Shown here: piece after piece, positions 1 to 64,000 of the stretch
How the letters are laid out: each line of letters opens with the position of its first letter
Numbering within the stretch: the stretch's first letter is position 1
Source of the DNA: Escherichia phage KKE7M
Sequence record: PQ356295.1
Strand: one strand, 5' to 3'
DNA length: 64,000 bases
Notes under the pieces: generated by a model
The model's input: only the letters and a program-made list of their open reading frames with translations
Database searches by the model: none
Told to the model about the DNA's origin: nothing
Translations under genes and position numbers: made by a program

Positions 1-5
1 TAACT

Positions 6-194
6 ATGACATTTATTGAAGAACTAACGAGAATTGCAAACGCACCTAACAGTAGCGAAGATCCTTACTTTATGGTGGATGATTACACTGGTGGTAATAT
101 TGATGATGCCTATGAACTAGGCAGACTACACGGTGAAATTGAAATGGCTAAATGGGTTCTTTCGCAACTGGAGGTTAAAGATGAAACAAACTAA
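6..194 (+). CDS. hypothetical protein (62 aa)
   Basis: ORF from ATG at 6; acidic; 3' end overlaps next gene start. Confidence 0.4.
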   Translation: MTFIEELTRIANAPNSSEDPYFMVDDYTGGNIDDAYELGRLHGEIEMAKWVLSQLEVKDETN

Positions 195-1296
195 TCCTAC
201 ATTATATGGTAAAACTTCTACAGGTAAAATTAAACAGTGGTCAGTCTATACCGAAGGTAGTGTTGTAACTGTTGCTCATGGTCAATTAGGTGGAAAGATT
301 ACTAGCAAATCTTATACAGCAGAACCTAAAAATATTGGTCGCTCAAATGAAACAACAGCAGAAGAACAAGCTGAAATAGAAGCTCTTGCCAAATGGACAA
401 AGCAACTTAAGAATGGGTATTATAAAACAAAAGAGGAAGCTGAAAACCATGTTCCTTCCACACCCATGAAATGTCAGGATTATAAAGATTATGCTGATCG
501 TGTTTTGTTCCCAGGTTATGCACAATATAAATTGAATGGCCTACGTTCAATGATTAACATGCAAGGTGAATGTTTATCTAAAGCTGGGGAGGTATATAAA
601 CTTCCACCTCACTGGAAAGAAATTCCAACCTTCATTAAAGAAGTAGTTGGTCATCCTCTTGACGGTGAAGTTTTTGCTGGCTTGGGTGTCCTTAGCCTTC
701 AACAAATTAATAGTGCGTGGAAAAAGCATAATGCTAACACTCCGCTTCTTAAATACTATGTATATGATGTTCCTGTGCCATCTGTACCATTTGAGAAGAG
801 GGTTCAAGTTTTAGCTGCTCTAAAAGAAGTTGTTGAAGATAAAGGTTTAGATGAACTTATTTGTGTAGTACATACAGAATACATTGAAAACCAAGAGCAG
901 TTTGATGAATTCTATGCAAAGGCTCTACGTGAAAAAGCGGAAGGTGTGGTGTATCGTAACGCACAAGGTGTTTACGAGTTTGATAAACGTTCTTATGATG
1001 TTATTAAACGTAAACCACGGCAGACTCTTGAAGTTAAGGTAGTCAGTGCAAAACGTGATAAAAATGGTGACGGGGTATTGACAGGCGAGATGGAAAATGG
1101 TAAAGTAGTCGAATTCCTGATGCGTAAGGATTCAGATGAAACCATTAACTATCGTAAAGAAGAAAATGCTTTGACACTTATTGGTCAATTTGTTGAAATT
1201 GAGTACGAAGAATTTTCAGACGAAGGTATTCCTACCAAGCCTGTTGGGGTACGTGTACGTAAGATGATTCCAGGTACTTGGGAACCAGCAGAGTAA
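181..1296 (+). CDS. ATP-dependent DNA ligase-like nucleotidyltransferase (372 aa)
   Basis: ATG 181 after GGAGGT; KLNGLR lysine motif, EGVVYR and KRKP segments resembling ligase motifs I, IV, V; size like small phage ligases. Confidence 0.55.
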   Translation: MKQTNPTLYGKTSTGKIKQWSVYTEGSVVTVAHGQLGGKITSKSYTAEPKNIGRSNETTAEEQAEIEALAKWTKQLKNGYYKTKEEAENHVPSTPMKCQDYKDYADRVLFPGYAQYKLNGLRSMINMQGECLSKAGEVYKLPPHWKEIPTFIKEVVGHPLDGEVFAGLGVLSLQQINSAWKKHNANTPLLKYYVYDVPVPSVPFEKRVQVLAALKEVVEDKGLDELICVVHTEYIENQEQFDEFYAKALREKAEGVVYRNAQGVYEFDKRSYDVIKRKPRQTLEVKVVSAKRDKNGDGVLTGEMENGKVVEFLMRKDSDETINYRKEENALTLIGQFVEIEYEEFSDEGIPTKPVGVRVRKMIPGTWEPAE

Positions 1297-1305
1297 GAGG
1301 TAAAT

Positions 1306-1485
1306 ATGGTATTAGCAACAGTTCTTATGATGTTAATTGCTATTGCAATTATAATGTTAGCCTCGTTTCCAGTGGACAAATGGTACTGCAATTTTTGTAG
1401 ATTTGTTGTTTTCCTCTGTGCTGGGGCGTATATGGGCGAATCGGTAGTTCGCATTAGTGTTTTGTTAGAACAATATTTTAAATAA
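1306..1485 (+). CDS. small hydrophobic protein (59 aa)
   Basis: ATG 1306 after AAGAGG; hydrophobic N-terminal half; below ORF-track size cutoff. Confidence 0.35.
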   Translation: MVLATVLMMLIAIAIIMLASFPVDKWYCNFCRFVVFLCAGAYMGESVVRISVLLEQYFK

Positions 1486-1494
1486 GGAGAAACA

Positions 1495-2217
1495 ATGATC
1501 GAGAATTTTTTCAAACAAGTAAAAGTGGACAATAGCTTCTTTATCAAAGCTGCCGATCAAATTGTTGCTTGGAATGCTAAGGCACGTGGTGGAGTAACTC
1601 CAGAGTTTACTCAAGAGATGTTTGAAGCTCAACTTTCTTTTGTACGAGAAGAACTTAAAGAGTTCCAAGCAGCAGCACAGGAAAATGATCACGTTGAATT
1701 ACTTGATGCAGCAGCAGATATTTTTGTGGTAGCATCCTACCTGGCGTTTATGTTCTTTGGTAAAGAAGGTGTTGATAAAGCTCTGGAAATGCCGACAGGA
1801 GATGTTCTGGCAGAAAACATCTACGATGTTATCATTGAATTTGATAAAATGGTAGAAAATGACTTGCAATTTGCCCTAATGTCTCTTACACTTACACGTA
1901 TGGCACGAGATACTTTGGTACGTTCTGTTTATAACGAGAAGAAGGTTATGCGTGAAGTGTTGAATAGCAATGAGTCCAAGTATCCTACCAAGAAGCAACT
2001 CCTGGCTATTTGGGAAACTAAGGATATTATTGAAGCTCTTGAAAAAGAATGTGATGCTATCGAGATGCGAAGCAAAGATCGTGCAGAAGGTTCTTATACT
2101 GGGGTACACGCTGTATATAACGAAGTTCAAAAGGTGTATGTATTCTTTGATGACAAAGGTAAAATTATGAAACCATCTACCTTTGTTAAACCTAATATCG
2201 CAGCAATCATTGCTTAA
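1495..2217 (+). CDS. hypothetical protein, possibly MazG-like NTP pyrophosphohydrolase (240 aa)
   Basis: RBS AAGGAG; acidic helical segment EELKEF...ELLDAAADIFVV weakly like all-alpha NTP-PPases. Confidence 0.3.
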   Translation: MIENFFKQVKVDNSFFIKAADQIVAWNAKARGGVTPEFTQEMFEAQLSFVREELKEFQAAAQENDHVELLDAAADIFVVASYLAFMFFGKEGVDKALEMPTGDVLAENIYDVIIEFDKMVENDLQFALMSLTLTRMARDTLVRSVYNEKKVMREVLNSNESKYPTKKQLLAIWETKDIIEALEKECDAIEMRSKDRAEGSYTGVHAVYNEVQKVYVFFDDKGKIMKPSTFVKPNIAAIIA

Positions 2218-2223
2218 GAAATA

Positions 2224-2244
2224 AAGCCCCTTCGGGGGCTTATT
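2224..2244 (+). terminator. stem-loop AAGCCCC-TTCG-GGGGCTT after preceding gene
   Basis: GC hairpin with short T tract. Confidence 0.45.
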
Positions 2245-2253
2245 GGAGGTATT

Positions 2254-2532
2254 ATGTTAACAGCAGAAGATATCTTTAAACACGGTTTGCGTCAGGTGAT
2301 CAAATCCTTGAAGAATGCAGGTATTGAAGATATCACACAGGAAATTGTTGGTTTAGAAAAAGAAGGTAAGAGAACAGAATTTAAGTTTTACACAGAAGAA
2401 CAGTGGTTGAGTAACCCGCAAAACAAAGCTAATGAGGCTGTTAGTCTGTTTGGTAAATCTTATAAAGGATTTAAATATCCTGATCATATTGTCGAATATG
2501 ATGGTGTAAAATATTTTGTAGTTGTTATTTGA
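2254..2532 (+). CDS. hypothetical protein (92 aa)
   Basis: ORF with GGAGG RBS. Confidence 0.5.
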   Translation: MLTAEDIFKHGLRQVIKSLKNAGIEDITQEIVGLEKEGKRTEFKFYTEEQWLSNPQNKANEAVSLFGKSYKGFKYPDHIVEYDGVKYFVVVI

Positions 2533-2542
2533 GGAGAAAACT

Positions 2543-3427
2543 ATGTTTGCTAAAAATTTCAAATCTTGCGTAACCCTGATTTCTGGTGATGGCCTGTCTA
2601 TTTCAGCACTGAACACAGTAACAGACAAACCGCTGGATTTTGTTGTGGCACAGGGGCAACAAGCACATACCATTGGTCTTGTTCGTTTTGAAGATGATGG
2701 TTCCTATGTAAAAGTGTTCTCTGGTTTAGAGGTTATTAAAGTAGGGCAATCTGTTAAGAAAGTTAACAAGAAGAAAGTTAAACGCATTCTTAATGAAAAA
2801 CTCCAGGAGATGGAACAAGAGTTTATTGCTGCAAATCCTACTAAAGAATTCTTCTTGGATAAAGAAAGTAAAAAAGCAATTGAGGCTGATATCGTGTTTT
2901 CTCTGCTTCCAGAAACAGAGGCAGATGATTTCTACAACTATGTTGTTGTAGACACTGAAAACAGTATTACCTATGTTCTTAATGGTTCTAAGAAAATTAG
3001 TGAAGATATTGCTGTATTTCTTCGTGAGGTGTTGGGTACTTTCCCAGTTCTGCCGTTTAGTGTACACGAAGAAGCCATTATTAAAGGTTTTGATACCATC
3101 TTAGAAGAACATGAGGCTGAACGACTGACCCTGGGTAATTATATTAAACTTGAAGATTCTGAAGGTGTGGTTGTATGGAGTAAAGAGTCCCTTTATGAAT
3201 CTCGTGCAGTAGAACTTATGGAAGATGGTAAGCACGTTGTTGCCATTGGCCTGGAATATGACGGTTTCGTTAACTTTATTGTCGATAAAGAATTTAAGTT
3301 GAGTGGTATTAAATTCCCTAAATACTTTAACGATGAAGAAGGATCTTTTGAAGCATCTGTCCTTCTGTGCTTTAATGAAATCCGTGGTATTATGCAAGAC
3401 CTTATCAAGTCAACTATTCAAAAATAA
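2543..3427 (+). CDS. RdgC-like recombination-associated protein (294 aa)
   Basis: ATG 2543 after GAGGAG; MFAKNFK N-terminus and LLP...VVDTEN...LREVLGTFPVLPF segment resemble RdgC. Confidence 0.5.
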   Translation: MFAKNFKSCVTLISGDGLSISALNTVTDKPLDFVVAQGQQAHTIGLVRFEDDGSYVKVFSGLEVIKVGQSVKKVNKKKVKRILNEKLQEMEQEFIAANPTKEFFLDKESKKAIEADIVFSLLPETEADDFYNYVVVDTENSITYVLNGSKKISEDIAVFLREVLGTFPVLPFSVHEEAIIKGFDTILEEHEAERLTLGNYIKLEDSEGVVVWSKESLYESRAVELMEDGKHVVAIGLEYDGFVNFIVDKEFKLSGIKFPKYFNDEEGSFEASVLLCFNEIRGIMQDLIKSTIQK

Positions 3428-3430
3428 TAC

Positions 3431-3488
3431 TTGACTTACTAATTTAATATGTGTTAATATGCCTACCTACTTAGTTAGGTGGGCTTTT
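3431..3488 (+). promoter_or_regulatory. sigma70-like promoter (TTGACT-N17/18-TAATAT) followed by stem-loop GCCTACCTA/TAGGTGGGC and T tract
   Basis: Read directly; lies between genes ending 3427 and starting 3502. Confidence 0.45.
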
Positions 3489-3501
3489 AAGGAGACACAC
3501 C

Positions 3502-3714
3502 ATGAAAAAACTTCTTGTCGGTTTACTTTTAGTAATCAGTTCTTATTCTTATGCTGGTCAAATAACTTTAATTAATTCTGGAGAACAAGTTTCTGGAAGT
3601 ACAAAATACTGTTTTTACTCTAACGGTATGTACGACAAGGTTATAGAGGTTTCTGCAAGTCGTCAGTGTCCCTACACACGAACATTCTCAACAGAGAGTT
3701 CAGATGATGAATAG
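3502..3714 (+). CDS. small secreted protein with signal peptide (70 aa)
   Basis: N-terminus MKKLLVGLLLVISSYSYAGQ is signal-peptide-like; GGAG RBS. Confidence 0.55.
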   Translation: MKKLLVGLLLVISSYSYAGQITLINSGEQVSGSTKYCFYSNGMYDKVIEVSASRQCPYTRTFSTESSDDE

Positions 3715-3722
3715 GAGGTAAT

Positions 3723-4841
3723 ATTAGCGGTTACATTTTAATCCAACCGGAAGACCTGCACAAATATGTTGACGAGAACACAATTCTTGCAATAGACTAC
3801 GATCAAGTGGCGTTCCAAGCGTCTTCAGCTTTAGAGCAAAGAAAAATCCACGCTGTACATAAGGCTTCCGGTAATGTAAAAGAGTTTGAAACAAGAACAG
3901 ATTTTTGGGGTAAGTCTTCAAAAAATATTGGAGGATGGTTAGGAGCACTTAACGCGCAACGCGAAGCTGCTGGTAAGAAGTTGTTCTCTAGAGAAGATTT
4001 TGAAATAAAAGATGTTCAAATAGTTCCAGATAATATTTCTTTTACGTTTCAAGCTGCAAAGACAAAAATAACCCAGATGATGGATCACCTAAAACTTCAA
4101 AAGTATTGCGGTGTCATCGGGGTAGGAAAAACCTTCCGGCATTCTTTCAAAATGCCAAAAGAATATAAATCAGAACGATCAGATTTAAGACCAATCCATT
4201 TATCAGATACTAAAGATTATCTAGTTGAAAAACATAACGGTGACGTTGTTACTGGTATTGAGGCAGATGATGCTTTAGAAATCTATGGGTATGCAGGGTA
4301 TAAAGCCTACAAGGAAACTGGTAAGTTTTCTCATATTGTAGCGTCTATCGACAAAGATAGCTTGCACACACCAAGTTTACTCTTTAACTTTTATAAAGAG
4401 GATGGTGTTTATAAAAATCCTTGTATTATTCTGATTGATGAATCTATCGGCGATATCTGGATCGTAGAAAAAGGTAAGAAAAAAGAAATTAAGGGCTGGG
4501 GTAGTTACTGGTTAGCTTATCAAATGCTAATGGGCGATAAGACAGATAGTATTCGACCTTACCAAGATTTCGATGTTAAGTTTGGAGATATTACTTGCTT
4601 TAATCTTATTTCCAAATGTAAAACACAGGCTGAACTTTTTCAGACAGTTAAAGATCAGTATTATGAATGGTTCCCAGATGGCGTTAAATTTACTTCTTGG
4701 GATGGTGAAGAAGTAGAGATGACAACTGACGAATGGATAGAGACAATTTTTCAGTTGGTATATATGAAACGTTGGGCGAATGATGAAACAACTTTTGAAA
4801 GTATGCTACAAGCATATATTTCAGAGCAGGAGGAACATTGA
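3723..4841 (+). CDS. rnh: FEN-family 5'-3' exonuclease / RNase H (T4 rnh or T5 D15-like)
   Basis: GIEADD, SIDKD, GDKTDSI acidic motifs; conserved N-terminal ILAIDYDQ lies upstream of the first GTG (3807), so start is probably non-canonical ATT at 3723 after AGGAGG. Confidence 0.55.
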   Translation: MSGYILIQPEDLHKYVDENTILAIDYDQVAFQASSALEQRKIHAVHKASGNVKEFETRTDFWGKSSKNIGGWLGALNAQREAAGKKLFSREDFEIKDVQIVPDNISFTFQAAKTKITQMMDHLKLQKYCGVIGVGKTFRHSFKMPKEYKSERSDLRPIHLSDTKDYLVEKHNGDVVTGIEADDALEIYGYAGYKAYKETGKFSHIVASIDKDSLHTPSLLFNFYKEDGVYKNPCIILIDESIGDIWIVEKGKKKEIKGWGSYWLAYQMLMGDKTDSIRPYQDFDVKFGDITCFNLISKCKTQAELFQTVKDQYYEWFPDGVKFTSWDGEEVEMTTDEWIETIFQLVYMKRWANDETTFESMLQAYISEQEEH

Positions 4842-5800
4842 GTAAATTAACAGACGAACAGAAAGCCTTGATTGTATCTATGAAAGCACAAGGTTACTCT
4901 TCGCGTAAGATTGCACAAGAGGTGTTGGGAAGTTCTACTAAGAAGAGCACAGTAAATGATTACTTAGCTCGTGTAAATTCACCACATCGCGGTGCTCCGC
5001 AAGACAAAGGTGGGCCAGTAATTAAAATTATTGACGTAGAGACAGCACCGGAGATTGTGTATAGCTTCTCACGTTTCAAAGCCTTTATTTCACCTGAACA
5101 AGTTATTCGTCGAGGTTACTTGCTTTCCTATTCATCTGCTGACTTAGAAACAGGAGAAGTAGAAGGTAAGAACCTTAGCAATTACCCTCTGTTTGACATA
5201 GATCATACCGATGATTGGGAATTATGTCAAGATCTGTGGCACTTGCTTGACGATGCAGATATTGTGATCGCGCATAACGGTATTAAGTTTGATAAGGCTT
5301 ATATTAACCAACGTTTTGCTTTTCACGGTATGGAGCCACCATCACACTATGTTGTAATTGATACACTCAAGGCAGCTAAGAAGCAGTTTGCACTACCTTC
5401 TAATGCGCTTAAAGAAATGTGTTTGTATTTTGATACAGAAAACTTTAAACTTGACAATGAAGGTTTTCCTTTGTGGAAAGCATGTTGTGAAGGAGACAGA
5501 CACGCCTTCTTCCGTATGCAAACATACAACGATGGTGATGTTGTTTCTCTTAGAGATCTTTACATCAAACTTCGTGCGTGGATTCCACAACATCCTAACG
5601 TATCTGCATTCTATGACGATGAAAAACTTCGTTGTCCTCGTTGCGGTAAAGAGCACCTTGAAGTTGTTCCTGGTAAGGTTTACACAACAGCGGTTAGTAC
5701 ATTCCAAGTGCTAAGATGCACATCATGTAATAGCCTGTCTCGTGGACGTGTTAATTTGCGTAGCAAAGAGAAGCGTGTAAACACTGTTATTGGAATTTAA
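4838..5800 (+). CDS. DEDD-type 3'-5' exonuclease with N-terminal HTH and C-terminal zinc ribbon (320 aa)
   Basis: TTG start after GGAGGA; IDVETAP, IAHNGIKFD, YNDGD exo motifs; CPRCG...CTSCNS. Confidence 0.6.
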   Translation: MSKLTDEQKALIVSMKAQGYSSRKIAQEVLGSSTKKSTVNDYLARVNSPHRGAPQDKGGPVIKIIDVETAPEIVYSFSRFKAFISPEQVIRRGYLLSYSSADLETGEVEGKNLSNYPLFDIDHTDDWELCQDLWHLLDDADIVIAHNGIKFDKAYINQRFAFHGMEPPSHYVVIDTLKAAKKQFALPSNALKEMCLYFDTENFKLDNEGFPLWKACCEGDRHAFFRMQTYNDGDVVSLRDLYIKLRAWIPQHPNVSAFYDDEKLRCPRCGKEHLEVVPGKVYTTAVSTFQVLRCTSCNSLSRGRVNLRSKEKRVNTVIGI

Positions 5801-5803
5801 TAA

Positions 5804-5829
5804 AAAGGGGCGGAAGCCCCTTTATTTTT
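5804..5829 (+). terminator. rho-independent terminator
   Basis: GGGGC-GGAA-GCCCC hairpin followed by TTTATTTTT. Confidence 0.65.
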
Positions 5830-5838
5830 GGAGGATTT

Positions 5839-6240
5839 ATGACTACAGCACTGGATATTCAAATTGATGGTGATCACTACAAACGTATGCGTATGCAACC
5901 TTTGGAACTTGCATATCTAATTGGTGCAACTCCTTGTTTCACTAAGTTAGCTAAGTATGCTTGTCGAAACAAAGGTGATCGTGTGATCAACCTAAACAAA
6001 GCGATTCACGTTATTCATATTGAAAAAGAATTGAGTGATAAGTATTACAATATGTTGTATGAAGCCTACCCTAATCTAAAAAACCCTGTAAAAATTGAGT
6101 TAGCTAATCAGCTAATTGATTTATACACAGACGATGATCTTGTTCGTAAGGCTTTAAAAGCAATGTATAAAGGTAAGTACATTGAAGCAGCAGATGCTAT
6201 TGAACAATTGAAGGAGAGTGTAGATGGCTTCTCACGGTAA
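5839..6240 (+). CDS. DUF3310-like protein (133 aa)
   Basis: GDHY...QP...KYACR.KG...NLNKAIHVI pattern recalled from DUF3310 phage proteins. Confidence 0.45.
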   Translation: MTTALDIQIDGDHYKRMRMQPLELAYLIGATPCFTKLAKYACRNKGDRVINLNKAIHVIHIEKELSDKYYNMLYEAYPNLKNPVKIELANQLIDLYTDDDLVRKALKAMYKGKYIEAADAIEQLKESVDGFSR

Positions 6241-6418
6241 ACAATACGGAGAGGGTGAAGTATATAAAATATACAATAAACGTGGAGATAAACTCCTATA
6301 TACAATCACAATCCCAGAAAACATGTGTAAGGCTGGTTTAGACCGTATGCTTTTCTTTAAGTATAACATTCCACCCGGAGATTATGTAGCTAAAAAGGTG
6401 AGCACTATTGGAAAATAA
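6224..6418 (+). CDS. hypothetical protein (64 aa)
   Basis: ATG overlapping upstream stop; short. Confidence 0.3.
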   Translation: MASHGKQYGEGEVYKIYNKRGDKLLYTITIPENMCKAGLDRMLFFKYNIPPGDYVAKKVSTIGK

Positions 6419-6983
6419 AGAACCTAAAGTTATTTGGGGAGATGGAACACCTTGGAAAACTCAAGCAGCCTTTTATACATATTTAAGGGGTTGCTTAAGG
6501 AAAGCATGGGTGAGACACCCGAATAAGATAAAAAAGATCCAATCTGTACGATTTAAAGCCGATAGGTTGGATAAAGATGGCAATGTAGTTTTAGATAAGA
6601 AAACAGGCAAACCGAAACAGGTTTGGAATTGTAAATGTGAATTGTGTGGACATACAGGAGGTATGAAAGACTTTCAAGTAGACCATATTAATGCAGCAGG
6701 TACATTAACCTGTTATGAAGATATCCCAAGTTTTGTTTTACGCCTATTGTATGTAACAGAAGACGACCTGCGTGTAGTTTGTAAGCAGTGTAACGCTATC
6801 CTGGCTTATGCTGACAAGCACGATATGACATTCAGGGAAGCAAAAGCGGAGAAAGAAGCGATAGCTTTATGCCAGTCTAAAAAGGATAAAAATTGGCTAA
6901 CGAAGCGCGGAATTTCACCAGAAAGTACAATAACTAAGCGAAGAAAACAGATAGTAAAAATTCTTCTTGACGAAGAGAAATAA
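6408..6983 (+). CDS. HNH endonuclease-like protein (191 aa)
   Basis: TTG start after AAGGTG; CKCELCGH...VDHIN...CKQCN zinc-finger HNH pattern. Confidence 0.5.
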   Translation: MENKEPKVIWGDGTPWKTQAAFYTYLRGCLRKAWVRHPNKIKKIQSVRFKADRLDKDGNVVLDKKTGKPKQVWNCKCELCGHTGGMKDFQVDHINAAGTLTCYEDIPSFVLRLLYVTEDDLRVVCKQCNAILAYADKHDMTFREAKAEKEAIALCQSKKDKNWLTKRGISPESTITKRRKQIVKILLDEEK

Positions 6984-7028
6984 TAAAGTATTATCGCTCC
7001 CACAAATGGGAGCGTTAGAGGAGAAAAT

Positions 7029-7592
7029 ATGGCTAAACTTTATTTCCGATATAGTCCAATGAACAGTGGTAAAAGCACACATCTGCTACAAACAGCTTGG
7101 AACTATAAAGAAAGAAATATGAAAGTTCTTCTTTTAACTTCAGCTTTAGATACCAGATCTGGTTGTGCTATTGCTTCTAGGATAGGTATTAAAGAGGAAG
7201 CAAAACCAGTTAAAACAAAAGAAGATATGCTGGAAATTTATACACAGCTTAAAGAAAATCCAGTAGATGCAGTATTTGTGGACGAATCACAATTCCTAAC
7301 TAAAGATATGGTTGACATTCTTGGAGATGTGGTAGATAATTACGATATTCCTGTATTCTGCTATGGACTTAAAACAGATTTTGCTACAGAATTGTTTGAA
7401 GGTTCTGAACGGCTATTAGCCATAGCAGATTCAATTACAGAATTGAAAAGCATTTGTAAATGTGGAAGAAAAGCTATTTTCAATGCTAGACTTATCGACT
7501 CTAAAGAACAGATTGTTATTGGGGGAGAAGACATTTACGAAACAATGTGTAGAAAATGTTATAACAGGAGAAATAATGCGTCTAGTATGTGA
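7029..7592 (+). CDS. tdk: thymidine kinase
   Basis: P-loop SPMNSGKST, VFVDESQF, C-terminal zinc ribbon CKCG...CRKC; typical Tdk length. Confidence 0.9.
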   Translation: MAKLYFRYSPMNSGKSTHLLQTAWNYKERNMKVLLLTSALDTRSGCAIASRIGIKEEAKPVKTKEDMLEIYTQLKENPVDAVFVDESQFLTKDMVDILGDVVDNYDIPVFCYGLKTDFATELFEGSERLLAIADSITELKSICKCGRKAIFNARLIDSKEQIVIGGEDIYETMCRKCYNRRNNASSM

Positions 7593-8166
7593 TTGGGATT
7601 TAGTAATAGCTCCTGCGGATATAGAATGGTTAAATTGGTTAAATGCGGTAAGTAGATCTAATATCAAATTTGATAAGACACATAAAACTGTGCATTATGA
7701 TATTACGAAATATTTCCCTGATTTTAAAAAGCAATTTGGTGTAGATCCTTACTCTTTTTGGGATAACCAACATCTATATGATACTATGGGCGTAGTACCT
7801 AATAGTACAGATGTTGTTCATCGTATAATTGCAAATGGAGCTAATATATCTATAGCAAGCCACACTAAGGGTGGACACCTTAGTTCTAAATATAGACACG
7901 TAACACGGTCTTTAGATAAAGTGGATTTTAGTAGAACATCTGGTAATGGTTTTTTCGCAACAAAAGAAAAATACTTATTACCTTGCGACGTAACTATTGA
8001 TGATAGGGCTGAAAATCTTGTCCTATTTCCAGATGAAACGTTGAAAATATATTTCAACACTATTTACGAAGATCCGTACTTGGAAGAGTTAAAGAAACTT
8101 CCTAATGTAATTATCACTGGTTTAGATAATCAGTGGGAAGAAATTGAAAGTATTTTACTACCTTAA
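7576..8166 (+). CDS. HAD-family 5'(3')-deoxyribonucleotidase (NT5C-like)
   Basis: ATG 7576 overlapping tdk stop; N-terminal DWDLV (DxDxV) HAD motif. Confidence 0.5.
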   Translation: MRLVCDWDLVIAPADIEWLNWLNAVSRSNIKFDKTHKTVHYDITKYFPDFKKQFGVDPYSFWDNQHLYDTMGVVPNSTDVVHRIIANGANISIASHTKGGHLSSKYRHVTRSLDKVDFSRTSGNGFFATKEKYLLPCDVTIDDRAENLVLFPDETLKIYFNTIYEDPYLEELKKLPNVIITGLDNQWEEIESILLP

Positions 8167-8175
8167 GGAGAAATA

Positions 8176-9147
8176 ATGGCAGATTCTATTTCAGCAAAAA
8201 TTATTGCACACTCTCAAACATCTGAAGGTAAGGATATTGTTACCTTTGAACTTGAATATCCTCGAATCATTCACTCTGAATTGATGACGCATCGTTTGTT
8301 TTCTCGTAATGCTGCATCAAGTCGAGCTATCCCTGTTAAAACTCTAATTGAAATGGTACGGCAATCTCCAGCACGTCCTTATCGTTTTGGTGCTAACCAA
8401 CCAGGTATGCAAGATAAAGGCACAGATCACGATGCCCTAATTGATGCAGGTTACACTGCAAAAGAATGGTGGGACTTGGCTGCACTAAGTGCTGCACGTT
8501 TTGCAGAAGAGTTTGCCCTTGCTGGTTATCATAAACAGGTTGCAAACCGATTACTAGAACCATTCCAGCGTATGAAGACTGTAGTAACCACTACAGAGTT
8601 AGAAAACTTCTTGTGGTTGCGCGTAGATGCTGATGCAGATCCTACTATTGAGGCTCTTGCTAAAGAAATTAAAAAACTGTATGAATCTTCTGAACCATAT
8701 CTTCTTTTCCCAGGGGAGTGGCATACACCTTACGTTAATCGTGATCGAGATCCAGAAACTGGTATGATCCGTTATTTCTTGGGTGAAACCTTCTCCAACG
8801 AGAAAATGTTGACAGAAGACGAAGCAAAAGCTATTTCAGCTTCTTGTTGCGCTCAGGTAAGTTATCGTAAGTTGAATGATACTAAAGATAAAGCATTGGA
8901 TATCTATTCTCGTTTGCTGTCTGGACAAAAGGTACATGCATCTCCGTTTGAACACCAGGCAACGCCAATGAAAGAAATGGATTTGTCAGGATTAAAACAA
9001 CAGAAAGGTGGTATTAATATTCCTCCGTTCCCTTCCTCTTGGGAAGAAGGTATTACACATATGGATCGTAAACATCGTTTGTGGAGTGGAAACTTCTGCG
9101 GTTGGATTCAACATCGTCAACTTTTGACTAACCATACAAAATGGTGA
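8176..9147 (+). CDS. thyX: flavin-dependent thymidylate synthase ThyX
   Basis: ELMTHRLFSRNAASSR (ThyX RHR-x7-S-like motif) and HASPFEH. Confidence 0.7.
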   Translation: MADSISAKIIAHSQTSEGKDIVTFELEYPRIIHSELMTHRLFSRNAASSRAIPVKTLIEMVRQSPARPYRFGANQPGMQDKGTDHDALIDAGYTAKEWWDLAALSAARFAEEFALAGYHKQVANRLLEPFQRMKTVVTTTELENFLWLRVDADADPTIEALAKEIKKLYESSEPYLLFPGEWHTPYVNRDRDPETGMIRYFLGETFSNEKMLTEDEAKAISASCCAQVSYRKLNDTKDKALDIYSRLLSGQKVHASPFEHQATPMKEMDLSGLKQQKGGINIPPFPSSWEEGITHMDRKHRLWSGNFCGWIQHRQLLTNHTKW

Positions 9148-9164
9148 TCAACTTAAAATTATAG

Positions 9165-9223
9165 TTGACTTTTAATTGAGATTCGTGTAGTATAGGCTAA
9201 CGTTAGGAGAGCTATGCTCTCCT
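9165..9223 (+). promoter_or_regulatory. sigma70-like promoter TTGACT-N17-TAGTAT followed by perfect 8-bp stem AGGAGAGC/GCTCTCCT
   Basis: Read directly upstream of gene starting 9245. Confidence 0.45.
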
Positions 9224-9244
9224 TAAAAGAGAGAAGGAGAATTT

Positions 9245-9655
9245 ATGTCACTAATTAATACAACCATTTGGGCGACCGTAAGTATGTCTACCATTAAGGC
9301 TACACCGATCTGGAAAGAAATGGCTAAAAAGCACGGAGGAAAAATTCCTCACGAATATCATAACACTACATTGCGAGCAGCATTAGTAATGCTTGGTATG
9401 TCTACCGATGGACATTATACAGTAGAACGTGGTGTTAATATTCGTAGTAACAACAATCGACGTGTGGTGTTTGCAAATACTACATTGTATACTTTCCCAG
9501 TTCGACAGGACTATAAATATAAGCGAATCTATCAAGGTGTAGATATTTTGCACTTTGGAGAAGAAGATTTTACAGGTTGGGGTAGCTCTCATATCAAAAT
9601 GGAAGACTTCGGAAATGAACATGATCCATCACGAGATGATGATTCTGAATTCTAA
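9245..9655 (+). CDS. hypothetical protein (136 aa)
   Basis: ORF with GAAGGAG RBS. Confidence 0.5.
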   Translation: MSLINTTIWATVSMSTIKATPIWKEMAKKHGGKIPHEYHNTTLRAALVMLGMSTDGHYTVERGVNIRSNNNRRVVFANTTLYTFPVRQDYKYKRIYQGVDILHFGEEDFTGWGSSHIKMEDFGNEHDPSRDDDSEF

Positions 9656-9916
9656 TTGAGAGGCCAAATGACAGAAAGTAATAAATATGAAGGCTGTGAA
9701 ATTGAAGTCTATTTTGATGAAACATTAGGTTGCAATGTAACAGTTATCCTTGATACATCTAAAAGATTATCCCCAAAAAGACAAGAAGCAGACCGCAAAG
9801 CAAAGGCAAAAGGTTTTGAAGGTATAGATCATTTTGAAGGTTTTCTATACGCAAATGGCTTATATAATGAGATGCGTGGCGGTTATGATGTAGATGTTCT
9901 AAACATGCACAATTAA
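9656..9916 (+). CDS. hypothetical protein (86 aa)
   Basis: ORF abutting upstream stop. Confidence 0.45.
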   Translation: MRGQMTESNKYEGCEIEVYFDETLGCNVTVILDTSKRLSPKRQEADRKAKAKGFEGIDHFEGFLYANGLYNEMRGGYDVDVLNMHN

Positions 9917-9927
9917 TAGGAGAGGAA

Positions 9928-12189
9928 GTGACTCAGTATCTAAGCAAATCTATCCGTTATGTAACAAAAACAAACGGCAAGAAAGAAGAATTTAATCCAG
10001 AAAAACTTCGTAAATGGTCAGAGTTTGCTGCTGGTAAATTAAATTGGTCTGAAATTGAACTCGAAGCTGTTAAACGTTGTTACGACGGTGTGCCTACTCG
10101 TGATTTACATAAAGCTATGATAGCAGCATGTATTGATAAGAAAGATCAGGCATATAGTGATATGGCAGGTCGGTTACTTCTTGGTATGATTTATAAACAG
10201 GCTCATGGGGGATATCATAATATCCCCTCCCTCCTGGATTTCTACAATATGTCTGTAAGTAAAGGCTATTGGGGAAAAATGGATTATACAGAAGAAGAAA
10301 TTATTGAGATTGGTAAAATTGTCGATCACGATAAAAACCTAACTTATGGTTATTCCGTACTGCGCCAGATGGTTGATAAGTATCTTGTGAAAGATGCGAT
10401 CAATGATGTTGTTTTTGAATCACCACAGTTTTTATTCATTGGTGTAGCAATGAAGGTAATGGAAATTCAACCAAAAGATCGCAGAGTAGAAGACATTAAA
10501 CGTCTATATACCTACGTAAGTGATCTCAAGATTAATTTACCATCGCCTTATTTAACAACTTTGCGTACTAAGATTAAAGGTAGTGCTTCTTGTTGTCTGT
10601 TTAGAGCAGATGATACAGCAGAATCTTTAGCAATTGCTAACTATCTTGCGCATGAATATACATTGAATAATGCAGGTATTGGTGTTAACCTCCAAACCCG
10701 TGCTACAGGACAAGGTGTTAAGAACAACCGTATCGTTCACGGTGGTCTTTTACCATACCTGAAATGGATGGAGACAAGTGTTGGAGCATCAAAACAAGCA
10801 AGTCGTGGTGGAAGTGCAACAGTAACGTTTACAATATTAGAACCTGATTTTGAAGATCTGGTACGTTTGAAAAACCCAACTACTGTTAGTGAAAAACGAG
10901 TAGATAAACTTGATTACTCTATCGTAGTAAACAATGCTTTCCTGCGTCGTGCAGCAAAAGGTAAAGATTGGATGCTAGTCAGTTATGACGAAGCACCAGA
11001 ACTCTATGAGGCGCTTTATAAAAGCGAGGAAGAGTTTGAAGAAGTATATGAAAAAGTTAGTCGCAAACGAATTAAGAAGAAGTTTGTAAAAGCACGAGAT
11101 CTTCTGGCAGAAATTATTACACAAAGAGCAGAGACAGGACGTATTTATATGTTCTTTGCGGATAATGCTAATAAGCATACTCCGTTTAAGGATGTTATTT
11201 ACCAGTCAAACTTGTGCCAAGAAATTTTCTTACCTACGAAAGCATTTCACAATATGACTGATCTTTTCACAGGTGAGAATACAGAAGATCAAGAATTGGC
11301 ATTATGCTTCCTGTCTTCTATTGTAGCTGGTCGTGTTACACCAGAAGAATATGAAGATGTTGCATATTATACCGTTCTGACTATTGATAATGTTATTGAA
11401 ACAATGCAGTATCCGTTTAAACATAACGAAATCACTGCTAAAGCACGTAGGTCTATCGGTGTAGGTATTACAAACCTTGCACATTATCTGGCAAGTAATT
11501 TTGTTACTTATTCAGATCCTTACGGCAAAAAACTAATTCATGAATTAGCAGAAAGACATTATTATTGGTTAGCAAGAGCTTCTCTTCGTTTGGCAAAAGA
11601 GAAAGGTAATGCAGAATGGATGCATAAAACCAAATGGCCTGGAGGATGGTTGCCTATTGACACCTACGCTAAAGCTGTAGACGATATTGGCAATTTTAAA
11701 CTTAAAATGGATTGGGAAGGTTTACGACAAGATATCATTGCACAGGGCGGTATCCGAAATAGTGTATTAGCAGCTATTGCTCCAAATGAGTCCAGTAGTC
11801 TTGTAAGTAATACGACTAACTCTGTGTATCCTGTACGTGATACTATAGTTTATAAACAAAGCCAAAAGGGTAATGTTCTGTTTATTGTGCCAGACTACGA
11901 TAAACTAAAAGATATTTACCAATCGGCTTGGGATACACCAGATAAAGATATGGCTGAAGCATATGGACTGTTGACTAAATTCTTAGATCAAGGTGCATCA
12001 TGTGATAAGTGGATTGACTATTCTAAGATGGAAGGTGGTCGTTTATCCATTAAATCAGAAATGCAATATATTCTTCAGTTTGCAAAACTTGGTGGTAAAT
12101 CTTTGTACTATCTAAATAGCAGAACAAAATCGGCAACCTCACTCGCTCAAGAGGATGAAGAATCCGGTTGTGAGGCTTGTAAGATGTAA
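9928..12189 (+). CDS. nrdA: ribonucleotide reductase class Ia large subunit
   Basis: 753 aa; GTG start after AGGAGAGG; NLCQEI active-site motif, C-terminal CEACKM tail. Confidence 0.9.
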   Translation: MTQYLSKSIRYVTKTNGKKEEFNPEKLRKWSEFAAGKLNWSEIELEAVKRCYDGVPTRDLHKAMIAACIDKKDQAYSDMAGRLLLGMIYKQAHGGYHNIPSLLDFYNMSVSKGYWGKMDYTEEEIIEIGKIVDHDKNLTYGYSVLRQMVDKYLVKDAINDVVFESPQFLFIGVAMKVMEIQPKDRRVEDIKRLYTYVSDLKINLPSPYLTTLRTKIKGSASCCLFRADDTAESLAIANYLAHEYTLNNAGIGVNLQTRATGQGVKNNRIVHGGLLPYLKWMETSVGASKQASRGGSATVTFTILEPDFEDLVRLKNPTTVSEKRVDKLDYSIVVNNAFLRRAAKGKDWMLVSYDEAPELYEALYKSEEEFEEVYEKVSRKRIKKKFVKARDLLAEIITQRAETGRIYMFFADNANKHTPFKDVIYQSNLCQEIFLPTKAFHNMTDLFTGENTEDQELALCFLSSIVAGRVTPEEYEDVAYYTVLTIDNVIETMQYPFKHNEITAKARRSIGVGITNLAHYLASNFVTYSDPYGKKLIHELAERHYYWLARASLRLAKEKGNAEWMHKTKWPGGWLPIDTYAKAVDDIGNFKLKMDWEGLRQDIIAQGGIRNSVLAAIAPNESSSLVSNTTNSVYPVRDTIVYKQSQKGNVLFIVPDYDKLKDIYQSAWDTPDKDMAEAYGLLTKFLDQGASCDKWIDYSKMEGGRLSIKSEMQYILQFAKLGGKSLYYLNSRTKSATSLAQEDEESGCEACKM

Positions 12190-12196
12190 TGAAACT

Positions 12197-12219
12197 AGGG
12201 GGCTTTGTCCCCCTTTCTT
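12197..12219 (+). terminator. stem-loop AGGGGGC-TTTG-TCCCCCT plus TTTCTT
   Basis: Read directly after nrdA. Confidence 0.5.
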
Positions 12220-12229
12220 AAGGAGGAAT

Positions 12230-12565
12230 ATGCCTACATTAGTTGTATTACCTGGGGCAACACCACAAAGACGCTGGGGAAATTATACACTGGTAGATAG
12301 TAAAGATTTTACATTCGATTGGTGTTGTCATTATATTGCAGGTTTTCAATTTTCCAGTGTTGAAATATGGGCTTCCAATGATCCCATAGCTACCTGGTAT
12401 GCTTTAACCAGAGCAAGGTATGAGGGAGAGGTTACTATATTACTCACAAAGAGTGTATGGGACGCATTAGAGAAGGCTTACCTAGAGGATGGTATGGAGA
12501 GAGAACACATTGATACAATAAAAGCAATGTGTGATATTGTGGAGGATTTAAATGGCAGCAATTAA
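12230..12565 (+). CDS. hypothetical protein between nrdA and nrdB (111 aa)
   Basis: ATG 12230 after AGGAGG. Confidence 0.45.
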   Translation: MPTLVVLPGATPQRRWGNYTLVDSKDFTFDWCCHYIAGFQFSSVEIWASNDPIATWYALTRARYEGEVTILLTKSVWDALEKAYLEDGMEREHIDTIKAMCDIVEDLNGSN

Positions 12566-13637
12566 CTTATACAACGACACTTACAAAGAAGGTTTCTACC
12601 CTGTATTTTTGGGAGAACAGTTAGGTATTTTTGATTCTATTAATGTAACATACCCAGAAATGCATCGTCTGTACAAACTACAAAAACAGCAAGATTGGGA
12701 TGAAAACGAAGTAAACTTAGATCAGACACGAAAAGATTTCGTAGCTTGTTCTAAAAGCAACTATGATGTTATGATCAAAAACCTATCCTTCCAATGGGAA
12801 AATGATTCACTTGCTAAATCAATCATCACTTTGTTTGCACCATTTTTAAGCAACAATGAAGCATGTGCAATGATGATGAAGCAATCAGAAATGGAAGTTT
12901 TACACGCTTTGACATATTCTGAAATTATTCGTCAGTGTATCCCTAATCCAAATGAAGTTATCGATCAGATTATGGAGAACGAAAGAATCTTCCAGAGGAT
13001 GGGTATAGTTGAAGAGATAATGAGTGATCTGGCAGAGGCAGGACATAAATATGCTCTAGGTCTGATTGAGAAGGATGATAACCTTCGTCTACTGATTCTG
13101 AAAGGAATGATTGCACTTATCGGTCTGGAAGGCATTCAATTCATATCATCTTTTGCTGCAACATTTGCCTTAGCAGAGCAGCAACTGTTTGTAGGTGCAG
13201 CTAAACTCATTCAAAAAATTATGTTGGATGAACTATTGCACGTTAAAATGGATTATGCTATTATTGATGCACTGCTGAAAGATCCTGTCTGGAGAAAAGT
13301 ATACGAAGATAATATCGACGTTCTGACAGAAATTCTTGACACGGTAGTTGGACAAGAGGAAGATTGGTGTGACTATCTGTTTAGTGAAGGAAGGATTATC
13401 GTTGGTGGTAACGCAGAGTTGTTCAAACTTTGGGTTTACTTCAATGCTGCGCCTATCTATCGCAGACTGAAAATGAAACACAAATTCCGTGCACCGAAGA
13501 AAAGTCCACTACCTTGGATGGATGTTTGGTTAAATCCAGACCAAATTCAAGCAGCAGCACAAGAGATCCAAATTACAGCTTACAAACTGAATTCAGCAAA
13601 TAAAGATGTAAGTGATGACGAGGAGTTAGACTTCTAA
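12552..13637 (+). CDS. nrdB: ribonucleotide reductase small subunit
   Basis: 361 aa; EMEVLHALTYSE and LEGIQFISSFA diiron-site motifs. Confidence 0.85.
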   Translation: MAAINLYNDTYKEGFYPVFLGEQLGIFDSINVTYPEMHRLYKLQKQQDWDENEVNLDQTRKDFVACSKSNYDVMIKNLSFQWENDSLAKSIITLFAPFLSNNEACAMMMKQSEMEVLHALTYSEIIRQCIPNPNEVIDQIMENERIFQRMGIVEEIMSDLAEAGHKYALGLIEKDDNLRLLILKGMIALIGLEGIQFISSFAATFALAEQQLFVGAAKLIQKIMLDELLHVKMDYAIIDALLKDPVWRKVYEDNIDVLTEILDTVVGQEEDWCDYLFSEGRIIVGGNAELFKLWVYFNAAPIYRRLKMKHKFRAPKKSPLPWMDVWLNPDQIQAAAQEIQITAYKLNSANKDVSDDEELDF

Positions 13638-13855
13638 TGAAACTACTTTGTGTTGGATTAATTTCTGACTTCAAAGACGTTTTCGAAAAGGGAGCCTCTT
13701 ATGAGGCTTCCGAATTACAGAATGGTTTCTGTGATGTTTACGGCAAACGTTTAAAAAAGAATGGTGATCATTGGCTAGGAGTTATGTCTTGCGGTCATAT
13801 TATAGTTAATGGTGTAGCCAAGTTTGAAATTATCAAAGGAGAAAAAGATGATTGA
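13637..13855 (+). CDS. hypothetical protein (72 aa)
   Basis: ORF overlapping nrdB stop. Confidence 0.4.
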   Translation: MKLLCVGLISDFKDVFEKGASYEASELQNGFCDVYGKRLKKNGDHWLGVMSCGHIIVNGVAKFEIIKGEKDD

Positions 13856-14030
13856 TTTTGTTGATGTAGATATTAATTCTGACTTAACAGAAGATGAAGG
13901 TGGTGCTTTTGTGTGTTCAGATGGAGAGAAATGTTTTACTCTGATGGTAGAAACTTATGATGGTATCACAGAAATTCTGTTAACAGAGAATGAGTTAAAA
14001 CAGATGTTAGAAAAGATTGAGGAGCTTTAA
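13848..14030 (+). CDS. hypothetical acidic protein (60 aa)
   Basis: ATG 13848 after AAAGGAG. Confidence 0.4.
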   Translation: MIDFVDVDINSDLTEDEGGAFVCSDGEKCFTLMVETYDGITEILLTENELKQMLEKIEEL

Positions 14031-14032
14031 TA

Positions 14033-14179
14033 ATGGACGATGTAAGTATTTGTCCTATCTGCGGCGGCACTGGGAATTTTATTGTTAGTATGGAACAATT
14101 TATTCCTTGTTGGAATTGTAACGGCTTAGGTTTCGTTCATACAGAAGAAAAAGAAGAGGAGGAAGATAGTGGGAGTTGA
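14033..14179 (+). CDS. small zinc-ribbon protein (48 aa)
   Basis: CPICGG...CWNCNG double CxxC; below ORF-track cutoff. Confidence 0.4.
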   Translation: MDDVSICPICGGTGNFIVSMEQFIPCWNCNGLGFVHTEEKEEEEDSGS

Positions 14180-14495
14180 TATTGCATGGCGTATGTTACA
14201 GGGTGCACCTTTTAATAAATGGGAAGAGGCTGTAGGAGAAGATCCTAAAATTGAAGAAGAATTTGGTGGAGATTTGAACTGGTTCTTACAAGAAGGTCTT
14301 GATTTAAGTCGTATCTCTCCTTTCTATGATGCTGATGAATCTTATTGCATATATGGCATTTATTTAGAAGGTGGCGAAGGAAGTATAGCTGTAGATCTTG
14401 AGCAACTAAATAAGAATGCAAAAGAAGCCTATGCACAACTTCTTGAAAAATATAACATTGAAACGGAAACTATTATTTCTCAACACGTTTGGTAA
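14169..14495 (+). CDS. hypothetical protein (108 aa)
   Basis: GTG start after GAGGAGG. Confidence 0.45.
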   Translation: MGVDIAWRMLQGAPFNKWEEAVGEDPKIEEEFGGDLNWFLQEGLDLSRISPFYDADESYCIYGIYLEGGEGSIAVDLEQLNKNAKEAYAQLLEKYNIETETIISQHVW

Positions 14496-14508
14496 GGAGG
14501 ATAGTAGA

Positions 14509-14706
14509 ATGATGCTAGATCAACTGATCAATGCTCCTCGCGTAACAGTAAGTCCAAAAACATTTGCATCACTTTTAGAAGATGCTAGAGAGGTTTATAA
14601 CTTTACTGAAGAAGAGCTTCCTGTTCCTGTTAAAAAAGGTTCCAGATGGTTATTTTATGAAGGTATTGTTTTTACTGAAGGGAATAATTGGAAGGAGACT
14701 AAATGA
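14509..14706 (+). CDS. hypothetical protein (65 aa)
   Basis: ATG 14509 after AAGGAGG. Confidence 0.4.
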   Translation: MMLDQLINAPRVTVSPKTFASLLEDAREVYNFTEEELPVPVKKGSRWLFYEGIVFTEGNNWKETK

Positions 14707-15692
14707 AATACTTAGTAACAGGTGGTTTAGGCTTTATTGGAAGTGCGGTAGTTCGTTTCCTGGCTAAAAACACTAAGAATGATATTTACGTTATAGATAA
14801 ATGGGGTTACGCTTCAGACCCTAGAAATTTATCAGAAACACCTAATGTAAAGTTTTGTCGTGTTGACTTGACAAATGCTCAGTTAACTGCTAAGATTGTG
14901 GCAGATGTTAATCCAGATTATATAATGCATCTTGCAGCAGAAAGTCACGTAGATAATTCAATAGCATCACCGAGTGTTTTTATAAATTCAAATATTGTTG
15001 GAACATTTAATCTTCTAGAAGCTGTTCGTTTAATGGGAGATAAATCAAATCTTAAAATGTTTCATCATATTTCAACAGATGAAGTGTATGGTGATATGGA
15101 AGAAGGGGATTATCCGTTTACAGAACAGAATCCTTATAAGCCAAGTAGTCCATATGCTGCATCTAAGGCAGCAAGCGATCATTTGGTAAGAGCGTGGCAT
15201 CGTACTTATGGTATTCCAACAGTTATAACAAATTGTTCAAATAATTTTGGAGCGTATCATCATCCAGAAAAACTAATACCTAAAACGATAACAAATATCT
15301 TGATGCATAAACCAATCCCTGTTTATGGCAATGGTCTTCAAGTAAGAGATTGGTTATACGTTGACGATCACGCAGAAGCATTACACCTAGTAGTAACTAA
15401 AGGCAAATCTGGAGAAACATATAATATTGGGAGCAGAAACCCTAGAACTAATATTGATGTAATCTATATGATTTGTGATTATATGGATGCGGTGTATCCA
15501 TCTGAAACAGATGCTTGTAGCCTCATTGAGATGGTTACAGATAGACCTGGACATGATTTAAGATACGAAGTGAATCCTTATAAGATTGAAAAGGAATTAG
15601 GGTGGAAAGCTAAAGGCACATTTGAAGAAAAACTTTATTCAACCATTGATTGGTATGTAGATAACAAAGAGTGGTGGGAAAATAAAGTTTAA
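14703..15692 (+). CDS. rmlB: dTDP-glucose 4,6-dehydratase
   Basis: TGGLGFIGS Rossmann motif, YAASKAASD catalytic Yxxx[10 protein letters not shown]. Confidence 0.9.
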
Positions 15693-15700
15693 GGAGGAGT

Positions 15701-16570
15701 ATGAAAGGTATTATCTTAGCAGGTGGTAGTGGAACAAGACTTTACCCAGTTACTAAAGGGGTTAGTAAACAACTATTACCAATTTATGATAAGCCTATGA
15801 TTTATTATCCACTCTCTGTCCTAATGCTTTCTGGAATTAGGGAAATACTAATAATTACAACACCAGAAGATCAAATTAATTTTGTAAATCTTTTAGGTGA
15901 TGGTTCTTCTTTTGGTATTTCCCTACAGTATGCAATACAGGATAGCCCAAGAGGTTTAGCAGAAGCGTTTATTATTGGTGAGAACTTTATTGGTGAAGAT
16001 TCTGTAGCACTTGTGCTAGGTGATAATTTATTCTTTGGTCAGAGTTTTGGTAGCATTTTAGATTCTGCTAAAGAACATATTGAAAAGAATGGTGGAGCTA
16101 ATATTTTTGGGTATCACGTAAATGATCCTGAAAGATTTGGTGTTGTTGAGTTTGATTCTGAAGGTACAGTGGTGAGTATTGAAGAAAAACCAAAAGCACC
16201 AAAAAGCAACTATGCAGTTACAGGCTTGTACTTTTACGATAATTCTGTTATACAGAAAGCTAAAAGCGTTAAACCTTCTGCTAGAGGGGAGTTAGAGATT
16301 ACAGATATAAATGAGATGTACTGGAAAGAAAAGACTTTACGTGTCTGTAAACTAGGAAGAGGTTTCACTTGGTTGGATACAGGAACACATGAAAGTCTTA
16401 TGGAAGCATCTCAATTTGTTCATGCAATAGAGAAGCAACAAGGTATGAAGGTTGCATGCCTAGAAGAGATTGCTTTTAAAAATGAATGGATTACTTTAGA
16501 TTCTGTAAAAAGTTCTGGAGAGGTTTTAAGTAAAACAGACTACGGTAAGTATTTACTTAAATTAAAATAA
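15701..16570 (+). CDS. rmlA: glucose-1-phosphate thymidylyltransferase
   Basis: [16 protein letters not shown] and [18 protein letters not shown] signature. Confidence 0.9.
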
Positions 16571-16581
16571 AGGGGAATTAA

Positions 16582-17136
16582 ATGATTCAAGCAACAAAAA
16601 TCGAAGACTTGTTGATCATTCAACCTGACGTTTATGGAGATGAACGTGGCTTTTTCTTAGAAAGTTTTAATCAGGCTTTATATGATCAATACATAGGTAA
16701 ACAAAACTTTGTCCAAGATAACCATTCACGTTCTATCAGAGGAGTTCTACGTGGGCTTCATTTTCAAAAGAAAAACCCACAAGGGAAGTTAGTACGTTGT
16801 GTTCGTGGTGAAGTTTATGATGTTGCTGTAGATATTAGGGTTGGTAGTCCAACATTTGGAGAATGGGTAGGTGTTCTCTTATCTGAAAAGAATAAAACAC
16901 AATTTTGGATTCCTCCTGGTTTCGCTCATGGCTTTGTTGTGATTAGCGATATTGCTGATTTTGAATACAAATGTACAGAATATTACGATCCGACTTCAGA
17001 GTGTAGTCTTGCGTGGAATGATCCAGATATCAATATAGATTGGGGTTTTGATTTAATCTTTAATGATATTAATTTTAAACCTATCTTGTCACAAAAAGAT
17101 CAGGAAGCCAAAACACTAAAGGAGATCATATTTTGA
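16582..17136 (+). CDS. rmlC: dTDP-4-dehydrorhamnose 3,5-epimerase
   Basis: 184 aa; RGLHFQ and FVQDNHS cupin motifs. Confidence 0.85.
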   Translation: MIQATKIEDLLIIQPDVYGDERGFFLESFNQALYDQYIGKQNFVQDNHSRSIRGVLRGLHFQKKNPQGKLVRCVRGEVYDVAVDIRVGSPTFGEWVGVLLSEKNKTQFWIPPGFAHGFVVISDIADFEYKCTEYYDPTSECSLAWNDPDINIDWGFDLIFNDINFKPILSQKDQEAKTLKEIIF

Positions 17137-17963
17137 CAAAATTTTTAGTCTTTGGTTCAAAAGGTCAATTAGGACAGTCTTTGGCAAAAGTTGCGCCAGA
17201 AGATGTTATTTTGATTGAAGCAAGTGATGTAGACATTACCAACTTTAAAGATGTTATGGATAGTCTTGTACAACATATGCCTGATGTTGTTGTGAATTGT
17301 GCGGCTTACACGGCAGTAGATAAAGCGGAAGAAGATGTTAACACCTGTATAAATGTTAATGCATACGGTGCAACAAACATTGCCAAAGCATGTAATGATT
17401 TACTGATACAGTTTGTACATATTTCAACAGATTATGTTTTTGATGGGAATGTTGCTGGCACAGAAGATAGTAAAACAAACCCCTTGAACATCTACGGTTA
17501 CAGTAAACAATTAGGTGAAACTTTAGTACAAACAGTTTGTCCTACAGCACTTATTATCAGAACAGCTTCTGTTTATAGTGAATTTGGACATAACTTTTTG
17601 AAAACTATGTTGGAACGCTACAACGGTGGTCAAAAAGAATTTAATGTAGTGTGTGATCATTTATCATGTCCTACTTATGCACCTGATCTTGCAGAAACAA
17701 TTTTTAAACTTGTAAAAGATGGTGTAAATAGTAAAATTGTACACTATGCAGGTGCAGATTATATTTCTTGGTATGATTTTGCACGAAAGATATTTCTTGT
17801 TATAGATTTATCTGTTACAGTTAATCCTGTATCTGCTTCAACCTATAATTCAAAAGCAGTCAGACCAGCAACATCTTATTTAAAAACAGATCCTACTTTA
17901 AATCCGCGAAGTGTTGATAGCGGTATTGTAAGAACTTTAACTATACTTTTAAACAAGGAGTGA
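17133..17963 (+). CDS. rmlD: dTDP-4-dehydrorhamnose reductase
   Basis: TTG start overlapping rmlC stop; FGSKGQLGQ Rossmann motif; operon context. Confidence 0.85.
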   Translation: MTKFLVFGSKGQLGQSLAKVAPEDVILIEASDVDITNFKDVMDSLVQHMPDVVVNCAAYTAVDKAEEDVNTCINVNAYGATNIAKACNDLLIQFVHISTDYVFDGNVAGTEDSKTNPLNIYGYSKQLGETLVQTVCPTALIIRTASVYSEFGHNFLKTMLERYNGGQKEFNVVCDHLSCPTYAPDLAETIFKLVKDGVNSKIVHYAGADYISWYDFARKIFLVIDLSVTVNPVSASTYNSKAVRPATSYLKTDPTLNPRSVDSGIVRTLTILLNKE

Positions 17964-17965
17964 AA

Positions 17966-18226
17966 ATGAATTTTATTATCTACGGTAAACCAAATTGTCC
18001 TTTCTGCACTAACGCTAAGATTCTACTGGAACAGCGTGAACAGGATTTTAAATACCTTACCTTAGATGAAGACTATTCTTTAGATCAGATTCAGAATCTG
18101 GTTTTAGAGAAAACAGGTGTTCTACCACGCACATTTCCTCAGATTTTTGTGGAAGATGGTGAACAGCTAACCCACGTAGGAGGTTTTTCTGAACTACGTG
18201 AATTCATGGCTCAGATTGCGGAGTAA
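17966..18226 (+). CDS. glutaredoxin/thioredoxin-fold protein (NrdC/NrdH-like)
   Basis: CPFC active site in IYGKPNCPFCTNAK; ~87 aa. Confidence 0.8.
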   Translation: MNFIIYGKPNCPFCTNAKILLEQREQDFKYLTLDEDYSLDQIQNLVLEKTGVLPRTFPQIFVEDGEQLTHVGGFSELREFMAQIAE

Positions 18227-18230
18227 CAAT

Positions 18231-18374
18231 ATGAAAGGTAAACAGAAACGTAAGATCTTTTCTCGTGCTTTGGCAACAGAGCTTAAGTCCCAAACTAAAA
18301 AGACGAAGCCTAAACGTGAAATGTCTCCTGAACACCTACTGTTTCAAGAGCTAGATCATGGGGAGGGCGACTAA
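18231..18374 (+). CDS. small basic protein (47 aa)
   Basis: ATG 18231; Lys/Arg-rich; short. Confidence 0.3.
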   Translation: MKGKQKRKIFSRALATELKSQTKKTKPKREMSPEHLLFQELDHGEGD

Positions 18375-18386
18375 TATAAGGAAAAC

Positions 18387-18887
18387 ATGGCTAAAGTAGT
18401 TGATGTGTTTGATATGTTACGTTTTGATGAAGGACTAAAGCTAACTGTATACACTGATACCGAAGGGTATTGGACAGTTGGTATTGGACACCTTCTGACA
18501 AAACTCAAAGATAAAGCAGAAGCTATACGCATTCTTGATAACTTAGTAGGTAGAAAAACCAATGGGGTTATTACTGAAGCGGAGGCTAGAAAAATCTTTG
18601 AGGGTGACGTAAAGAAAGCGATACAACAAATCCATTCAAGTACCATATTATCTCCTATTTACGATAAAGTAAGTCCTAATCGTAAAATGGCTATTATCAA
18701 TATGGTATTTCAAATGGGGTTGAAAGGTGCAGAATCTTTCAAAAATAGCTTGACTTTAGTGAGTAATTCATATTATACTCAAGCCTCTATAAATTTACGT
18801 AAAAGTAAATGGTATCGCCAAACGCCTAATCGCGCAGAGCGTGTAATTCAGGTGCTTAAAACTGGAACATTAGACGCTTATAACTAA
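18387..18887 (+). CDS. e: T4-type lysozyme (endolysin)
   Basis: Near-collinear match to T4 lysozyme recalled from memory: MLRFDEGLKLTVYTDTEGYWTVGIGHLLTK ... INMVFQMG ... WYRQTPNRAERVI. Confidence 0.95.
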   Translation: MAKVVDVFDMLRFDEGLKLTVYTDTEGYWTVGIGHLLTKLKDKAEAIRILDNLVGRKTNGVITEAEARKIFEGDVKKAIQQIHSSTILSPIYDKVSPNRKMAIINMVFQMGLKGAESFKNSLTLVSNSYYTQASINLRKSKWYRQTPNRAERVIQVLKTGTLDAYN

Positions 18888-18890
18888 ACA

Positions 18891-18910
18891 AAGGGGCGAA
18901 AGCCCCTTTT
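18891..18910 (+). terminator. rho-independent terminator
   Basis: AAAGGGGC-GAA-AGCCCCTTTT. Confidence 0.6.
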
Positions 18911-18925
18911 ATAAGGAGTGCAAAC

Positions 18926-19678
18926 ATGGGAAATAAAACCGCAAAGGCTCGTCGTCAATCAGCAGCCAATGATGACAAACGTGCCAGTCGTTATGCGGCT
19001 AAAGCAGTAGGAAATGATGATTACCGTCTTGATGAATTTACCCCTATTGGGAATCAAGAAGCTATTGTAAGAAGCATGGTTTGGAATGACTTAACCATTG
19101 TTAATGCCCCAGCAGGAACAGGAAAAACAACAACAGCACTATGGAAAGCATTGCAAATGCTTAAAGCTGGTGACTTCAGAAAGTTGATTTTCCTTAAAAA
19201 CCCGACAGAAGTAGGTGATGATCAAATTGGTTTCTTATCTGGAGATAAGACTGATAAACTAGCAGCACACTATGAATCAACTAAAAGAATTTTCCAACAG
19301 TTTATGACTGCAAATAAATTGGAAAACGATATTGCAAGTGGCAAAATTGAACTTAATATTCCAAACTATGCACTAGGTGCTACGTGGGATAACAGCATTA
19401 TTCTTATTGATGAAGTTCAACTTATGTCACCAAATACAGTAAAACTTCTCCTTGAGCGAGCAGGTCTTAATACACGTATTGTCATTATGGGCGATGTTAA
19501 TCAAACATATGCAATTAAACGAAGAGCTAATGGGTTAGGTGATTTGTTAGATCGTGTTGTTCCTATTAACGAAGAAGGAGAAAGGGAAGCTATTGTAGAT
19601 TTTATTGGTTATGTTGAAATGACAACTGCTGATAACCAACGTTCCCGTTTGTCTCAGTTCATCACGGAAGTATATTAA
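18926..19678 (+). CDS. phoH: PhoH-like ATPase
   Basis: Walker A NAPAGTGKTTTA, Walker B ILIDEVQ. Confidence 0.9.
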   Translation: MGNKTAKARRQSAANDDKRASRYAAKAVGNDDYRLDEFTPIGNQEAIVRSMVWNDLTIVNAPAGTGKTTTALWKALQMLKAGDFRKLIFLKNPTEVGDDQIGFLSGDKTDKLAAHYESTKRIFQQFMTANKLENDIASGKIELNIPNYALGATWDNSIILIDEVQLMSPNTVKLLLERAGLNTRIVIMGDVNQTYAIKRRANGLGDLLDRVVPINEEGEREAIVDFIGYVEMTTADNQRSRLSQFITEVY

Positions 19679-19714
19679 TAATTACAAGGCAAGGATGCCT
19701 ATTATGGAGGTTAA

Positions 19715-20206
19715 ATGACGCTAATTGAGATTGATCGCAATGGTATTGATGAATGCTATCAAGCTGGCTTAGTTAAGCCGAATGAGTTTAGACAGATTTA
19801 TATTGACAAGATTGAAAAAGAAATATCTCTTCGTTTAGAGAACATGACAACTTTGCAAAAAGTTCAGATGTTTTTTAGTTGGTTGAAAGGGGAGGATTGG
19901 CTAACTAAATATTACCAGGAATTATCTGATAGTCAAGAAGGCTTGTTTGAGTGTATAATAAATGTAGCTGGGTCTAATTCAGAATTACTCCTGATCGATG
20001 AAGAAGATTGTAAACTTCTTTTTCTTAGCAGCATCTTTCACAAGAAATCTATGTTAGTAAGAAATTGCAGTGATTTACTAAATCATCCACTAACAAGAAC
20101 TAATAAAATTCTTGTGGATAAAGAAACACTAAGAGCTATTGATTACCTCCGTAAATATGTAAGCGGTGGTAAAGCAGTCCTTAAAACACTACAGGAGGAA
20201 GTATAA
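19715..20206 (+). CDS. hypothetical protein (163 aa)
   Basis: ORF; stop overlaps next start. Confidence 0.5.
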   Translation: MTLIEIDRNGIDECYQAGLVKPNEFRQIYIDKIEKEISLRLENMTTLQKVQMFFSWLKGEDWLTKYYQELSDSQEGLFECIINVAGSNSELLLIDEEDCKLLFLSSIFHKKSMLVRNCSDLLNHPLTRTNKILVDKETLRAIDYLRKYVSGGKAVLKTLQEEV

Positions 20207-20859
20207 TGACAACAATTATTGCAACACGTAACAAAATTCTGTCTGACGGTAAGGTAACAGTAGGTAGTCGTGTAGACACTTTAAATTTCAAGAAAGTGCG
20301 TAAAATTGGGGACTACCTTGTTGGTGGTGCAGGACGTCTGTCTTCTATCCTGACTTTCTTTTCTTGGTTTGAACAAAACTTACAATGCCAGGCAGCACAA
20401 GAGACAATCCCAGGTTTGGTGATCCAGTCAGATCCCGATAAAGAAGATGAAGAGTTTGTGGCATTGGTTGTTCACCCAGACGGTAAAATTTATATGCACG
20501 AGGGTAATAATCCAACTCGAGCATATCCTTTAACTGAAGATTATTATGCAGTTGGTAGTGGGGCAGATTTTGCTTTAGCAGCTTTAGATGCTGGGGCAAC
20601 CCCGGAAGAAGCGATGGAAGTTGCAAAACTACGAGATGCTTTTTCAGGTGGTGAAACTTTTGTCGAAGAGATCGAAGAACAACTGGAGTTAACAGCGGAA
20701 GATATTCTGAACTTCAGCAAGGAGCAACTAATTAGTATGCTGTTGACTGGTGATCCTGATAGTGATGAAGCTGAAAGTATTTTAGCAGAAATGAAAGAAT
20801 CACAAGAAAAAGTATTGACAGTCTCTGAAAAACTTGATAAAGTATCCTCTGATAATTAA
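20206..20859 (+). CDS. HslV-like Ntn-hydrolase peptidase with acidic C-terminal tail (217 aa)
   Basis: N-terminal MTTII (Thr after Met), GGAGRLSS and YAVGSGADFALAALDAGAT glycine-rich segments like HslV. Confidence 0.45.
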   Translation: MTTIIATRNKILSDGKVTVGSRVDTLNFKKVRKIGDYLVGGAGRLSSILTFFSWFEQNLQCQAAQETIPGLVIQSDPDKEDEEFVALVVHPDGKIYMHEGNNPTRAYPLTEDYYAVGSGADFALAALDAGATPEEAMEVAKLRDAFSGGETFVEEIEEQLELTAEDILNFSKEQLISMLLTGDPDSDEAESILAEMKESQEKVLTVSEKLDKVSSDN

Positions 20860-20868
20860 TCTATCATA

Positions 20869-20888
20869 AACCCCCTCAAGGGGGTTAT
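20869..20888 (+). terminator. stem-loop AACCCCC-TCAA-GGGGGTT
   Basis: Read directly; weak T tract. Confidence 0.4.
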
Positions 20889-20899
20889 TAGGAGGAGAT

Positions 20900-21328
20900 A
20901 TGTTACCAGTACCTGTAATATTTGTAGAAAAAGCCTACTACTCTTTAGAACAAAACTGTAAAAGAGCTAAAAATTTTATTGAAAGTTTAGCAGAACAACG
21001 TTACACTGTATCTAAAAAGGGATGGTTTAGAAATTCACAATATTTAGTCAACCCTTTCGGAGAAGTTCGTGTGTTGTACGGCAACACAGAAAACATCTTA
21101 GAAAGAATGTTAGAACTAGATAGGATCTCCTCCTGTGATTATCAACTGTTGAAATTTTACGATGTGTCAGAAAACATTAAAAACTTTCTTGACGATTTGT
21201 CTAAACGAAAAACAGAAGAAGATACAATACCAGTATCTATGGAAGAATTAACGTTCTTAAGAGATATTATGGTTTTTGAAGAAAACCCTGAAATTACAAA
21301 AGAGGAGATTTTAAGTAGTGGCAAATAA
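20900..21328 (+). CDS. hypothetical protein (142 aa)
   Basis: ORF with AGGAGG RBS. Confidence 0.5.
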   Translation: MLPVPVIFVEKAYYSLEQNCKRAKNFIESLAEQRYTVSKKGWFRNSQYLVNPFGEVRVLYGNTENILERMLELDRISSCDYQLLKFYDVSENIKNFLDDLSKRKTEEDTIPVSMEELTFLRDIMVFEENPEITKEEILSSGK

Positions 21329-21827
21329 GTATGATCGTCCACCAACTGATTACTATCCTACTCCACAAAAATGTATAAATGCATTATTTAGTGTAATAGA
21401 TTTTAATAACCTTAAAGAAGAAGGTTTTATTTTTGCAGAACCGTGTAAAGGCGCTGCTGCTGCAATTTATCAACATTTTCCAGAAGGATCAGAATATTGT
21501 GAGTTAGAAGAAGGGAAGGATTATTTTAACCACGAATGGCATACTAAGCCGGATATTATAATCACAAATCCACCATTCAGACTTGCACTTGAGTTCTTGC
21601 AAAAGAGCTTAAAAGAAGCAGACGTTTGCATATACTTGTTGCGTCTTGGGTTCCTAGAGTCTATTAAACGAAGGGAATTCCATAAACAGAATCCACCAAC
21701 AAATTTGATTGTTCTCTCTGAACGACCATCTTTTGTTGCAGGTGGCACTGACAAGACAGCATATGCTTGGTACGTCTACGACCCAAAAAACAGGCTGGGT
21801 TTAACTCAACCTTTCTATTTTGTTTAA
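21318..21827 (+). CDS. minimal SAM-dependent methyltransferase-like protein (169 aa)
   Basis: YYPTP...FAEPCKGAAAA...DIIITNPPF resembles gamma-class amino-MTase motifs X, I, IV; no target-recognition domain. Confidence 0.4.
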   Translation: MANKYDRPPTDYYPTPQKCINALFSVIDFNNLKEEGFIFAEPCKGAAAAIYQHFPEGSEYCELEEGKDYFNHEWHTKPDIIITNPPFRLALEFLQKSLKEADVCIYLLRLGFLESIKRREFHKQNPPTNLIVLSERPSFVAGGTDKTAYAWYVYDPKNRLGLTQPFYFV

Positions 21828-21840
21828 GAGGAGCATTTTT

Positions 21841-22071
21841 ATGACCGAGAAATTTATTGTTACTATGGAACTCACCTTTGATGAAGAAGATTTTGATCTT
21901 CACGTATCAACTAAAGCAGATAACATTCACACAACACAGAGTGTTGCAATCGCTATGTTCTTTAAACAAGCAATTGCAAAACAAGCTGAAGTGTGTGCTG
22001 GTTTAGCTGTAGAGTATGCAGAAGTTGTCAAGGTTCTTGAAAATGCTCGTAACAACGATTGGGAAGAATAA
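21841..22071 (+). CDS. hypothetical protein (76 aa)
   Basis: ATG 21841 after AGAGGAG. Confidence 0.4.
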   Translation: MTEKFIVTMELTFDEEDFDLHVSTKADNIHTTQSVAIAMFFKQAIAKQAEVCAGLAVEYAEVVKVLENARNNDWEE

Positions 22072-22274
22072 TGGCATACAATTACTATCTGGTATATTTT
22101 AACGAAACTAAGAAAAAAGACACAGGGACTAATGTTTATGCGGAATCCGAAGAACACGCAAAAGCTATTGGTTCAGTGCTTCTTTCTAGAATAGCAGGTG
22201 AAGAAATTCCTGTAGAAGCTATCTTTGCAGAAGTTGATCCTGGTATTCAAGAAGATGATATTACCACTACTTAA
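22071..22274 (+). CDS. hypothetical protein (67 aa)
   Basis: ATG 22071 overlapping upstream stop. Confidence 0.4.
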   Translation: MAYNYYLVYFNETKKKDTGTNVYAESEEHAKAIGSVLLSRIAGEEIPVEAIFAEVDPGIQEDDITTT

Positions 22275-22331
22275 CTGTTGACTTTAACGTTAAGGTAGTG
22301 CATACTTCCTGTAACAGAACAGGAGGGTATT

Positions 22332-22994
22332 ATGAAGTTTGTACTGTATCATCGACTTTCTAAGAAGAAACAACAAGGCAACCAGTATGGTATAGAATCA
22401 CAGGAAGCAGATATCCAACGCTTCCTGGATTCACAAGAAAATTATACTATTGTAGGTAGCTTTGCAGAGTTTTATTCTGGTAAAGGCGATTGGAAGCAAC
22501 GTAGAGAGCTTGTAAAAGCTGTTAATCTTTGCAAAGAAACAGGTGCTACACTTGTTGTTGCTAAGGTTGACCGTCTTGGACGTAACACAGCTTCTGTTGC
22601 AACCTTGTTAGAGATGATTAATGTACGAATAGCAACGATGCCCTCCGCTGAAAATATGATAATAAATATTTTAGCAGTTCTGGCAGAAGAAGAGGCTCGT
22701 GCAATATCGGATCGTGTTAAGAAGAGCCTTAAGGTAGCAAAAGCGAAGGGAACGCTTCTTGGTGCAGCAAACCCTAAATACAAAAGAACAGATTATACGA
22801 AAACGGAAGAAGCAAAACGCTCAAAAGAGTTTGCGCTTTCTTTAAAAGATTCTTTAGTTGCATACAGGGCTTGTAAAACGCCATATATGACGATTGCAAA
22901 GCATCTGAATGAATCAGGAAAGAGAACTATTCGTGGGAGTTTGTTCGATGCCAAAGCGGTACAACGTCTTTGTGCAAAATTGAATATTAAATAA
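22332..22994 (+). CDS. small serine recombinase (resolvase/invertase family)
   Basis: YHRLSKKKQQ...ESQ catalytic Ser region, LVVAKVDRLGRN motif, C-terminal HTH-like segment. Confidence 0.65.
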   Translation: MKFVLYHRLSKKKQQGNQYGIESQEADIQRFLDSQENYTIVGSFAEFYSGKGDWKQRRELVKAVNLCKETGATLVVAKVDRLGRNTASVATLLEMINVRIATMPSAENMIINILAVLAEEEARAISDRVKKSLKVAKAKGTLLGAANPKYKRTDYTKTEEAKRSKEFALSLKDSLVAYRACKTPYMTIAKHLNESGKRTIRGSLFDAKAVQRLCAKLNIK

Positions 22995-23003
22995 GGAGGA
23001 AAC

Positions 23004-23207
23004 ATGGCAGTTCAATCTTTTGAGGAGACTGTTAAAAAACAATTCCTATCGAAGCGAGCGATGGTTGAATTTTTGCATTTTCTCGAAGTAGATAGGGTAC
23101 TTATTGAGACTACACCAGATGGTAACTGGCAAGTCTCGTATATTGCCACCAGGCATATCGTAGACAGTACGAAAGAAGAAATTTCGGAAGTTACGGTTGC
23201 TAGTTAA
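23004..23207 (+). CDS. hypothetical protein (67 aa)
   Basis: ORF with AAGGAGG RBS. Confidence 0.4.
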   Translation: MAVQSFEETVKKQFLSKRAMVEFLHFLEVDRVLIETTPDGNWQVSYIATRHIVDSTKEEISEVTVAS

Positions 23208-23218
23208 AGGAGTTAAAT

Positions 23219-23791
23219 ATGCGTTTAGCTTTTAACGGGAAGATAAGCACAGCAAACATATTATCAGCAATAGGATTATTAGGTAAAAAATTCACACCTT
23301 TCAGTTTACCCGTTTGTGTAGATTTTGATCATGTATTTGATATTAATAATCCTTCACGTTGTATCGCCAGAAGTAATATTGATAACCCAAGTGAAAATCT
23401 GTTTTATATTACTAAACCATCCCAAGCAATTTTGAATCAATGGGAAGCAGGTCTGATTAAACCAGGTAAATATTTTGCATTACTACCTTGTAAATCATTG
23501 GCTATAGAGGACAGTCTAAACTATGCAAACAATCTTATTGTTACAGCATTCATTGTCTCAGAAAAAGAAGAAACTGCGGCACTTGCAAACACTGTTAAAT
23601 CTTTGTATGATTCTTTGGGTGTTACTTACACTACATTCGTTTGTGAAGATATTCCTCATTGCGTTGAATTTGTAGTAAATGGTGTAACTGTATGTCGTGT
23701 AGAAACAACGCAAGATGAGGACGTTTTTATTACTGTAGCCGATGTAATATCTGAACCTGTGTTTAGTTACGCAGTTTCATTAACACATTAA
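23219..23791 (+). CDS. hypothetical protein (190 aa)
   Basis: ORF with AAGGAG RBS. Confidence 0.5.
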   Translation: MRLAFNGKISTANILSAIGLLGKKFTPFSLPVCVDFDHVFDINNPSRCIARSNIDNPSENLFYITKPSQAILNQWEAGLIKPGKYFALLPCKSLAIEDSLNYANNLIVTAFIVSEKEETAALANTVKSLYDSLGVTYTTFVCEDIPHCVEFVVNGVTVCRVETTQDEDVFITVADVISEPVFSYAVSLTH

Positions 23792-23801
23792 GGAGAAGGG
23801 G

Positions 23802-24128
23802 ATGAAAATAACGACAGAACAGGCTTTAATAGACAAAGGAAGGGAAATCTTAGAAAGTCATTTGGAGGATATTCAAAGGACTCCAGGGTATCTCGGCTGG
23901 CGTATACAAGAAGCCGTCGATTTTCTACCCCGAAAAAATAAAGAGATTGAGGTAAGATCTCTATTCCTCCTTGTTAAAGTAGATGGTGACGCTATATACA
24001 AAGATGTAGCGTCTCACATTGAACAAATAGAAGAAAAAGCCTACAAAGAATTTGCAGATCTTGTTGTAGAACATAATATAGAAGGTAAAGTTAATATCTT
24101 TATACTTATGGATTTTGAGGAGAATTGA
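23802..24128 (+). CDS. hypothetical protein (108 aa)
   Basis: ORF with AGGAGAAGG RBS. Confidence 0.5.
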   Translation: MKITTEQALIDKGREILESHLEDIQRTPGYLGWRIQEAVDFLPRKNKEIEVRSLFLLVKVDGDAIYKDVASHIEQIEEKAYKEFADLVVEHNIEGKVNIFILMDFEEN

Positions 24129-24871
24129 TGCTAGTATATCAAGAAATTAGTGTAAAAGATGATCAAGACCTGTTTATTATTGGTGATTTACATGGTTGCT
24201 TTGATTTGTACCAGAAAGGTGTTAATACTTTAGGTATCCGAGATCAAGATGTTGTTGTATCTTTAGGAGATCTTACAGATCGCGGCAAGCAGAATTTTCG
24301 TTGTACCGTTGAATTCACCAGAAAGCTAAATCGCTATGGTATTCGTGGAAATCACGAAGATATGATGATTAAAGGGTTGCTAGAAGGTGATAGACGATAT
24401 TACGAATGTTGGTTTCAGAACGGAGGCCATACAGTTCTAAATGAGTGTGGAGAAGAAGGTGCAACTGCTCTTGCTTTGATGCTAGAAGACTTACCTGTTG
24501 TACTTGTTGTCAATTATCGTAATATGAAACTAGGCTTTATTCACGGAGGATATCCTTCAGTTTTGGAACATCTGCCAGTGACGGAAGTTTTGCCATTTTG
24601 TTCGAATATGAATAAAGAACAAGTATCTCGATTCACAGAATCTTTAATGTGGGATCGTGATATGATAGATTGCGCCCTTGAAGGGATTCTTCTTCCTAGA
24701 GTTTCAGGAGTAGATTATGTATTTCACGGGCATTCTTATGTTCCTAAACCTGTGATTAGCAGTAATAGGGTATATATGGATACAGGATCTTGCTTCAATG
24801 GTAATTTAACCTTTGCATATTTTGATGATTCAAATACGTTACAATTTTATTCTACTTTAGAGGAGGACTAA
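24128..24871 (+). CDS. Ser/Thr protein phosphatase (calcineurin-like metallophosphoesterase)
   Basis: GDLHGC, GDLTDRG, GNHE motifs. Confidence 0.85.
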   Translation: MLVYQEISVKDDQDLFIIGDLHGCFDLYQKGVNTLGIRDQDVVVSLGDLTDRGKQNFRCTVEFTRKLNRYGIRGNHEDMMIKGLLEGDRRYYECWFQNGGHTVLNECGEEGATALALMLEDLPVVLVVNYRNMKLGFIHGGYPSVLEHLPVTEVLPFCSNMNKEQVSRFTESLMWDRDMIDCALEGILLPRVSGVDYVFHGHSYVPKPVISSNRVYMDTGSCFNGNLTFAYFDDSNTLQFYSTLEED

Positions 24872-25191
24872 TGTATAAAGTCACAATTAAAGAGACGGTA
24901 GGGAATATTACGAAAGAAACTACTATTGAAACAGAAGATGTTGAGTTAGTCAAAGAGCTTTTATTTCCAAAACCAGAAATAAAAGATAATGACGAACAGT
25001 TGGATGAAGATAATGAGACAGCAAGGGATAAATGGAAGAAACAACTAGCGGAGATTTGGAAAAAGCCTCAAGTAACGCCTCCATTTGATCCTCGTACACC
25101 TTATAATCCCTGGGAAATTGGAAGCCCTTGGTATACGTATCCTATTACTCCAATTGTTACTCCTAATATTATTCCCAATATTACTTGTTAA
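24871..25191 (+). CDS. hypothetical protein with Pro-rich C-terminus (106 aa)
   Basis: ORF overlapping upstream stop. Confidence 0.4.
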   Translation: MYKVTIKETVGNITKETTIETEDVELVKELLFPKPEIKDNDEQLDEDNETARDKWKKQLAEIWKKPQVTPPFDPRTPYNPWEIGSPWYTYPITPIVTPNIIPNITC

Positions 25192-25201
25192 GGAGAAAAC
25201 C

Positions 25202-25780
25202 ATGAGCGATTTATTCTACACAGGTGTTGGTAGCAGAGACATTACAGACGAAGAATGGGACACTATGGTAGCTGTTGCAAAATGGTTATCTACATGGTTC
25301 ATTTTGCGATCTGGTAAAGCAGAAGGTGCAGATTCCGCATTTGAATGCGGGGTATATGATAGTGGAAACAATACAAAGAAAGAAATATACATTCCTTGGC
25401 CTTCGTTTAAAGGTAATGAGATAGAGGGAGAGGTTATTGTTCTTGACAGACCCGATAGTGTAAACTATGCTCTAACTTTGCAATATGCAAAAGAATTGCA
25501 TCCAGCTTGGGACAGATTATCTCAAGGTGCTAAAAAATTACATCAAAGAAATATCCACCAAGTTCTTGGCAGAGATCTTGAGAATCCAAAACCATCTTGT
25601 TTTCTTTTAGCTTGTGCAAATACAGATAAGAATGGAGATCCTTTAGGTGGTACAAGAACAGCTTGGATGTTGGCTAAAAAGTTTAATGTTCCTTGTTTTA
25701 ATATTCGAGGTAAAAGTAAAAAACAAATCTTCGAATTTATTAAACCTATTTTAGAGGAGAATGGTCTTGTCCAGAAATAA
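25202..25780 (+). CDS. Rossmann-fold LOG/DprA (SLOG)-like protein (192 aa)
   Basis: ATG 25202 after AAGGAG; GVGSRD and PLGGTRTAWMLA (PGGxGT-like) motifs. Confidence 0.4.
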   Translation: MSDLFYTGVGSRDITDEEWDTMVAVAKWLSTWFILRSGKAEGADSAFECGVYDSGNNTKKEIYIPWPSFKGNEIEGEVIVLDRPDSVNYALTLQYAKELHPAWDRLSQGAKKLHQRNIHQVLGRDLENPKPSCFLLACANTDKNGDPLGGTRTAWMLAKKFNVPCFNIRGKSKKQIFEFIKPILEENGLVQK

Positions 25781-26285
25781 TATAAGTGTCATTAAAGATA
25801 GCTTTATTGATGTAACAAACGATATTGTACCTACAATACAATATATAGTTGAGGCACAAGGTTTAAACTTCATACGTGATAAAGTTAAGATTGTTTTTCA
25901 TAACACTCCAGGTTTTGTAATAGTAGGTTCAACAGAAACGATGTATCCTACAGATCTGATCACTTTAGACAAAAACTTAACACAAGAAGAAGTAGAAATT
26001 CTTAACCTCTATTGGTTAGGTTTTAAAAGATATGAGGATACAGCTTTATCCCGAATGTCAACTATTTTAGCTAATATTCTGGTGCGGAAAATTTCTAAAA
26101 TATGGGATGAAGAAAACCCAGATGAAATAATTTTACACTTTGCTAAACCGGAAGACGGGGCATATGATATAGACACATCTGAAATGGCTTATGGGTTTAT
26201 TATTTCTGGTAATGTATTACAGATGGAATCTTTATTGTATGTTGAGACAGTAAAACACAATAACAATTACGAGGAGGTTGTATGA
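25761..26285 (+). CDS. hypothetical protein (174 aa)
   Basis: ORF. Confidence 0.5.
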   Translation: MVLSRNNISVIKDSFIDVTNDIVPTIQYIVEAQGLNFIRDKVKIVFHNTPGFVIVGSTETMYPTDLITLDKNLTQEEVEILNLYWLGFKRYEDTALSRMSTILANILVRKISKIWDEENPDEIILHFAKPEDGAYDIDTSEMAYGFIISGNVLQMESLLYVETVKHNNNYEEVV

Positions 26286-26539
26286 AAGGTTTAGAGTTTA
26301 ACTTTGTAGATGCGTGGGAAGGATGGGATGAACTAGGAGTAGGGGATTTATGTTTTTATGATGTTACCTTGAAGGAAGAATACAAACATCTAGCTCCTAG
26401 TGAAGATTGCGATGTGATTCTATCTATTCTATTAAGTCAGTCTATAGTGCAATTCGATTTCTTAAAAGGTAGTGAATGTATTGAAAGTAAAGCATTCCGT
26501 TTGGAAGTTTCTCTTGGTGAAGAAATTCCTGTAGAATAA
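26282..26539 (+). CDS. hypothetical protein (85 aa)
   Basis: ORF overlapping upstream stop. Confidence 0.45.
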   Translation: MKGLEFNFVDAWEGWDELGVGDLCFYDVTLKEEYKHLAPSEDCDVILSILLSQSIVQFDFLKGSECIESKAFRLEVSLGEEIPVE

Positions 26540-26541
26540 TA

Positions 26542-26565
26542 TAAACCCGCTTCGGCGGGTTTTTT
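26542..26565 (+). terminator. rho-independent terminator (AAACCCGC-TTCG-GCGGGTTTTTTG)
   Basis: Perfect hairpin with T tract; same hairpin family recurs at 31648 and 58113. Confidence 0.7.
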
Positions 26566-26594
26566 GTTGACAACACCAGTTTTTTCGAATAAAC
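26566..26594 (+). promoter_or_regulatory. sigma70-like promoter TTGACA-N17-TAAACT
   Basis: Immediately after terminator, upstream of gene at 26622. Confidence 0.5.
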
Positions 26595-26621
26595 TACAGA
26601 AAAACAGAAGAGGAGATTAGC

Positions 26622-27035
26622 ATGTACTATAGTGACTATTTTGTAAACCCAACAAAAGAACAACTTCAATCGGCAGTGGATAAGATGCAGATTGTAGTTA
26701 AAGAATGTGAGAAAATAAGAAAACAACTACAAGAAGAAACTGTTGTTGTTAATAAATGGTTTGGTCTTAGAAAGAAGGTTGTTAGTAAACACAATATCAT
26801 CCTTGAAAAAGCAAAAACGACAGGGACTAGTTACGCCTTACAAGGCTTGTTGCTAAATTACATTGATATAGAACAACATTCTCTTCTGCACTGTTGGCTT
26901 CACAGTCCTAGTATTGAGGATCTCTTGTTCTGGTTGTCGTGTGAATCTGTACTTTTAAACGAAAATGAGGCTTACCGTTTAAACTTCTGCCTTAAGGCAG
27001 AGTTACCAGCTAGTGTTAAGGAGAAGAAGCAATAA
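26622..27035 (+). CDS. hypothetical protein (137 aa)
   Basis: ORF with GAGGAG RBS. Confidence 0.5.
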   Translation: MYYSDYFVNPTKEQLQSAVDKMQIVVKECEKIRKQLQEETVVVNKWFGLRKKVVSKHNIILEKAKTTGTSYALQGLLLNYIDIEQHSLLHCWLHSPSIEDLLFWLSCESVLLNENEAYRLNFCLKAELPASVKEKKQ

Positions 27036-28024
27036 TGAAAGTTTTAAGTCTTTTTGATGGTATGTCAGGAGGAATGCTTGCACTAAAAAGCGCAGGTATT
27101 GAAGTAGATAAGTATTATGCCTCAGAATTGGACAAATTTGCCATAGCTGAAAGCCAAGCCAATTTTCCAGATATTATTCAATTAGGTGATGTTACAAAAT
27201 GGAGAGAATGGGATATCCCGTGGGGAGAAATTGATCTTTTGTTAGGTGGTAGCCCGTGCCAAGGCTTCTCTTCTTCTGGTAAGGGTTTGAACTTTCAAGA
27301 TCCGCGATCTAAACTGTTCTTTGAATATGTTGAAATTCTTGAACATATTAAAAAGTTTAACCCTAATGTTAAGTTCATGCTTGAAAACGTTAAGATGAAG
27401 GTGGAGTGGGAAAACGTGATCACAAGTTACTTAGGTGTTGATCCCGTATTCATTAACTCCGCAGATTTCACGGCACAGAATAGGCAACGTTTATACTGGT
27501 GCAATTGGGAAATAAAACCTTGGGATATTACCAATGAAGTGTTGCAAGATATCATTGAAGATGATAGTATCGTAGACAGAGATAAGGCTTATTGCATAGA
27601 TGCAAATTATGCCAAAGGTGGTAATATAGAACAGTATTTTGAAAAGAGTCGCAGACAACTGGTTTTTTATCCGGCAGCAATATATGGGCGTAGAATTAAT
27701 GAAAATGGCAAACGTAGTACATCTAAAACTGATCGTTTGGTACATTGTTTGGAAGTTCAGGACAGTGAAAAAACTCGTTGCCTCACGACTGTGCCTAAAG
27801 ACGTACTACTAGCTTACATTCCACCTGGAAGATATCTAGATGCCTTTGAAAAATTGAGTGAAGGCGTACATTATAGAAAGTTAACGGTTAAAGAGTGTTG
27901 CCGCTTACAAGGTGTTCCAGATGATTACTTTAAAGTGAGTAGTAACACACAAGCATATAAGATGTTAGGCAATGGTTGGACTATACCTGTCATTGCGCAT
28001 ATTCTTAAATCTATGGAGGAATAA
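27035..28024 (+). CDS. DNA cytosine-5 methyltransferase
   Basis: LSLFDGMSGG (motif I), GGSPCQGFS (PCQ motif IV), ENV (motif VI), C-terminal LGNGWTIPVI. Confidence 0.85.
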   Translation: MKVLSLFDGMSGGMLALKSAGIEVDKYYASELDKFAIAESQANFPDIIQLGDVTKWREWDIPWGEIDLLLGGSPCQGFSSSGKGLNFQDPRSKLFFEYVEILEHIKKFNPNVKFMLENVKMKVEWENVITSYLGVDPVFINSADFTAQNRQRLYWCNWEIKPWDITNEVLQDIIEDDSIVDRDKAYCIDANYAKGGNIEQYFEKSRRQLVFYPAAIYGRRINENGKRSTSKTDRLVHCLEVQDSEKTRCLTTVPKDVLLAYIPPGRYLDAFEKLSEGVHYRKLTVKECCRLQGVPDDYFKVSSNTQAYKMLGNGWTIPVIAHILKSMEE

Positions 28025-28147
28025 TGGAAACATTGTGGAAAGGCTGGAAGACTGCTCTGATAGCTTTTATAATTCCATTAACTTTTCTTGGTTGGTGTTT
28101 TTGGGAATTTATCTTTTGGGTAATTTCCCATATACATTGGGGGTAAT

Positions 28148-28759
28148 ATGACTCAAAAAGTTGCATATCAAGTAGATCGTGAAGATGGTGAAGGTAGCGT
28201 TGTAGTTTTTGATACACATGGTCTTGCAGCAAGACGCAGAGGCGCTTGTCTATTGGACATTGGTGGTGAAGATGAATACTGCACTGTACGTAGAGTAAAA
28301 GAATTTGATCAATACGCTGAAAAAGGTTTTGTACCTGCAAAAGCACTATTAGAAGCTGGATGGTGGATACCTAGTGCACATGATTATGATATTTTGGAAT
28401 CAGATACAGACGAGTTTAACAGTGAAAATTTTGTTTTCTCTCTGGATGAAAAATGCGTTTGGAAAGATTGGGATGAAATGGAACGCCATGCTTATTTTAT
28501 AAACGAAGCATTAGATCGTAAAACTTGGTTTGAAAATACAGTTAAAGCAGCGTATCCTCAATTTACTTTTACAGAGTTTTGGGGTGGCCCACACCATATT
28601 ACTCATGTGGCATACTTCGAGTTCCCAGGCTCACGCTATAAAGGTACTGTCTACTGGGATTGGGACGAGGACAAAGAACCTTCTGCTCAAGACTTCCGTT
28701 GCTATGTTTGTCAAGGTGATCAAGAAGCCCTTGACAAGTACCTTAAAAGTCTGGTATAA
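28148..28759 (+). CDS. hypothetical protein (203 aa)
   Basis: ORF. Confidence 0.5.
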   Translation: MTQKVAYQVDREDGEGSVVVFDTHGLAARRRGACLLDIGGEDEYCTVRRVKEFDQYAEKGFVPAKALLEAGWWIPSAHDYDILESDTDEFNSENFVFSLDEKCVWKDWDEMERHAYFINEALDRKTWFENTVKAAYPQFTFTEFWGGPHHITHVAYFEFPGSRYKGTVYWDWDEDKEPSAQDFRCYVCQGDQEALDKYLKSLV

Positions 28760-28775
28760 TCCGTAAAACTTAACC

Positions 28776-28800
28776 AAAGCCCCAAGCAGGGGCTTTATTT
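28776..28800 (+). terminator. rho-independent terminator
   Basis: AAAGCCCC-AAGCA-GGGGCTTTATTT. Confidence 0.6.
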
Positions 28801-28813
28801 GTCTGGAGGATAT

Positions 28814-29347
28814 ATGGGTTTTGATGACATGTTATTATATGAGGAGGCTTGTGTGAAAGAAGCTATGGCTTTACCAGTTTTATCTATTGATATTACAACA
28901 GTAGACACTTTTTCAGATTGTGAAACGTGTGGATCGTATTCATCTATTGTACATGAAGTCAGTGGGGATTTAGGCACTTACGAAGATGGAGATTATGCAA
29001 GTTGTTTAGGTGATAATCGAGATGGTGAAGTGGCGAATGTTGCAAACTGGATCGCTTCTAAGTTAAAAGAAAGAAATCGTCCGTTCCCTAATCTTCTTAC
29101 ACCAGAATCTATGCTTAAAGCTGAACAAGAGATGGATGACTATGGTTATAAAGTAGATTATGACTATAATGATCCTACTTATAAAAAATTGAGTGACAAG
29201 TATTGGGAACTAGCTAATGCTTATGATAAATACTACTCTACAGAAAACATTGTTAAATTATTTTTAGATTTTGGAGTAGAAATTAATTGGGATTTCGAAG
29301 AGGAAGAGCGTTACGATGCATCTTATTGGGAGGACGAGGGTGAATGA
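28814..29347 (+). CDS. hypothetical acidic protein (177 aa)
   Basis: ATG 28814 after GGAGGA. Confidence 0.5.
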   Translation: MGFDDMLLYEEACVKEAMALPVLSIDITTVDTFSDCETCGSYSSIVHEVSGDLGTYEDGDYASCLGDNRDGEVANVANWIASKLKERNRPFPNLLTPESMLKAEQEMDDYGYKVDYDYNDPTYKKLSDKYWELANAYDKYYSTENIVKLFLDFGVEINWDFEEEERYDASYWEDEGE

Positions 29348-30084
29348 TAGAACGAAAACCCTTACCAGATAGAGATTACTTGTTATCAAGGTTTAGTGTG
29401 GAGAATGGTCGTCTTGTTTGGAAACCTAAACCTTCTACAACAAAAGAGAACAAAAGGTGGAATAGCAGATACGCAGGGAAGATTGCAGGGACTATTGATA
29501 AAGTTGGTTACTCTCATGTCAAAATAGATGGTATTGTATATTTGGAGCACAGAATTTGTTTTAAAATGTATCATAATTACTGTCCAGATGTTATAGACCA
29601 TGACGACGGCAATAAACTTAATAATGCGGAAAGTAATTTATTGGATAGTAACTATTTATTAAATAATAACAATAGACACGTAGATGGGTTAGAAGGTATT
29701 TATGAAAAGGATGGTGTTTTTCTTTGGGTTATAAACTACAACCAAGAAACTTTCTCTGTTTCAGGTTTCAAAACTAAAGAGGAAGCTACTGTAGCTAGAG
29801 CTTTAGCAAAACAAGAAATTTTGAAAGGATCTTATATCAAAAAAGAAAAGAAGCGTATAGATAACACTTCAGGATTAAGTTGTGTGTTTGTGGCAACAAG
29901 AGAGAGAACATTCTTTTTCAAGTTTGTGTTTGACAAGACCGCTTATTGCAAATATGGTTTCAACGATCCAGAGAGATGTGCTATAGCTCTGGAGAAGTTA
30001 AGGTTGAAGGTGATGAAAGAAAAATATAAACCTGCAAATAAAAGCATTTGCGAAAAATATAAGGAGGAGATTTATGCCGCGTAG
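29344..30084 (+). CDS. HNH endonuclease-like protein (HNH_3-type, 246 aa)
   Basis: GYSHVKIDG...LEHRI...VIDHDDGNKLNNAESNL pattern. Confidence 0.5.
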   Translation: MIERKPLPDRDYLLSRFSVENGRLVWKPKPSTTKENKRWNSRYAGKIAGTIDKVGYSHVKIDGIVYLEHRICFKMYHNYCPDVIDHDDGNKLNNAESNLLDSNYLLNNNNRHVDGLEGIYEKDGVFLWVINYNQETFSVSGFKTKEEATVARALAKQEILKGSYIKKEKKRIDNTSGLSCVFVATRERTFFFKFVFDKTAYCKYGFNDPERCAIALEKLRLKVMKEKYKPANKSICEKYKEEIYAA

Positions 30085-30889
30085 AGTCATATTCATAACT
30101 GGCGCAGGACTATCTGTGGATAGCGGTATCCCAGCTTTTAGAACAGATACTTCTTCAGGGGAGGCGTTATGGTCTTCTTATGATCTTTCTGAGGTCTGTG
30201 ACATTTTCAACTTCCGTGATGGTTATCAGCAAGAACAAGGTGTTCTTGATGCTATGGGTGGTTTAGATGCGGAAGGATATAACCTCTACCGTAAAACTCA
30301 CGACTTTTACAATAAACGTCGCGTGGAATTAGCGAAAGTTGACCCGAATCCAGCACATCTTCAGATTGGAGAATGGTTCAAAAAATATGGCCCAGAACGA
30401 ATTCTTAACATTACTACTAACGTGGATGACCTCCTTGAACGAGCAGGAGTAAATAGGGAAGAAGTGCTACATGTGCACGGTTTTCTTCCTGAAATTACTT
30501 TTCAAAGAAAAGCTGGACAACCTACAATTGTAAAAGATGTTGGTTATCAAGCCATAGATGTAGATGACTACCATTATGTAAAACCTAATGTAATTTTCTT
30601 TGGAGAAGCTGCTCCACTTTACACAGATATGTATCATATTCTTGATACACTAACGGCTCAAGATATGGTTGTAGTAGTAGGATGTTCAAACCAAGTTATC
30701 AATTTTAATTGGGAATTATTCCCTGCACTTAATATGGGTACAAAAATGATCGTTGTTAACCCAGGAATTAATTACGAAGAAACTCTTCTTTACGAAGATA
30801 GAGGAGTCTTTGTTTATCGAGAAAAGGCCGCAGATGCTTTTAGCAATCCTGCTTTCATAAAAATGATAGAAGATCATTTGACTAAATAA
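30074..30889 (+). CDS. SIR2-family (sirtuin-like) protein lacking zinc-binding cysteines
   Basis: GAGLSVDSGIPAFR, NPAH, TTNVDDLLERAG, HVHG, VIFFGE, VVVGCS, VVNPGIN match sirtuin motifs; no CxxC...CxxC module. Confidence 0.75.
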   Translation: MPRRVIFITGAGLSVDSGIPAFRTDTSSGEALWSSYDLSEVCDIFNFRDGYQQEQGVLDAMGGLDAEGYNLYRKTHDFYNKRRVELAKVDPNPAHLQIGEWFKKYGPERILNITTNVDDLLERAGVNREEVLHVHGFLPEITFQRKAGQPTIVKDVGYQAIDVDDYHYVKPNVIFFGEAAPLYTDMYHILDTLTAQDMVVVVGCSNQVINFNWELFPALNMGTKMIVVNPGINYEETLLYEDRGVFVYREKAADAFSNPAFIKMIEDHLTK

Positions 30890-30896
30890 CTTAACC

Positions 30897-30920
30897 AAGG
30901 GGGCGAAAGCCCCTTTTCTT
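30897..30920 (+). terminator. rho-independent terminator
   Basis: AAGGGGGC-GAA-AGCCCCTTTTCTT. Confidence 0.65.
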
Positions 30921-30933
30921 ATAGGAGAATATT

Positions 30934-31191
30934 ATGACCACAGAACAAATCGTTAAAGACCATTTTATGATGCACTACGTTTATTACTTCAATAATAATC
31001 AGCAGAAAGGTGAGGGATTTTGTTATCTATCCGCACAACAAGGTTTTGGTATCCGTCAAGCAGATATTAACGGGGCAGTAGCTGGGATTACAAAAGGCTT
31101 GGTTGCAAACCTTAAAGATAATGTTGTTGTTGTCCCAACGTGCATTTCTTATCTCTCAACCTGTCCTGAAGAAGATTTTATGCATTCCTAA
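30934..31191 (+). CDS. hypothetical protein (85 aa)
   Basis: ORF with AGGAGA RBS. Confidence 0.45.
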   Translation: MTTEQIVKDHFMMHYVYYFNNNQQKGEGFCYLSAQQGFGIRQADINGAVAGITKGLVANLKDNVVVVPTCISYLSTCPEEDFMHS

Positions 31192-31257
31192 AACCTCCTG
31201 TAACGCATTCTAACGCACTTTTTATTTTAGTAATACGTTTCCCTACCTTATGCAAAC

Positions 31258-31293
31258 AAAAGCCCCTAGAAGCGATTCTAGGGGCTTTATTTT
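31258..31293. terminator. bidirectional terminator at convergence of plus and minus gene blocks
   Basis: AGCCCCTAGAA-GCG-ATTCTAGGGGCT hairpin flanked by A and T tracts. Confidence 0.65.
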
Positions 31294-31366
31294 AGTCTTC
31301 TGTAAAATATCCTATGACAACAATGATAAAGATGATTAACACTACAATACTCTCTAATAAAGTCAT

Positions 31367-31588
31367 CTATAGATCTCGTTCATATAGTTCAATTATCAAT
31401 TCATCCTCTGCTGTTATCGTACCAATTTGCCAAGTGTGAAGATAAACCTCTGTATAAGAGTGTATCTTACTATCTAACAAGCACAGCCACGTATTGTTGC
31501 TTACCTTTTCTTGAATATGAACCTTAACCACGAAAGGGTGAGGGTTATCTACTAAGAAACCAATACTACCTTCTACAACTACAGACAT
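31367..31588 (-). CDS. hypothetical protein (73 aa)
   Basis: ORF, minus strand. Confidence 0.45.
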   Translation of the reverse strand: MSVVVEGSIGFLVDNPHPFVVKVHIQEKVSNNTWLCLLDSKIHSYTEVYLHTWQIGTITAEDELIIELYERDL

Positions 31589-31647
31589 AATACCTCCTAT
31601 TGTTTATGCTAAAAGTGTTTATAACATATAAAGAGCATATATACAAG

Positions 31648-31667
31648 AAAACCCGCCGAAGCGGGTT
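31648..31667 (-). terminator. terminator hairpin AAACCCGC-CGAA-GCGGGTTT
   Basis: Downstream of minus gene ending 31674; T tract on minus strand. Confidence 0.55.
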
Positions 31668-31673
31668 TATGCG

Positions 31674-31997
31674 TCATACAATGTGTTTTGTTTTAACGTG
31701 CGAAGATTTAAAAATCTTGTTATGTAATGAAATACGATTATCACGGAACACATAATAGTTAGCAACATCTGGTTTATCAACACAGAGTGTAGCCACAACT
31801 TTCATAGGTATAGATACATTCTCACGAAGAGTAACACTACCTTTCAAACGTTCAGATGAAATGTGAATCAAACCTTCTTTTTCATCAATGATGACTTCTT
31901 TAACATTTTTGAAATTATAACAAGAGTTATCAATATAAGACACCCTTGCTTTTGTTTGCTTCTGTTTAGGACGAGAACCAGTGTTTATTTTTTGCAT
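31674..31997 (-). CDS. hypothetical protein (107 aa)
   Basis: ORF, minus strand. Confidence 0.5.
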   Translation of the reverse strand: MQKINTGSRPKQKQTKARVSYIDNSCYNFKNVKEVIIDEKEGLIHISSERLKGSVTLRENVSIPMKVVATLCVDKPDVANYYVFRDNRISLHNKIFKSSHVKTKHIV

Positions 31998-32005
31998 AGT
32001 TTTCC

Positions 32006-32293
32006 TTATTTGCTTTCACGAGCAAAATAATAATTTTCATATTCATTACGTGTAACGATTTCTGGATGATCAGGTTCACCGTAACTAAGTTTAACTTCAG
32101 GATACACTTTGGTGTTGAATAGACACGTAACACCTCTCATATAATATCCTGTAGGACTTAAAACAACATCATCTTCACTTACACTTGAGAATTTTATTTC
32201 ACCATTAGTATCTTTGACGACAATAAGAGCATGTTCAGGCCAATCAAGATTCTCTTCTTTTAGTTTTTCATAAACTTCTTGTACTAGTTCCAT
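32006..32293 (-). CDS. hypothetical protein (95 aa)
   Basis: ORF with GGAGG RBS. Confidence 0.5.
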   Translation of the reverse strand: MELVQEVYEKLKEENLDWPEHALIVVKDTNGEIKFSSVSEDDVVLSPTGYYMRGVTCLFNTKVYPEVKLSYGEPDHPEIVTRNEYENYYFARESK

Positions 32294-32302
32294 ATTGCCT
32301 CC

Positions 32303-32476
32303 TCAGATTACAAATTTTTCTTCTTCTGGTTTCTCGTAGTTGGGAGAATAAACGTGGGATGGATTAAAACCTTTAAAGCTACCTCGCCCTTTTCGTGGAC
32401 AATTGAACGTCTTAGCTTGGTGATCACCAAAAGATTTACCACAATGTACACATTTATAATTGGTATCTTTGAACAT
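32303..32476 (-). CDS. small zinc-finger protein (57 aa)
   Basis: CVHCGK...CPRKGRG; AGGAGAG RBS; preferred over overlapping 65-aa track ORF in another frame. Confidence 0.4.
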   Translation of the reverse strand: MFKDTNYKCVHCGKSFGDHQAKTFNCPRKGRGSFKGFNPSHVYSPNYEKPEEEKFVI

Positions 32477-32632
32477 TTTACTCTCCTTTGAAAGATAGGC
32501 TGCACAATAGTACAGCCTTTTAGAAAATTAGTGTTTAAATTTTTCGATTACTTCGTCAACTTTAGCGATGATAACATCCTGATACTTGTGACCAAAATAA
32601 CCAACAACAACACCAACAATAAACGTCATCAT

Positions 32633-33232
32633 TTACTTCTCCTTTTTAACTATAATGGCTTCTTCATTCAGAGTAAACAGCAAGGAAGATGTATCACCAA
32701 CACACCTTGCACCTGGAATGAGTTCTAAAATTTTAGAGGATATAGCAATAGTAGTGTCATCCAGTACGTATTCCCCAGGTAACAATCTTAATGTTATTGG
32801 AAAATCTACAGATGCCAGACCAGAGAACATCCCATCATTCAGAAGAATAACTTCTAAACCGCTATCTTCTTGTTGTGCATTATGCACTTTTTCAGGTAAG
32901 AAGTCAATACATTGATTTAAAATTTCTACATCTAATTCTACACCAGTCCTAGCCTTATAAACTCTAGCCAAATCTATGATCCGAGAATCAATGCTGGCGT
33001 AAGGAGATTCCAAGTGTTTTGGGTCAATAGGAGCAACGCGTAATTTACTATCGAGAGATATCCACGTTACAATCCACATTTCACCAACCCCAGGTTGATC
33101 TCGCGCAGTAAGGAATTCTACTAATGCTCCAGGATTAGGCATTATGTAATCTTGTGTGATCAACATGTTCTTTACTCGCAAAAGCATTCCTGGCTTTAGC
33201 AAGCCCTTCTCACCACTCCAATATTCTTTCAT
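32633..33232 (-). CDS. hypothetical protein (199 aa)
   Basis: Start refined to internal ATG with GGAG RBS. Confidence 0.5.
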   Translation of the reverse strand: MKEYWSGEKGLLKPGMLLRVKNMLITQDYIMPNPGALVEFLTARDQPGVGEMWIVTWISLDSKLRVAPIDPKHLESPYASIDSRIIDLARVYKARTGVELDVEILNQCIDFLPEKVHNAQQEDSGLEVILLNDGMFSGLASVDFPITLRLLPGEYVLDDTTIAISSKILELIPGARCVGDTSSLLFTLNEEAIIVKKEK

Positions 33233-33245
33233 TTTTACTCCTGAT

Positions 33246-33518
33246 TTAATGTCGTAGTTCACTAAACTTACAAACAAAGTGAACGTTAAGAAAAGTTAGT
33301 TTTCGATCTGGTGTAAACTCTGTTACTGTTTTATACACCTGTGCAATACCGAACCTGTTGACAGCAGGTACTGACAATTGGCTTATACACTTTATAGCTG
33401 ATAGTTTTGCCTCTTCTTCAGATGCAAAATAAGTAAACATACCTTCTTCGTCAACTATAATTTCTTGTGTAACGCAATCTACAAAACAAAAGAAAACGTT
33501 AGGTAATTTTTCCGACAT
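33246..33518 (-). CDS. hypothetical protein (90 aa)
   Basis: Start refined to MSEKLPN. Confidence 0.45.
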   Translation of the reverse strand: MSEKLPNVFFCFVDCVTQEIIVDEEGMFTYFASEEEAKLSAIKCISQLSVPAVNRFGIAQVYKTVTEFTPDRKLTFLNVHFVCKFSELRH

Positions 33519-33519
33519 A

Positions 33520-33732
33520 TTAGTTGTTCCTGTACTTAGAGAACAAAGTATTGACCAACCAATCAGCAAACAGTAGTCCAAGTGTACCAATACCGTAACC
33601 AATAAGCATAATGTAAGGCACGGCTTTATTTTCATTACCTGTCATTACTTCAGGAAAAATCAAAAATACGATACCGTTACCAACGATAATCCAGAACATA
33701 AGAAACACAAAAATACGAAGCAACATTGTCAT
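33520..33732 (-). CDS. small membrane protein, two predicted TM helices (70 aa)
   Basis: Hydrophobic stretches FVFLMFWIIVG and LIGYGIGTLGLLF. Confidence 0.5.
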   Translation of the reverse strand: MTMLLRIFVFLMFWIIVGNGIVFLIFPEVMTGNENKAVPYIMLIGYGIGTLGLLFADWLVNTLFSKYRNN

Positions 33733-33733
33733 A

Positions 33734-33916
33734 TTATTCTTCCTCCTTCACTTCTTCAACTTTACGAAGCATACGTTTATCAAATGTAGCTTTCTGTAGT
33801 TGCTCATTAACATCAAACCACACTACTTCGCAAGTATCATAAGTAGATACCATTACAGTCATTAACATTTCTTCACTGGCAAGACGTACAATATCACCTG
33901 TTTTAATATTTACCAT
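33734..33916 (-). CDS. hypothetical protein (60 aa)
   Basis: ORF abutting neighbours. Confidence 0.4.
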   Translation of the reverse strand: MVNIKTGDIVRLASEEMLMTVMVSTYDTCEVVWFDVNEQLQKATFDKRMLRKVEEVKEEE

Positions 33917-34320
33917 AACTCCTCCAGAAGTTTACCAAGTTTAGTTTTAAATTCATTATCCCACGCTGTGCTAACTATGTCAAGATTACCTTGTGAATTA
34001 CGTTTTGTCTCTAAATAGTAACCACCACGCTCATAGCGATGTTTTATATGCTCGATCAGACGTTCTTTATCACTCTTAGATAAATAATCATCAAACTCCC
34101 CATTGAAAAGATCTAAGATTGTTTGTCTATTATCTCCTAATTGAGTGATTCTAAAACTAATCAAACATCCCTGTAAACCTATATCTGTTTGTTTAAGGGA
34201 AAACCCATGACCAAAGCCGCCTGTAACTATAACAAGCGGTTTTCCTGTGATAGAGCTTTTAATAACATCTTGCTTAGGTTCTGCCAAAGATGTTAGAAAC
34301 CCTTTTAACCATTTGAACAT
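33910..34320 (-). CDS. hypothetical protein (136 aa)
   Basis: ORF. Confidence 0.5.
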   Translation of the reverse strand: MFKWLKGFLTSLAEPKQDVIKSSITGKPLVIVTGGFGHGFSLKQTDIGLQGCLISFRITQLGDNRQTILDLFNGEFDDYLSKSDKERLIEHIKHRYERGGYYLETKRNSQGNLDIVSTAWDNEFKTKLGKLLEELW

Positions 34321-34425
34321 AAACTCTCCTATGTGGCGTGGCTTTGCCTAAGCGCCGAAGGCGCGGATCAAATATAAGCTGAATTTATTACGCCCAGGTA
34401 GCCAGGGCGCATAAATATCAGAAAT

Positions 34426-34674
34426 TTACCATCGAATAACTATTCGAGTAAAGTTTTCATCGTAGTGGGATGTTTCTGTATCAATAAAAGTTGAAAAACC
34501 TTCAGCATCCAAGCTAACTTTTACAAAAGTTGGATAAAGCGTGTAGATAGCAACTTCTCTGTCCCCGTCTTTAGCTGCTCTCTCAATATACGCGTAGATA
34601 TTTTGTAAACTCTCCTTTGCTTTGTTAAGTTCTGCGTTTTCTGCCAGTTCTCTCATTTTATCTGCTACAGTCAT
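34426..34674 (-). CDS. hypothetical protein (82 aa)
   Basis: ORF. Confidence 0.45.
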   Translation of the reverse strand: MTVADKMRELAENAELNKAKESLQNIYAYIERAAKDGDREVAIYTLYPTFVKVSLDAEGFSTFIDTETSHYDENFTRIVIRW

Positions 34675-34943
34675 TTGTCAGTATCCTTTTCAATAAAGCC
34701 TGTGGTTTTACAAGGTACACATTCATACATTTGTCCAACATCTGCAACCACCCAACCCATTCCACTGCAATAAGGACATATTGTTTTGTTCTCTTTAGCA
34801 TACACAGCCAGAAGTCTTTCTTCTAGCTTATTGTAATCAGCAAGAAGAACATAATCCCCTTCTGGATCTGGTACAATATCACATTGACCAGCAGCACCTT
34901 GGCTGTACACCTCTAAACCATATCGTGTAACCATTATTCCCAC
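34671..34943 (-). CDS. hypothetical Cys-rich protein (90 aa)
   Basis: CPYCSG...CVPCKTTG zinc-ribbon-like. Confidence 0.45.
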   Translation of the reverse strand: MGIMVTRYGLEVYSQGAAGQCDIVPDPEGDYVLLADYNKLEERLLAVYAKENKTICPYCSGMGWVVADVGQMYECVPCKTTGFIEKDTDK

Positions 34944-35152
34944 TCCGCAATCAGTTTTGGATTTTCTGCACGAGAATAGAATGTTGTAATGTCACCGTAA
35001 GTGTACTCTTGTTCTGACAGCTTTACAAGAGAGATCATTTCACGATCTGGAGTACCAGAGATCCAATCAAATACAGCAACACCTCGTGGTGTTACATAGA
35101 AACCAGATGTATTACCCGTAAACTTATCTTTTGCTTTATATAATTTGTACAC
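34934..35152 (-). CDS. hypothetical protein (72 aa)
   Basis: GTG start after GAGGAG. Confidence 0.45.
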   Translation of the reverse strand: MYKLYKAKDKFTGNTSGFYVTPRGVAVFDWISGTPDREMISLVKLSEQEYTYGDITTFYSRAENPKLIAEWE

Positions 35153-35209
35153 TTTCTACTCCTCATAGATAAAATCTATTAAAAACCTGCTATCAATCAG
35201 TATAAACAG

Positions 35210-35310
35210 TTTTACTTTTCGTAAAAAACATGCTACCCTAATCTTATATACCGAGCGATAGCGAGGTAGAGAATATTCCATGTTATACATGGAAAGAGTA
35301 TATGTAATGT
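35210..35310 (+). repeat. conserved noncoding element, copy A (promoter-like TTTACT-N17-TACCCT plus GAGCGATAGCGAG)
   Basis: Shares 18-mer AAAAACATGCTACCCTAA and extended similarity with 63039-63150. Confidence 0.5.
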
Positions 35311-35359
35311 TACTAACTCTATAACTAACTATATACTCTTTATATCTTACTTACTACTC

Positions 35360-35623
35360 TTATTGCAGTTCAAAGATATCCCCATCTCCATCATATCCAT
35401 ACTCTAACTCTCCTGTATCATATAATACAATAAAGTCTGTATCATCTTCAATAAAAGATTTAGCATAATCTACTAACTCTTCATTATCTTCATAACCTTC
35501 CAGGTACTCAATACGACCATTGATACACTTAGCTGCAACAATTCCTGGGCCATTGCTTGGAGTCCACTCACTGTATACTCGCATCCCTAATTCTTTAATC
35601 ATTGTTTGTCTCCTCATAATCAA
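35360..35623 (-). CDS. hypothetical acidic protein (87 aa)
   Basis: ORF. Confidence 0.45.
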   Translation of the reverse strand: MIMRRQTMIKELGMRVYSEWTPSNGPGIVAAKCINGRIEYLEGYEDNEELVDYAKSFIEDDTDFIVLYDTGELEYGYDGDGDIFELQ

Positions 35624-35819
35624 TGTAATTGTAACACTTATTCTTTAAGAAATCTTCTGCTTGTTTATTGTGTTTTAGAATGGTGCACTTCTCTATATTG
35701 TGTTCTACATTATTATGTAGCTTGTATAAGTTAGATGCACCATACAGAATACCAATTAACAAAAGCAAAAAGATTGCTGTTGATAACAAAAATTGTTGCA
35801 ACTTGTTTACAGACTTCAT
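35595..35819 (-). CDS. small membrane protein (74 aa)
   Basis: Hydrophobic segment LLSTAIFLLLLIGILYG. Confidence 0.45.
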   Translation of the reverse strand: MKSVNKLQQFLLSTAIFLLLLIGILYGASNLYKLHNNVEHNIEKCTILKHNKQAEDFLKNKCYNYIDYEETNND

Positions 35820-35872
35820 AAACCCTCCTTATCGTTAGTACATACTGATACTAACAAGAAGTTAAGATCGTG

Positions 35873-36046
35873 TCAACATCTTTGTGTTAATTTTATCCAC
35901 TGTTCACATTCCTCTTTTGTGTCATACTCTACAGGCTTCCCTGTATCATTTCCACAACCATCTCCGAACGTAGCCCACCAGGAGAATAGAAAACAAGTTT
36001 CTCTTACTCTCCACTTATTGGCATAGGGTACAACATAATAACTCAT
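35873..36046 (-). CDS. small Cys-rich protein (57 aa)
   Basis: ATG overlapping upstream stop (ATGA); below ORF-track cutoff. Confidence 0.3.
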   Translation of the reverse strand: MSYYVVPYANKWRVRETCFLFSWWATFGDGCGNDTGKPVEYDTKEECEQWIKLTQRC

Positions 36047-36294
36047 AAGATTGTGATCCTTAGCTCATTTTCTAAGGTATGTCTCACACACTCTTTGAAA
36101 TTGTTATCAATATACACCACACGTACTCCATGAGGTGTGTCTTTACATTCAAACACATTATATACAGTATCAGATAAGACATGTTGTACGTTTACTTGTC
36201 CAATGCCATCTTTAACCACAACCATTACTTTCAGTAAACTTGTATGGTTTTTAACTTCATCTTCTACGTATGCTACAACATCTTTGATATTCAT
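36043..36294 (-). CDS. hypothetical protein (83 aa)
   Basis: ORF. Confidence 0.45.
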   Translation of the reverse strand: MNIKDVVAYVEDEVKNHTSLLKVMVVVKDGIGQVNVQHVLSDTVYNVFECKDTPHGVRVVYIDNNFKECVRHTLENELRITIL

Positions 36295-36590
36295 GGTTTC
36301 TCCTGTTTAAGTACGATATAAGATTGACGAGATTTCCATCGCCCTATCTTAACAAGGCAAATAATGCCTCTCTTTAACAAATATTTCATATCTTCGTCAT
36401 AAGCTGTTTGCAATTGCCACTTACTGTTAACAGGAAGCGAACCATGTACCCTTAAATGAGCTAACAAATACTTTCTTCGCTCTTTTCCATAAGGCAGGTA
36501 TTGCCATTCTTTCTTTGATACAGGTTCATGTACTTTGCGATGCCAGTAAGTAAGGTGTCTTCTTTTATGTAAACCCCTATTCCTTACCAT
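36291..36590 (-). CDS. hypothetical basic protein (99 aa)
   Basis: Arg/Lys/His-rich. Confidence 0.45.
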   Translation of the reverse strand: MVRNRGLHKRRHLTYWHRKVHEPVSKKEWQYLPYGKERRKYLLAHLRVHGSLPVNSKWQLQTAYDEDMKYLLKRGIICLVKIGRWKSRQSYIVLKQEKP

Positions 36591-36829
36591 TATACCTCTA
36601 CCTCCGTTACCCCAGGATCTCTAGTCCAGGTGTAGTAGAGCATACCATCTTCTTTCAGTGCAATGCGATCACTTTCGTCTCGAAGATATAGGTCACAAAC
36701 CACACGCAGTTGCGGATCTGATCCTAGTAGTTCGGAAACAATAAAGTCATCACCACTCATACGAGCAACAATCACTGCATATTGACCAGTATCTTCATCA
36801 AAAATTGGTTGTCCGATGTTTAATTGCAT
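36590..36829 (-). CDS. hypothetical protein (79 aa)
   Basis: ORF. Confidence 0.45.
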   Translation of the reverse strand: MQLNIGQPIFDEDTGQYAVIVARMSGDDFIVSELLGSDPQLRVVCDLYLRDESDRIALKEDGMLYYTWTRDPGVTEVEV

Positions 36830-37016
36830 TGTGTTGTCTCCTTATTCAGTACGTTGTTTTGTGCTGCGCACCAGCACTCATAAAAACCTTGGGTTAATGG
36901 CATAGTGTAGTTTCCAGAAGGATCTCTTTCGAGATCCCCCATCTGCATAACAACCACTACCTAAGAACCATTTTTCAAAATCGGATAAATCATCCCAATC
37001 TACACTATGTTTCATA

Positions 37017-37508
37017 TTATACAGTCTTATACCCGACAATAGCAACCTGATTCGTAGGCTTCCAACGACCAATAATCTCACCAGAAATCTCTGTGCTACT
37101 GTTTATGTATTGGTAATGGGTATCATCATGATTAACCCACGCCATAATGTCAAGGGTAGGGGTTTTCACGTGTACCAGTAGTGTAGCCCATTCTGGGGCT
37201 TCTTTAATATCCACAGAATCTTGCCAATCTTCTTCGATGTGCCAAGTAGGTTCACCATCAACATCTGTAACGAAGAAACGAGCTTTCATACGTTTAAAGA
37301 ACATTGGTGTATACCCATGATCGCACTCTGGGATAAAATCATCCATCGTCTCGTCATAGGTGAAATATTGTCCATCTTTGTAATGAAAAGATGCACAAAA
37401 CAGTTCATTACGAGCAGGAACATGCCATACAGCTACAAAACTACGACCATGTGGATAATGTTTAACCTCTTGCATAGTTTTCTCCTTATTTTTATTCAAA
37501 AGAATCAA
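37017..37508 (-). CDS. hypothetical protein (163 aa)
   Basis: ORF. Confidence 0.5.
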   Translation of the reverse strand: MILLNKNKEKTMQEVKHYPHGRSFVAVWHVPARNELFCASFHYKDGQYFTYDETMDDFIPECDHGYTPMFFKRMKARFFVTDVDGEPTWHIEEDWQDSVDIKEAPEWATLLVHVKTPTLDIMAWVNHDDTHYQYINSSTEISGEIIGRWKPTNQVAIVGYKTV

Positions 37509-37836
37509 TTCGATTTTGTTCTATGTCAATTGCAGCATCTAGGATAAGTTTTAATGCTTCAAATTGCAAGTGTTCTTCTAAAGAGAAGACATATAAAACA
37601 ACGGATTCCAAGTAAGACAGCACCCCAAGACTAAGAGTTGCAATTTCTACTCCTGCATCGGAGAAGCCTGTTTGCAAAACTTCTTTGAAGAAACGTTGTT
37701 TATCAACAATAGCAGATAAAATAAGCGTTTTACGCTCCTCTGCTGATCGTACTGTGCAGTATATGTTGCTAAAAGAGTCCAGCCACATTTTGATCATACC
37801 TTGTCGGTACATAAGGATTTCAATATCAGCCAACAT
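37492..37836 (-). CDS. hypothetical protein (114 aa)
   Basis: Start refined to ATG with GAGGAG RBS. Confidence 0.45.
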   Translation of the reverse strand: MLADIEILMYRQGMIKMWLDSFSNIYCTVRSAEERKTLILSAIVDKQRFFKEVLQTGFSDAGVEIATLSLGVLSYLESVVLYVFSLEEHLQFEALKLILDAAIDIEQNRIDSFE

Positions 37837-37837
37837 A

Positions 37838-38005
37838 TTATTTCTCCTCTGGAGAGAGATTCGAATTGATTTGATAGTAAAAATCAAAATCCTTGTGTTG
37901 ATTGCACCATTCTTGAGCTTCTTTAAACGACGCAAATTGCATAGTGAATGTTGCCATCCACGTGTTCATATTTTTATTGAACTTGTCGATAAAAAATGTT
38001 TGCAT
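37838..38005 (-). CDS. hypothetical protein (55 aa)
   Basis: ATG with GGGAGG RBS. Confidence 0.35.
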   Translation of the reverse strand: MQTFFIDKFNKNMNTWMATFTMQFASFKEAQEWCNQHKDFDFYYQINSNLSPEEK

Positions 38006-38238
38006 TATTCCTCCCATTTTATCCAAAGGCAGTATTCTGGAACATAAACCTCTTTCCCTTTGTTATTCACAAAGGTGTACTCCACAAATTCTGCTTTATA
38101 TGTTTTGTTATATTCCTGTGCTGCTGGCACAGGACATTTTGTAATGCGCGTTTCAGTCCAACGGCGGTGTATAACCGCCTTGTTCTTTGGATCAAACGGA
38201 TGTATAAAGTGTGTTTTACTCATGTGCCATTTCCACAA
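38005..38238 (-). CDS. hypothetical protein (77 aa)
   Basis: ORF. Confidence 0.45.
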   Translation of the reverse strand: MWKWHMSKTHFIHPFDPKNKAVIHRRWTETRITKCPVPAAQEYNKTYKAEFVEYTFVNNKGKEVYVPEYCLWIKWEE

Positions 38239-38620
38239 GATTTTTAATCATAGTTTCTCGACAGAGATTCCACATATCTGAAGCAACCATAGAGGCATAT
38301 TCATCGGGGTTGGATTCTGGTAAAATCTCTTTGACTGCTTCTGGTGTCGGATTGCACATAGCAGGTAGTGCTTTAAGTGCATCTTCAATAGAGAGCTTCT
38401 TACCTTCACTGTAAATAATCTCGTAATCATAGTCATTTACATCTTCCGAAATATCCCGATCCAGGTAACGTACAGTGGAGTTATGCATTTTGTTCATAGA
38501 TTCACTAACACCAGCACCACAAAGCTGTGCAACTTCTTTAGAGATACAGTCACAAATAACAACTTCGTAAGGCTTTCCACCATAATACTGCGCATTATAT
38601 TTGATTTTAACAGACCACAT
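38216..38620 (-). CDS. hypothetical protein (134 aa)
   Basis: ORF. Confidence 0.5.
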   Translation of the reverse strand: MWSVKIKYNAQYYGGKPYEVVICDCISKEVAQLCGAGVSESMNKMHNSTVRYLDRDISEDVNDYDYEIIYSEGKKLSIEDALKALPAMCNPTPEAVKEILPESNPDEYASMVASDMWNLCRETMIKNLVEMAHE

Positions 38621-38630
38621 ATTACTCTCC

Positions 38631-39317
38631 TTATTTAACGTGTTTTAGCAATTCAATGTTAGCAGAATAGTTTTCACCACAATTAGTAACGCTCAACAGT
38701 GACCATTTACAAGAGAATACACCTTTTAGATGATCTGGAATACACATCAACGGAACATAAACTGTTTCTGAATCTTCTGTTTGCTCTGTTTTGTTAACAT
38801 TGCAACAAAATGGCAATACATCATCATGAATCATTTTACATTCACTCAAATTGTCTAACATATGTGAAACTTGTTCTGAAGTTTCAAACATTTCTGCTTC
38901 ACAAGCCAGTGCACCAACCACTTGATAAGCCTCTCCACACAAATCTTCTAGTTCTAAAATACGTTCAGACATAGTTTCGATGATTGCTGATCGTGCTTTC
39001 ACTTTAGTTTCTGCTTCTTTAATTTTATTCTCAAGTTCGGCAATGTACTTCAGTAGTGCACTAACAACATCTTGAGTATTTTCTTGATCATCTTGGGAAA
39101 TTTTTACCAAAGAAGAAGCTGCTTTGCAGCGCACTTTAGGCTCTACGTAGCCAAAAGTCATATTTTCCGAAGAAGATTGTTGTGAAAACCAGTGTTTGTT
39201 CGAAGAAAACACAGGTTCATCTTCAAACCAGAACACATCCCCAGTAATATCACGAGCCATGAAGTTTGCATTATCTGGAACTTCGTAACGATGCCCTTCA
39301 AACATAATCTCTTTCAT
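38631..39317 (-). CDS. hypothetical protein with coiled-coil segment (228 aa)
   Basis: Heptad-like LLKYIAELENKIKEAETKVKAR. Confidence 0.5.
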   Translation of the reverse strand: MKEIMFEGHRYEVPDNANFMARDITGDVFWFEDEPVFSSNKHWFSQQSSSENMTFGYVEPKVRCKAASSLVKISQDDQENTQDVVSALLKYIAELENKIKEAETKVKARSAIIETMSERILELEDLCGEAYQVVGALACEAEMFETSEQVSHMLDNLSECKMIHDDVLPFCCNVNKTEQTEDSETVYVPLMCIPDHLKGVFSCKWSLLSVTNCGENYSANIELLKHVK

Positions 39318-39901
39318 TACACATCCTCCATTTGGAACATCTCTTTGTGGTTAGAATAGATCTGTTTGAAAATCTTGTCAAGGCGTTCATATGATTCTTT
39401 ATGCTCTTGTTTCCATCCGTGATTTCGGATTTTATCTGCCAGGTCATAAACCTCGCATAAAACTTTGGCAAAGTTGGTATTATTTATAGCACAAGCCTCA
39501 AAACCTTGAACTAAACCCTCTACATCGTACCACGTATAGTCAGAGTCACTAGGAGGCTTTCCTGCATCGGCTAAACGTTGCCTTACCCATTCAATACGTT
39601 TTTCATTCAAATGGCACTTACCTTCTCTGCACTCTTGTTCTAATTCTTCTTTAGATTCATTGAATGGGTGAAGGACAGGAAGTTCTGCTTTTTGCAATTG
39701 CTCCAGGTATTCACCTACAATGCGCATAGCTTCACTGTGTGTACACTTTCTGCCTGTGTGCCAGTAACGGAAGATACTTTCTGTTAAACAGATGTTTTTA
39801 CTAAACATCGCATTGTCTTTAACATTCGATCTAGTAACCCAGTCTATATAATATACATAAAACTGCAATAATTCATAACTGCTTGGTATAATTTTACTCA
39901 T
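39317..39901 (-). CDS. hypothetical protein, paralog family member 1 (194 aa)
   Basis: Shares SxYxLLxFY, LHPFN, HLNEKRIEWV motifs with 40525-40893 and 42821-43186. Confidence 0.5.
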   Translation of the reverse strand: MSKIIPSSYELLQFYVYYIDWVTRSNVKDNAMFSKNICLTESIFRYWHTGRKCTHSEAMRIVGEYLEQLQKAELPVLHPFNESKEELEQECREGKCHLNEKRIEWVRQRLADAGKPPSDSDYTWYDVEGLVQGFEACAINNTNFAKVLCEVYDLADKIRNHGWKQEHKESYERLDKIFKQIYSNHKEMFQMEDV

Positions 39902-39910
39902 GACTTCTCC

Positions 39911-40078
39911 TTAGTTGTGCAAAATGTTATCGATCAGTATGACTAGTAGTACGAGGATAGAAGGGAGCAGGAATAGAAATCTTAACATTATGTGATGCGT
40001 GTGAGAAGCGGCTTTAGCTCCAGCCGCCAATAAGCCTACTAGTCCTACAATAAAGAGGAGTTGTTCAGGGACACCCAT
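39911..40078 (-). CDS. small membrane protein (55 aa)
   Basis: Hydrophobic; below ORF-track cutoff. Confidence 0.3.
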   Translation of the reverse strand: MGVPEQLLFIVGLVGLLAAGAKAASHTHHIMLRFLFLLPSILVLLVILIDNILHN

Positions 40079-40079
40079 A

Positions 40080-40304
40080 TTATGGAACACTTGGATACTC
40101 CGTAAGTTTAGCTAACAGTTGAATATGTGGACACGTAAATTGTTGTCCTGGATAGCGTGAGCTAATATCCTCCAGTAAAGCGATCACAGCATTGTGCAAT
40201 GCTTCGTAATCTTCATAATACACCATTTCTCCATTAGGATCTTCAACAATATCGCAGTGACAAGCGTGAGCAGTACACGCATCCCATTCCAGACGTTTTA
40301 CCAT
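40080..40304 (-). CDS. hypothetical Cys/His-rich protein (74 aa)
   Basis: CTAHACHCD motif. Confidence 0.45.
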   Translation of the reverse strand: MVKRLEWDACTAHACHCDIVEDPNGEMVYYEDYEALHNAVIALLEDISSRYPGQQFTCPHIQLLAKLTEYPSVP

Positions 40305-40313
40305 AAATCCTCC

Positions 40314-40532
40314 TTACTTATACATTTGATATGATACATAACGATTGCAATCAAGTGCGAGAAACTTTTCAGCATCCCTTTGATGCTTGAACACAATACA
40401 CTGTTCTTTTTTAGCTTCACTTTCACGAGCTTCTCTTGCCATATAATCACCTAAACGAACGATATTAGAGAACAATACGTATGCAAGAATAAGACAAACA
40501 GTAATTGCACAGAAAATTTTAAACTTAACCAT
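40314..40532 (-). CDS. small membrane protein (72 aa)
   Basis: Start refined to ATG with GGAGGG RBS. Confidence 0.45.
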   Translation of the reverse strand: MVKFKIFCAITVCLILAYVLFSNIVRLGDYMAREARESEAKKEQCIVFKHQRDAEKFLALDCNRYVSYQMYK

Positions 40533-40893
40533 TGTATCCCTCCATATCACGAATACGATCAATCACCCATTGTACACGTTCTTTGTTAAGGTGTGCAGTG
40601 CCTAGCTCTGTTTCCGTAAAGTAATGTGAGAAATCTGTATTAAATGGATGTAAATGGTTCAAACCCGCTTTCTTAAACTGTTCCTTCATTTCCTCTCGTA
40701 CAGAGGATTGGAGTTTTGATACATTTTCAACATCTTTTATCCAAGCGATGTTATATAAGAAGTCTACAAGACACGTGCAAAGACCATAGTGCTTTTTGCT
40801 AAAGTTTGTATCTTCTTGTTCCAACCACCACTCATAAAATTGTAGCAAATAGGGGCTGCTTTTCATGTTACACACTTTATTATTCTCTTGCAT
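40525..40893 (-). CDS. hypothetical protein, paralog family member 2 (122 aa)
   Basis: SPYLLQFYEWW, GLCTCL, LHPFN, HLNKERVQWVIDRI. Confidence 0.5.
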   Translation of the reverse strand: MQENNKVCNMKSSPYLLQFYEWWLEQEDTNFSKKHYGLCTCLVDFLYNIAWIKDVENVSKLQSSVREEMKEQFKKAGLNHLHPFNTDFSHYFTETELGTAHLNKERVQWVIDRIRDMEGYNG

Positions 40894-40902
40894 GGCTTCT
40901 CC

Positions 40903-41202
40903 TTAATGCCAGTCTACGATCACTGAATCTACAAAACCCTCTTTGGTGTTTAAAGCATACACCTTACTAAGTCCACGCTCTCGTAGTGCTTCCATAGCAA
41001 GATCAATCAAATCAACTTGGCGTTTCCTTGCTTGTTCATTTGTCGGGTAGTCATCCAAACCGAAAACAGATGGTTTAAATGCTTTGGAGTATTTACCAGT
41101 CTTAGCCTGATCATAACAGTCCTGAATGACTTCATCAATAGGAAACCACAAGCCTTCTCCACTTTGTTTTGCAATACAACGCAGTTTTTCTGTAACAGTC
41201 AT
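40903..41202 (-). CDS. hypothetical protein (99 aa)
   Basis: ORF. Confidence 0.45.
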   Translation of the reverse strand: MTVTEKLRCIAKQSGEGLWFPIDEVIQDCYDQAKTGKYSKAFKPSVFGLDDYPTNEQARKRQVDLIDLAMEALRERGLSKVYALNTKEGFVDSVIVDWH

Positions 41203-41420
41203 TCTTCCTCTCCTTTCAATTTACACTCAAAGATACCATTCTTAATGTTATCTGTCAAATAAAGGCTATCTTCTATCTCTTCTTTTGTATACACATAAGC
41301 CTCCTTTTCCACGTCAGTCAGACCTTGCATCGGAGCTAGTAGCCACCAGCCCCGCCAGTCAAACATAGGAGACTTATCAGATACACGAAGAATGTATCTG
41401 TCATTACACATATTATACAA
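41199..41420 (-). CDS. hypothetical protein (73 aa)
   Basis: ORF. Confidence 0.45.
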   Translation of the reverse strand: MYNMCNDRYILRVSDKSPMFDWRGWWLLAPMQGLTDVEKEAYVYTKEEIEDSLYLTDNIKNGIFECKLKGEEE

Positions 41421-41865
41421 TGTTCACATGAACATCTGCAACACCAATAAGAGAATAGACTTCAACTACACTCTGTGTACGATCCAGCTTGTAACGTTTT
41501 GCCTCTTTTTCAACTTCCTCACGGTAGATGGTTTCCACGATTGGAACTCCATCCACTACAAGCAGGTATTTCTCTTCATGCTTACTTTTTGGTGCTTCTT
41601 CTAATACCTCTACAAAGTATTCAAACTCACTCTCTACAAGCAATGTGTAACACTGAAGAAAATCTCCTTCATTTTGAGTGATAATTTCTTGCTCTCCTGC
41701 TAAGGATTGCAAAGAAGTGACACCATACCAGTCATCAATATCTAATACACGAAAATAGGAATCACCTAAGAAAGAAGCAATCCTGCTATTGAACTCAGAC
41801 ACATTAGCAAACTTACGGATATAAGATTCGTTCTTAAAACGATACACTTTACCAATTTCAAACAT
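41413..41865 (-). CDS. hypothetical protein (150 aa)
   Basis: ORF. Confidence 0.5.
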   Translation of the reverse strand: MFEIGKVYRFKNESYIRKFANVSEFNSRIASFLGDSYFRVLDIDDWYGVTSLQSLAGEQEIITQNEGDFLQCYTLLVESEFEYFVEVLEEAPKSKHEEKYLLVVDGVPIVETIYREEVEKEAKRYKLDRTQSVVEVYSLIGVADVHVNIV

Positions 41866-41876
41866 TACACAACTCC

Positions 41877-42059
41877 TTATTGTTCAATAGTAAAAGGAAT
41901 GATTTCACCATAACTGTGTTGCATTTGCATGGCATCCACTTCTGCTTCTGCGCGTTGTGCTAGTTCTAATGTTGCACAGATCTTGTAAGGGACAGTGCTG
42001 CATTGGTTCCAGTCTAGGGTATTCTTTGTTACTAAGTACACAGTAGTTTGTTTATCCAT
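41877..42059 (-). CDS. hypothetical protein (60 aa)
   Basis: ORF. Confidence 0.4.
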   Translation of the reverse strand: MDKQTTVYLVTKNTLDWNQCSTVPYKICATLELAQRAEAEVDAMQMQHSYGEIIPFTIEQ

Positions 42060-42074
42060 CTTCTTTTCCTCTCT

Positions 42075-42335
42075 TTAAACAGTATATTCGTGTGGAAGGA
42101 AAACATAGTCTTCTCCTTCAACAACATCAACTACTTCCCAATTCCAGCCAGGTACTTGGCTCATTGTCTTGAATGACACATAAGCAACTCCGCTGTAAGC
42201 TATATCGGCATCCAATATAAGAGGGAAAGCAACGTGTGTCAACCCCAGATAGCCACAATTATTCTCGATACACACCCTAATGCTTTTCATGTTATGCTCC
42301 ATTAAAGACGGGGCGTGTAGCGTTACGTTCATCAT
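42075..42335 (-). CDS. hypothetical protein (86 aa)
   Basis: ORF. Confidence 0.45.
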   Translation of the reverse strand: MMNVTLHAPSLMEHNMKSIRVCIENNCGYLGLTHVAFPLILDADIAYSGVAYVSFKTMSQVPGWNWEVVDVVEGEDYVFLPHEYTV

Positions 42336-42750
42336 TCACTGTAATAAGGTTTTTCATAACCATAACACCCTGAATATAGCCTAGCCAACGATGGCGTTTG
42401 GTTTCAGACATACCATTACACCCATCCTGAATTTCATTCAACATCCACAGCAAGTGGGAAGCACCTGTTTCACTAGTATCTGGATCTTCTACAGAACTAA
42501 GAATCGTTTCATAGCGTTCACAAATTTCTGGGTAGAATTCATAATCCTGTAGTACATCTCGCATTTCTTGAATGAAGTGACGAGCAATAGGTTTTCCACG
42601 AAAATATTCATTGAGGAAATCAATAACACACATCTCACTGCCTGTCACCACGGAAGGCTTTCCTATGTTAAATTGAACACTCACACCGCATTCTTTTACA
42701 AGATTATGTACACGCTCCGTGTTAGCAAGATACAAAGATACAGTTTTCAT
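42292..42750 (-). CDS. hypothetical protein (152 aa)
   Basis: ORF. Confidence 0.5.
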   Translation of the reverse strand: MKTVSLYLANTERVHNLVKECGVSVQFNIGKPSVVTGSEMCVIDFLNEYFRGKPIARHFIQEMRDVLQDYEFYPEICERYETILSSVEDPDTSETGASHLLWMLNEIQDGCNGMSETKRHRWLGYIQGVMVMKNLITVNDERNATRPVFNGA

Positions 42751-42820
42751 TTACACCTCTCATTAGTAGTTTGTTATGCGCGATATTGTATATCTTATGG
42801 AACACAGTGTACAGACATTT

Positions 42821-43186
42821 CTATTCAATGCAAGCATTATTTGCATCTTCGATTCTGTCTTTCACCCACTGCAATCTCTTTGGGTTGGTATGGCAAGAAT
42901 GTGTCTTACCTTCATCTTCATAACACAGAAGATCATAATTAAAGGGTAGGAAGGAGGATAGCCCAGCACACGTGAATTGCAGTTTCATCTCTTCCAGTGT
43001 TTTACTACGAACCATCTTGAAATATTCTATATCTTCTTCCGTAGGTTTTTTCTTTGACATAGTGGTTGCCAGGTAATCCATAAGGCAATTACACAAACCA
43101 ACATTCTCACGATGCATTGAGGAATGATCTTCCATCCATGCTTTGTAAAATTCTAACAGCAGAGGACTGCTAAGAGGAACACACAT
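42821..43186 (-). CDS. hypothetical protein, paralog family member 3 (121 aa)
   Basis: Start refined (AAGGAG RBS); SPLLLEFYKAW, GLCNCL, LPFN, RLQWVKDRI. Confidence 0.5.
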   Translation of the reverse strand: MCVPLSSPLLLEFYKAWMEDHSSMHRENVGLCNCLMDYLATTMSKKKPTEEDIEYFKMVRSKTLEEMKLQFTCAGLSSFLPFNYDLLCYEDEGKTHSCHTNPKRLQWVKDRIEDANNACIE

Positions 43187-43546
43187 ATCAGACTCCTTTA
43201 TAAATTTACGTTTCATGCTACACATCATACAGCGTCTTTTCATCTATTACAAGAACAGCAACCTAGAAACATCATTAATAGAGGAATTAGTATAGGATTT
43301 CCCTATCAATTATTCTATATATACCTAATATTTTTAACACACCCCTTTGTACATAATATAGACAAATAAATATCTATGCCACAAAAATTTTCCGGTATAC
43401 CCGATTTATTTCGACACACCCCCTTTTCATAAGCGTAAAGCCAATAATATCAATAACTTGCCGCAAAATACTGCTCGCTTGCGAGAGGTGCTTAACGCGA
43501 TTTTTAGCGCCCCCGATTTCTGCCGACCGTCCCCCTCAAATATCAA

Positions 43547-43561
43547 TGAGAATTATTATCA
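43547..43561. promoter_or_regulatory. Fur-box-like 7-1-7 palindrome TGAGAATTATTATCA
   Basis: 14/15 match to TGATAAT-N-ATTATCA. Confidence 0.45.
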
Positions 43562-43741
43562 TTTGCATTATCATTCAATGACTTATAAGACTTTTGATTA
43601 TTTTCTGAGCAAGAAAGGCACTACTCACAACAAAACAGATAAATTATAAGTAAATCAATGACTTGGCAAGTCTAAACATCTATATACACCTTGCCAAATG
43701 AAATGATCCTGCGTGAAATAGTGCTACCCGTGGAAGATAGC

Positions 43742-43756
43742 TGATAATGATTATCA
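43742..43756. promoter_or_regulatory. Fur-box-like palindrome TGATAATGATTATCA (perfect 7-1-7 match), with TATACT -10-like hexamer 14 bp downstream
   Basis: Exact match to Fur 7-1-7 consensus TGATAAT-N-ATTATCA. Confidence 0.55.
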
Positions 43757-44279
43757 TTTGCATATTTTCTATACTATAAAACTACCTAAAAATCAAGATA
43801 ATTCTGATTTATTGCGCTTTTAAGAGAATAGGCTCAACAAATAGGCTATAACTATGCTCAACAAATGATAGGTTATATGGGGCAATAGTATGAAAAACCA
43901 TCTATTCAGATATAAATAATTTTGCGCAATAATGGTGATATTTTTCTTGACAAGAAAGATTTCTTTGTGTTCACATAGCGTCCCCTGGAAGGTGGCGCAT
44001 TATGATCATCAATGTCATTGTTCACGATGTTTATTATTGAATAGCTTATTATATGTAGCTTATATTATAGCCAATGTTCCAAACATTAGCTAATAATAAC
44101 GCACCGCAACAATGTAAGGGATACAATATACCATGTATATTGTTGCGCTTGCAATTGTTGCAAGCTACATAAGCACAAATAATAACTATCGGTGATGGTT
44201 ATTATGTGGGGTGTGTAGTTGCGTTATTATTAGCCGCCTATGTGTCCGGCATAGGCTGCTAATGATACGCTTGCTAATT

Positions 44280-44640
44280 ATATTTCTTGTTATAATTATT
44301 GTATGAAATGATTACGGTATGAAATGATTATTTAGGTAATAGATAGTAAGGTAAAGATTAGATCATAAATAGATAGGATATTAATTATTTAGTAATGTTA
44401 CTAACAATTTAATAGTTACTTTGTGCAACAATTCGATAGATTATAGTTATAGTTTTAAAGGTTAGATAGATTATATTTAGCTTGGTAATGATTTATATTA
44501 GTTATTGTTGTTTAATATAAGGTTATCAATGAGATAGTAACAGTAAGTTATAAATAAAGGTGAAATAATTAGCTTTAATTTAGTTAGATAACTTATTATT
44601 TTATAGGTTAGATGGTCATAAGTTAAGAATGATTATCATT
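44280..44640. repeat. AT-rich iteron-like repeat block (TAGATAG repeats, 14-bp direct repeat GTATGAAATGATTA x2)
   Basis: Read directly; ORF-free. Confidence 0.5.
44624..44638. promoter_or_regulatory. Fur-box-like palindrome TAAGAATGATTATCA
   Basis: 13/15 match to 7-1-7 consensus. Confidence 0.4.
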
Positions 44641-44681
44641 ATTGCATTATGCAGTTTATTGCATAAATAATCAGCTATAAA

Positions 44682-44696
44682 TGAGAATGATTATTA
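44682..44696. promoter_or_regulatory. Fur-box-like palindrome TGAGAATGATTATTA
   Basis: 13/15 match to 7-1-7 consensus. Confidence 0.4.
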
Positions 44697-44903
44697 TTTA
44701 AGAGGAAAGACAAGAAAAAGGCTGTTTTTGCCAGATAGTTACATGGAGAAATTAAAAATAAGCGGTCTAAAACACGTTGTAAGCGCCTTATGATCTTCAT
44801 GGTATGGTTGTTCATCTGCTCCTTGATTAGCTCGATACCGCGATCTATTCACTTTTTTCGGTGAACGTTTTTGATAGGTAAAAGCTATCATCTTTATTTA
44901 GGT

Positions 44904-44930
44904 AAAAAGAAAGGGCGCTTTGTGCGCCCT
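44904..44930 (-). terminator. terminator hairpin GGGCGC-TTTGT-GCGCCC with flanking A/T tracts
   Basis: Downstream of minus gene ending 44946; same hairpin family at 46082 and 50473. Confidence 0.55.
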
Positions 44931-44945
44931 GGTGTGAAATGTTAT

Positions 44946-45329
44946 TTACTGATAAGCTGGATCGTTTGTTATATCAATCCAATGAGCTAAATTAATTTTA
45001 TTTTTTGCTTTCATTTTCTCGATCAAACGTTCGGCTAATGTCTCGGAACGAATATAAACATGCTCGCTAAAATCTTGCCCCGTTTCCTCGTCGATCATCT
45101 CGCGATATTCAATTTTCCCGATAAACGCATGATTCAGCGCATAAGTTTTACCCGTGTACCAGTTGTGCAAATGAATCTCACATTTATAATCATCGCTATA
45201 ACCTTCGGTTGTTCTAACTTCAACCAGATCGCCTTTAAACACTGATAAGCACCACATAGGATCACGATCTACAGCGCCGTTAAAGTCTTTACCGTTTACA
45301 GTAGCCGCCAGGTTGATGATATTGCTCAT
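44946..45329 (-). CDS. hypothetical protein (127 aa)
   Basis: Start refined to MSNIINL with GAGGAA RBS. Confidence 0.5.
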   Translation of the reverse strand: MSNIINLAATVNGKDFNGAVDRDPMWCLSVFKGDLVEVRTTEGYSDDYKCEIHLHNWYTGKTYALNHAFIGKIEYREMIDEETGQDFSEHVYIRSETLAERLIEKMKAKNKINLAHWIDITNDPAYQ

Positions 45330-45416
45330 GGTGATTCCTCGTTTACCGTTTAAAATGATTTGCCCTACGTGATAAATAATAATGTAAGCGCGATCCGGTG
45401 TCAATAAGAAAGTTAA

Positions 45417-45653
45417 TTATTTTGCATAATCAATAACAGCGCAGATTTTATCATTTACATCTTGTAAATCAAAAGCATAGGCGATCTTACCTTGCAATTT
45501 CCCACGGGTGAAACAGATACGATAAACGCCGTTTTTACTATCCTCTTCTGATTTTAGTATTTTTGCAACCGTTGCAATTAACAGATCATCAGAGTAAGCG
45601 ATAAAGCCACCACGTAAAATAGGTGATTTTTTGAGGATCATGACTTCTTTCAT
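45417..45653 (-). CDS. hypothetical protein (78 aa)
   Basis: ORF; promoter TTGACC-N17-TAATAT upstream (rc of 45702-45730). Confidence 0.45.
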   Translation of the reverse strand: MKEVMILKKSPILRGGFIAYSDDLLIATVAKILKSEEDSKNGVYRICFTRGKLQGKIAYAFDLQDVNDKICAVIDYAK

Positions 45654-46074
45654 TTTCTTTTTCCTGTTTTCGTTTTGGGTATGTTCTACCCTCTAAAAAC
45701 AATATTAAACTGCTATGATTTATCGGTCAATAGATGAGATTGTAAAGATTTGATAGTTTATTCCTTTGATGTTTTGTTGTTTGATAGTTATTAGCTATCA
45801 ATATATAGCGGGATCTTCCGGTGATTATCTTCCCCTGTCCCCAGGTGCCGCCCGTTCCATAATAATAATCAAAAGCAGGGTAAAAGGCAAGATAAAAAGC
45901 AAATTATTTCCTATGTGCTTTAAACGCTCTAAACAGCTTTATAACAGCTTTTTCATCCTGGTAAGGGGATTAATCATCCCTACCTTGTTTAAGCGGTTAC
46001 AGTCGGTTTTAGATGGTTTTACGCCACCTTTACGCCTATTCTTTACGTGTTGTTTCCATCGTGAAAAAAGAATA

Positions 46075-46107
46075 CAAAAAAGGGCGCTTAGTGCGCCCCT
46101 TTCTTTT
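46075..46107. terminator. bidirectional terminator hairpin GGGCGC-TTAGT-GCGCCC
   Basis: A tract before and T-rich tract after. Confidence 0.55.
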
Positions 46108-46115
46108 ACCGTGTA

Positions 46116-46505
46116 TTAATATTCGTTATAATACATCGCTAATTTTTCATCAAAAGCCGATTGACGATCAGCATACTCCCAAAACATTTCCTGATCCTGT
46201 TGGTCATCTTCATCCATCATGTTAAACTGTGCTACTTCCTGGTAAGTGATCGCCATATTATAACGATAGGTGATCTCTTCTGCGATGTTTTCCGGTAAAG
46301 ATGATTCTACACTGTCTAACAGCATATTTAACATCATTTCAGCCGCTTTTTCATCATTATCAAAGCAGTAAGCAGACCATGCCGCATGATGCTTATTCTT
46401 CATCTTTGCAATCAAGCCATTGACTAAAAAAGGCGCTACGTTGTTAACGATACCCTGTAAAGATTGGAATTTTTCAACGTTAGAAACAGAAACCAGGTTG
46501 CGCAT
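46116..46505 (-). CDS. hypothetical protein (129 aa)
   Basis: Start refined; track start ATG lies inside the 5' stem-loop. Confidence 0.5.
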   Translation of the reverse strand: MRNLVSVSNVEKFQSLQGIVNNVAPFLVNGLIAKMKNKHHAAWSAYCFDNDEKAAEMMLNMLLDSVESSLPENIAEEITYRYNMAITYQEVAQFNMMDEDDQQDQEMFWEYADRQSAFDEKLAMYYNEY

Positions 46506-46528
46506 AGTATTTACCTTTTTGATTACCT

Positions 46529-46587
46529 GGCGGGAAACCATTTCCCGCCTACGTGGTAAATAATACCATACTGGGGATCGGTGTCAA
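46529..46587 (-). promoter_or_regulatory. promoter plus 5' stem-loop cassette (TTGACA-N16-TATTAT then GGCGGGAAATGGTTTCCCGCC)
   Basis: Read directly; hairpin 46529-46549. Confidence 0.55.
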
Positions 46588-46593
46588 TACTTT

Positions 46594-46980
46594 TTATTCA
46601 ATATAAATCAAATTATCTTCACCAATGTAAGCATGCACCGATGGCATTAATTTAGCGGCATTTGTTAGGCGGTTCGCCGTGTTAGTGGTGTATATTTCAG
46701 GGCGATCCCAAAAGCCTACGCCGTGACCGTTACGGGTAAAATGTAAATCATTCCCGATCTGGTTTGCTGTAGCGCCGTCGCTCATTGCCTCAGAGATAGC
46801 TGCAACATTGGCATTACAAAAGGCGGTCACATCGCTGGTAATACGTTTCAGGGCGCTAGAAGAAAAATCATAATCGTCTAGATTCTCAATATATTCCCCA
46901 TTGTGATCCGTCGCTGGTTCGGCAAAAATAAAGGCTTCTTTATAGCCGTTGATCATTTCGTTAATGATTTCTGTTTTCAT
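46594..46980 (-). CDS. hypothetical protein (128 aa)
   Basis: ORF. Confidence 0.5.
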   Translation of the reverse strand: MKTEIINEMINGYKEAFIFAEPATDHNGEYIENLDDYDFSSSALKRITSDVTAFCNANVAAISEAMSDGATANQIGNDLHFTRNGHGVGFWDRPEIYTTNTANRLTNAAKLMPSVHAYIGEDNLIYIE

Positions 46981-47192
46981 GCTGTACGCTCAACAATAAT
47001 AATGGTTTGCGGGATCTCGTTTTCTACTACTATCAAGGCTTTTTTCTGCGTGATAGATATCTTTACCCGCTTCAGCGTGGCGGTAAAGTCTTTCATTTCG
47101 TCACGTGGTGTTTTAGTGCAATACCAGATCTCAGGTTTACCTATTTGCAAGCCGCGTAAAAATTCCGTTTTACCTGTCTTATTCGTGATCAT
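46977..47192 (-). CDS. hypothetical protein (71 aa)
   Basis: Start refined to ATG with AAGGTG RBS. Confidence 0.45.
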   Translation of the reverse strand: MITNKTGKTEFLRGLQIGKPEIWYCTKTPRDEMKDFTATLKRVKISITQKKALIVVENEIPQTIIIVERTA

Positions 47193-47202
47193 TTGTTTCA
47201 CC

Positions 47203-47307
47203 TTATCCAATACCGTGGGAAGATAGGATCATGTTAGCCATAGTTGCAATCACTCCAACCGATAACGCCAGGCCCACTATTACAACCGTGAAAATTTTCT
47301 CTAACAT
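47203..47307 (-). CDS. small hydrophobic peptide (34 aa)
   Basis: Preceded by promoter/stem-loop cassette; short. Confidence 0.3.
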   Translation of the reverse strand: MLEKIFTVVIVGLALSVGVIATMANMILSSHGIG

Positions 47308-47325
47308 GATGCTACCCTCATTAGT

Positions 47326-47387
47326 GGGCGTTGCCTTATTGCCCCGCCCTATGTGATACATATTATCAGCTTATTAGCCGTTGTCAA
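47326..47387 (-). promoter_or_regulatory. promoter plus stem-loop cassette (variant hairpin GGGCG...CGCCC)
   Basis: TTGACA (rc of 47382-47387) and CCTATGTGATACAT box. Confidence 0.45.
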
Positions 47388-47492
47388 TTACTTTTTTAAA
47401 CTTCTTTCAAAGAGAAGATCATCGATCTCAGAAACAATAAGCGTTATCAAAGGAATAATAACCGCCGCGCACATCATGGTAAGAATAATCAT
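47388..47492 (-). CDS. small hydrophobic peptide (34 aa)
   Basis: MIILTMMCAAVIIPLITLIV...; preceded by cassette at 47511. Confidence 0.3.
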   Translation of the reverse strand: MIILTMMCAAVIIPLITLIVSEIDDLLFERSLKK

Positions 47493-47510
47493 TTTAGTTC
47501 TCTCTATTCT

Positions 47511-47570
47511 GGCGGGAAACCATTTCCCGCCCTACGTGGTACACTTTACCAGATAACCGCATATTGTCAA
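47511..47570 (-). promoter_or_regulatory. promoter plus stem-loop cassette (GGCGGGAAATGGTTTCCCGCC)
   Basis: Hairpin 47511-47531; TTGACA rc at 47565-47570. Confidence 0.55.
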
Positions 47571-47571
47571 A

Positions 47572-47766
47572 CTATTTTTTACAAGGGATCAGTAAACTTC
47601 TCGCTACTGCTTCACGAAAACCTTTACTTTTTATTAGATCTATTGTTGCAGGGTGACAAGTAAAAGCCTTTGACCATTTTTGATCACCTGGTTTACGGGC
47701 GAAAATGTATACTTCCCCGTCAATTTCATCCCAACGAGTATTGCTTGTTAGTTTTTTAAGCGCCAT
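47572..47766 (-). CDS. hypothetical protein (64 aa)
   Basis: Start refined to MALKKLTS. Confidence 0.45.
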   Translation of the reverse strand: MALKKLTSNTRWDEIDGEVYIFARKPGDQKWSKAFTCHPATIDLIKSKGFREAVARSLLIPCKK

Positions 47767-47789
47767 GATGATTTCTCTTTTAGTTGTGA

Positions 47790-47845
47790 GCGGCACTATT
47801 GCCGCCCTACGCAATACATTCTACCCTATTTATAATTGTTGTCAA
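47790..47845 (-). promoter_or_regulatory. promoter plus stem-loop cassette (GCGGCAATAGTGCCGC variant)
   Basis: TTGACA-N16-TAGAAT then hairpin. Confidence 0.5.
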
Positions 47846-47846
47846 A

Positions 47847-48116
47847 CTATTTTTTCAAGCTCGCCCAGTCAAAACACGGCGGGATCTCGTTAAAACTTGT
47901 GCCCTGTAAAGCACATAATTTTTTAGCAATAGCCGCCGTGACCTGGCGCTGTACGCGCGGATCTGCTACTGATTGGAGAAAGTAGGCGGCTTTATATGTG
48001 ATCATGCTTTCGCCTGTTTCCTTGTTAACATGATGCACTATTTTAGCCTTATCATCTTTTACCAGGGTGTAACCGGATTCGATGGCCTTGATTGCAACGT
48101 CCAATGATATTTTCAT
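47847..48116 (-). CDS. hypothetical protein (89 aa)
   Basis: ORF. Confidence 0.45.
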   Translation of the reverse strand: MKISLDVAIKAIESGYTLVKDDKAKIVHHVNKETGESMITYKAAYFLQSVADPRVQRQVTAAIAKKLCALQGTSFNEIPPCFDWASLKK

Positions 48117-48162
48117 GATTTATCTCTTTATTGATGGCGGGGAATACTCCCCGCCTTATTAA

Positions 48163-48333
48163 TTACTCTTCATCGTCGCCGTTGTAGTATTCAATGCCGT
48201 TTTCATCGGTTACGGTAATATTAACGCCACCGATAGCAACACGATCACGGGCAAACGTCATGGCTTCATTTAAATCTTCAGACCAAAAAATATTGTGACC
48301 TTTGCGCGATACGTAAAACATAGTCGGGATCAT
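48163..48333 (-). CDS. hypothetical protein (56 aa)
   Basis: Below cutoff; preceded by cassette at 48357. Confidence 0.35.
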   Translation of the reverse strand: MIPTMFYVSRKGHNIFWSEDLNEAMTFARDRVAIGGVNITVTDENGIEYYNGDDEE

Positions 48334-48356
48334 GATTTGTTTCTCTTCTGCTGTGA

Positions 48357-48416
48357 GCGGGAAACCATTTCCCGCCCTATGTGATAAACTTTACTACGTT
48401 GTTTGCCTACTGTCAA
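48357..48416 (-). promoter_or_regulatory. promoter plus stem-loop cassette
   Basis: Hairpin GCGGGAAACCATTTCCCGC 48357-48375; TTGACA rc 48411-48416. Confidence 0.55.
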
Positions 48417-48417
48417 A

Positions 48418-48702
48418 TTATTTTTTAATGTTTTGCCCTACAAAATTGATCACATCTTTAAGCTGTTTCTCAGTCATGATCGTGCCTGGTAGTTCCTCTT
48501 TGATTTCTTGCGGTAAATAGATATTACCGCGCCAGGTTAATAAACAACCGTTTTGATCTTCGCAGATAGAATAAGAGAAGATCCACTCATTATCATTCTC
48601 AAGCTCCCAAAAGCACAAAAAATCTTCTTTCCCTAAGTTTTCAACGGTTAAGCATAAGCCGCGACGTGCTGCATAGTTGGAAAGTGCTTTTGTGATCTTC
48701 AT
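48418..48702 (-). CDS. hypothetical protein (94 aa)
   Basis: ORF. Confidence 0.45.
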   Translation of the reverse strand: MKITKALSNYAARRGLCLTVENLGKEDFLCFWELENDNEWIFSYSICEDQNGCLLTWRGNIYLPQEIKEELPGTIMTEKQLKDVINFVGQNIKK

Positions 48703-48721
48703 ATCTTATCTCTTCTGTTAA

Positions 48722-48784
48722 GGCGGGAAAACCATTTCCCCGCTCTATGAGATACAATATACCCCTTATCAGGTGTGCTGTCAA
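48722..48784 (-). promoter_or_regulatory. promoter plus stem-loop cassette
   Basis: Hairpin 48722-48743; TTGACA rc 48779-48784. Confidence 0.5.
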
Positions 48785-49108
48785 TCAATAATCTTTAATA
48801 TTTTCCACATTTACAAAAGTGTGTTTATTTTCTAAGTTTTCGCCGTACCATTGCCCAATGTTGATTTCTGCGGTGCGCAACCAGGACATGCCGCGTTCTA
48901 TCTTTTTGCTTGCAATGTCGATCCGGCTTTTACATAGTGCTTTCGCTTGCAATGTAAAAACACTATTGCCCTGTAATGCTTCCAGGTCATCATGTGCAAG
49001 GCGATACTCTTTAAAGCCTGATTCTATCATTTCAATAGCATCAAGTAAACGCGCGCGATGATAGAAAAAATCAGAGTTATCCAAATAAACACCGATCACA
49101 GATTTCAT
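48785..49108 (-). CDS. hypothetical protein (107 aa)
   Basis: Start refined to MKSVIGVYL. Confidence 0.45.
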   Translation of the reverse strand: MKSVIGVYLDNSDFFYHRARLLDAIEMIESGFKEYRLAHDDLEALQGNSVFTLQAKALCKSRIDIASKKIERGMSWLRTAEINIGQWYGENLENKHTFVNVENIKDY

Positions 49109-49437
49109 AATTTTACCCTTTTGTTTGCGGCCTTTGCCGTTTTCAAGATATAGTTTAAAGCATAACAAAAAATTGTCAAGCCTTTAAAGCGTACAACTAT
49201 AAAACCTATTAAAACACAATGTATAACAACATGGCTATAGTAGCAATACAACATAAAGCCATGCTTGTTTTCCTTCCTTCCTCGTATGCTGGATTTATTA
49301 CGCTATATTGTACGGGAATAATTTTCATGCTGTTTCCTTAATGTCTTAAAACGTGGTTTACAATAGAAACAAGTATACAGAAGAAAAAAGATCCTGACAA
49401 TAAGATCCCGAAAAATAAATGTAAATAGGGCATGGTT

Positions 49438-49740
49438 TTACTCCTTAAAAAAATCATTGACAATTAAACTGATAACGCCCAGCACCAGATCACCAGGTAG
49501 CGCCGCGCTTTCGTTGTTGCTTGTTTGCACTTCCTCACTAGTACCAGCATGATAGATTGCATGGTAAGCAATAGTATAATAACCTTTCGTTATTTCTTTA
49601 AGATTAATGATTAGCACGTTATTTGTTTCATCTTGAAACAATTTAGCGGTGATAGTATTGTTTTCTTTTACACTATCGACTTTTATTGATGGATCATTTA
49701 CACCAGAAAAAAGAAAAAACGTTTTAGCTATGCCGTTCAT
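49438..49740 (-). CDS. hypothetical protein (100 aa)
   Basis: ORF with GGAG RBS. Confidence 0.45.
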   Translation of the reverse strand: MNGIAKTFFLFSGVNDPSIKVDSVKENNTITAKLFQDETNNVLIINLKEITKGYYTIAYHAIYHAGTSEEVQTSNNESAALPGDLVLGVISLIVNDFFKE

Positions 49741-49787
49741 GTAGTTCTCCTTTGTTGTGTGTATCTTATAACGTGCTTTCTATGTTG

Positions 49788-50189
49788 TCAATCTTTTATT
49801 TCGGTGCATTTTGCTAGGGTATACGTTGCAAGTGCTGACACTAGTTTTTCATTGTTACGATCTGCGGCTGTACTGTGTACTTTTTGGATACTTTTTAACC
49901 ACGGTGTAAAATTTTGAGTAGTGAGCACACTGGTAATAATTTCACATGGCACGTTTTCATTTAAGCCATTAACAATAGATTTATCTATTTTTGCCGTTAA
50001 TTGTGTAACAGCACCATAAGCGATCATGTGTGAATCCTCCATGATTTCATCGGGGATCGCATTATTAATGATCATGACGTTTTCCATTGCATCAACGGCG
50101 CTTAATTCTGCTACTGTGGAGGATATCGCCGCGTGAGATGTTCCAACCATGCCAAAAGAGATTAAACCAGCGATCAATAATTTTTTCAT
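49788..50189 (-). CDS. secreted/periplasmic protein with signal peptide (133 aa)
   Basis: MKKLLIAGLISFGMVGTSHA signal-like N-terminus. Confidence 0.5.
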   Translation of the reverse strand: MKKLLIAGLISFGMVGTSHAAISSTVAELSAVDAMENVMIINNAIPDEIMEDSHMIAYGAVTQLTAKIDKSIVNGLNENVPCEIITSVLTTQNFTPWLKSIQKVHSTAADRNNEKLVSALATYTLAKCTEIKD

Positions 50190-50197
50190 TTCTTGCC

Positions 50198-50440
50198 TCA
50201 TATATGTTTTATTGAGATTATATTGTCACTATATACAACGTTTTTCAACGTGTCAATAAAAATTTTATTGTCTTCAATCCCCAGGATCACGCCGCTAGTT
50301 ATAAAGCCATATTGATCACGATATCTGGCGCATAACCTTTGCCCCTGGGCTAGTGCCTTGCTTATTTCGTCTAATTTCATTTTTAAAGCTCCTGTAAAGC
50401 CGTCTAACGTTGATTTATAGGCTTGCCCTGGCGTTACCAT
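50198..50440 (-). CDS. hypothetical protein (80 aa)
   Basis: ORF. Confidence 0.45.
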   Translation of the reverse strand: MVTPGQAYKSTLDGFTGALKMKLDEISKALAQGQRLCARYRDQYGFITSGVILGIEDNKIFIDTLKNVVYSDNIISIKHI

Positions 50441-50472
50441 TGCCTATGGGTAACAAGCCTCTATATAAGCTA

Positions 50473-50497
50473 AAAGGGCGCTTATTGCGCCCTTTTT
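50473..50497. terminator. terminator hairpin AAAGGGCGC-TTATT-GCGCCCTTTTT
   Basis: Perfect hairpin with T tract. Confidence 0.6.
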
Positions 50498-50498
50498 G

Positions 50499-50636
50499 TT
50501 ATTCGTTCCAGTGTCTTTTTGTGCTGCGATCTCTTTTTGTTTTGTTCCGCTTATCGCCTTTCTTGGTAATCTCTTCGTTCCAATTTTTACGCGCCTTGCT
50601 GCGGTTGAATTTTTCGATCTGCTGTGATGCGTTCAT
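50499..50636 (-). CDS. small highly basic protein (45 aa)
   Basis: Lys/Arg-rich; short. Confidence 0.3.
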   Translation of the reverse strand: MNASQQIEKFNRSKARKNWNEEITKKGDKRNKTKRDRSTKRHWNE

Positions 50637-50651
50637 GTTTTTTCCTCTTAA

Positions 50652-51011
50652 TTACGCAACGTTATGCTGTTTTGCCAGGGTTACAATCATGCTTGCAATA
50701 TATAACCAATAATTTTCCCTCTCACGGGTAACGGTTGTTTCTTTGCTTGTTTCTTTTATGTACTTCCATTCAATTAACAAGTGATCGATCTCGTTATAAT
50801 CAAAAGCAATATTGACTTCTGACGGTAAACCTTGTAACCATGAGGCTATTGCCTTGATCACGTTATAATTGTAACGTTTTTGATTATCGGGATACCAGTA
50901 TTCAGAGTTAAAACGGCGCATCAGTTCGGTGATCTTTTCTTTTTCGGTTGTAGTACCATCAAAAGAAATAGCCGACACAATGTAAGTTTTAATTGCTTTT
51001 ACTGATTTCAT
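50652..51011 (-). CDS. hypothetical protein (119 aa)
   Basis: ORF. Confidence 0.5.
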   Translation of the reverse strand: MKSVKAIKTYIVSAISFDGTTTEKEKITELMRRFNSEYWYPDNQKRYNYNVIKAIASWLQGLPSEVNIAFDYNEIDHLLIEWKYIKETSKETTVTRERENYWLYIASMIVTLAKQHNVA

Positions 51012-51031
51012 AATCTTATCTCTTTATTGAT

Positions 51032-51090
51032 GGCGGGAAACCATTTCCCGCCGTTGTTGTTACTTTACTTATAAATGATGCTACTGTCAA
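51032..51090 (-). promoter_or_regulatory. promoter plus stem-loop cassette
   Basis: Hairpin GGCGGGAAACCATTTCCCGCC 51032-51052; TTGACA-N17-TAAAGT. Confidence 0.55.
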
Positions 51091-51097
51091 GCGAATA

Positions 51098-51268
51098 TTA
51101 TTTATTTTTTAACGTTAATGTTCCCAGCTTATCAGCGTGACGCAGACCAGGAAAGATCCATTTTCCTGATTCATCTTTCACCGGGGCTTTAAGCGTAGCG
51201 CCCAGGTTGGCGGCGTTAACTTTACGTGCAACGTTGCGAGCGGCTTCACGGGTGGCGAAAGTGATCAT
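51098..51268 (-). CDS. hypothetical protein (56 aa)
   Basis: Below cutoff; preceded by cassette at 51292. Confidence 0.35.
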   Translation of the reverse strand: MITFATREAARNVARKVNAANLGATLKAPVKDESGKWIFPGLRHADKLGTLTLKNK

Positions 51269-51291
51269 GATGTTTCCTCTTCTCTTTGTTA

Positions 51292-51354
51292 GGCGGTGGG
51301 CTATTCCACCGCCTTAATGAATATAATTTACTTTATTGATGGCCCTGGAGTCAA
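51292..51354 (-). promoter_or_regulatory. promoter plus stem-loop cassette (hairpin GGCGGTGG...CCACCGCC)
   Basis: TTGACT-N18-TAAATT then hairpin. Confidence 0.5.
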
Positions 51355-51372
51355 GGCCATCTAAAAATAAAT

Positions 51373-51714
51373 TTACTCGTTTTCTTCCAGCTCTGAAAGA
51401 TCTTCTTTCACTTCTTCGAGCTCTGTCTGCAATTCTTGGTACTCTTCATCGTCCTCAATATCCAGGCTGCCGATGTAGTCGCTAAATCCGCAGCGGTAAG
51501 CGATAGGATCTAACTCCTTGAGGATACGCGACGGAAGAAAAGAAATGTCTCCGATCATAATTTCGCCGTAGATCTCGTCTAACCATTCATCATAGTTTTC
51601 GTCGTACTTGTCCTCGTCGATTTCAAAGTTATCGATCTTGTTCTCAAGGTCTGCGATCTGTTTTTTCAGCGCGGCGATCTGCATAGCTTTTTCTGCGGCG
51701 GTCATAGTAGTCAT
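51373..51714 (-). CDS. hypothetical acidic coiled-coil protein (113 aa)
   Basis: ORF. Confidence 0.5.
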   Translation of the reverse strand: MTTMTAAEKAMQIAALKKQIADLENKIDNFEIDEDKYDENYDEWLDEIYGEIMIGDISFLPSRILKELDPIAYRCGFSDYIGSLDIEDDEEYQELQTELEEVKEDLSELEENE

Positions 51715-51739
51715 GGTGTTTTCTCCTTTTGTGTATTCT

Positions 51740-51793
51740 GGGAAGTTTTCCCGTTTACGTGTTTAAGTATATCGATTTTAGTTATCTTGTCAA
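51740..51793 (-). promoter_or_regulatory. promoter plus short stem-loop (GGGAA-GTT-TTCCC)
   Basis: TTGACA rc at 51788-51793. Confidence 0.4.
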
Positions 51794-51801
51794 TATTATT
51801 T

Positions 51802-52029
51802 TTAGTTTAACTGATCCAGGCACAACAAGCGATCAACATTTAGATCGGTTAGGCTAATCGTTGGCACTTGGTAGGCTTCGATGTACTCAACGCTCGACCA
51901 TTGCCCAAAGTTAGCGACCGCCCAGCTATTCAAGGAGGAGTGAAGATCATCCCCTTTCTTCTCGGTGATAACTGCTACTACCTGGGATATTCCAACCGTG
52001 CCGGATACGCGAACAATAACGATAGCCAT
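51802..52029 (-). CDS. hypothetical protein (75 aa)
   Basis: ORF. Confidence 0.45.
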   Translation of the reverse strand: MAIVIVRVSGTVGISQVVAVITEKKGDDLHSSLNSWAVANFGQWSSVEYIEAYQVPTISLTDLNVDRLLCLDQLN

Positions 52030-52051
52030 AATGTTAACCTTTCTTTGATTT

Positions 52052-52111
52052 GGCGGGAAACCATTTCCCGCCCTATGCGATAAACTATACCAGATTAAAA
52101 AACGTTGTCAA
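52052..52111 (-). promoter_or_regulatory. promoter plus stem-loop cassette
   Basis: TTGACA-N16-TATAGT then GGCGGGAAATGGTTTCCCGCC. Confidence 0.55.
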
Positions 52112-52120
52112 CTGCTTTTA

Positions 52121-52360
52121 TTACATTCCTACCATAGCGGCGCGGATACTGGTTTTACTGAATTTATAGCCATCTGGCGTAGTATTTTGGCCCATTTCGT
52201 TAAGTAGTGACATCATTTCACGCGCGGCGTTATCTTTATTGTTGTTCACGGCTATAAATTCTTTTGCCATATTATAAAAACCTGGATCGTTATTAATCCA
52301 AAGGCTTACATTCCAATGAGTTTTATTTTTGTGACCGTTGTACATTTTAGATTTAGCCAT
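52121..52360 (-). CDS. hypothetical protein (79 aa)
   Basis: ORF. Confidence 0.45.
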   Translation of the reverse strand: MAKSKMYNGHKNKTHWNVSLWINNDPGFYNMAKEFIAVNNNKDNAAREMMSLLNEMGQNTTPDGYKFSKTSIRAAMVGM

Positions 52361-52384
52361 GATGTTAATCTCTTTTTCAGTGAG

Positions 52385-52442
52385 GCGGGAACTATTCCCG
52401 CTCTCGATATAAGTATTATATGCTTTTTATTCGTGCTGTCAA
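52385..52442 (-). promoter_or_regulatory. promoter plus stem-loop cassette
   Basis: TTGACA-N16-TATAAT (perfect -10) then GCGGGAATAGTTCCCGC. Confidence 0.55.
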
Positions 52443-52448
52443 TGCTTT

Positions 52449-52814
52449 TTATAAATCTTTTTTGCGTTTAACATCGCTTGCATGACTGTATACAGCGATC
52501 CCATTGTCACGGCAAAAACGGGAAAGGTAAGCATAATTTGAAAAGTCTTTACCTTCCAGGTTGATAACCTTGCTAAACTCTTCCAGGGCAACGGTATCAA
52601 AATGATCACCATAACCATATTGAAACGGAACGTTAACGACTTCAATCAGTTTACCGCCGATCTCAACGTCAACCATCAAAGAGAAATAAGTATTACCATA
52701 CGACTTTTGAAACCAGCGACGGGCGCTAATATGTACCGCTTCAATGCTGGATAGCTCAATTTTAGCAGTGTTAGCCAGGGTAGCATAAGCAGAAACATTG
52801 ATATTTTTAGCCAT
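52449..52814 (-). CDS. hypothetical protein (121 aa)
   Basis: ORF. Confidence 0.5.
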   Translation of the reverse strand: MAKNINVSAYATLANTAKIELSSIEAVHISARRWFQKSYGNTYFSLMVDVEIGGKLIEVVNVPFQYGYGDHFDTVALEEFSKVINLEGKDFSNYAYLSRFCRDNGIAVYSHASDVKRKKDL

Positions 52815-52909
52815 AGTCTTTAATCTCTTTTGATTAGTTAGGAGTATTCCCGATAAAAGTTATTATGCTTGTGCTATCGTTCGTTGTCAATAGCACAAGA
52901 CTAAAACTT

Positions 52910-53089
52910 TTAACGATAATCATCATAGGCTTTATTGACCTGGCGAATATAGCATTCAAAAGCTAGATCAATAGATTTATATTCACGGATATAATCACCA
53001 TAGGAAACCACATACATTTCTATAGCTTCCTCATATGCCAGGATGATAGAATCTAAACCTACGATCTCAGTCTTTGCAATAATAGCCAT
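52910..53089 (-). CDS. hypothetical protein (59 aa)
   Basis: Below cutoff; own promoter TTGACA (rc 53149-53154) and TATAAT. Confidence 0.35.
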   Translation of the reverse strand: MAIIAKTEIVGLDSIILAYEEAIEMYVVSYGDYIREYKSIDLAFECYIRQVNKAYDDYR

Positions 53090-53176
53090 GCTTTTATTCC
53101 TTAGTAATGTTTCAATCTATATAAGCATTATAGCTTACTGATTTCAGGTGTCAAGTGATTTTTTATTTCACCTTAT

Positions 53177-53232
53177 GGGGCGTTGCCCCGCTTTATGTGG
53201 TACATATTACGGGGCTTATTTGCATATGTCAA
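53177..53232 (-). promoter_or_regulatory. promoter plus stem-loop cassette (GGGGC-GTT-GCCCC)
   Basis: TTGACA rc 53227-53232. Confidence 0.45.
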
Positions 53233-53235
53233 GCC

Positions 53236-53790
53236 TTACACAATGCAATTTTCATAATTTTTTAGGGCTTGTCTTTTTTCCTCTTCTGTCGGCATGTATG
53301 GCTGGATCTCTTCCTCTTCCAGAGTAGGCATGATTTCTTCCTCTTCCTCCTGGTCGCCCTGGTCTTCCTCTTGCGCTATGGTAACAAGTTTATTGATCTT
53401 CTCCTGGGCTTTAATCAATTTTGCATCTAGCACCATTTTAGCGGTGTTGTATACAGTCCAGGCCATGCGCTTTTCTTCGTATGCCTTATCTAGTGCGGCT
53501 AATTTAGCGGGATACTCTTCCAACACCTTAAAAGCCGGATCAATGTTGTACAAGGGATTATTTTTAGCGTCATCGCTTGGATCTGCGGCGCTTGCAATGT
53601 CAGCGTTACCATTCGCCAGCCATCCAGGACGAACGGATCGCGTCCTGGTGTTGCCGTTGCTCTTTGCCGCTCGATTTCCTATCTGCTCCCCGCTATACCC
53701 TACCATGTGATCGATCATGTCATCTGGTATTATGCGCGGATCATTTGCGTCATGCTTTACCCAGGACTGGATCACATATTCACGCCCCAT
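53236..53790 (-). CDS. hypothetical protein with acidic C-terminal tail (184 aa)
   Basis: ORF. Confidence 0.5.
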   Translation of the reverse strand: MGREYVIQSWVKHDANDPRIIPDDMIDHMVGYSGEQIGNRAAKSNGNTRTRSVRPGWLANGNADIASAADPSDDAKNNPLYNIDPAFKVLEEYPAKLAALDKAYEEKRMAWTVYNTAKMVLDAKLIKAQEKINKLVTIAQEEDQGDQEEEEEIMPTLEEEEIQPYMPTEEEKRQALKNYENCIV

Positions 53791-53791
53791 G

Positions 53792-54052
53792 CTAGTTCGC
53801 CTCTTCTGTTAGTAGTTTACATACCTTAAACATGCTTGCAGCGTCTTTTGACGGTAGCCAGCCTATTCGATACACTCCAGGATCTGGATTAGTTACATCA
53901 GTCAGTTGCGCGTTGCGATGATTAAAAATAGTGTAACCGCCGCCAGCACGGGGATAAACATTATCTTTAAACCTGATAGCGTATCTCGCCAGGTCGAACG
54001 TTGTAGCATGTTCAAAAGCGATCACATTATCAAAAACTTTTAGAAAAAACAA
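53792..54052 (-). CDS. hypothetical protein (86 aa)
   Basis: TTG start after GGGGAGGA. Confidence 0.45.
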   Translation of the reverse strand: MFFLKVFDNVIAFEHATTFDLARYAIRFKDNVYPRAGGGYTIFNHRNAQLTDVTNPDPGVYRIGWLPSKDAASMFKVCKLLTEEAN

Positions 54053-54220
54053 GATTATCCTCCCCAGCGTTTAAAGCCCGTTGCACGGTTATTTTTTAGC
54101 TCTCGTTTTAGTCTCTTGCAACGGTTTACAAGTGCAAACCGTGCCGGAGTCGTAACAGTAGCGCCGTTTTTGGTATGAATACTCATTACATATTGTTTCA
54201 TAAAGTTTTATCCTATATAA

Positions 54221-54273
54221 GCGGGAACAATTCCCGCTTTAAGATAGCTTATCAGGTTTTAGTGCAATGTCAA
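54221..54273 (-). promoter_or_regulatory. promoter plus stem-loop cassette
   Basis: Hairpin GCGGGAACAATTCCCGC 54221-54237; TTGACA rc 54268-54273. Confidence 0.5.
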
Positions 54274-54279
54274 CCGTTT

Positions 54280-54642
54280 TTATTCGTAAATTTTACCGCT
54301 TTCTACCCATACCATAACACGGCGCATGTTATCCCATGCATCTTGTTGCAGATTTAAGGCATGCAATTCTTCCGTGGTGCTCATACCTAGAACGGGCTTG
54401 CTATATGTTACAAAGAGATCGCCAGCATATTCATAAGCCAGGGTAAGATCACATTGAATCATCTTTTTAATCATAGCATCAAGCATCATATTAGCGGCAT
54501 GTTGATCACGTTTCAGCGGTAACGTTGCGATCTGTGTGCGATAGCTTTCGATCCGTGCATCCACTGCATCACGCGAAAGGTTTTTCACGTCATCGCGGAA
54601 AGATACCAGATTAAACATGATAGTATTGATTTGCTTGCTCAT
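54280..54642 (-). CDS. hypothetical protein (120 aa)
   Basis: ORF. Confidence 0.5.
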   Translation of the reverse strand: MSKQINTIMFNLVSFRDDVKNLSRDAVDARIESYRTQIATLPLKRDQHAANMMLDAMIKKMIQCDLTLAYEYAGDLFVTYSKPVLGMSTTEELHALNLQQDAWDNMRRVMVWVESGKIYE

Positions 54643-54664
54643 TGTGTTACCCTTTCTTTGATTT

Positions 54665-54724
54665 GGCGGGAAACCATTTCCCGCCTTATGTGGTATATAT
54701 TACCAGATTATTTTTCAGTGTCAA
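54665..54724 (-). promoter_or_regulatory. promoter plus stem-loop cassette
   Basis: Hairpin 54665-54685; TTGACA rc 54719-54724. Confidence 0.55.
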
Positions 54725-54727
54725 GCC

Positions 54728-55000
54728 TTAAAACAAAAATGCTATATCTTGCGCTTTTAGTGTAGTGTCGATCATTTTCGGGCTTTTATAATCGACAAAG
54801 CGCGCGGTTTTTTCAATAACGAAGCCGAGGTAATCTTGTTTATTGAAATCACATTCTTTTTTAAATGTTTCCCGTGCCACTGTGATCGCTGCGTCCAGGG
54901 ATAAACGTCCATCAATATTGATGTTAGCGAAAGATCCGCCACCGCGCATAGGTTTACCAGTGATACCCTTTACGATCATTGATGCGCTATATGATGCCAT
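54728..55000 (-). CDS. hypothetical protein (90 aa)
   Basis: ORF. Confidence 0.45.
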   Translation of the reverse strand: MASYSASMIVKGITGKPMRGGGSFANINIDGRLSLDAAITVARETFKKECDFNKQDYLGFVIEKTARFVDYKSPKMIDTTLKAQDIAFLF

Positions 55001-55024
55001 GATTATTTCTCTCTTCTGTTATGA

Positions 55025-55080
55025 GCGGCACTATTGCCGCCCTATGTGATACATCTTATCAGATTAAAAAACGTTGTCAA
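55025..55080 (-). promoter_or_regulatory. promoter plus stem-loop cassette
   Basis: TTGACA-N16-TAAGAT then GCGGCAATAGTGCCGC. Confidence 0.5.
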
Positions 55081-55089
55081 GAATATTTT

Positions 55090-55185
55090 TTAGAAAATAA
55101 CAACCGCTACTACAATCCAAAATGGAACGGCTAGAATGATAGCGTTAATCGTTCCAACCGTCAAGCTGTTTTCTTTCTTGATCAT
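55090..55185 (-). CDS. small membrane peptide (31 aa)
   Basis: Hydrophobic; strong promoter TTGACG-N17-TATTAT upstream; short. Confidence 0.3.
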   Translation of the reverse strand: MIKKENSLTVGTINAIILAVPFWIVVAVVIF

Positions 55186-55451
55186 CGTTATCAACCTTTT
55201 ATAAGTAATGTTATTGTGACGGTGGATTGTGGAGATCCTCACCTTTGCCCGTCCTGCATTGCACCCGCCTTTTATTTATTGTCGTTGTGCCTTGCCCCCC
55301 TCGACAAGATGAATAATATGTTATTACCCTGGTAACGTCAACCATTTTTTTAATCTTTTTTCATTTCTTTTTTGCTTGCTATCTATAAAGGAAACGGCTA
55401 TTATCTTTCTACCGCGCCAACCAGGGCGCACATCAAAGAAAGGGCGATACC

Positions 55452-55718
55452 ATGACAAATACTCCTTTACATCTCATGCACTCATTGGGCTGGCAAGGCG
55501 GCACGGTGCACCAGGTAGCAAGCGCAACGGGCTTAAAGGTTGAAACCGTTCTCAACCTGGGCGATCATAAGGTGGAAGAGATAGATCATTTTGATACGTT
55601 CGCAAATGGTTATCTATGGGCTTGCAGTGGCGGCGGGGAAAGCAAGATCCCACCAGGGGCGCGGGGCGACATGTATTTTTGGTTAGGTGTCCTATCCTGG
55701 CAAGAAAACAAAAAATAA
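55452..55718 (+). CDS. hypothetical protein (88 aa)
   Basis: ORF; promoter-like TTGCTA-N17-TATTAT upstream. Confidence 0.45.
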   Translation: MTNTPLHLMHSLGWQGGTVHQVASATGLKVETVLNLGDHKVEEIDHFDTFANGYLWACSGGGESKIPPGARGDMYFWLGVLSWQENKK

Positions 55719-55721
55719 TCT

Positions 55722-55750
55722 TGACAAGCCCAGGGATCGGGCTTATACTG
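55722..55750 (+). promoter_or_regulatory. sigma70-like promoter TTGACA-N17-TATACT
   Basis: Points into ORF-free Fur-box/repeat region. Confidence 0.4.
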
Positions 55751-55981
55751 TTTTACATACAGAAGAGGAAGCGCCACCCCCACGGCGTAAAGGCGGGGCT
55801 AACATACCAGGGGGGCACTGGTTGGAAGGTTGATCGCCGGTAGCTCGTCTAAAATAAATTTGTAAAGAAATGTAAAGATAAAAATAATCGCTTGCTTTTG
55901 TTGTTGGTTATGCTATTCTTATTGTATGGCGAGGGGACACGGGAGCGCGAGACAAACACCACCCCTGCGCGTTATTCTCTA

Positions 55982-56000
55982 AATGAGAAAAATTCTCATT
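55982..56000. promoter_or_regulatory. palindrome AATGAGAA-AAA-TTCTCATT
   Basis: Perfect inverted repeat related to adjacent Fur-box-like sites. Confidence 0.4.
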
Positions 56001-56024
56001 TGCTAACGATTCTCATTCTCTTAC

Positions 56025-56039
56025 TGAGAATGATTATCA
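56025..56039. promoter_or_regulatory. Fur-box-like palindrome TGAGAATGATTATCA
   Basis: 14/15 match to 7-1-7 consensus. Confidence 0.5.
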
Positions 56040-56053
56040 CTTACATAATTAAA

Positions 56054-56068
56054 TGATAATGATTCTCA
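56054..56068. promoter_or_regulatory. Fur-box-like palindrome TGATAATGATTCTCA
   Basis: 14/15 match. Confidence 0.5.
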
Positions 56069-56076
56069 TTTACAAA

Positions 56077-56091
56077 TGAGAATGATTATCA
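56077..56091. promoter_or_regulatory. Fur-box-like palindrome TGAGAATGATTATCA
   Basis: 14/15 match. Confidence 0.5.
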
Positions 56092-56116
56092 TACGCACAC
56101 CTATAAAAACACGAAA

Positions 56117-56320
56117 TTGAACTTTTCATTTTTGATTTTTCTACGGAAAAAGGCAAAAAAACTTTAAATAAACTGGGGAATTTTTAAAAAATTGAAGTTT
56201 TCATTTTCAAAATCTGGATAGAAATACATACAAAAACTTTAAATAATTTTGACCAAACTTGAACTTTTCATTTTCTAAATTTGTACCCAAAAATCTGTAA
56301 AAACTTTAAATAATTTTGTA
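56117..56320. repeat. three tandem ~67-77 bp repeat units, each with boxes TTGAA(C/G)TTTTCATTTT and AAAAACTTTAAATAA
   Basis: Box 1 at 56117, 56192, 56259; box 2 at 56154, 56231, 56300. Confidence 0.6.
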
Positions 56321-56532
56321 CTTTTTATAAAAATGATTTTACTGTTCTGTTATAAGTAGTAGTTAAGAGATAGTATGTCTTTTAAAGATCAGATACCATA
56401 GTCCAACAAACAAATTAAATACTTTATTAACAGGGTATAGAATACTACTTACTCTGGATATATTATTCAGAGGGTGAATTTCCGTACATGAAACCCACAC
56501 CCCTTTTTATAAAAATAAAAATTTTCAAAATA

Positions 56533-57084
56533 TCAGGAAATATCAGATTGTGCTTTTAGATAAACAGCAAGGTCTGTATGCCATTTTCCTAAAAGATTTT
56601 GTCCTTTCCAACAATCCTTATTTTCCACGTCACGATCCCACATCCCCATTTTGATACCATAAATAGAATCATAAGGGCTTGCCTCTACGAACTCCTTATC
56701 TGCGTAAGCGATAAGTTTATTTTTGAGATCTTCATTTTGTGTGTATTTAAGATACAAACCACGCTTGACAATCTTCTCCCGTAAAGAAGCCCAAGTATCT
56801 TCATCGTAATCTTTAACTAATCTACCTAGTCGCTTATAATATGCCTGTTCTTTTTCTCCTGTATATCTTAGATCTCCGGTTAAAATAGAAGATGCAATGT
56901 TGTAATCATAAAACAAACATGCTTTTCTCCACATCATATATTGTTCCACACAAGTAAATTCAACAGAACTTGTAATAGAATTATTATACTTGGGTGCTAA
57001 AGGTTCAATAAAAGATGATAGATACCAGTTGCTAAATTCATCTTTTGCTGAAAAGAAGAACACATACTTATCAGTAATCCGCAT
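56533..57084 (-). CDS. NADAR (YbiA-like) family protein
   Basis: VFFFSAKDEFSNW and CVEQYMMWRKACLF match YbiA FYS...FSNF and SEHYFQAQKF; NLLGKWHTDLAVYL C-terminal match. Confidence 0.65.
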   Translation of the reverse strand: MRITDKYVFFFSAKDEFSNWYLSSFIEPLAPKYNNSITSSVEFTCVEQYMMWRKACLFYDYNIASSILTGDLRYTGEKEQAYYKRLGRLVKDYDEDTWASLREKIVKRGLYLKYTQNEDLKNKLIAYADKEFVEASPYDSIYGIKMGMWDRDVENKDCWKGQNLLGKWHTDLAVYLKAQSDIS

Positions 57085-58074
57085 TTACATCTCCTTACTG
57101 TATACTAATTTGCCACCATATTGTGTAATAATTTTTTGAAGATTTTCCAAATCAGAAACACTTACTGTTTCTGTATAACCGTCTTTCAACTCTCTTTCCG
57201 TTAAAATACCAGTTTTTAATTTTTTCTTTATAGCTCTTTCAGCAGCCTTACATTGTTTTACTGTGCTAAAATCATATAAACAAATACGCTCCATAGGAAA
57301 CATATTACGGCTATTTTGAATTTTTAATCGTCTATCACTATCTTTAGCTATACCAAACTTAAGAGCAACTATAATATTATCATCCTTAACAATATTAATA
57401 TATAACTGCTGCTGACTATGACCAGCACACATAGGACAACCTCGACCGAGGCTTAATAAATTATGAGCACTCCCTATCTGCTCACCATGCACAAGACAAA
57501 AATATTTAAACTTACCTATAGAAGAGGGTTTGGTAATCCAATCTACCCAGACATACCCTTTCCCTTCTACTTCCTTTTTTACCCTATAGGTGATCTGGTC
57601 TTCTGTATACCGATAGTTCCCACAACGACACGGAATATACCCTCGTTTAAGGTTATCTCCTTCAGAGTAAAATTTACCATCACAAACACCTGCTTGAACA
57701 TATTCATCATGAGAGCAAACAGGACATTCAACCATCCAGATAATATTCCTACATCCTTTACCCCGTGTTCCTGTGTTAGTGAAGATAGTGCCTTCCTTAA
57801 ATTCCCCTGTAGAAAAGAAATCTGCAATATGTTGATCGTCGGACATTGTTTGTGACTTCCTTATATTCTTCCTCCTACATTGTGGACAACCGCTACCACA
57901 TTTAAAACTGTTAATACTTGTAGTATCCCATTTATAACCACAATGGCACAACAAATCAAGTTTTGTGTGGACCCCTTTCCATTGTCCCGTCCATCCTAAG
58001 ATTTGGATTTGCTTACTCTCTGCTATTGGTATACACTCTTCTTTATATTGTTCCCATGATTTTGGTGCTGCCAT
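57085..58074 (-). CDS. T5orf172 (GIY-YIG-like) domain protein with N-terminal zinc-ribbon repeats (329 aa)
   Basis: Repeated CxxC pairs; C-terminal LYINIVKDDNIIVALKFGIAKDSDRRLKIQN resembles T5orf172 domain. Confidence 0.45.
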   Translation of the reverse strand: MAAPKSWEQYKEECIPIAESKQIQILGWTGQWKGVHTKLDLLCHCGYKWDTTSINSFKCGSGCPQCRRKNIRKSQTMSDDQHIADFFSTGEFKEGTIFTNTGTRGKGCRNIIWMVECPVCSHDEYVQAGVCDGKFYSEGDNLKRGYIPCRCGNYRYTEDQITYRVKKEVEGKGYVWVDWITKPSSIGKFKYFCLVHGEQIGSAHNLLSLGRGCPMCAGHSQQQLYINIVKDDNIIVALKFGIAKDSDRRLKIQNSRNMFPMERICLYDFSTVKQCKAAERAIKKKLKTGILTERELKDGYTETVSVSDLENLQKIITQYGGKLVYSKEM

Positions 58075-58112
58075 CTACTACTCCTCTTATTAAATCTGGC
58101 ATTAATGCAAGA

Positions 58113-58134
58113 AAACCCGCCGAAGCGGGTTTTT
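58113..58134. terminator. terminator hairpin AAACCCGC-CGAA-GCGGGTTTTT
   Basis: Between AAA+ gene and T5orf172 gene. Confidence 0.55.
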
Positions 58135-58148
58135 ATTTGCTGGCTTAC

Positions 58149-59276
58149 TTAAAACACACTTGCCAAAGTTGCACCATTGGTGATAGTTGGTTCCAGAACA
58201 ATACGGAAAGAATCTTCTGGATCATCACTAAACACAACGATTTTACCGCCTGTGATAAGATCTGCTTTCATTTTTGTCGCATTCAATGGAATTCGAGCAT
58301 CGCCTTCATCATCAAAAACCACGTAAGAGCTATTAGCAAGGGCTTCTTTAGAGTCTGCATCACTTGGAGATGACAAGTACACGTCTAGTGTGCACGAACC
58401 ACCTAAAAAGATTGCAGGTGTAAAGTTATGCCAACTAGATACCCAGCTAACTTTCTGAAGTTTTCCATTAATAACAACGCTGCTGATATCCCATTTATTA
58501 CCACCACCTAAAGAAACGCCCATCATAGAGATGCATTCTTTAAAGGATAAATCAGGGTAGAAATTAAGTTCTTCTACTATACCTTGGATCACATCAAAGG
58601 ACAACTCTAAACTTACATCCCAAAGTCTTTGGAAATTATCAAAGTGTGCTTTGTTATCCAGGTTTTTATCTAAATAGTCAATCATAGTTTCTAGTGAGAT
58701 TTTATCATAATTAAAATTATAAAACACACGACTAGGACGATTTAAAAAGAATTCAGAGATAAAACCACTGTTTTTAGTCAGAATAAACAGTTTATTACCA
58801 CTGCCAGTACCATCTAACAAAGTGAGAAGTGCTTCTTGATCTTGTTTCTTCTCATATACTTTATCAAACTCGTCAAAAATAATCACTGCTTTGTCGGTGA
58901 TCTTGCTAATAAGTTCAATGAAATTAGCATCACTGTAGGCTTGAGTAACCATAATAGTTGGAATACCTTCTTCTACAAGATCACGACTAATGAGTTTGGC
59001 TAACATAGTTTTACCACTACCCTTAGTTCCTGTCAGAAGCAAGCCTGTATTTTTACCTTGTGCACTCCGGCGATGGAATGTACGGATAACGTGATTTGCT
59101 CGTTTTTCTGTTTCACCATACAGAACATCCGGTACACCTGTTAGATTACCACGGCTTAAAAAATAATTGCCAAGGGGATCACGACTAACAGTATAGAATC
59201 CAGGTGGAAGATAGTTAGATTCCACGCCCATATCTTTATTTACACTTACAATATCACCATAAATCGTGTATTTCAT
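58149..59276 (-). CDS. AAA+ / P-loop ATPase (375 aa)
   Basis: Walker A GTKGSGKT, Walker B VIIFDEFD; C-terminal domain unassigned. Confidence 0.6.
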   Translation of the reverse strand: MKYTIYGDIVSVNKDMGVESNYLPPGFYTVSRDPLGNYFLSRGNLTGVPDVLYGETEKRANHVIRTFHRRSAQGKNTGLLLTGTKGSGKTMLAKLISRDLVEEGIPTIMVTQAYSDANFIELISKITDKAVIIFDEFDKVYEKKQDQEALLTLLDGTGSGNKLFILTKNSGFISEFFLNRPSRVFYNFNYDKISLETMIDYLDKNLDNKAHFDNFQRLWDVSLELSFDVIQGIVEELNFYPDLSFKECISMMGVSLGGGNKWDISSVVINGKLQKVSWVSSWHNFTPAIFLGGSCTLDVYLSSPSDADSKEALANSSYVVFDDEGDARIPLNATKMKADLITGGKIVVFSDDPEDSFRIVLEPTITNGATLASVF

Positions 59277-59287
59277 TTTAACCCCTT

Positions 59288-59725
59288 TTATTTTTGTTGA
59301 GATGAACGAATTAAATCAGCAGCAAATTCAATCAGATACACTTTTGGTGCAATAATGATTTTTAGCCAATCAAAATTCGAAAAGAAAATAACAAATCCTA
59401 AAAAGAAAAAGAAAGCACAGACAACAAGACCAACAATAGGTAAAGCAGATACTTCACCATAACGATCTCGTGACCACAGGCATTCTTTATCTTTAATTGC
59501 TTTTACGATGTTCCGCACAGCAATAAAAGTAATAAACATAAAGCAAATACTAAAAAGTTGCCATAAACCTGCGGATACTGCTTTCCACACTAATAATTGA
59601 TGGATTACTTCTGGAATTTGTTGTTTTCCAAACTCTACAACATCACTCATTGTTTGAATAGTGACGTTAACCATGTTCAGAAGTACATCCGTTGCTTTAT
59701 CTGCGATTACGTTTGTTTTACTCAT
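59288..59725 (-). CDS. membrane protein, two predicted TM helices (145 aa)
   Basis: Hydrophobic segments LWQLFSICFMFITFIAV and LPIVGLVVCAFFFFLGFVIFF. Confidence 0.5.
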   Translation of the reverse strand: MSKTNVIADKATDVLLNMVNVTIQTMSDVVEFGKQQIPEVIHQLLVWKAVSAGLWQLFSICFMFITFIAVRNIVKAIKDKECLWSRDRYGEVSALPIVGLVVCAFFFFLGFVIFFSNFDWLKIIIAPKVYLIEFAADLIRSSQQK

Positions 59726-59739
59726 TCTTTATTCCTCAC

Positions 59740-59913
59740 TTACCTTTTAAGGAAACCAATCATAATGAAGAACCACATCCAGGCAGGAGAGATAATAAAG
59801 CCAAAGAAACCGCAAATAACCGCTTTCTTAATCTCTTCCAGACAACCCACTAGGAAAAGAACGAGTGAGACTACAATCCAAATAGCCATAAATACTGTAA
59901 CAAAGAAACTCAT
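59740..59913 (-). CDS. small membrane protein (57 aa)
   Basis: Hydrophobic; below cutoff. Confidence 0.35.
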   Translation of the reverse strand: MSFFVTVFMAIWIVVSLVLFLVGCLEEIKKAVICGFFGFIISPAWMWFFIMIGFLKR

Positions 59914-59933
59914 ACCTTTCTCCCGTCTGTATT

Positions 59934-60185
59934 TTAAAATTCAACCACCACTTTATCGAGGTGCTCTGCTTCAACTTGATCTAATGTTAACACCTCAACT
60001 AAACCCTTGTCAATACCTAATTTAATAACATCAACATATTGTCCAAACAGATCCTGGATAGATATCTTGTGTTCGACAACAACAACCACTTCATTCCCTT
60101 TTGTGAATTCTCTCCATACACGTCCACATTTGAAAATAAAGTCTGCTTCATCTGCTGTTATCATTTTAGGTTTGATACTTAACAT
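59934..60185 (-). CDS. hypothetical protein (83 aa)
   Basis: ORF. Confidence 0.45.
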   Translation of the reverse strand: MLSIKPKMITADEADFIFKCGRVWREFTKGNEVVVVVEHKISIQDLFGQYVDVIKLGIDKGLVEVLTLDQVEAEHLDKVVVEF

Positions 60186-60736
60186 TATAAAACTCCGTAT
60201 TCCGGCTCAAAATCATATTTTTCACAAATCATGTCCCAGCGTTCGTTACCGAAGCTGCGACCACAAATTGCATCGTAAGCATAATGCTCTGCTAACCATT
60301 TTACAACAGTGTCTACATCATTATCAAGTGGTAATCTGAATTCTTTGCCATAGCGCATACGAAGAACAAATTCACCCCCTTCTTCAAACAAGTGCATATG
60401 GCTTTTTGCATAAGAAGCCAGGTTGAAAAAAGATACCTCTTCCCAGCATTCTTTTTCCACTGCAATCCCGTGATCAACAACTAAAGCACCGATGACGCGA
60501 TACATAATAGGGCTAAACAGTGCGCTTGAGTTAGGCTGATCTTCAACTATAGACCAACCTGTTCCCTGCCAAATTTCATTTTTGAACCATTGTTCCATGT
60601 TATTTCCTTTTTCGTCTACAAGGGATTGGTTACGCATTTCAAACCATTCCCCTTCGCAAAAGTATGTATGTTTAACACGTTTGCCTTTTAACATTGCTTC
60701 TTTGGCTTCTACCCAAGTCAGATCGGTGTTTTGCAT
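60185..60736 (-). CDS. hypothetical protein with DUF2829-like N-terminus (183 aa)
   Basis: Start refined (GAGAGGAG RBS); TWVEAKEAMLKGKRVKH resembles DUF2829 phage proteins. Confidence 0.45.
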   Translation of the reverse strand: MQNTDLTWVEAKEAMLKGKRVKHTYFCEGEWFEMRNQSLVDEKGNNMEQWFKNEIWQGTGWSIVEDQPNSSALFSPIMYRVIGALVVDHGIAVEKECWEEVSFFNLASYAKSHMHLFEEGGEFVLRMRYGKEFRLPLDNDVDTVVKWLAEHYAYDAICGRSFGNERWDMICEKYDFEPEYGVL

Positions 60737-60852
60737 TCGTTTATCTCCTCTCATTTGTGTATGCATTAAGATTAGCACAATAAAACAGTATGTCAATACT
60801 TGATCTGAAATTAGTTTCTGGTACTCTGTGTGTATCGTAACAAAAGAGGTAG

Positions 60853-61146
60853 ATGATGAACATTACTTTAGCAACTAAGAATATTTCTGAAACAATTAAC
60901 GGTTTTGGTGTGATTGTAGCCTTGCACGGTAACAATGAGAAATGGTTGGCTTCTTTTGAAGAGGATCGTCAGCACAACATCATTTTAGATGCTCCTATAA
61001 AAGTTATGCATATTGTTGGTGAAAGCAAAGTGCTCACTTCCTCCCGTTCAAGGGAACAAATTACAAATGAATTAGTAAAACTGCTTGACAATGTTCTTAA
61101 CATGTTTGATGATGCTCCCATCAACACAAAACGTGTCTTAATGTGA
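60853..61146 (+). CDS. hypothetical protein (97 aa)
   Basis: ORF with AGAGG RBS. Confidence 0.45.
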   Translation: MMNITLATKNISETINGFGVIVALHGNNEKWLASFEEDRQHNIILDAPIKVMHIVGESKVLTSSRSREQITNELVKLLDNVLNMFDDAPINTKRVLM

Positions 61147-61158
61147 GAGGAGAACCAA

Positions 61159-61446
61159 ATGTATTATTCACAAGACGAAGTAGCAAACATTAAACTGGCA
61201 GTGGGCGATCTTATTGTGTCACCTAACTACTATTGGGATAACACAGACTTGGTTGAAGTAGTAACCTATGTTGGAGTTGAAGGTATTGTGCTCTACACAC
61301 TAGGTGGAGGTGTTGTTGGGGAAATGGAACGTTATACGACAACGAAGAAACTGGTAAGCTCTTATCACATGTTTTTACACCAAGGTTCGGAAGAGTATAC
61401 AGATTTCTTGTTGAAATTAGATGCAGATCGGGAGAAGGCACGATGA
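61159..61446 (+). CDS. hypothetical protein (95 aa)
   Basis: ORF with GAGGAGAA RBS. Confidence 0.45.
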   Translation: MYYSQDEVANIKLAVGDLIVSPNYYWDNTDLVEVVTYVGVEGIVLYTLGGGVVGEMERYTTTKKLVSSYHMFLHQGSEEYTDFLLKLDADREKAR

Positions 61447-61796
61447 AAATTGTACACGATGAAATTCAATTTGAAGAGAGTGATCTTCTTGATCTGGATG
61501 TGACACTAAGTAAACTGATCTACAATGCACTTTCTGCGTATCGTGCAAAAGTGATAGCCACAAACAATGTTAAAATTCCTAGTGGGTTACTTCGTCGGAT
61601 GTACCCACACGCTAAAGGTGACTATCTACCTTATATGGAAGAACGAGCAGCAGAACACTGGTTAGAAATTCTTGAAAAAATGGAGTCTTCTTTTAAGGAC
61701 TCAACTCCACCAGAAGAAGTTAATGAAAAACAACGGCAAGATCGTTTAGAAGGTCGTATTTTGTTTGCTAAGTATTTTCATAACCTGTGGATGTAA
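61443..61796 (+). CDS. hypothetical protein (117 aa)
   Basis: ORF overlapping upstream stop. Confidence 0.45.
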   Translation: MKIVHDEIQFEESDLLDLDVTLSKLIYNALSAYRAKVIATNNVKIPSGLLRRMYPHAKGDYLPYMEERAAEHWLEILEKMESSFKDSTPPEEVNEKQRQDRLEGRILFAKYFHNLWM

Positions 61797-61808
61797 CAAG
61801 GAGTAAAG

Positions 61809-61964
61809 ATGGTTATCTACAAAAATAAGTTCACTGGCTGTCTGCGTAAATTTATTGACAAAAAAGGGTATGTTTCTGTTGACAATGGTGTTACGTGGGT
61901 GCAAAATGGCACTTCAGAACAACTGATCAGGGCTTTACCTTACTACGAGGAGTCTACAAAATGA
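61809..61964 (+). CDS. hypothetical protein (51 aa)
   Basis: ATG after AAGGAG; below cutoff. Confidence 0.3.
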   Translation: MVIYKNKFTGCLRKFIDKKGYVSVDNGVTWVQNGTSEQLIRALPYYEESTK

Positions 61965-62161
61965 CAGAATGGGTAAAAGTAGAAGATCCATACGATATCC
62001 CACTAGGTGAGTATGTGGTGGTAATGGAAGATGGTGGAAAAGGGTATTGTGAAGTGCATAAAAGTATGTCTGGTAAGATTATTGTGGTGAACCATCATTT
62101 TCACTTTGATTACCCTCCCATTGTGGCATATATGCCTTTACCTAAATATGAAGGGGATTAA
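61961..62161 (+). CDS. hypothetical protein (66 aa)
   Basis: ATG 61961 (ATGA overlap). Confidence 0.4.
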   Translation: MTEWVKVEDPYDIPLGEYVVVMEDGGKGYCEVHKSMSGKIIVVNHHFHFDYPPIVAYMPLPKYEGD

Positions 62162-62304
62162 ATGTTATTCTTTAGACTTAATATTGCTTTTTGTTTGTTT
62201 GCAAATATTGCATTCTGGGTATTGGGTAGTGTAAAATTAGGCTACTTCTTTATTGTACTACAAGCTATTTGTTTAGCTGGTCAAATAATCACTAAGGGGC
62301 GAGT

Positions 62305-62733
62305 ATGACACAACAAATCCAAGACAAGTTTAATGAACTCTATCCAGCAAGCGAAAGCGGCACTCATAACGTGCGTAAATCGCTCTATAACGTCTTTAAA
62401 GCAGGATGGGAGGCTTGCCTTCAGGCTCAAGAGGAACCAGCGTCAGGGACGCGTAACGGCTTTTATATCCCGATTGTTGAAAGTGAGGAAGGATGGGGTA
62501 GCAAACATGATGGTTATATGGTAGGATTCACCATAGAAGATCTTGAAGAACGCCGTAAAGTCTTTGAGGCAGCTAATACAGAAAAGTATGGCTACTATTA
62601 TGAACGACCTGTTCGTTACATTCCTGTTGTGCTTAGTCCTAAAGCTGTTGAAACAATGTCTGCAACAGAAAAAGAAAGGACTCGCCATTGTGTATGGTTT
62701 GATGATATTGACGATTTTCGATTTGGAGAATAA
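62305..62733 (+). CDS. hypothetical protein (142 aa)
   Basis: ORF. Confidence 0.5.
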   Translation: MTQQIQDKFNELYPASESGTHNVRKSLYNVFKAGWEACLQAQEEPASGTRNGFYIPIVESEEGWGSKHDGYMVGFTIEDLEERRKVFEAANTEKYGYYYERPVRYIPVVLSPKAVETMSATEKERTRHCVWFDDIDDFRFGE

Positions 62734-62736
62734 ATT

Positions 62737-63009
62737 ATGAAAAATAAACACCCTTACTATAAATTATTGCATGTACTGCGCCGATTGCGCAATAAACAGA
62801 TTGAAGATTTCCGTCACTTCAAGCGTGATCGTGTGAATCGTCAATGGATGGATCATCGTTTCTTCTCTCTAACTATACGTAAGTTCCGTGAAGAGATTAA
62901 GAAGACAGACCAGGTAATTGCAGGTGCTAAACGTGCAATCTCTATGTCAAAGATCACAGGTGTAAATCATATGTACGACTTCAAAACAGACTCTGTTGTA
63001 CCTATGTAA
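62737..63009 (+). CDS. hypothetical basic protein (90 aa)
   Basis: ORF. Confidence 0.45.
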   Translation: MKNKHPYYKLLHVLRRLRNKQIEDFRHFKRDRVNRQWMDHRFFSLTIRKFREEIKKTDQVIAGAKRAISMSKITGVNHMYDFKTDSVVPM

Positions 63010-63038
63010 AAGTATTTTGTAAAGTTTTGTGGAGAGTA

Positions 63039-63150
63039 TTGACTTTTTCAGAAAAACATGCTACCCTAAACCTGAAAGGTGACGAGCGAAGCGAGTTAGT
63101 ATTCTCTATAGATATTGTTCCTGTCACTCATGGAGGGGCAGGAACAGAGT
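63039..63150 (+). repeat. conserved noncoding element, copy B (TTGACT-N17-TACCCT plus GAGCGAAGCGAG)
   Basis: Same architecture and shared 18-mer as 35210-35310. Confidence 0.5.
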
Positions 63151-63173
63151 ATATTACTGTATAGGAGAATACT

Positions 63174-63440
63174 ATGGATGTTACTACACTAAGGTTTATA
63201 CTTCTCTTCTTACTTATAGTTATAGGATTAATTGTTATACCCTATCTATATGTCTACATGTTATCTTGTAAGTATGGTTATGATCGTATACCATTTTACT
63301 ATTTAATACCTGTCTTAATTATCTATCTATTTCTCTTTTGTAGATATTGCCCTGAATTAGTCCCTGAACACTGGAAGTTAGAACCTGTTGAAGTTTACTA
63401 TTGTGAATGGAAGACAGAATACAGATCTAACAGTAATTAG
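63174..63440 (+). CDS. membrane protein (88 aa)
   Basis: Hydrophobic N-terminal half; GGAGAA RBS. Confidence 0.45.
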   Translation: MDVTTLRFILLFLLIVIGLIVIPYLYVYMLSCKYGYDRIPFYYLIPVLIIYLFLFCRYCPELVPEHWKLEPVEVYYCEWKTEYRSNSN

Positions 63441-63500
63441 TTATTGACTCTATCTACTAAATAATCTAGACTCTATGTAAAATTTACTAAGGAGACTACT

Positions 63501-63665
63501 ATGCAAAACATTTCTATCACTAAAACAAAAAGATCTGTACCTAAACTTACTCACTCTACATATCCTGTTATCATCCGTAAAGGAAAAGAATGGATTAAAG
63601 ATGATCATGGTGGTTATGTAGAAGTGTCAAAGCTGAAAGAAGCAGAAGTTAACTTTGTACGCTAA
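63501..63665 (+). CDS. hypothetical protein (54 aa)
   Basis: ATG after AAGGAG; below cutoff. Confidence 0.3.
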   Translation: MQNISITKTKRSVPKLTHSTYPVIIRKGKEWIKDDHGGYVEVSKLKEAEVNFVR

Positions 63666-63675
63666 GGAGTAGACT

Positions 63676-63957
63676 ATGACTGAAGAATTTAAGCAATGGT
63701 TTGATAAAACCTTCCCACCACATATGTGGCCTAACGAAGAAGAACGTCAAGAAGTGATGATCTACACTTGGCTTGCCTGGCGGGATGGTATCCGTAGCAA
63801 AGAAGCACAGGAAGAGGAACCTATTGCCTACATCTTTAAACATCCAGCAGGTAAGTTGTTTTGGGCTTTAACAGATGAAAGTAATAAAGATCAACACGAT
63901 GTTATTCCTGTGTATACCAAGAGCAATGTAAAGGATCAATCAGATGACAAGGTATAG
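63676..63957 (+). CDS. hypothetical protein (93 aa)
   Basis: ORF with AAGGAG RBS. Confidence 0.45.
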   Translation: MTEEFKQWFDKTFPPHMWPNEEERQEVMIYTWLAWRDGIRSKEAQEEEPIAYIFKHPAGKLFWALTDESNKDQHDVIPVYTKSNVKDQSDDKV

Positions 63958-64000
63958 CATATGGGGTAGAATGGGCGAAGACCATGATTACTATTGCTTG

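Follow-up and report, generated by a model that had tools for sequence, protein, structure and literature searches.

Fur is the master iron regulator in most bacteria, and the question raised by this locus is why a virulent phage should carry palindromes that resemble Fur operators in DNA free of long open reading frames. The window analysed here (the whole stretch of 64,000 nt) belongs to a phi92-like E. coli phage of the genus Justusliebigvirus, subfamily Stephanstirmvirinae, with a full genome of about 146 kb. The region with the palindromes is 92-97% identical to phi92-like coliphages over its full length. Sequences of operator grade form conserved clusters at two cis-acting hubs in this window, one at the genome ends and one at an internal group of promoters.

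Genomic context of the palindromes

The first-pass annotation had described the palindromes as lying in a 1.7 kb region without ORFs, which holds for 43244-44945, where the longest ORF is at most 63 aa. Both flanks of this region carry genes on the minus strand. A cluster of small genes homologous to phi92 gp002-006, the first ORF of which is without counterpart in phi92, runs leftwards from 43243, and the homologue of phi92 gp248 ends at 44946, next to an intrinsic terminator. The genes flanking the Fur sites are small hypothetical early genes, none of them for iron. Two features define the layout of the region:

43493..43834, no strand: equivalent of the phi92 direct terminal repeat (DTR), 342-343 bp, aligning to both phi92 ends (annotated as DTR-L and DTR-R in FR775895.2)
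44912..44930, minus strand: intrinsic terminator at the end of the upstream minus-strand operon (phi92 gp248), forming one limit of the non-coding region; Paula and phAPEC8 carry a terminator annotation here

The limits of the DTR were taken from the alignment to both annotated phi92 copies (343 bp, FR775895.2), and a DTR of 342 bp is given in the BME3 paper for a phage of the same genus. As both phi92 copies align to 43493-43834, the 1.7 kb ORF-free region represents a concatemer junction. In the phi92 model the DTR is placed at both ends of the virion DNA and in single copy at concatemer junctions, so that one end of the virion DNA reads DTR-L, 43492-43250 and then the early genes, and the other reads gp248 terminator, 44900-43835 and DTR-R. 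Neither the concatemer junction nor the 342-bp DTR had been recognized in the first-pass annotation. A 29-mer from the DTR, scanned against IMG/VR for further phi92-like DTRs, gave no match.

Fur-box-like sites in the terminal repeat and the right-end DNA

Sites were scored with a symmetric 19-bp Fur matrix that was refined on 15 Fur-regulated intergenic regions of E. coli K-12 MG1655 (fepA-fes, fepD-entS, fepB-entC, fhuA, fur, fiu, fhuE, tonB, cirA, exbB, feoA, ryhB, fecI, fecA and fhuF), taken from about 284 kb of surrounding MG1655 DNA. The consensus of this E. coli-derived matrix is the textbook Fur box GATAATGATAATCATTATC. The following sites were identified in and near the DTR:

43542..43572, no strand: Fur array 1, three overlapping 19-mers in 6-bp steps (15.4, 20.3 and 15.3 bits), in the DTR, 49 bp from its inner boundary
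43742..43761, no strand: Fur site 2, perfect 7-1-7, 17/19 to the textbook Fur box, 24.8 bits, in the DTR, 73 bp from its outer boundary
44625..44643, no strand: Fur site 3, 21.6 bits, in unique right-end non-coding DNA
44677..44701, no strand: Fur site 4, two overlapping 19-mers (14.0 and 16.9 bits), in unique right-end DNA

The perfect 7-1-7 15-mer that had first drawn attention, TGATAATGATTATCA, is found exactly at 43742-43756, and the three near-matches listed with it are likewise present at 43547 (one mismatch), 44624 (two) and 44682 (two). Array 1 and site 2 lie within the DTR and are hence duplicated in virion DNA; in phi92, site 2 occupies positions 74-92 counted from the physical genome end. 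An AT-rich repeat block is located at 44290-44620.

Array 1 and site 3 are kept in inny, Paula and phi92, and phAPEC8 has a variant array at the first position and a weak site at the second. The latter phage belongs to a different genus and is about 73% identical across the DTR region, with diverged flanks. The islands that remain conserved between the two genera are both DTR boundaries (GTGCTTAACGCGA and GCTCAACAAAT), array 1, site 2, site 4 and a hairpin block. For site 4, Fur-likeness is maintained via different substitutions, the site scoring 16.9 bits here and its homologue in phAPEC8 18.1 bits.

A second array at an internal promoter hub

A second, denser cluster at 55985-56096 had been overlooked in the first-pass annotation. 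It lies in a gap of about 1.3 kb between minus-strand genes, 12 kb from the DTR, in the following setting:

55721..55749, plus strand: P1, near-consensus sigma-70 promoter, TTGACA-17-TATACT, upstream of a conserved 125-nt element
55892..55919, plus strand: P2 promoter, TTGCTT-16-TATTCT, reading into array 2; both hexamers are conserved and the spacer varies in eight sequences
55985..56096, no strand: second Fur array, about five boxes in 112 bp, at 55985 (14.9 bits), 56002 (18.7), 56026 (16.6), 56049/56055 (15.9/21.1) and 56072/56078 (18.0/18.7)
56063..56092, plus strand: P3, candidate promoter, TTCTCA-18-TATCAT, with its -35 and -10 inside boxes 4 and 5; weak, with 9/12 matches

Array 2 was compared in eight aligned sequences, namely this window, phAPEC8 and six rV5-like contigs from IMG/VR. 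The order of elements on the plus strand is conserved and runs from P1 through the 125-nt element, TGTAAAGAAATGTAAAGA, P2 and a GC hairpin to the first Fur box. The 125-nt element is 83-91% identical among very distant relatives. Its predicted folding is not above expectation in stability on either strand (z = -0.15 and -0.32), and its alignment fold shows near-zero covariation because the element is too invariant, whereas the stem of the GC hairpin between P2 and the first Fur box does covary. From the inferred start of P2, which is presumably a working promoter, it is about 55 nt to the first box downstream. The spacing between this box and the conserved promoter is fixed in seven of the eight, the exception (L057) having an insertion of about 40 nt. 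The additional boxes vary from one to five copies across the aligned relatives, with five boxes in this window. P3 is partially conserved, and its position is not kept among the aligned relatives.

On its 3' side array 2 is followed by a block of 28% GC with three repeats of about 75 bp (AT-rich repeat block 56114-56334), which looks origin-like. No ORF of at least 45 aa is found on the plus strand beyond P2 and P3. For structured RNAs, no Rfam family was detected in the whole window at the gathering threshold; at an E-value of at most 1 the sole match in 55600-56200 was a plant miRNA, which was discarded as meaningless.

Strength and specificity of the matches

A weight-matrix scan against shuffled sequence and the rest of the genome, which had been proposed as a check on the palindromes, places the phage sites far above background. 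Their scores range from 15 to 24.8 bits, whereas the E. coli training sites span 7.6-22.5 bits, and the site at 43743-43761 (24.8 bits) exceeds every one of the latter, the best of which reaches 22.5 bits in its own matrix. Sites of at least 16 bits number 11 in the window versus 0.80 expected, a count that none of 200 dinucleotide shuffles attained, and nine of these 11 sites fall in two non-coding spots of about 3 kb together. When only the local DNA was shuffled, the excess was retained both at 43250-44900 (four observed versus 0.08 expected; 0/1000) and at 55850-56560 (five versus 0.03; 0/1000), the GC contents of the two regions being 31% and 28%. The remaining 82 kb or so of the genome, for which the sequence of the close relative VivaForever was used, contains a single match of at least 16 bits and none of at least 18 bits, and a T4 control of 50 kb at 34% GC has no match of at least 16 bits. 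The simpler 15-mer, allowing up to two mismatches, gave a similar picture in the window, with nine matches versus 1.1 expected (0/100 dinucleotide shuffles reach nine), three of which cluster at 56025-56091. Two isolated strong matches, one at a coding gene junction (17962, 21.1 bits) and one within coding DNA (32026, 18.0 bits), were left out of the system because their number fits chance.

Several lines of evidence identify the sites as Fur-box sequences of high grade rather than generic AT-rich palindromes. They comprise the matrix from real sites described above, a reciprocal matrix, 6-bp phasing, conservation across genera and the bacterial genes that follow the same 20-mer. For the reciprocal test, a matrix was built from nine phage sites only, and its top 17 matches in the 284 kb of E. 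coli DNA were all in Fur-regulated promoter regions, including those of ryhB, entC, fhuF, fur, entS, fiu, oppA, fhuA, cirA, fecI and fhuE. Overlapping matches in 6-bp steps occur at 43542/43548/43554, 44677/44683, 56049/56055 and 56072/56078; in characterized Fur clusters, overlapping sites are 3 or 6 bp apart (PMC2189734). The consensus can be expressed as the 19-bp box, as the 7-1-7 form (TGATAATnATTATCA) or as a hexamer array; the site at 43743-43761 agrees with it at 17/19 positions and is a perfect 7-1-7, and eight more sites have 3-5 mismatches. Exact copies of the phage 20-mer AAATGAGAATGATTATCATT are present in at least 120 bacterial genome stretches, which belong to Proteobacteria, Cyanobacteria, Firmicutes, Chloroflexi and Actinobacteria. 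Twenty genes drawn randomly from those immediately downstream are a typical Fur regulon: among them are three genes for TonB-dependent receptors, one each for a Fur-family regulator, an IucA/IucC-FhuF siderophore protein and rubrerythrin, three for SBP_bac_6 (iron-type) and one for ZnuA-type binding proteins, as well as PepSY_TM, two DUF2325 and an ABC ATPase.

Judged by their sequence, the sites thus belong to the Fur-operator family on every criterion of this kind, and the phage palindromes are almost certainly operators for host Fur. A phage-specific binding protein is unlikely in view of the reciprocal matrix and the occurrence of the 20-mer in both viral and bacterial DNA.

Promoters near the Fur sites

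The first-pass annotation had noted a TATACT hexamer downstream of the perfect site and had taken the pair as the classic layout of a Fur-repressed promoter. The hexamer itself is present (43770-43775, 13 nt from the box), but the proposed layout is not supported: there is no usable -35 at a distance of 16-18 bp, and a promoter scan shows no promoter there. In addition, the hexamer reads TGTACT in inny, is missing from phAPEC8 and faces the physical genome end about 60 bp away, and it was rejected as a promoter. Another candidate was found between the two DTR sites:

43669..43697, minus strand: promoter-like site between the DTR Fur sites, TTGGCA-17-TAGACT (TTGACA in phi92), directed towards the early genes; a consensus match only

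Because this promoter-like site sits between both DTR sites, array 1 would lie about 90-120 nt downstream of the inferred DTR start. The promoter-like site is not retained in phAPEC8, and no strong promoter overlaps any Fur box in the DTR.

Fur-box-like sites in T5 and in uncultivated phages

The 20-mer AAATGAGAATGATTATCATT is also widespread in viral DNA, with exact matches in at least 120 IMG/VR viral contigs, as compared with none for the reversed and one for the shuffled 20-mer. These matches occur in at least 63 unrelated flank contexts, and among those listed 58 are outside long open frames. Seven of the 63 contexts listed have a sigma-70 promoter (at least 10/12 matches) with its -10 12-30 nt upstream and firing into the box, a raw count not corrected for chance. 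The boxes adjoin small hypothetical phage genes, none of which has an iron function, and control of an iron cargo gene was therefore rejected. In two of the contigs (L045 and L120) the box adjoins DnaA boxes.

For T5-like phages, a BLAST match led to Gostya9, which has ten matches of at least 13 bits arranged as tandem 23-bp units next to DnaA boxes in non-coding terminal-repeat DNA. T5 itself has an array at 9549-9712 (14.5, 18.4, 20.3 and 20.5 bits), which lies inside the annotated injection stop signal (iss, 9140-10149), within a few hundred bp of the inner terminal-repeat end. Its neighbours are DnaA boxes, the nick at 9748 and the first-step-transfer shear point at about 9618 bp, and the strongest boxes (9653-9712) coincide with the stop point of first-step transfer. 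The published analysis of the T5 iss, the most detailed of the recent ones, assigned its function to DnaA and did not mention Fur (bioRxiv 10.1101/866236). The T5 region and the regions studied here have in common non-coding, repeat-laden DNA near a terminal-repeat boundary and the same Fur-like units. They differ in that T5 has paired DnaA boxes, large inverted repeats and a 10-kb repeat, and that two-step injection is not known in phi92-like phages. DnaA boxes (TTWTNCACA) were sought in both Fur-site regions of the phage and none was found, so a T5-like DnaA model is not transferable. Homologues of the T5 terminal-repeat proteins, including A1 and the DNA-binding A2, were not detected in this phage either, and an injection stop signal of the T5 type was rejected here, as only the Fur-like units are shared.

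The occurrence of the motif in a phi92-like phage, in the T5 iss and in many uncultivated phages suggests that sensing or hijacking of host iron control may be common among phages. The searchable literature, which leaves out most subscription journals, yielded no paper that describes Fur boxes for lytic coliphages or for the T5 iss, and a genome-wide screen preprint mentions neither fur nor iron. Relative to the literature searched, Fur arrays in the terminal repeats and control hubs of lytic phages, common to unrelated lineages, thus appear to be new. A broader proposal is that arrays of host Fur operators form a widespread, undescribed class of cis-elements in virulent phages, which would either soak up Fur and thereby unlock iron uptake and iron sparing, or use DNA-bound Fur as an anchor at genome ends; this is conceivable, and we advance it only tentatively. 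If the anchor version were true, the host factor long sought at the T5 iss would be Fur, either in place of DnaA or alongside it. The host component of the T5 injection stop is an old open problem, for which Fur is a concrete new candidate. If virulent phages routinely carry high-affinity Fur arrays, the outcome of infection, the timing of phage genes or host iron uptake may follow iron status, and iron is scarce in gut, urine, blood and ocean, which are the settings of phage therapy and phage ecology.

Possible functions of the Fur arrays

We favor, with moderate confidence, the reading that the Fur arrays gate or roadblock sigma-70 transcription according to the iron status of the host, with Fur binding as the selected property and titration of Fur as a consequence. 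Selection would then keep operators at two control regions, the terminal repeat and concatemer junction by the early genes and the internal hub of rightward promoters. In an iron-replete cell, Fe2+-Fur dimers, whose binding to the phage sites we infer from the operator-like sequences, would occupy the overlapping 6-bp-phased boxes cooperatively. Sigma-70 transcripts with starts within the arrays or a short distance upstream would be blocked or roadblocked by bound Fur, the likely targets being P2 and P3 (55.9-56.1 kb) and the DTR promoter (43.7 kb). In an iron-starved cell, apo-Fur would depart and the transcripts would be freed, and part of the phage programme would in this way read the iron state of the host. 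It counts against gating that repression of phage transcription under plentiful iron has no obvious benefit. The weakness and shifting position of P3, the absence of an ORF of at least 45 aa beyond P2 and P3, the loss of the DTR promoter-like site in phAPEC8, DTR boxes free of any strong overlapping promoter and flanking genes unrelated to iron speak against it as well.

If Fur binds, titration would follow inevitably as a side effect. The genome has at least nine strong sites, and virion DNA has 11 owing to the duplicated DTR. With at least nine such sites added per genome, Fur would be sequestered in the course of replication, with a tendency towards derepression of the host regulon for iron uptake and iron sparing, from which iron-dependent ribonucleotide reductases of the phage could profit. 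Iron-responsive control and Fur titration, both raised as hypotheses in the first-pass annotation, are compatible with the findings, and neither these two nor the architectural and other readings considered below are mutually exclusive.

Titration may also have been the selected function itself, with arrays that draw off Fur during genome multiplication. Host iron uptake and iron sparing through RyhB would then serve the iron enzymes of the phage, and any effects on promoters would be incidental. This would account for tandem boxes without an obvious regulated gene, such as the five in 112 bp at 55985-56096, for the change in box number from one to five among relatives and for the tandem 23-bp units of Gostya9, as well as for the density of strong sites (at least nine per phage genome versus 13 in 284 kb of E. 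coli DNA rich in Fur promoters). The NrdAB-like and NrdDG ribonucleotide reductases encoded by the phage point the same way, as does the strong derepression of host siderophore genes, by an unknown mechanism, in infection by a virulent Pseudomonas myophage (PMC5563952). The reductases and this precedent provide a rationale for titration and are not proof of it. However, a pure sponge would have no need of set positions, and both the first box of array 2 and those of the DTR hold a constant place relative to other conserved elements; in addition, many uncultivated phages have a single box right after a strong promoter. The receptor of T5 is FhuA, and its derepression would be expected to trap the progeny of a T5 that titrated Fur. 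Selection for titration alone is thus regarded as improbable, though worth keeping in view.

An architectural role by analogy, with IHF at lambda cos as the comparison, would have Fur polymerised on the arrays as a nucleoprotein complex for DNA entry, for terminal-repeat processing or packaging, or for initiation of replication, without a transcription switch. Of the two best sites in this phage, one is 49 bp from the inner and the other 73 bp from the outer DTR boundary, the T5 array (18.4-20.5 bits for its three strongest boxes) sits in the iss by DnaA boxes, the nick and the shear point, a box stands beside DnaA boxes in the two viral contigs mentioned above, and array 2 is followed by the origin-like, very AT-rich block with its three repeats. 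However, array 2 stands 12 kb from the DTR, no DnaA boxes occur in either region of this phage, two-step injection is not known for phi92-like phages, and the co-location could simply reflect that early promoters are also placed at genome ends. On these grounds a purely architectural role appears quite unlikely.

The possibility that a phage repressor or another host factor binds sites that are merely similar to Fur boxes is given very little weight. Two observations would fit it: the units share an asymmetric extension (TAAATGAGAATGATTATCATTTGCA), and phi92 gp005 carries the annotation 'predicted transcription regulator'. However, a second 19-mer, offset by 6 bp, accounts for the extension, and the motif is present in phage lineages without a detectable common candidate protein (T5 A2, for instance, has no homologue here) and, in front of Fur-regulon genes, in bacteria from many phyla. 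Furthermore, the reciprocal matrix recovers only Fur promoters. Finally, chance palindromes without function, to which the AT-richness of the regions (31% and 28% GC) might lend some color, are refuted by the local dinucleotide shuffles (0/1000), the absence of such sites from T4 at 34% GC and the conservation of the sites between genera.

Comparison with known Fur systems

The chromosomal and plasmid Fur operators of E. coli (fepA-fes, entC, ryhB, fhuF and iucA) have the same 19-bp consensus and the same 6-bp-phased clusters as the phage sites, which score equally or higher, and in some viral contexts the box is likewise placed right after the -10 in the style of a repressor operator. Unlike the E. 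coli operators, the phage sites do not precede iron genes, are mostly without a clear overlapping promoter and reach about five boxes in 112 bp. In FURTA plasmids, multicopy Fur boxes derepress the chromosomal Fur regulon, and a replicating phage genome with at least nine strong boxes is formally in the same situation; however, FURTA is a laboratory copy-number artefact, and titration during phage infection is a hypothesis.

A parallel among virulent phages is found in lytic cyanophages, where NtcA and PhoB boxes allow host nutrient regulators to drive phage promoters. Here too a virulent phage is tied to a regulator of host nutrient status, but the regulator and the nutrient are different, and the cyanophage boxes precede identifiable genes and do not form terminal-repeat arrays. 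Host Fur sites on phage DNA are otherwise found in temperate phages, in which a Fur box controls the stx1 cargo. Fur-controlled sitABCD cargo is carried by lambdoid (temperate) coliphages (PMC6969025). In both cases a single operator precedes iron or toxin cargo that is expressed from the prophage, whereas in the present phage, which is lytic and without such cargo, the boxes form arrays in cis-acting regions.

Fur-like sites in other phages and in bacteria

Strong arrays of predicted Fur boxes were also found in T5 (NC_005859, 9549-9712), where they lie within the annotated injection stop signal and score up to 20.5 bits in a 19-bp matrix built from 15 E. coli K-12 Fur-regulated promoter regions. 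The equivalent region of the T5-like phage Gostya9 (1865-2603) holds such arrays too, scoring up to 21.8 bits. Both adjoin DnaA boxes, those of T5 lie close to the nick at 9748 and to the shear point of first-step transfer as well, and neither is mentioned in the preprint on the T5 injection stop signal. At least 120 IMG/VR viral contigs carry an exact copy of the 20-mer AAATGAGAATGATTATCATT, in 63 unrelated and mostly intergenic contexts, whereas control 20-mers gave 0-1 viral matches. Bacteria of many phyla have the 20-mer too, in at least 120 genome stretches, and there it lies upstream of iron-uptake genes. Within coding-dense DNA of the window, two isolated high-scoring Fur-like 19-mers were identified, a number consistent with chance:

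17962-17980, Fur-like 19-mer, 21.1 bits, at a gene junction
32026-32044, Fur-like 19-mer, 18.0 bits, inside an ORF

Surroundings of the second Fur array

Three features accompany the second array of about five predicted Fur boxes (55985-56096):

55752-55878 (+), 125-nt element directly 3' of a near-consensus sigma-70 promoter at 55721-55749 (+)
55935-55978, GC-rich hairpin between promoter P2 (55892-55919, +) and the first Fur box
56114-56334, a direct repeat of ~75 bp in three copies (TTGAACTTTTCATTTT...AAAAACTTTAAATAA), immediately after the array

The 125-nt element retains 83-91% identity across IMG/VR contigs and very distant rV5-like phages infecting Klebsiella, Proteus, Pectobacterium, Enterobacter and Pantoea. 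A Fur box lies ~95-145 nt downstream of it in the IMG/VR relatives and in phAPEC8, a related phage of another genus. No match to the element was obtained in an Rfam search, most records of rV5-like relatives carry no annotated features at this position, and its sequence is too invariant for covariation to test its structure. The stem of the GC-rich hairpin varies by lineage, being GCGCG...CGCGC in the window but CCGG...CCGG in contigs of the rV5-like L032 type, and the loop ACAAA(A)CACC is kept across lineages. The repeat block (28% GC) resembles an origin or a promoter array.

Terminal repeat boundaries, right genome end and minus-strand gene blocks

At the 342-bp direct terminal repeat (43493-43834), sequences at both boundaries are kept between genera and may be sites that the terminase cuts or recognises. 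Further elements occupy the right genome end and the regions upstream of minus-strand gene blocks:

43486-43505, inner boundary, GTGCTTAACGCGA
43829-43866, outer boundary, two copies of GCTCAACAAAT (43829-43842 and 43853-43866), 24 bp apart
44089-44262, structured block, right genome end
44290-44620, very AT-rich stretch with short iteron-like repeats (TTAGATAGATTATA, GGTTAGAT, ATGAAATGATTA)
43332-43348, 43409-43425 and 56488-56500, copies of ACACACCCC(C)TTT (minus strand, AAAGGGGTGTG)

The structured block, which could represent an RNA or DNA structure, contains a perfect 15-bp long-range inverted repeat (arms 44089-44103 and 44220-44234) enclosing several hairpins, followed by a hairpin that reads GCCTATG...CATAGGC in KKE7M but CGCTATG...CATAGCG in phAPEC8, the changes being compensatory. 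phAPEC8 lacks a counterpart to most of the AT-rich stretch. The recurrent motif ACACACCCC(C)TTT may be a phage-specific promoter element; its copy at 43332-43348 and the neighbouring TATATA stretch are kept in phAPEC8.

Related database records

Four records named 'Campylobacter phage' with C. jejuni as host (MG065639, MG065645, MG065656 and MG065689) show ~94% identity to KKE7M across the whole query, and are probably mislabelled or contaminant genomes.

Follow-up and report, generated by a model that had tools for sequence, protein, structure and literature searches.

Repeated promoter-hairpin cassettes and gene exchange in a hyperplastic gene block of the phi92-like coliphage KKE7M

PeSLs (promoter-early stem-loops) are repeated promoter and stem-loop elements known from the T4-type phages RB49/phi1, PST/T4 and nt-1/KVP40 (Arbiol et al. 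2010, PMC2839356; Comeau et al. 2014, PMC4122927), and recombination at PeSLs has been reported in RB49 and phi1 (PMC2839356). We analysed a 64,000-nt window of Escherichia phage KKE7M (PQ356295.1), in which the original prediction had placed a PeSL-like cassette ahead of many small genes. PeSLs and these cassettes have much in common. Both are repeated intergenic motifs with an AT-rich tract, a sigma-70-like promoter and a G-run/C-run stem-loop, followed by a conserved leader with a Shine-Dalgarno (SD) sequence and an ATG. Both are concentrated among small ORFans in hyperplastic regions, and in both the indels and replacements of close relatives end in the motif, with crossovers at varied points (PMC2839356, PMC4122927).

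KKE7M is not a T4-type phage. It is a Justusliebigvirus, a phi92-like coliphage of the Stephanstirmvirinae, and at this level it is unrelated to the PeSL phages, which belong to the Straboviridae. When we examined RB49 sequences directly, the placement of the stem-loop also differed. In RB49 it lies in the gap that separates -35 from -10 or over the -10 and is a reported terminator, whereas the cassette hairpin lies 3' of the predicted start site, without a T tail, in the stretch from a promoter to its own gene. A search of RB49 with the cassette hairpin model gave no match at E<0.2. Membership in the PeSL family is therefore unsupported, and the cassette stem-loop probably does a different job. 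We found no published description of this promoter-hairpin cassette for phi92-like phages. Our preferred reading, to which we assign a probability of about 0.7, is that the cassettes and their genes form self-contained expression modules, the cassette serving both as recombination homology and as the source of a 5' RNA-stabilising hairpin.

The hyperplastic block and its cassettes

PHROG profiles and the synteny map bear out that the cassettes lie in a hyperplastic block whose small genes are of unknown function. PHROG families were matched by 18 of 20 block proteins tested, all without known function. The genes of the block are read leftwards from a divergent control region, and three minus-strand intrinsic terminators split the block into units. 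The block and its features other than cassettes are as follows.

44946..55341, minus strand: hyperplastic block, about 31 small genes (ORF list, synteny map)
44912..44930, minus strand: intrinsic terminator at the end of the block
45330..45404, minus strand: promoter without hairpin, box kept (TTATCACGTAGGGC); ATG 45329, 127 aa, Gp30.8-like
45654..45730, minus strand: TTGACC promoter; hairpin weak and unrelated; ATG 45653, 78 aa
46076..46104, minus strand: intrinsic terminator, T tail present
50472..50496, no strand assigned: hairpin of genuine terminator type, AAAAGGGCGC-loop-GCGCCCTTTT

The scan scored the T tail of the hairpin at 50472..50496 on the plus strand only, and this hairpin is of a class distinct from the cassette hairpins. 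The module at 45407-45725 is missing in Antha and BME3.

All 15 hairpin starts listed originally correspond to GC hairpins on the minus strand, each with a near-consensus sigma-70 promoter ahead of it on that strand. The -35 hexamer is TTGACA in 14 of the 15 and TTGACT in one. Spacers are 16 nt (nine cassettes), 17 nt (five) or 18 nt (one), and seven promoters have a TGn extended -10. The cassette, which also includes an A-rich tract 5' of the -35, measures 80-90 bp and occurs as about 15-20 repeats in one orientation. An exact 21-mer hairpin, GGCGGGAAATGGTTTCCCGCC, is present in five copies. In 13 of the 14 ORF-bearing cassettes, 17-22 nt separate the end of the hairpin from the ATG.

c55080, 55001..55080, minus strand: TTGACA-16-TGaTAAGAT, box GTATCACATAG; hairpin GGGCGGCAATAGTGCCGCTC at 55042-55023, minus strand (one G-U pair, z -3.96); ATG 55000, 90 aa
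c54724, 54643..54724, minus strand: hairpin GGCGGGAAATGGTTTCCCGCC at 54685-54665, z -3.67; ATG 54642, 120 aa
c54273, 54202..54273, minus strand: TTGACA-16-TGaTAAGCT; hairpin AAGCGGGAATTGTTCCCGCTT at 54239-54219; ATG 54201, 48 aa, first gene of a three-gene operon
c53232, 53155..53232, minus strand: orphan; promoter and weak hairpin GGGGCAACGCCCC, z -0.84; promoter 53154 immediately next
c52442, 52361..52442, minus strand: TTGACA-16-TATAAT, hairpin GAGAGCGGGAATAGTTCCCGCCTC; ATG 52360, 79 aa
c52111, 52030..52111, minus strand: hairpin GGCGGGAAATGGTTTCCCGCC at 52072-52052; ATG 52029, 75 aa
c51354, 51269..51354, minus strand: hairpin AGGCGGTGGAATAGCCCACCGCCT, z -5.88; ATG 51268, 56 aa
c51090, 51012..51090, minus strand: hairpin GGCGGGAAATGGTTTCCCGCC at 51052-51032; ATG 51011, 119 aa
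c48784, 48703..48784, minus strand: hairpin GCGGGGAAATGGTTTTCCCGC, z -2.41; ATG 48702, 94 aa
c48416, 48334..48416, minus strand: hairpin GGGCGGGAAATGGTTTCCCGCTC, one G-U pair; ATG 48333, 56 aa
48117..48162, minus strand: promoterless copy immediately 3' of a stop codon; hairpin GGCGGGGAGTATTCCCCGCC and leader ATCAATAAAGAGATAA, z -4.72; ATG 48116, 89 aa
c47845, 47767..47845, minus strand: hairpin GGGCGGCAATAGTGCCGCTC; ATG 47766, 64 aa
c47570, 47493..47570, minus strand: hairpin GGCGGGAAATGGTTTCCCGCC; ATG 47492, 34-aa hydrophobic peptide
c47387, 47308..47387, minus strand: hairpin GGGCGGGGCAATAAGGCAACGCCC; ATG 47307, 34 aa
c46587, 46506..46587, minus strand: hairpin GGCGGGAAATGGTTTCCCGCC at 46549-46529; ATG 46505, 129 aa

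The cassettes are conserved as units, as expected from the original prediction. Its box is degenerate, being exact in two copies only. Allowing up to three mismatches, ATGTATCACATAGG has 19 matches, compared with 6.9 ± 2.3 in shuffles, and none of 100 shuffles reached 19; 12 of the 19 lie on the minus strand at 45.3-55.1 kb. Small ORFs of 34-129 aa directly follow the cassettes, although c53232 has none. The upper size of 184 aa given before was mistaken: that gene is the third in an operon and not directly behind a cassette. On the minus strand, the block has 14 strong GC hairpins with no T tail, and 12 of them are directly 3' of a promoter-like site.

An ATG in the hairpin had been said to over-extend several genes. 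This is true of one, while two others are over-extended through different starts. In c46587 an open frame runs from the in-frame hairpin ATG at 46541, so that the called protein has 141 rather than 129 aa. The long form (426 nt) is annotated in six of eight public records, and the PHROG profile favours the 129-aa form. Over-extension occurs via an in-frame box ATG (47361) at c47387 and via in-frame TTG 47814 and GTG 47796 at c47845. The practical warning on over-called starts is real.

Breakpoints, chimeric cassettes and exchange with rV5

Comparison with 10 relatives gave 22 junction classes in the block. Cassettes cover 19% of the block and contain 22 of the 32 distinct breakpoints (P = 1.9e-9 versus a uniform null). 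Cassettes also make up 70% of the intergenic space, and versus an intergenic null we detected no enrichment of breakpoints in cassettes by position (18 of 22, P = 0.17), a result that counts against our preferred reading. So do breakpoints outside cassettes, such as 46985/47194 and 50719 in PHB05 and 45874 in cardinal.

In most junctions, both ends occupy corresponding offsets of two cassettes, and the overlaps are 7-21 nt. A single cassette that stands in a relative for two in the window is a chimera of these two flanking copies, and the crossover is in the -35, the box or hairpin arm, or the start codon. Cassette c54273 is the end point of a 1052-bp difference from muut, c47845 is a deletion end point in BME3 and PHB05, and the insertion points of muut, BME3 and PHB05 are at 52406-52423 in c52442. 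A 171-bp difference from six relatives has its crossover in CATAGGGCGGG at c47570. The cassettes are mosaics of shared sub-modules: c54724 and c52111 have a 35-nt hairpin and leader in common, and c52111 and c55080 a 21-nt -35 and spacer. Identity tracts between copies are short (15-35 nt), which tells against the preferred reading. The synteny map contains translocations between genera.

One exchange reaches beyond the subfamily.

51327..51794, minus strand: window-specific module with 90% identity to rV5 (Vequintavirus, other subfamily)

One end of this module is in the -35 of c51793 and the other in the -10 of c51354. In between come a weak hairpin, ACGGGAAAACTTCCCAG, a 113-aa gene (51714..51373) and a 3' hairpin, GATGGCCTTGACTCCAGGGCCATC, with the next -35 enclosed in it. 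It stands in place of a 296-bp module found in 8 of 10 aligned Justusliebigvirus loci; at this site ESCO8 has 446 bp and muut has nothing. c51354 is chimeric, with an rV5-type 5' half and a Justusliebigvirus-type 3' half. Between the window (64 kb) and 60 kb of rV5 there are four nucleotide matches, all in the block, and three cover modules that vary among Justusliebigvirus genomes. A repeat of rV5 type, TAAATTTATTTTTAGATGGCCTTGACTYCAGGGCCATCAATAAAGTAAA, has three copies in the rV5 early region; the window has one (51375-51327), which borders the exchanged module.

The breakpoints in cassettes, the chimeric cassettes and the rV5-like module, whose ends lie in promoter cores, support the earlier proposal that cassettes mediate shuffling. 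End points of indels, of replacements and of the exchange between subfamilies are found in cassettes. Judged from these genome comparisons, the cassettes are sites of gene gain, loss and swap, even across phage subfamilies.

The role of the hairpin

The hairpin starts 9-12 nt 3' of the -10 and is therefore predicted to be transcribed. Across 13 loci, 66 of 85 unique leaders have a GCGG core that starts at nt 13 past the -10. What is conserved in the hairpin is its structure: next to the GCGG core, variants have G-C, C-G or U-A as the first inner pair and A-U, G-C or G-U as the second, and stem and loop lengths vary. Folding predicts leaders with a hairpin at the 5' side and, behind it, an A-rich SD region free of pairing, with z-scores of -3.2 to -5.9 for 13 of 16; two hairpins are weak (c53232, z -0.8; c51793, z -1.3). 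We counted 29 G-U pairs in the gene sense versus 11 in the antisense, an asymmetry owed largely to one recurrent position in related copies, which limits its value for our reading. In a scan of 12 Stephanstirmvirinae loci (L001-L010, L012, L013), GC hairpins without a T tail after a -10 numbered 8-12 per locus on the gene strand and 0 on the opposite strand; rV5 (L014) had three.

In our proposed mechanism, the block would constitute the hyperplastic, promoter-proximal stretch of an early transcription unit. Each module opens with an A-rich tract and a sigma-70 promoter that is near consensus and often has an extended -10; next, in this order, come a semi-conserved box at the predicted start site, the hairpin, an unstructured A-rich leader with an SD sequence and a small ORF. 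The hairpin, a stable G-arm/C-arm structure predicted to start 3-5 nt from the transcript 5' end, most likely acts as a 5'-terminal stabiliser of early mRNA. We infer early timing, transcription of the hairpin and stabilisation from promoter geometry. At the extreme 5' end of the primary transcript, the hairpin would shield against 5'-end-dependent decay by RppH/RNase E, enzymes that are slowed by base-paired 5' ends (PMC3997798, its references 92-95). The ribosome site would stay open, and any newly acquired ORF would therefore be strongly expressed early. As the genome comparisons show, crossovers use the 15-35-nt identity tracts between copies and the sigma-70 hexamers themselves. Whole modules are therefore deleted, inserted, replaced or moved with neighbouring genes intact, and this traffic includes exchange with Vequintavirus phages. 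The hairpin is not obligatory, since eight strong block promoters lack a strong hairpin (55341, 53154, 52890, 50256, 49791, 49179, 45730 and 45404), and this weighs against the proposal.

It is unlikely that the hairpins behave as true PeSLs, that is, as terminators or attenuators that insulate the module from upstream transcription as in RB49/phi1. PeSL stem-loops terminated transcription in lacZ assays (PMC2839356), the cassettes have the same G-run/C-run polarity, and a block hairpin at 51361-51338 encloses a -35 in RB49 fashion. However, none of the 15 cassette hairpins has a T tail on the minus (gene) strand, canonical terminators with A and T flanks are used elsewhere in the same genome, and the phage terminators form a separate class, AAAGGGGC..GCCCCTTT. 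The hairpin is fixed 3' of the -10, rather than inside the promoter as in RB49. Efficient termination at a hairpin that separates a gene from its own promoter would silence the gene, so that it cannot be an efficient terminator. We also find it doubtful that the hairpin is a site for a phage or host protein controlling early expression, either on RNA (a repressor, processing or boxB-like antitermination site) or as a DNA operator at +4 to +24. In favour of this, the GCGG...CCGC core hardly varies, the location is typical of operators and nut-like sites, and the early region of relatives encodes several putative transcription factors. Yet stem length (5-10 bp), half-site spacing and loops (TGG, ATAG, TTG, TAG, CAA, AAC, AATAGC) all vary, so that a generic structure fits better than a specific site. 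The block has no boxA-like motif, and G-U pairs and compensatory changes favour RNA pairing over a fixed DNA half-site.

The remaining alternatives concern recombination. The cassettes could be passive, with selection removing illegitimate products that cut genes and with independent selection for strong promoters producing the similarity. The intergenic null (P = 0.17) fits this idea, as do some deletions that extend between start codons or end within genes, with 1-7 nt of overlap. We consider it improbable, because most junctions pair matching cassette positions with 7-21 nt in common and a clean chimeric product, non-adjacent cassettes share sub-modules, and the box and leader are conserved too without a known consensus requirement. 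A highly improbable reading is that the hairpins are selfish REP- or MITE-like palindromes or targets of a site-specific recombinase that mobilises genes as in integrons, an idea raised for PeSLs by Arbiol et al. (PMC2839356). Although the palindrome recurs at every gene-module boundary and relatives have genes for a DprA-like protein and a putative site-specific recombinase, crossovers occur in the -35, the spacer, the box, the hairpin arm, the -10 and the start codon rather than at a single site. Moreover, the hairpins have one orientation and a fixed promoter distance, and only one copy is promoterless.

Comparison with known systems

The rV5-type repeat, for which we found no published description, resembles the cassette as a repeated boundary element with a promoter and stem-loop. 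Unlike the cassette, its stem-loop encloses the -35, a PeSL-like layout. The T7 gene 10 leader has a 5'-terminal stabiliser hairpin, and the 5' stem-loops of ompA and papA are 5'-terminal mRNA stabilisers too (references 92-95 in PMC3997798). In all three, as predicted for the cassette, the ribosome-binding region is open and lies behind a stable hairpin within a few nt of the 5' end. Each of them is a single case with experimental proof, whereas for the cassette we infer stabilisation; here, one design recurs about 15 times in 10 kb and doubles as recombination homology. Integron gene cassettes, with their attC hairpins, are likewise single-gene units bounded by a repeated imperfect palindrome, with gene content that differs greatly between relatives. 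They have no promoter, and an integrase mobilises them at a defined site within attC in its folded single-stranded form, whereas each phage module has its own promoter and its crossovers are scattered over the cassette. Gene shuffling at these cassettes is a variant of a mechanism hitherto reported only from T4-type phages.

Cassette layout and gene content of the small-gene block

About 31 small genes lie in a row on the minus strand of the window at 44.9-55.4 kb. We scanned for paired TTGACA-like and TATAAT-like hexamers and folded the next 45 nt. This promoter and fold scan yielded 15 units of common layout, and all 15 hairpin coordinates of the original prediction proved correct.

Parts of a cassette, in order along the gene strand
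-35 hexamer: TTGACA in 14 of 15 units, TTGACT in 1 of 15
Spacer: 16 nt in nine units, 17 nt in five, 18 nt in one
-10 hexamer: TAnnnT, with TGn before it in 7 of 15 units
Semi-conserved box: consensus GTATCACATAG
Hairpin: a G-arm and a C-arm
Leader: A-rich, bearing AAGAG or GGAG
Start codon: ATG, present in 14 units and lying 17-22 nt past the hairpin in 13 of them

Upstream of the -35, information content is ~1 bit per position in an A-run around -45 to -40 (131 cassette sequences), and this A-rich tract is part of the cassette unit. The box, allowing up to three mismatches, occurs 19 times in the window vs 6.9 +/- 2.3 times in shuffles, with 12 of the 19 matches on the minus strand of the block. 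Cassette-type hairpins within the 64 kb are confined to 46.5-55.0 kb. Several units depart from the full layout.

Variants of the cassette
48117-48162: hairpin and leader without a promoter
c53232 (cassettes are numbered by window position): cassette without an ORF, running into the next promoter
Eight sites: strong promoters with a weak or no hairpin
45404: one of these eight promoters, with the box kept and the hairpin lost

When block proteins were compared with PHROG families, 18 of the 20 tested found a match, every family being of unknown function; these scans assigned no function to any block protein tested. An Rfam scan of the whole window at the gathering threshold matched no family, and a tRNA scan found none. 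Three very small ORFs encode strongly hydrophobic peptides (47388-47492 and 47203-47307, 34 aa each; 55090-55197, 35 aa) and are likely to be real small membrane proteins. A full cassette is present at two of the three, and several public annotations miss them.

It had been proposed that an in-frame ATG in the hairpin causes several genes to be called too long. This is true of one gene, extended from 129 to 141 aa by ATG 46541, and not of the others. Elsewhere, an ATG in the box at 47361 turns a 34-aa gene into one of 52 aa, and TTG 47814 over-extends another. Of eight public records, six (Antha, muut, alia, JohannJBalmer, BME3 and EC.P2) give the gene with the hairpin ATG its 426-nt long form, and ESCO8 and Paula give it 390 nt. 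The short form matches a 129-position PHROG profile over its whole length.

The phage is not of the T4 type; its closest records are Justusliebigvirus, in the Stephanstirmvirinae. Against Justusliebigvirus genomes the block shows ~95-97% identity with coverage of only 60-94%, in several pieces. Matching phi92-like Stephanstirmvirinae include ESCO8, Antha, BME3, muut, Paula and JohannJBalmer. The homologous block of phi92 heads to the right genome end, ~1.1 kb short of the terminal repeat. In JohannJBalmer the block begins at a divergent non-coding region, and beyond it lies a long stretch of tightly packed small genes without cassettes. We counted 12 window-type cassettes in phi92, 18 within 11 kb of tuntematon and three in rV5. 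A 24-mer of box and hairpin, scanned against IMG/VR, matched a single contig.

Two non-coding stretches flanking the block carry repeats of their own (43743-43761, 44625-44643 and 55980-56097). These comprise Fur-box-like palindromes GATAATGATNATCATTATC with up to three mismatches (three found vs 0.07 expected), three copies of TGAGAATGATTATCA, and a 19-nt inverted repeat, 95% complementary, at 56053-56092. Iterons, an origin and iron-responsive regulation of the divergent early promoters are all possible explanations for them. The divergent intergenic region 56114-56334 holds three ~70-nt direct repeats (AAATTGAACTTTTCATTTT...AAAACTTTAAATAA), and repeat_regions are annotated at the matching place in muut and tuntematon.

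Some public records deserve comment. More than 20 unannotated 'Campylobacter phage' records of 135-150 kb (MG0656xx, host label C. jejuni) are ~95% identical to these coliphages; the host label is probably an error, the genomes being those of coliphages. Enterococcus phage heks (MT119359, 39.7 kb) contains a 66-nt, 85% match to the cassette at 544-609. The source and host strains in this record suggest a wastewater collection shared with muut and alia, and the match may reflect chimeric assembly or contamination.

A conserved hairpin beside the promoter

We folded leaders with transcription assumed to start 7-8 nt past the -10. With this start, predicted leaders begin with a hairpin preceded by 2-5 unpaired nt, and the SD and AUG are unpaired. 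Fold z-scores were -3.2 to -5.9 in 13 of 16 leaders, and two hairpins were weak. The stem starts 9-12 nt past the -10. Because extra outer pairs in the folds confound the spacing between the -10 and the first paired base, we dropped that measure and located the hairpin by its GCGG core. In 78% of unique leaders (66 of 85) this core starts at nt 13 past the -10.

Promoter-proximal hairpins of the window and 12 related loci come in 58 distinct forms, whose stems measure 5-10 bp and whose loops measure 3-6 nt. A covariance model of eight hairpins was too sequence-specific, missing the GGCGGCAATAGTGCCGC type and matching opposite-strand palindromes. Its alignment was therefore not used for pair statistics, and pairs were counted anchored on the GCGG/CCGC core. 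The first pair inside the near-invariant GCGG...CCGC core is G-C, C-G or U-A among variants, and the second is A-U, G-C or G-U. Sequence changes among the variants, and pairing is kept. G-U pairs number 29 in the gene sense vs 11 in the antisense, an excess that leans on one recurrent position and suggests pairing at the RNA level. All 12 Stephanstirmvirinae loci scanned carry 8-12 strong GC hairpins without a T tail directly 3' of a -10 on the gene strand, and none on the other strand. Three such hairpins are present in rV5.

The strong hairpins of the window split into two distinct classes.

Terminator class: AAAGGGGC-loop-GCCCCTTT with A and T flanks, scattered across the 64 kb
Terminators of the block itself, same class: 50472-50496, 46076-46104, 44912-44930
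Cassette class: 46.5-55.0 kb only, with A-rich tails on the gene strand, e.g. AAATCAAAG and ATAACAGAA

At the sequence level, an intrinsic (Rho-independent) terminator is contradicted for the cassettes by these A-rich tails, with no T tail or U-run following any cassette hairpin on the gene strand, and by the separate class of genuine terminators. Moreover, the hairpin lies between a promoter and its own ORF, so efficient termination would silence that gene. We read the cassette hairpin, on these grounds, as not being a terminator. A lambdoid nut site, which would combine a conserved boxA with a boxB hairpin of conserved loop, was likewise rejected: no boxA-like motif occurs in the block, and the loops vary in sequence and length. 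In the Paula record (L001, LR865361), several hairpins at cassette positions, shortly before start codons, bear the label 'terminator' on the anti-gene strand (for example 4494-4519, 5082-5105, 7391-7418 and 7652-7675 in locus coordinates). These wrong-strand labels look as if automatic terminator prediction had picked up palindromes.

We infer instead a protective role. Early in infection, host RNA polymerase would start ~3-5 nt upstream of the hairpin, and the resulting 5'-terminal hairpin would shield the transcript from 5'-end-dependent decay while leaving the adjacent ribosome site open. Among phages, the T7 gene 10 leader offers a precedent for protection by a 5' hairpin. RNase E and RppH act more slowly on base-paired 5' ends (PMC3997798 and its references 92-95). 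A literature search for start-site or transcriptome data for these phages found none. In T4, host mRNA is the target on which Srd stimulates RNase E (summarised in PMC4980113), and gp11 of rV5 has been described as Srd-like (PMC3606486); tblastn of the window and fetched loci found no Srd homologue. It is speculation that an Srd-like stimulation of RNase E provides the motive for 5' protection.

A broader reading, which we consider improbable, is that the cassette is a plug-and-play adaptor shared by Stephanstirmvirinae, Vequintavirinae and perhaps RB49-like Krischvirus, with the GCGG...CCGC hairpin maybe serving as a mark for a phage factor. If the adaptor reading were true, an ORF behind a cassette could switch between unrelated genomes and be expressed at once. 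If the hairpin were a mark, it could protect transcripts during host mRNA destruction or target recombination to these sites. RB49-like Krischvirus shares early genes with rV5.

Exchange of modules among relatives and with rV5-like phages

We aligned 43.5-57.5 kb of the window to ten Justusliebigvirus loci, using blastn per locus, and found 22 junction classes inside the block. Cassettes make up 19.4% of the block and contain 22 of the 32 distinct breakpoints (binomial P = 1.9e-9). Against a null restricted to intergenic DNA, 70% of which is cassette, the count of 18/22 was not significant (P = 0.17). The register of the junctions is more specific evidence than breakpoint position. At most junctions the two ends sit at corresponding distances from the -35 of their respective cassettes, such as 17 and 19 nt or -2 and 4 nt, and pure deletions overlap by 7-21 nt. 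In three-way alignments, the single cassette of a relative equals the window's upstream copy at its 5' side and the downstream copy at its 3' side.

Crossover positions in the window
47354/47526: in CATAGGGCGGG, six phages
45406/45726, 47585/47839 and 54281/55334: -35 region
52814/53083: ATGGCTA start codons

Cassettes within the window are also mosaics of one another. The cassettes c55080 and c52111 have a common 21-nt -35 plus spacer and different hairpins; c52111 and c54724 have a common 35-nt hairpin plus leader and different spacers. A protein-cluster synteny map showed a conserved backbone with presence/absence variation and one allelic replacement, and some genes are differently placed in Phapecoctavirus tuntematon. 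Events without cassettes exist, such as those of PHB05 at 46985/47194 and 50719. Gene shuffling through cassettes, part of the original prediction, is supported: cassettes mark exchange points, and relatives carry chimeric single copies joined at matching offsets. These data show that promoter-leader-ORF modules are units of gain, loss, replacement and inter-lineage transfer, and that crossovers occur in short shared cassette tracts, sigma-70 hexamers included.

Only one module of the window is absent from all 12 Stephanstirmvirinae loci: a 113-aa gene (51714..51373) whose product shares 87-98% identity with a protein in ~110 Vequintavirus (rV5-like) genomes. Window 51327-51794 matches rV5 DNA at 90% identity. 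This match runs from the -35 of c51793 to the -10 of c51354, and zones common to the window, rV5 and Justusliebigvirus relatives lie at 51793-51774 and 51337-51327. When the 64-kb window was compared with 60 kb of rV5, only four segments matched, all four in the block, and three of the four cover modules that vary among Justusliebigvirus genomes. These alignments offer direct evidence for exchange across subfamilies.

At its 3' end the transferred module carries hairpin GATGGCCTTGACTCCAGGGCCATC (51338-51361), with the next -35 hexamer as its loop. The hairpin is part of a 50-nt element with three copies in rV5 (locus L014).

18820-18869: 50-nt element of rV5, copy 1
22566-22615: copy 2
23194-23245: copy 3

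We found no published account of a -35-in-loop repeat in Vequintavirus. At the position of window 51338-51773, relatives encode a 71-aa 'phosphoribosylpyrophosphate synthetase' (for example alia_113, ESCO8_00153 and BME3 WWY66246). This label is implausible for 71 aa and seems to have spread from one record; the phi92 homologue is annotated as a predicted E2-like fold. In the rV5 early region, several small genes carry annotations that liken them to hypothetical proteins of RB49, and the block in the window ends with a Gp30.8-like gene. The rV5/phi92-like and T4-type phages thus have early ORFans in common, which fits a shared pool of exchangeable modules.

Significance and comparison with PeSLs

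Gene shuffling by regulatory cassettes would not be peculiar to T4-type phages. The second group, with another cassette design, would be widely used therapeutic coliphages (phi92-, phAPEC8- and rV5-like). Our results give a concrete account of turnover in their ORFan-rich early regions, which likely hold host-takeover and anti-defence genes. They also explain gene transfer between subfamilies, in that crossovers fall in promoter cores. In practice, some genes are given wrong starts by gene callers and in public records, the calls running into the cassette, and at least one record has hairpins annotated as terminators on the wrong strand. As compact parts that combine a strong promoter, 5' hairpin and RBS, the cassettes form a natural library, and they show where instability can be predicted in engineered phages of this kind. 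The rV5 genome paper gives sigma-70 promoters and extended -10 elements, and the promoter-hairpin cassette is absent from it. Two recent Stephanstirmvirinae papers mention neither promoters nor hairpins. The eight papers found that use 'PeSLs' with 'phage' cover T4-like phages or cite that work.

PeSLs, the promoter-early stem-loops of T4-type phages, are defined as sigma-70-like promoters that follow an AT-rich tract and are combined with a G-run/C-run stem-loop and a leader containing SD and ATG (PMC2839356; PMC4122927). Their stem-loop can sit in the spacer, overlap a box, precede the -35 or fall just ahead of the start site (PMC2839356), and it terminated transcription in reporter assays (PMC2839356; PMC4122927). 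Recombination of neighbouring motifs into mini-circles is also counted among the traits of PeSLs. Like PeSLs, the window cassette is a repeated intergenic motif with a sigma-70-like, predicted early promoter and an AT-rich tract upstream of the -35. It is likewise concentrated in a hyperplastic region of small genes of unknown function whose content varies among relatives. Indels and replacements relative to close relatives end inside cassettes, a position that alone is not separable from intergenic DNA (P = 0.17).

The two differ in the placement of the stem. On direct reading, typical units of the RB49 hyperplastic region are TTGACAGGGGATCACCGATCCCCTATAAT, with the stem within the spacer, or have the -10 as the stem's loop. 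RB49 stems thus lie between or over the boxes, whereas the window stem begins 9-12 nt past the -10. The only PeSL-like stem placement in the block is that of hairpin 51361-51338, and the -35-in-loop layout of the rV5 50-nt element is also PeSL-like. The covariance model of eight hairpins had no match in RB49 at E<0.2. PeSL stem-loops terminate upstream transcription, whereas the cassette hairpins have no T tail on the gene strand, a difference seen at the sequence level only. PeSLs belong to T4-like myoviruses and the window to Stephanstirmvirinae.

From this comparison with PeSLs and RB49, it follows that the window cassette shares PeSL design and behaviour and not stem placement. The proposed match to PeSLs therefore stands for composite design and genomic behaviour and falls for stem-loop placement and lineage; the role of the stem-loop is probably different as well. 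Taken together, these data point to a known evolutionary principle at work in a new phage lineage, with its own stem-loop placement and direct evidence of cross-subfamily exchange.

Follow-up and report, generated by a model that had tools for sequence, protein, structure and literature searches.

The window analysed here, the whole 64-kb stretch of DNA from a phi92-like phage (phi92 group, Stephanstirmvirinae), contains five 15-bp inverted repeats, TGA(G/T)AAT-N-ATT(C/A)TCA, within 110 bp of non-coding sequence (55982-56091). The best-supported explanation of this array is that Fur-type sites are kept at defined non-coding positions for a cis-acting purpose, and comparison of the sequences indicates that these phages probably bring host Fur onto their DNA. 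Fur boxes are well known as operators of iron genes in bacteria and, in a few cases, of cargo genes in prophages. Here this familiar type of operator stands in a setting that is new for it, conserved and away from promoters in virulent phages, and as far as we could find in the searchable literature this setting has not been described before. If Fur binds to the boxes, the phages would either read or exploit the iron status of the host or use an abundant host protein as a building block, and they would do so at the boundary of the early region and at the genome ends.

The box array and its position in the genome

The coordinates of the boxes and of the surrounding features are listed in Table 1; the Fur 7-1-7 consensus used for scoring was TGATAATNATTATCA. 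Box 1 has one mismatch to the phage consensus, TGAKAAT-N-ATTMTCA, and three to the canonical Fur 7-1-7 sequence. Box 2 is the degenerate member of the array, with one of its two half-sites perfect; its counterpart in phi92, TGAGAATCATTAGCA, has two mismatches. The 19-mer of box 4, GATAATGATTCTCATTTAC, matches the classical Fur box at 16 of 19 positions. An earlier note on this DNA had described an array of three 14/15 boxes (starting at 56025, 56054 and 56077) plus the palindrome at 55982-56000. All four sites are present as described, and box 2 had been missed. The note also placed the array in an ORF-free stretch between convergent genes, which are an 88-aa ORF on the plus strand and a NADAR-domain gene on the minus strand, and downstream of a TTGACA-N17-TATACT promoter, which exists but lies one position away from where it had been put. 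The first array that it implied was found as well, as the boxes starting at 43547, 43742, 44624 and 44682.

Table 1. Positions of the boxes, promoters, predicted RNAs, repeats and neighbouring genes in the window.
Feature	Position	Strand	Sequence or description
Equivalent of the phi92-type 343-bp direct terminal repeat	43493-43834		95.3% identity to the phi92 left terminal repeat
Terminal-repeat box, first	43547-43561		
Terminal-repeat box, second	43742-43756		perfect 7-1-7
Subterminal boxes	44624-44638 and 44682-44696		in the 1.1-kb non-coding stretch from the terminal repeat to the last gene
Last gene, gp30.8-like	44946-45404	-	borders the 1.1-kb spacer
Early-gene block (small genes)	44946-55345	-	about 10 kb, between terminus and array
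88-aa ORF	55452-55718	+	left flank of the non-coding stretch
Promoter P1 (sigma-70)	55721-55749	+	TTGACA-N17-TATACT, 11/12 matches
RNA1, predicted structured non-coding RNA	55754-55860	+	conservation and covariance model
Conserved box between RNA1 and P2	55858-55878	+	ATTTGTAAAGAAATGTAAAGA (TTTGTAAAGA-type in homologous loci)
Promoter P2	55892-55919	+	TTGCTT-N16-TATTCT, read from the sequence
RNA2, short conserved element	55926-55975	+	AUGGCG...GAGACAAACACC...CGUUAU, ends at the edge of box 1
Box 1	55982-56000		AATGAGAAAAATTCTCATT, perfect palindrome AATGAGAA-AAA-TTCTCATT
Box 2 (degenerate, weaker)	56001-56015		TGCTAACGATTCTCA, 3 mismatches to Fur 7-1-7
Box 3	56025-56039		TGAGAATGATTATCA, 14/15 to Fur 7-1-7
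Box 4	56054-56068		TGATAATGATTCTCA, 14/15 to Fur 7-1-7
Box 5	56077-56091		TGAGAATGATTATCA, 14/15 to Fur 7-1-7
Three direct repeats of about 70 bp	56114-56334	+	TTGAACTTTTCATTTT...AAAAACTTTAAATAA, AT-rich DNA
NADAR-domain gene	56533-57084	-	right flank of the non-coding stretch

The boxes are clustered far beyond chance. Consensus matches with at most two mismatches number nine in the whole 64-kb window, against 1.10 +/- 0.99 expected from dinucleotide shuffles, and none of 100 shuffles gave nine. Seven of the nine fall in two ORF-poor regions, the array itself (region B) and the stretch at 43.5-44.7 kb (region A). With the weight matrix described below, all nine matches of at least 14 bits in the 64 kb lie within these two regions. 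Together with the conservation among related phages, the shuffles rule out chance, or low-complexity AT-rich sequence, as the source of the boxes.

Region A corresponds to the end of the genome. The phi92 record annotates 343-bp direct terminal repeats, which align to 43834-43493 of the window, and several related records start or end at about 43493, the equivalent of the physical genome end. The block of small genes between the terminus and the array has at least 22 minus-strand promoters with at least 10/12 sigma-70 matches, most of them with a perfect TTGACA, as is typical of an early region transcribed by the host polymerase. On its inner side the block is bordered by region B, which separates it from a co-oriented gene set beyond. 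Pfam searches of nine ORFs in the neighbourhood returned only the NADAR and gp30.8 domains, and no DNA-binding domain; most early proteins in the window have no family assignment.

The same distribution is seen in phi92, in which 1-4 kb and 50-148.6 kb were scanned for boxes (about 70% of the genome, the window covering the equivalent of 4-50 kb). In the scanned parts, good boxes occur in both terminal repeats, in the right subterminal spacer and in region B, and elsewhere there are two weak isolated matches. The phi92 array lies 11.5-11.6 kb from the right end, or 7.8% of the genome, and the array in the window lies 12.5 kb from the equivalent of the terminus.

The conserved non-coding module

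The array is part of a non-coding module of about 800 bp, in which P1 and RNA1 are followed by P2 and RNA2, the Fur-like boxes and the three direct repeats of about 70 bp. Over the 1.2 kb that surround the array, the window is 100% identical to Escherichia phage 92CQ and 97-98.6% identical to many Justusliebigvirus genomes. In the records of these relatives the locus is annotated only as 'hypothetical protein' or 'repeat_region', and the rV5 genome paper marks just a 'non-coding' box. A comparison with related phages, proposed earlier as a check, was made with homologous loci gathered from a phage database and from viral contigs, and the array proved to be conserved in Stephanstirmvirinae and Vequintavirinae. 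The module is kept across both subfamilies with the same order of elements in all loci. The hosts belong to eight enterobacterial genera, including Escherichia, Salmonella, Klebsiella, Serratia, Erwinia, Pectobacterium and Proteus. In the homologous loci box 1, CATTCTGCAAATGAGAATGATTATCATTCAAC, always occupies the same place after RNA2 and is followed by none to four further boxes. Phages differ in how many boxes they have and in the exact sequence of each, and the motif stays constant. A triple repeat of about 70 bp also follows the boxes in Vequintavirinae, but its sequence is unrelated to that in Stephanstirmvirinae. A motif that is constant while the box number turns over and the neighbouring repeats diverge points to a conserved host factor rather than to a co-evolving phage protein. 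The motifs of the 70-bp repeats were also considered as general phage promoters and rejected, as they are present in the window only at 56114-56334.

Both hexamers of P1 are kept in all homologues, with a variable spacer. P2 falls below the threshold of the promoter scan in the window; its position and hexamers are conserved in 17 loci, the relatives having TTGATC, TTGCAA or TTGACC with TATTAT or TATATT.

RNA1, which lies beside the array, appears from its conservation and covariation to be an unannotated, widely conserved structured RNA, a phage RNA brought to light in the course of this work. In a sensitive BLAST search, the segment 55752-55878 was about 84% identical in distant myoviruses (Mydovirus, Certrevirus, Seunavirus and other Vequintavirinae). 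In that search the box array, for its part, matched T5-like phages. RNAalifold applied to a plain MAFFT alignment gave an unconvincing structure, and realignment with a covariance model was used instead; the model scores 68-117 bits in 24 loci. The proposed fold consists of a 4-bp stem, an H-type pseudoknot (CCCC/GGGG) and a bulged hairpin, and the RNA contains the invariant segment GAUCGCCGGUAGYUCG. Pairing is possible in 89.5% of cells, compared with 28-48% in controls in which the pairing partner was slid along the alignment. The covariation score is 0.151 compared with 0.070 in shuffled alignments, and none of 500 shuffles reached 0.151. Compensatory changes occur in four pairs, one of them within the pseudoknot, which lies outside the model. 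Searches against Rfam 15 gave only chance-level matches (at most 24 bits, against gathering scores of 35-140), so that RNA1 has no credible match to a known RNA family. There is no tRNA in the window, though GCCGGTAGCTCG in RNA1 resembles the 5' part of a tRNA. The structure predicted for RNA2 is weak, a 6-bp terminal helix with two covarying pairs and a consensus fold of -1.04 kcal/mol.

A scan of 55750-56540 on the relevant strands found no intrinsic terminator (GC-rich hairpin plus U-tract), neither on the plus strand after P1 or P2 nor on the minus strand at 56100-56540.

Likeness to Fur operators of E. coli

A weight matrix was built solely from eight sites of the window and then run over E. 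coli K-12 DNA. In the 25-kb ent cluster, the six top-scoring matches all fell in the fepB/entC, fepD/entS and fepA/fes intergenic regions, which are three Fur-regulated divergent promoter regions. In four further regions of 8-10 kb, the best match was each time the promoter of a Fur-regulated gene (fhuA, 19.7 bits; cirA, 16.0 bits; fecI, 22.3 bits; ryhB, 27.9 bits), and the second-best match in the fec region was the fecA promoter (17.4 bits). The matrix derived from phage sites alone thus had its top match in seven of the seven Fur-regulated promoter regions examined. All four consensus matches with at most two mismatches in the 60 kb of E. coli DNA sampled were in Fur promoters.

The phage boxes have 1, 1, 1, 3 and 3 mismatches to the 7-1-7 consensus, and eight validated E. 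coli operator regions have 1-4; for the 19-mer the corresponding figures are 3-5 and 3-7. Boxes of the E. coli Fur regulon such as those of ryhB, fecI, fhuA and entC (19-bp consensus GATAATGATAATCATTATC) share with the phage boxes the inverted repeat, a central G or C and AA/TT flanks. The half-sites that dominate in the phage, TGAGAAT and ATTCTCA, also occur within the fecI, ryhB and fhuA operators. Most phage boxes have a G at position 4 of at least one half-site, where the canonical consensus has T, and this G is also present in natural E. coli Fur operators. Because the matrix results and the mismatch counts match those of validated operators, we regard the phage boxes as operator-grade Fur boxes at the level of sequence.

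The setting of the boxes differs from that of the Fur regulon. Chromosomal Fur operators are typically clusters with 6-bp overlap, whereas the five phage boxes are separate, with their centres spaced 17-29 bp apart within the 110 bp. The phage boxes lie away from promoters and have no iron-related gene nearby; they are found in non-coding DNA of a virulent phage, 3' of the non-coding transcripts and in the terminal repeat. Contrary to the usual geometry of Fur repression, the array overlaps no convincing -35/-10 pair. Promoter-like matches at the array reach 9/12 at most and arise from the boxes themselves, and the boxes in the terminal repeat likewise do not overlap a good promoter. A tblastn search with E. 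coli Fur found nothing better than E = 0.5 in the 64-kb window, and a phage-encoded Fur was dismissed for want of a credible match there.

The inverted repeats could in principle act as hairpins, in which positions 4 (G/T) and 12 (C/A) would pair with each other. These positions were tallied box by box in the phi92/rV5 group (n = 25), in T5-like phages (n = 26) and in other viral contigs (n = 238). They vary independently in the three data sets (Fisher p = 1.0, 0.68 and 0.77), and only about half of the boxes have a complementary combination. This independence indicates selection on the sequence of the half-sites, as for a dimeric protein, and not on pairing.

Possible functions of the array

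As the boxes lie away from good promoters, classical promoter occlusion seems less likely to us than a role as roadblock, boundary or architectural element. Our leading reading, to which we give an even chance, is that the array consists of five host-Fur-type sites used in cis, and that Fur acts there as a roadblock or boundary at the border of the early block. In the cell, abundant Fe2+-Fur dimers would occupy the closely spaced boxes and form a stable nucleoprotein block on the array. As no intrinsic terminator is present, it is this block that would halt RNA polymerase, both the polymerase that starts at P1 and P2 and that which enters from the right, out of the co-oriented minus-strand unit. 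The nucleoprotein block would fix how far the non-coding transcripts extend at their 3' side and would shield the early genes from neighbouring units. It would hold only while Fur is metal-loaded. Under iron starvation, the boxes would lose Fur in its apo form and more polymerase would read through into the repeat region, making the boundary responsive to iron. Occupancy by Fur, the roadblock or insulator effect and the dependence on iron are what we infer from the DNA.

This reading lies closest to one of the proposals of the earlier note, an operator for an untranslated transcript: two conserved non-coding units, P1-RNA1 and P2-RNA2, do lie upstream, the second of them absent from the note. 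The link to the genome terminus, the place at the border of the early block and the match to the T5 repeats described below also go beyond the note. The geometry of a classical operator is not found, because the boxes are located about +57 to +166 downstream of the P2 start, without a good -35/-10 overlap. The other two proposals, a Fur decoy and a site for a phage-specific regulator, have lost ground, as discussed below.

The conservation that suits a roadblock could also be explained by a role of the DNA itself in replication or DNA entry, and here phage T5 provides a parallel. In the 8 kb of T5 (record AY587007) that were scanned, boxes of the phage-array type, for example TAAATGAGAATCATTATCATTTGCATT, make up DRC 1-4 and the palindromes E, G and I (9468-9640). 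Their place is Repeat Region 3 of the left terminal repeat, where DnaA boxes adjoin them and the hairpin palJ and the annotated 7.9% nick follow directly to the right. The shear point of first-step transfer was calculated at about 9618 in Davison's analysis, and the repeats span it. That analysis called the function of the T5 repeats impossible to guess and did not mention Fur, and the T5 literature found by our search does not link these repeats to Fur. Through the shared motif, the 50-year-old problem of the T5 injection-stop repeats becomes directly testable.

Repeat Region 3, the injection stop signal (iss) of T5, has the palindrome TAAATGAGAATCATTATCATTT in common with the array in the window. 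T5 and the phi92 group each have about five boxes where the first (pre-)early block ends on its inner side, some 7.8-7.9% of the genome away from a terminus, and in T5 as in the window other direct repeats follow. A 29-nt string is identical in the arrays of a T5-like phage and a Phapecoctavirus. There are also clear differences. T5 has DnaA boxes (the paired inverted repeats IRD'/IRC') and a LexA-like palindrome beside its array, which the window lacks; the T5 array is inside a 10-kb terminal repeat, whereas the repeat of phi92 is only 343 bp long. The two phages are unrelated and no common pre-early proteins were detected: the window, phi92 and the Vequintavirinae loci gave no match with E < 0.1 to any of 17 T5 left-terminal-repeat proteins, and a shared T5 pre-early DNA-binding protein such as A2 was rejected on this result. 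Finally, two-step DNA entry is known only from T5-like phages; in the window, the position of the array relative to the terminus and the early block would fit such a signal.

Boxes of this type are widespread. Among the matches listed for the exact 19-mer pattern AATGAKAATSATTMTCATT there are more than 120 viral contigs, with GC contents of 21-58%, and at least 17 of the contigs listed have three or more boxes within 200 bp. The latter include a jumbo-phage contig of 345.8 kb and a contig of 21% GC with seven boxes beside DnaA-like boxes. DnaA-like boxes adjoin the boxes in T5 and in one viral contig (L147); in the window, iteron-like repeats adjoin them. Such neighbours speak for a role of the DNA itself in replication or entry. 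Among the matches listed, in viral contigs with full sequence, the box sites lie near contig ends more often than expected (KS p = 0.005), and assemblies that break at repeats could produce the same enrichment.

It is conceivable, if unlikely, that the array corresponds, in the phi92 group, to the T5 injection-stop region, and that it serves as a DNA-entry or architectural signal, or in replication initiation, rather than in transcription control. A protein-bound DNA structure, with Fur alone or together with other proteins, would then mark the end of the early segment that enters first; in the replication version, the boxes would act in initiation together with the adjacent iteron-like repeats. 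The palindromes DRC1-4, palE, palG and palI are the same in T5, at the nick and the shear point, and the distances of the phi92 and window arrays from the genome end would fit a first-entering segment, the DNA in between being the early block. The further boxes within the terminal repeat, the unique AT-rich direct repeats after the array and the enrichment near contig ends also suit such a signal. However, there are no DnaA boxes near region B as there are in T5 (no TTATCCACA-like site with at most one mismatch at 49086-56924), the terminal repeat of phi92 is far from 10 kb, and the searched literature gives no hint of stepwise entry of phi92; a search on phi92 early genes returned nothing relevant. 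The agreement at about 8% may be coincidence, and the contig-end enrichment may be the assembly effect mentioned above. Region B combines unique direct repeats with low GC. The GC skew changes with the orientation of the genes and shows nothing that would point to an origin.

A broader version of this idea takes in all the phages concerned. Large virulent phages of enterobacteria would have Fur-box arrays in common as a cis-acting signal, marking the end of the part that enters first and is transcribed by the host polymerase, and Fur would be the missing host factor of T5 iss. We consider this improbable. It would cover the arrays in T5-like phages, in the phi92 and rV5 groups, in the 345.8-kb jumbo-phage contig and in other viral contigs. 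At T5 iss, Fur might act together with DnaA and LexA. In phages of the phi92 type, DNA entry or early expression would be paused or compartmentalised about 8% into the genome, depending on iron.

We think it quite unlikely that the boxes bind a protein of the phage, or some host protein that is not Fur, their likeness to Fur operators being incidental or a case of mimicry. The window is half of the genome, and most of the early proteins in it lack a family assignment, which leaves room for such a protein. The G at position 4 is also commoner than in the canonical Fur consensus, and the boxes are flanked by other conserved elements that are phage-specific. Against this, and against the phage-specific regulator suggested earlier, the motif cannot be told apart from validated E. 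coli Fur operators and retrieves them specifically. It is invariant in very divergent phages from hosts of eight genera, whereas the neighbouring phage-specific repeats have diverged. It is also common to unrelated T5-like phages and many viral contigs, with no shared pre-early protein detected and no Fur paralogue in the window.

Titration of Fur is a third alternative, with only a small chance of being right. Replicating phage DNA, with about eight boxes per genome unit and hundreds of copies, would act as a sponge for Fur and de-repress iron uptake by the host, the possible benefit being iron for iron-requiring phage enzymes. A multicopy plasmid with a single Fur box de-represses the Fur regulon, which is the principle of the Fur titration assay, and 10 good boxes per virion genome were counted in the scanned parts of phi92, none of them below operator quality. 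Nevertheless, the positions of the boxes are highly specific (the fixed place after RNA2 and the terminal repeat) rather than scattered, and no iron-related phage genes lie beside the arrays. T5 degrades host DNA early, in the pre-early phase, and de-repression of host genes would therefore be moot in T5, which has the same arrays; the presence of the same boxes in T5 makes the decoy of the earlier note less attractive.

It is very improbable that the palindromes are not protein sites and work instead in RNA, as hairpins that terminate or mark the processing of RNA2, or in DNA, as cruciforms. All the boxes are inverted repeats, a stretch of 19 nt with 95% complementarity would let box 4 pair with box 5, and the boxes lie within the predicted transcripts of P1 and P2, but about half of the boxes do not pair at the independently varying positions 4 and 12, the sequence itself is conserved beyond pairing, the stems are AU-rich without a U-tract or a terminator by scan, and the same sequence occurs in non-transcribed contexts such as the terminal repeat.

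Among phages, the nearest parallels are Fur-regulated genes of temperate phages. The stx1 promoter belongs to a Fur-regulated gene carried by a temperate phage. A Fur box is also present upstream of sitABCD in lambdoid phages (PMC6969025). These are host Fur boxes on phage DNA, as in the window, but they are single operators over the promoter of a cargo gene, whereas the window belongs to a virulent phage and has an array without a cargo gene. Our literature search found Fur boxes on phages only upstream of temperate-phage cargo genes (PMC6969025), and nothing on Fur boxes in Stephanstirmvirinae, Vequintavirinae, T5 or virulent phages.

The module also resembles phage replication origins in its layout of tandem strong promoters, then protein-binding repeats, and a unique AT-rich repeat region. 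The primary origin of T7 (tandem promoters plus an AT-rich region), oriE and oriF of T4 and the lambda ori are origins of the transcription-primed or iteron type. Unlike these, the window has no identified initiator gene or DnaA box, and the covariation in RNA1 is typical of a functional RNA, not of a mere primer.

The predicted RNAs and their promoters

As judged from sequence, the segment abutting promoter P1 (TTGACA-N17-TATACT) is a structured non-coding RNA, which we call RNA1. It contains an H-type pseudoknot that shows compensatory changes from CCCC/GGGG to CCAA/TTGG, and its GAUCGCCGGUAGYUCG segment is invariant. An identity of ~84% is retained throughout the Stephanstirmvirinae and many genera of the Vequintavirinae. 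A comparison of RNA1 with Rfam returned no match.

The P1 spacer itself holds a hairpin rich in GC (AAGCCCAGGGATCGGGCTT) that runs into T's, and a terminator scan scored it as terminator-like. The stop codon of the 88-residue open reading frame immediately precedes this hairpin, and the P1 spacers of related phages hold a similar palindrome. Structural support in RNA2, the conserved element following the second promoter (P2), is limited to a weak 6-bp terminal helix.

Features of the window and arrays of Fur-like boxes in further viral contigs
Feature	Position	Strand	Remarks
Terminal repeat equivalent	43493-43834		Equivalent of the 343-bp direct terminal repeat of phi92; contains Fur-like boxes
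AT-rich stretch	43840-44620		ORF-free, very AT-rich; GC ~30%; GC skew positive
Early-promoter block	44900-55400	-	At least 22 near-consensus sigma-70 promoters, densely packed
P1 spacer hairpin	55726-55744		
RNA1 (predicted)	55754-55860	+	Non-coding, structured; no annotation; abuts consensus sigma-70 promoter
P2 and RNA2	55892-55975	+	Second conserved promoter, then ~50-nt element with conserved motif GAGACAAACACC
Direct repeats	56114-56334		Three copies of ~70 bp; GC ~29%; found nowhere else in the window
Arrays in viral contigs	L147, 2484-2843; L135, 3300-3623		Also in L130, L148, L172, L177, L198 and L227

Repeats and exchange of module parts

The direct repeats lie 3' of the Fur-like boxes. 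In the Vequintavirinae the equivalent position is occupied by an unrelated triple repeat (…GAAAAAATACGAT…CGATCGAGAACC), with a TTGACA promoter upstream of it. Such triple repeats may represent either iterons or a repeated RNA module.

In Klebsiella phage NDO71 (L257, 633-735), RNA1 is of the FKP3-type variant with the CCAA/TTGG pseudoknot, whereas RNA2, the boxes and the repeats are of the Mydo type (compared with Mydo itself, L256). This combination of sequence types indicates recombination within the non-coding module.

Genome end and early region

Given the equivalence of 43493-43834 to the phi92 terminal repeat, the physical genome end lies at ~43493 and thus within the window, which accordingly shows the genome in circularly joined or concatemer-style form. 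Many short, tandem-like words, among them 'ggttagatag' and 'tgaaatgatta', occur in the adjacent AT-rich stretch, which lies between the Fur-like boxes of the terminal repeat and those at 44624 and 44682. Many promoters of the early block resemble TTGACA-N16/17-TATAAT, with about one per small gene. At 53089-53187 (-), Rfam gave a sub-threshold match to the RT-17 sRNA, with 27.4 bits (E = 0.11), where the gathering score is 40.4.

Over 43250-44950 the window is just 96.1% identical to the Escherichia phage record 92CQ, compared with 100% around the Fur-like boxes at 55982-56091, and the 92CQ record is ~17 kb shorter than its relatives. Therefore, either the source of the window is a relative with a mosaic genome, or there are faults in the public record.

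Possible host-regulator sites in other phages

In T5 (AY587007, L129), palindrome D (9330-9349, TACTGTATAAATATACAGTA) resembles a LexA (SOS) box. It adjoins DnaA boxes and a Fur-like array, and the T5 injection-stop region may thus be a cluster of host-regulator sites. The arrays in further viral contigs comprise 3-7 Fur-like boxes each. Among the contigs bearing them are one with a GC content of 21%, in which the array abuts DnaA-like boxes, and a jumbo-phage contig of 345.8 kb.
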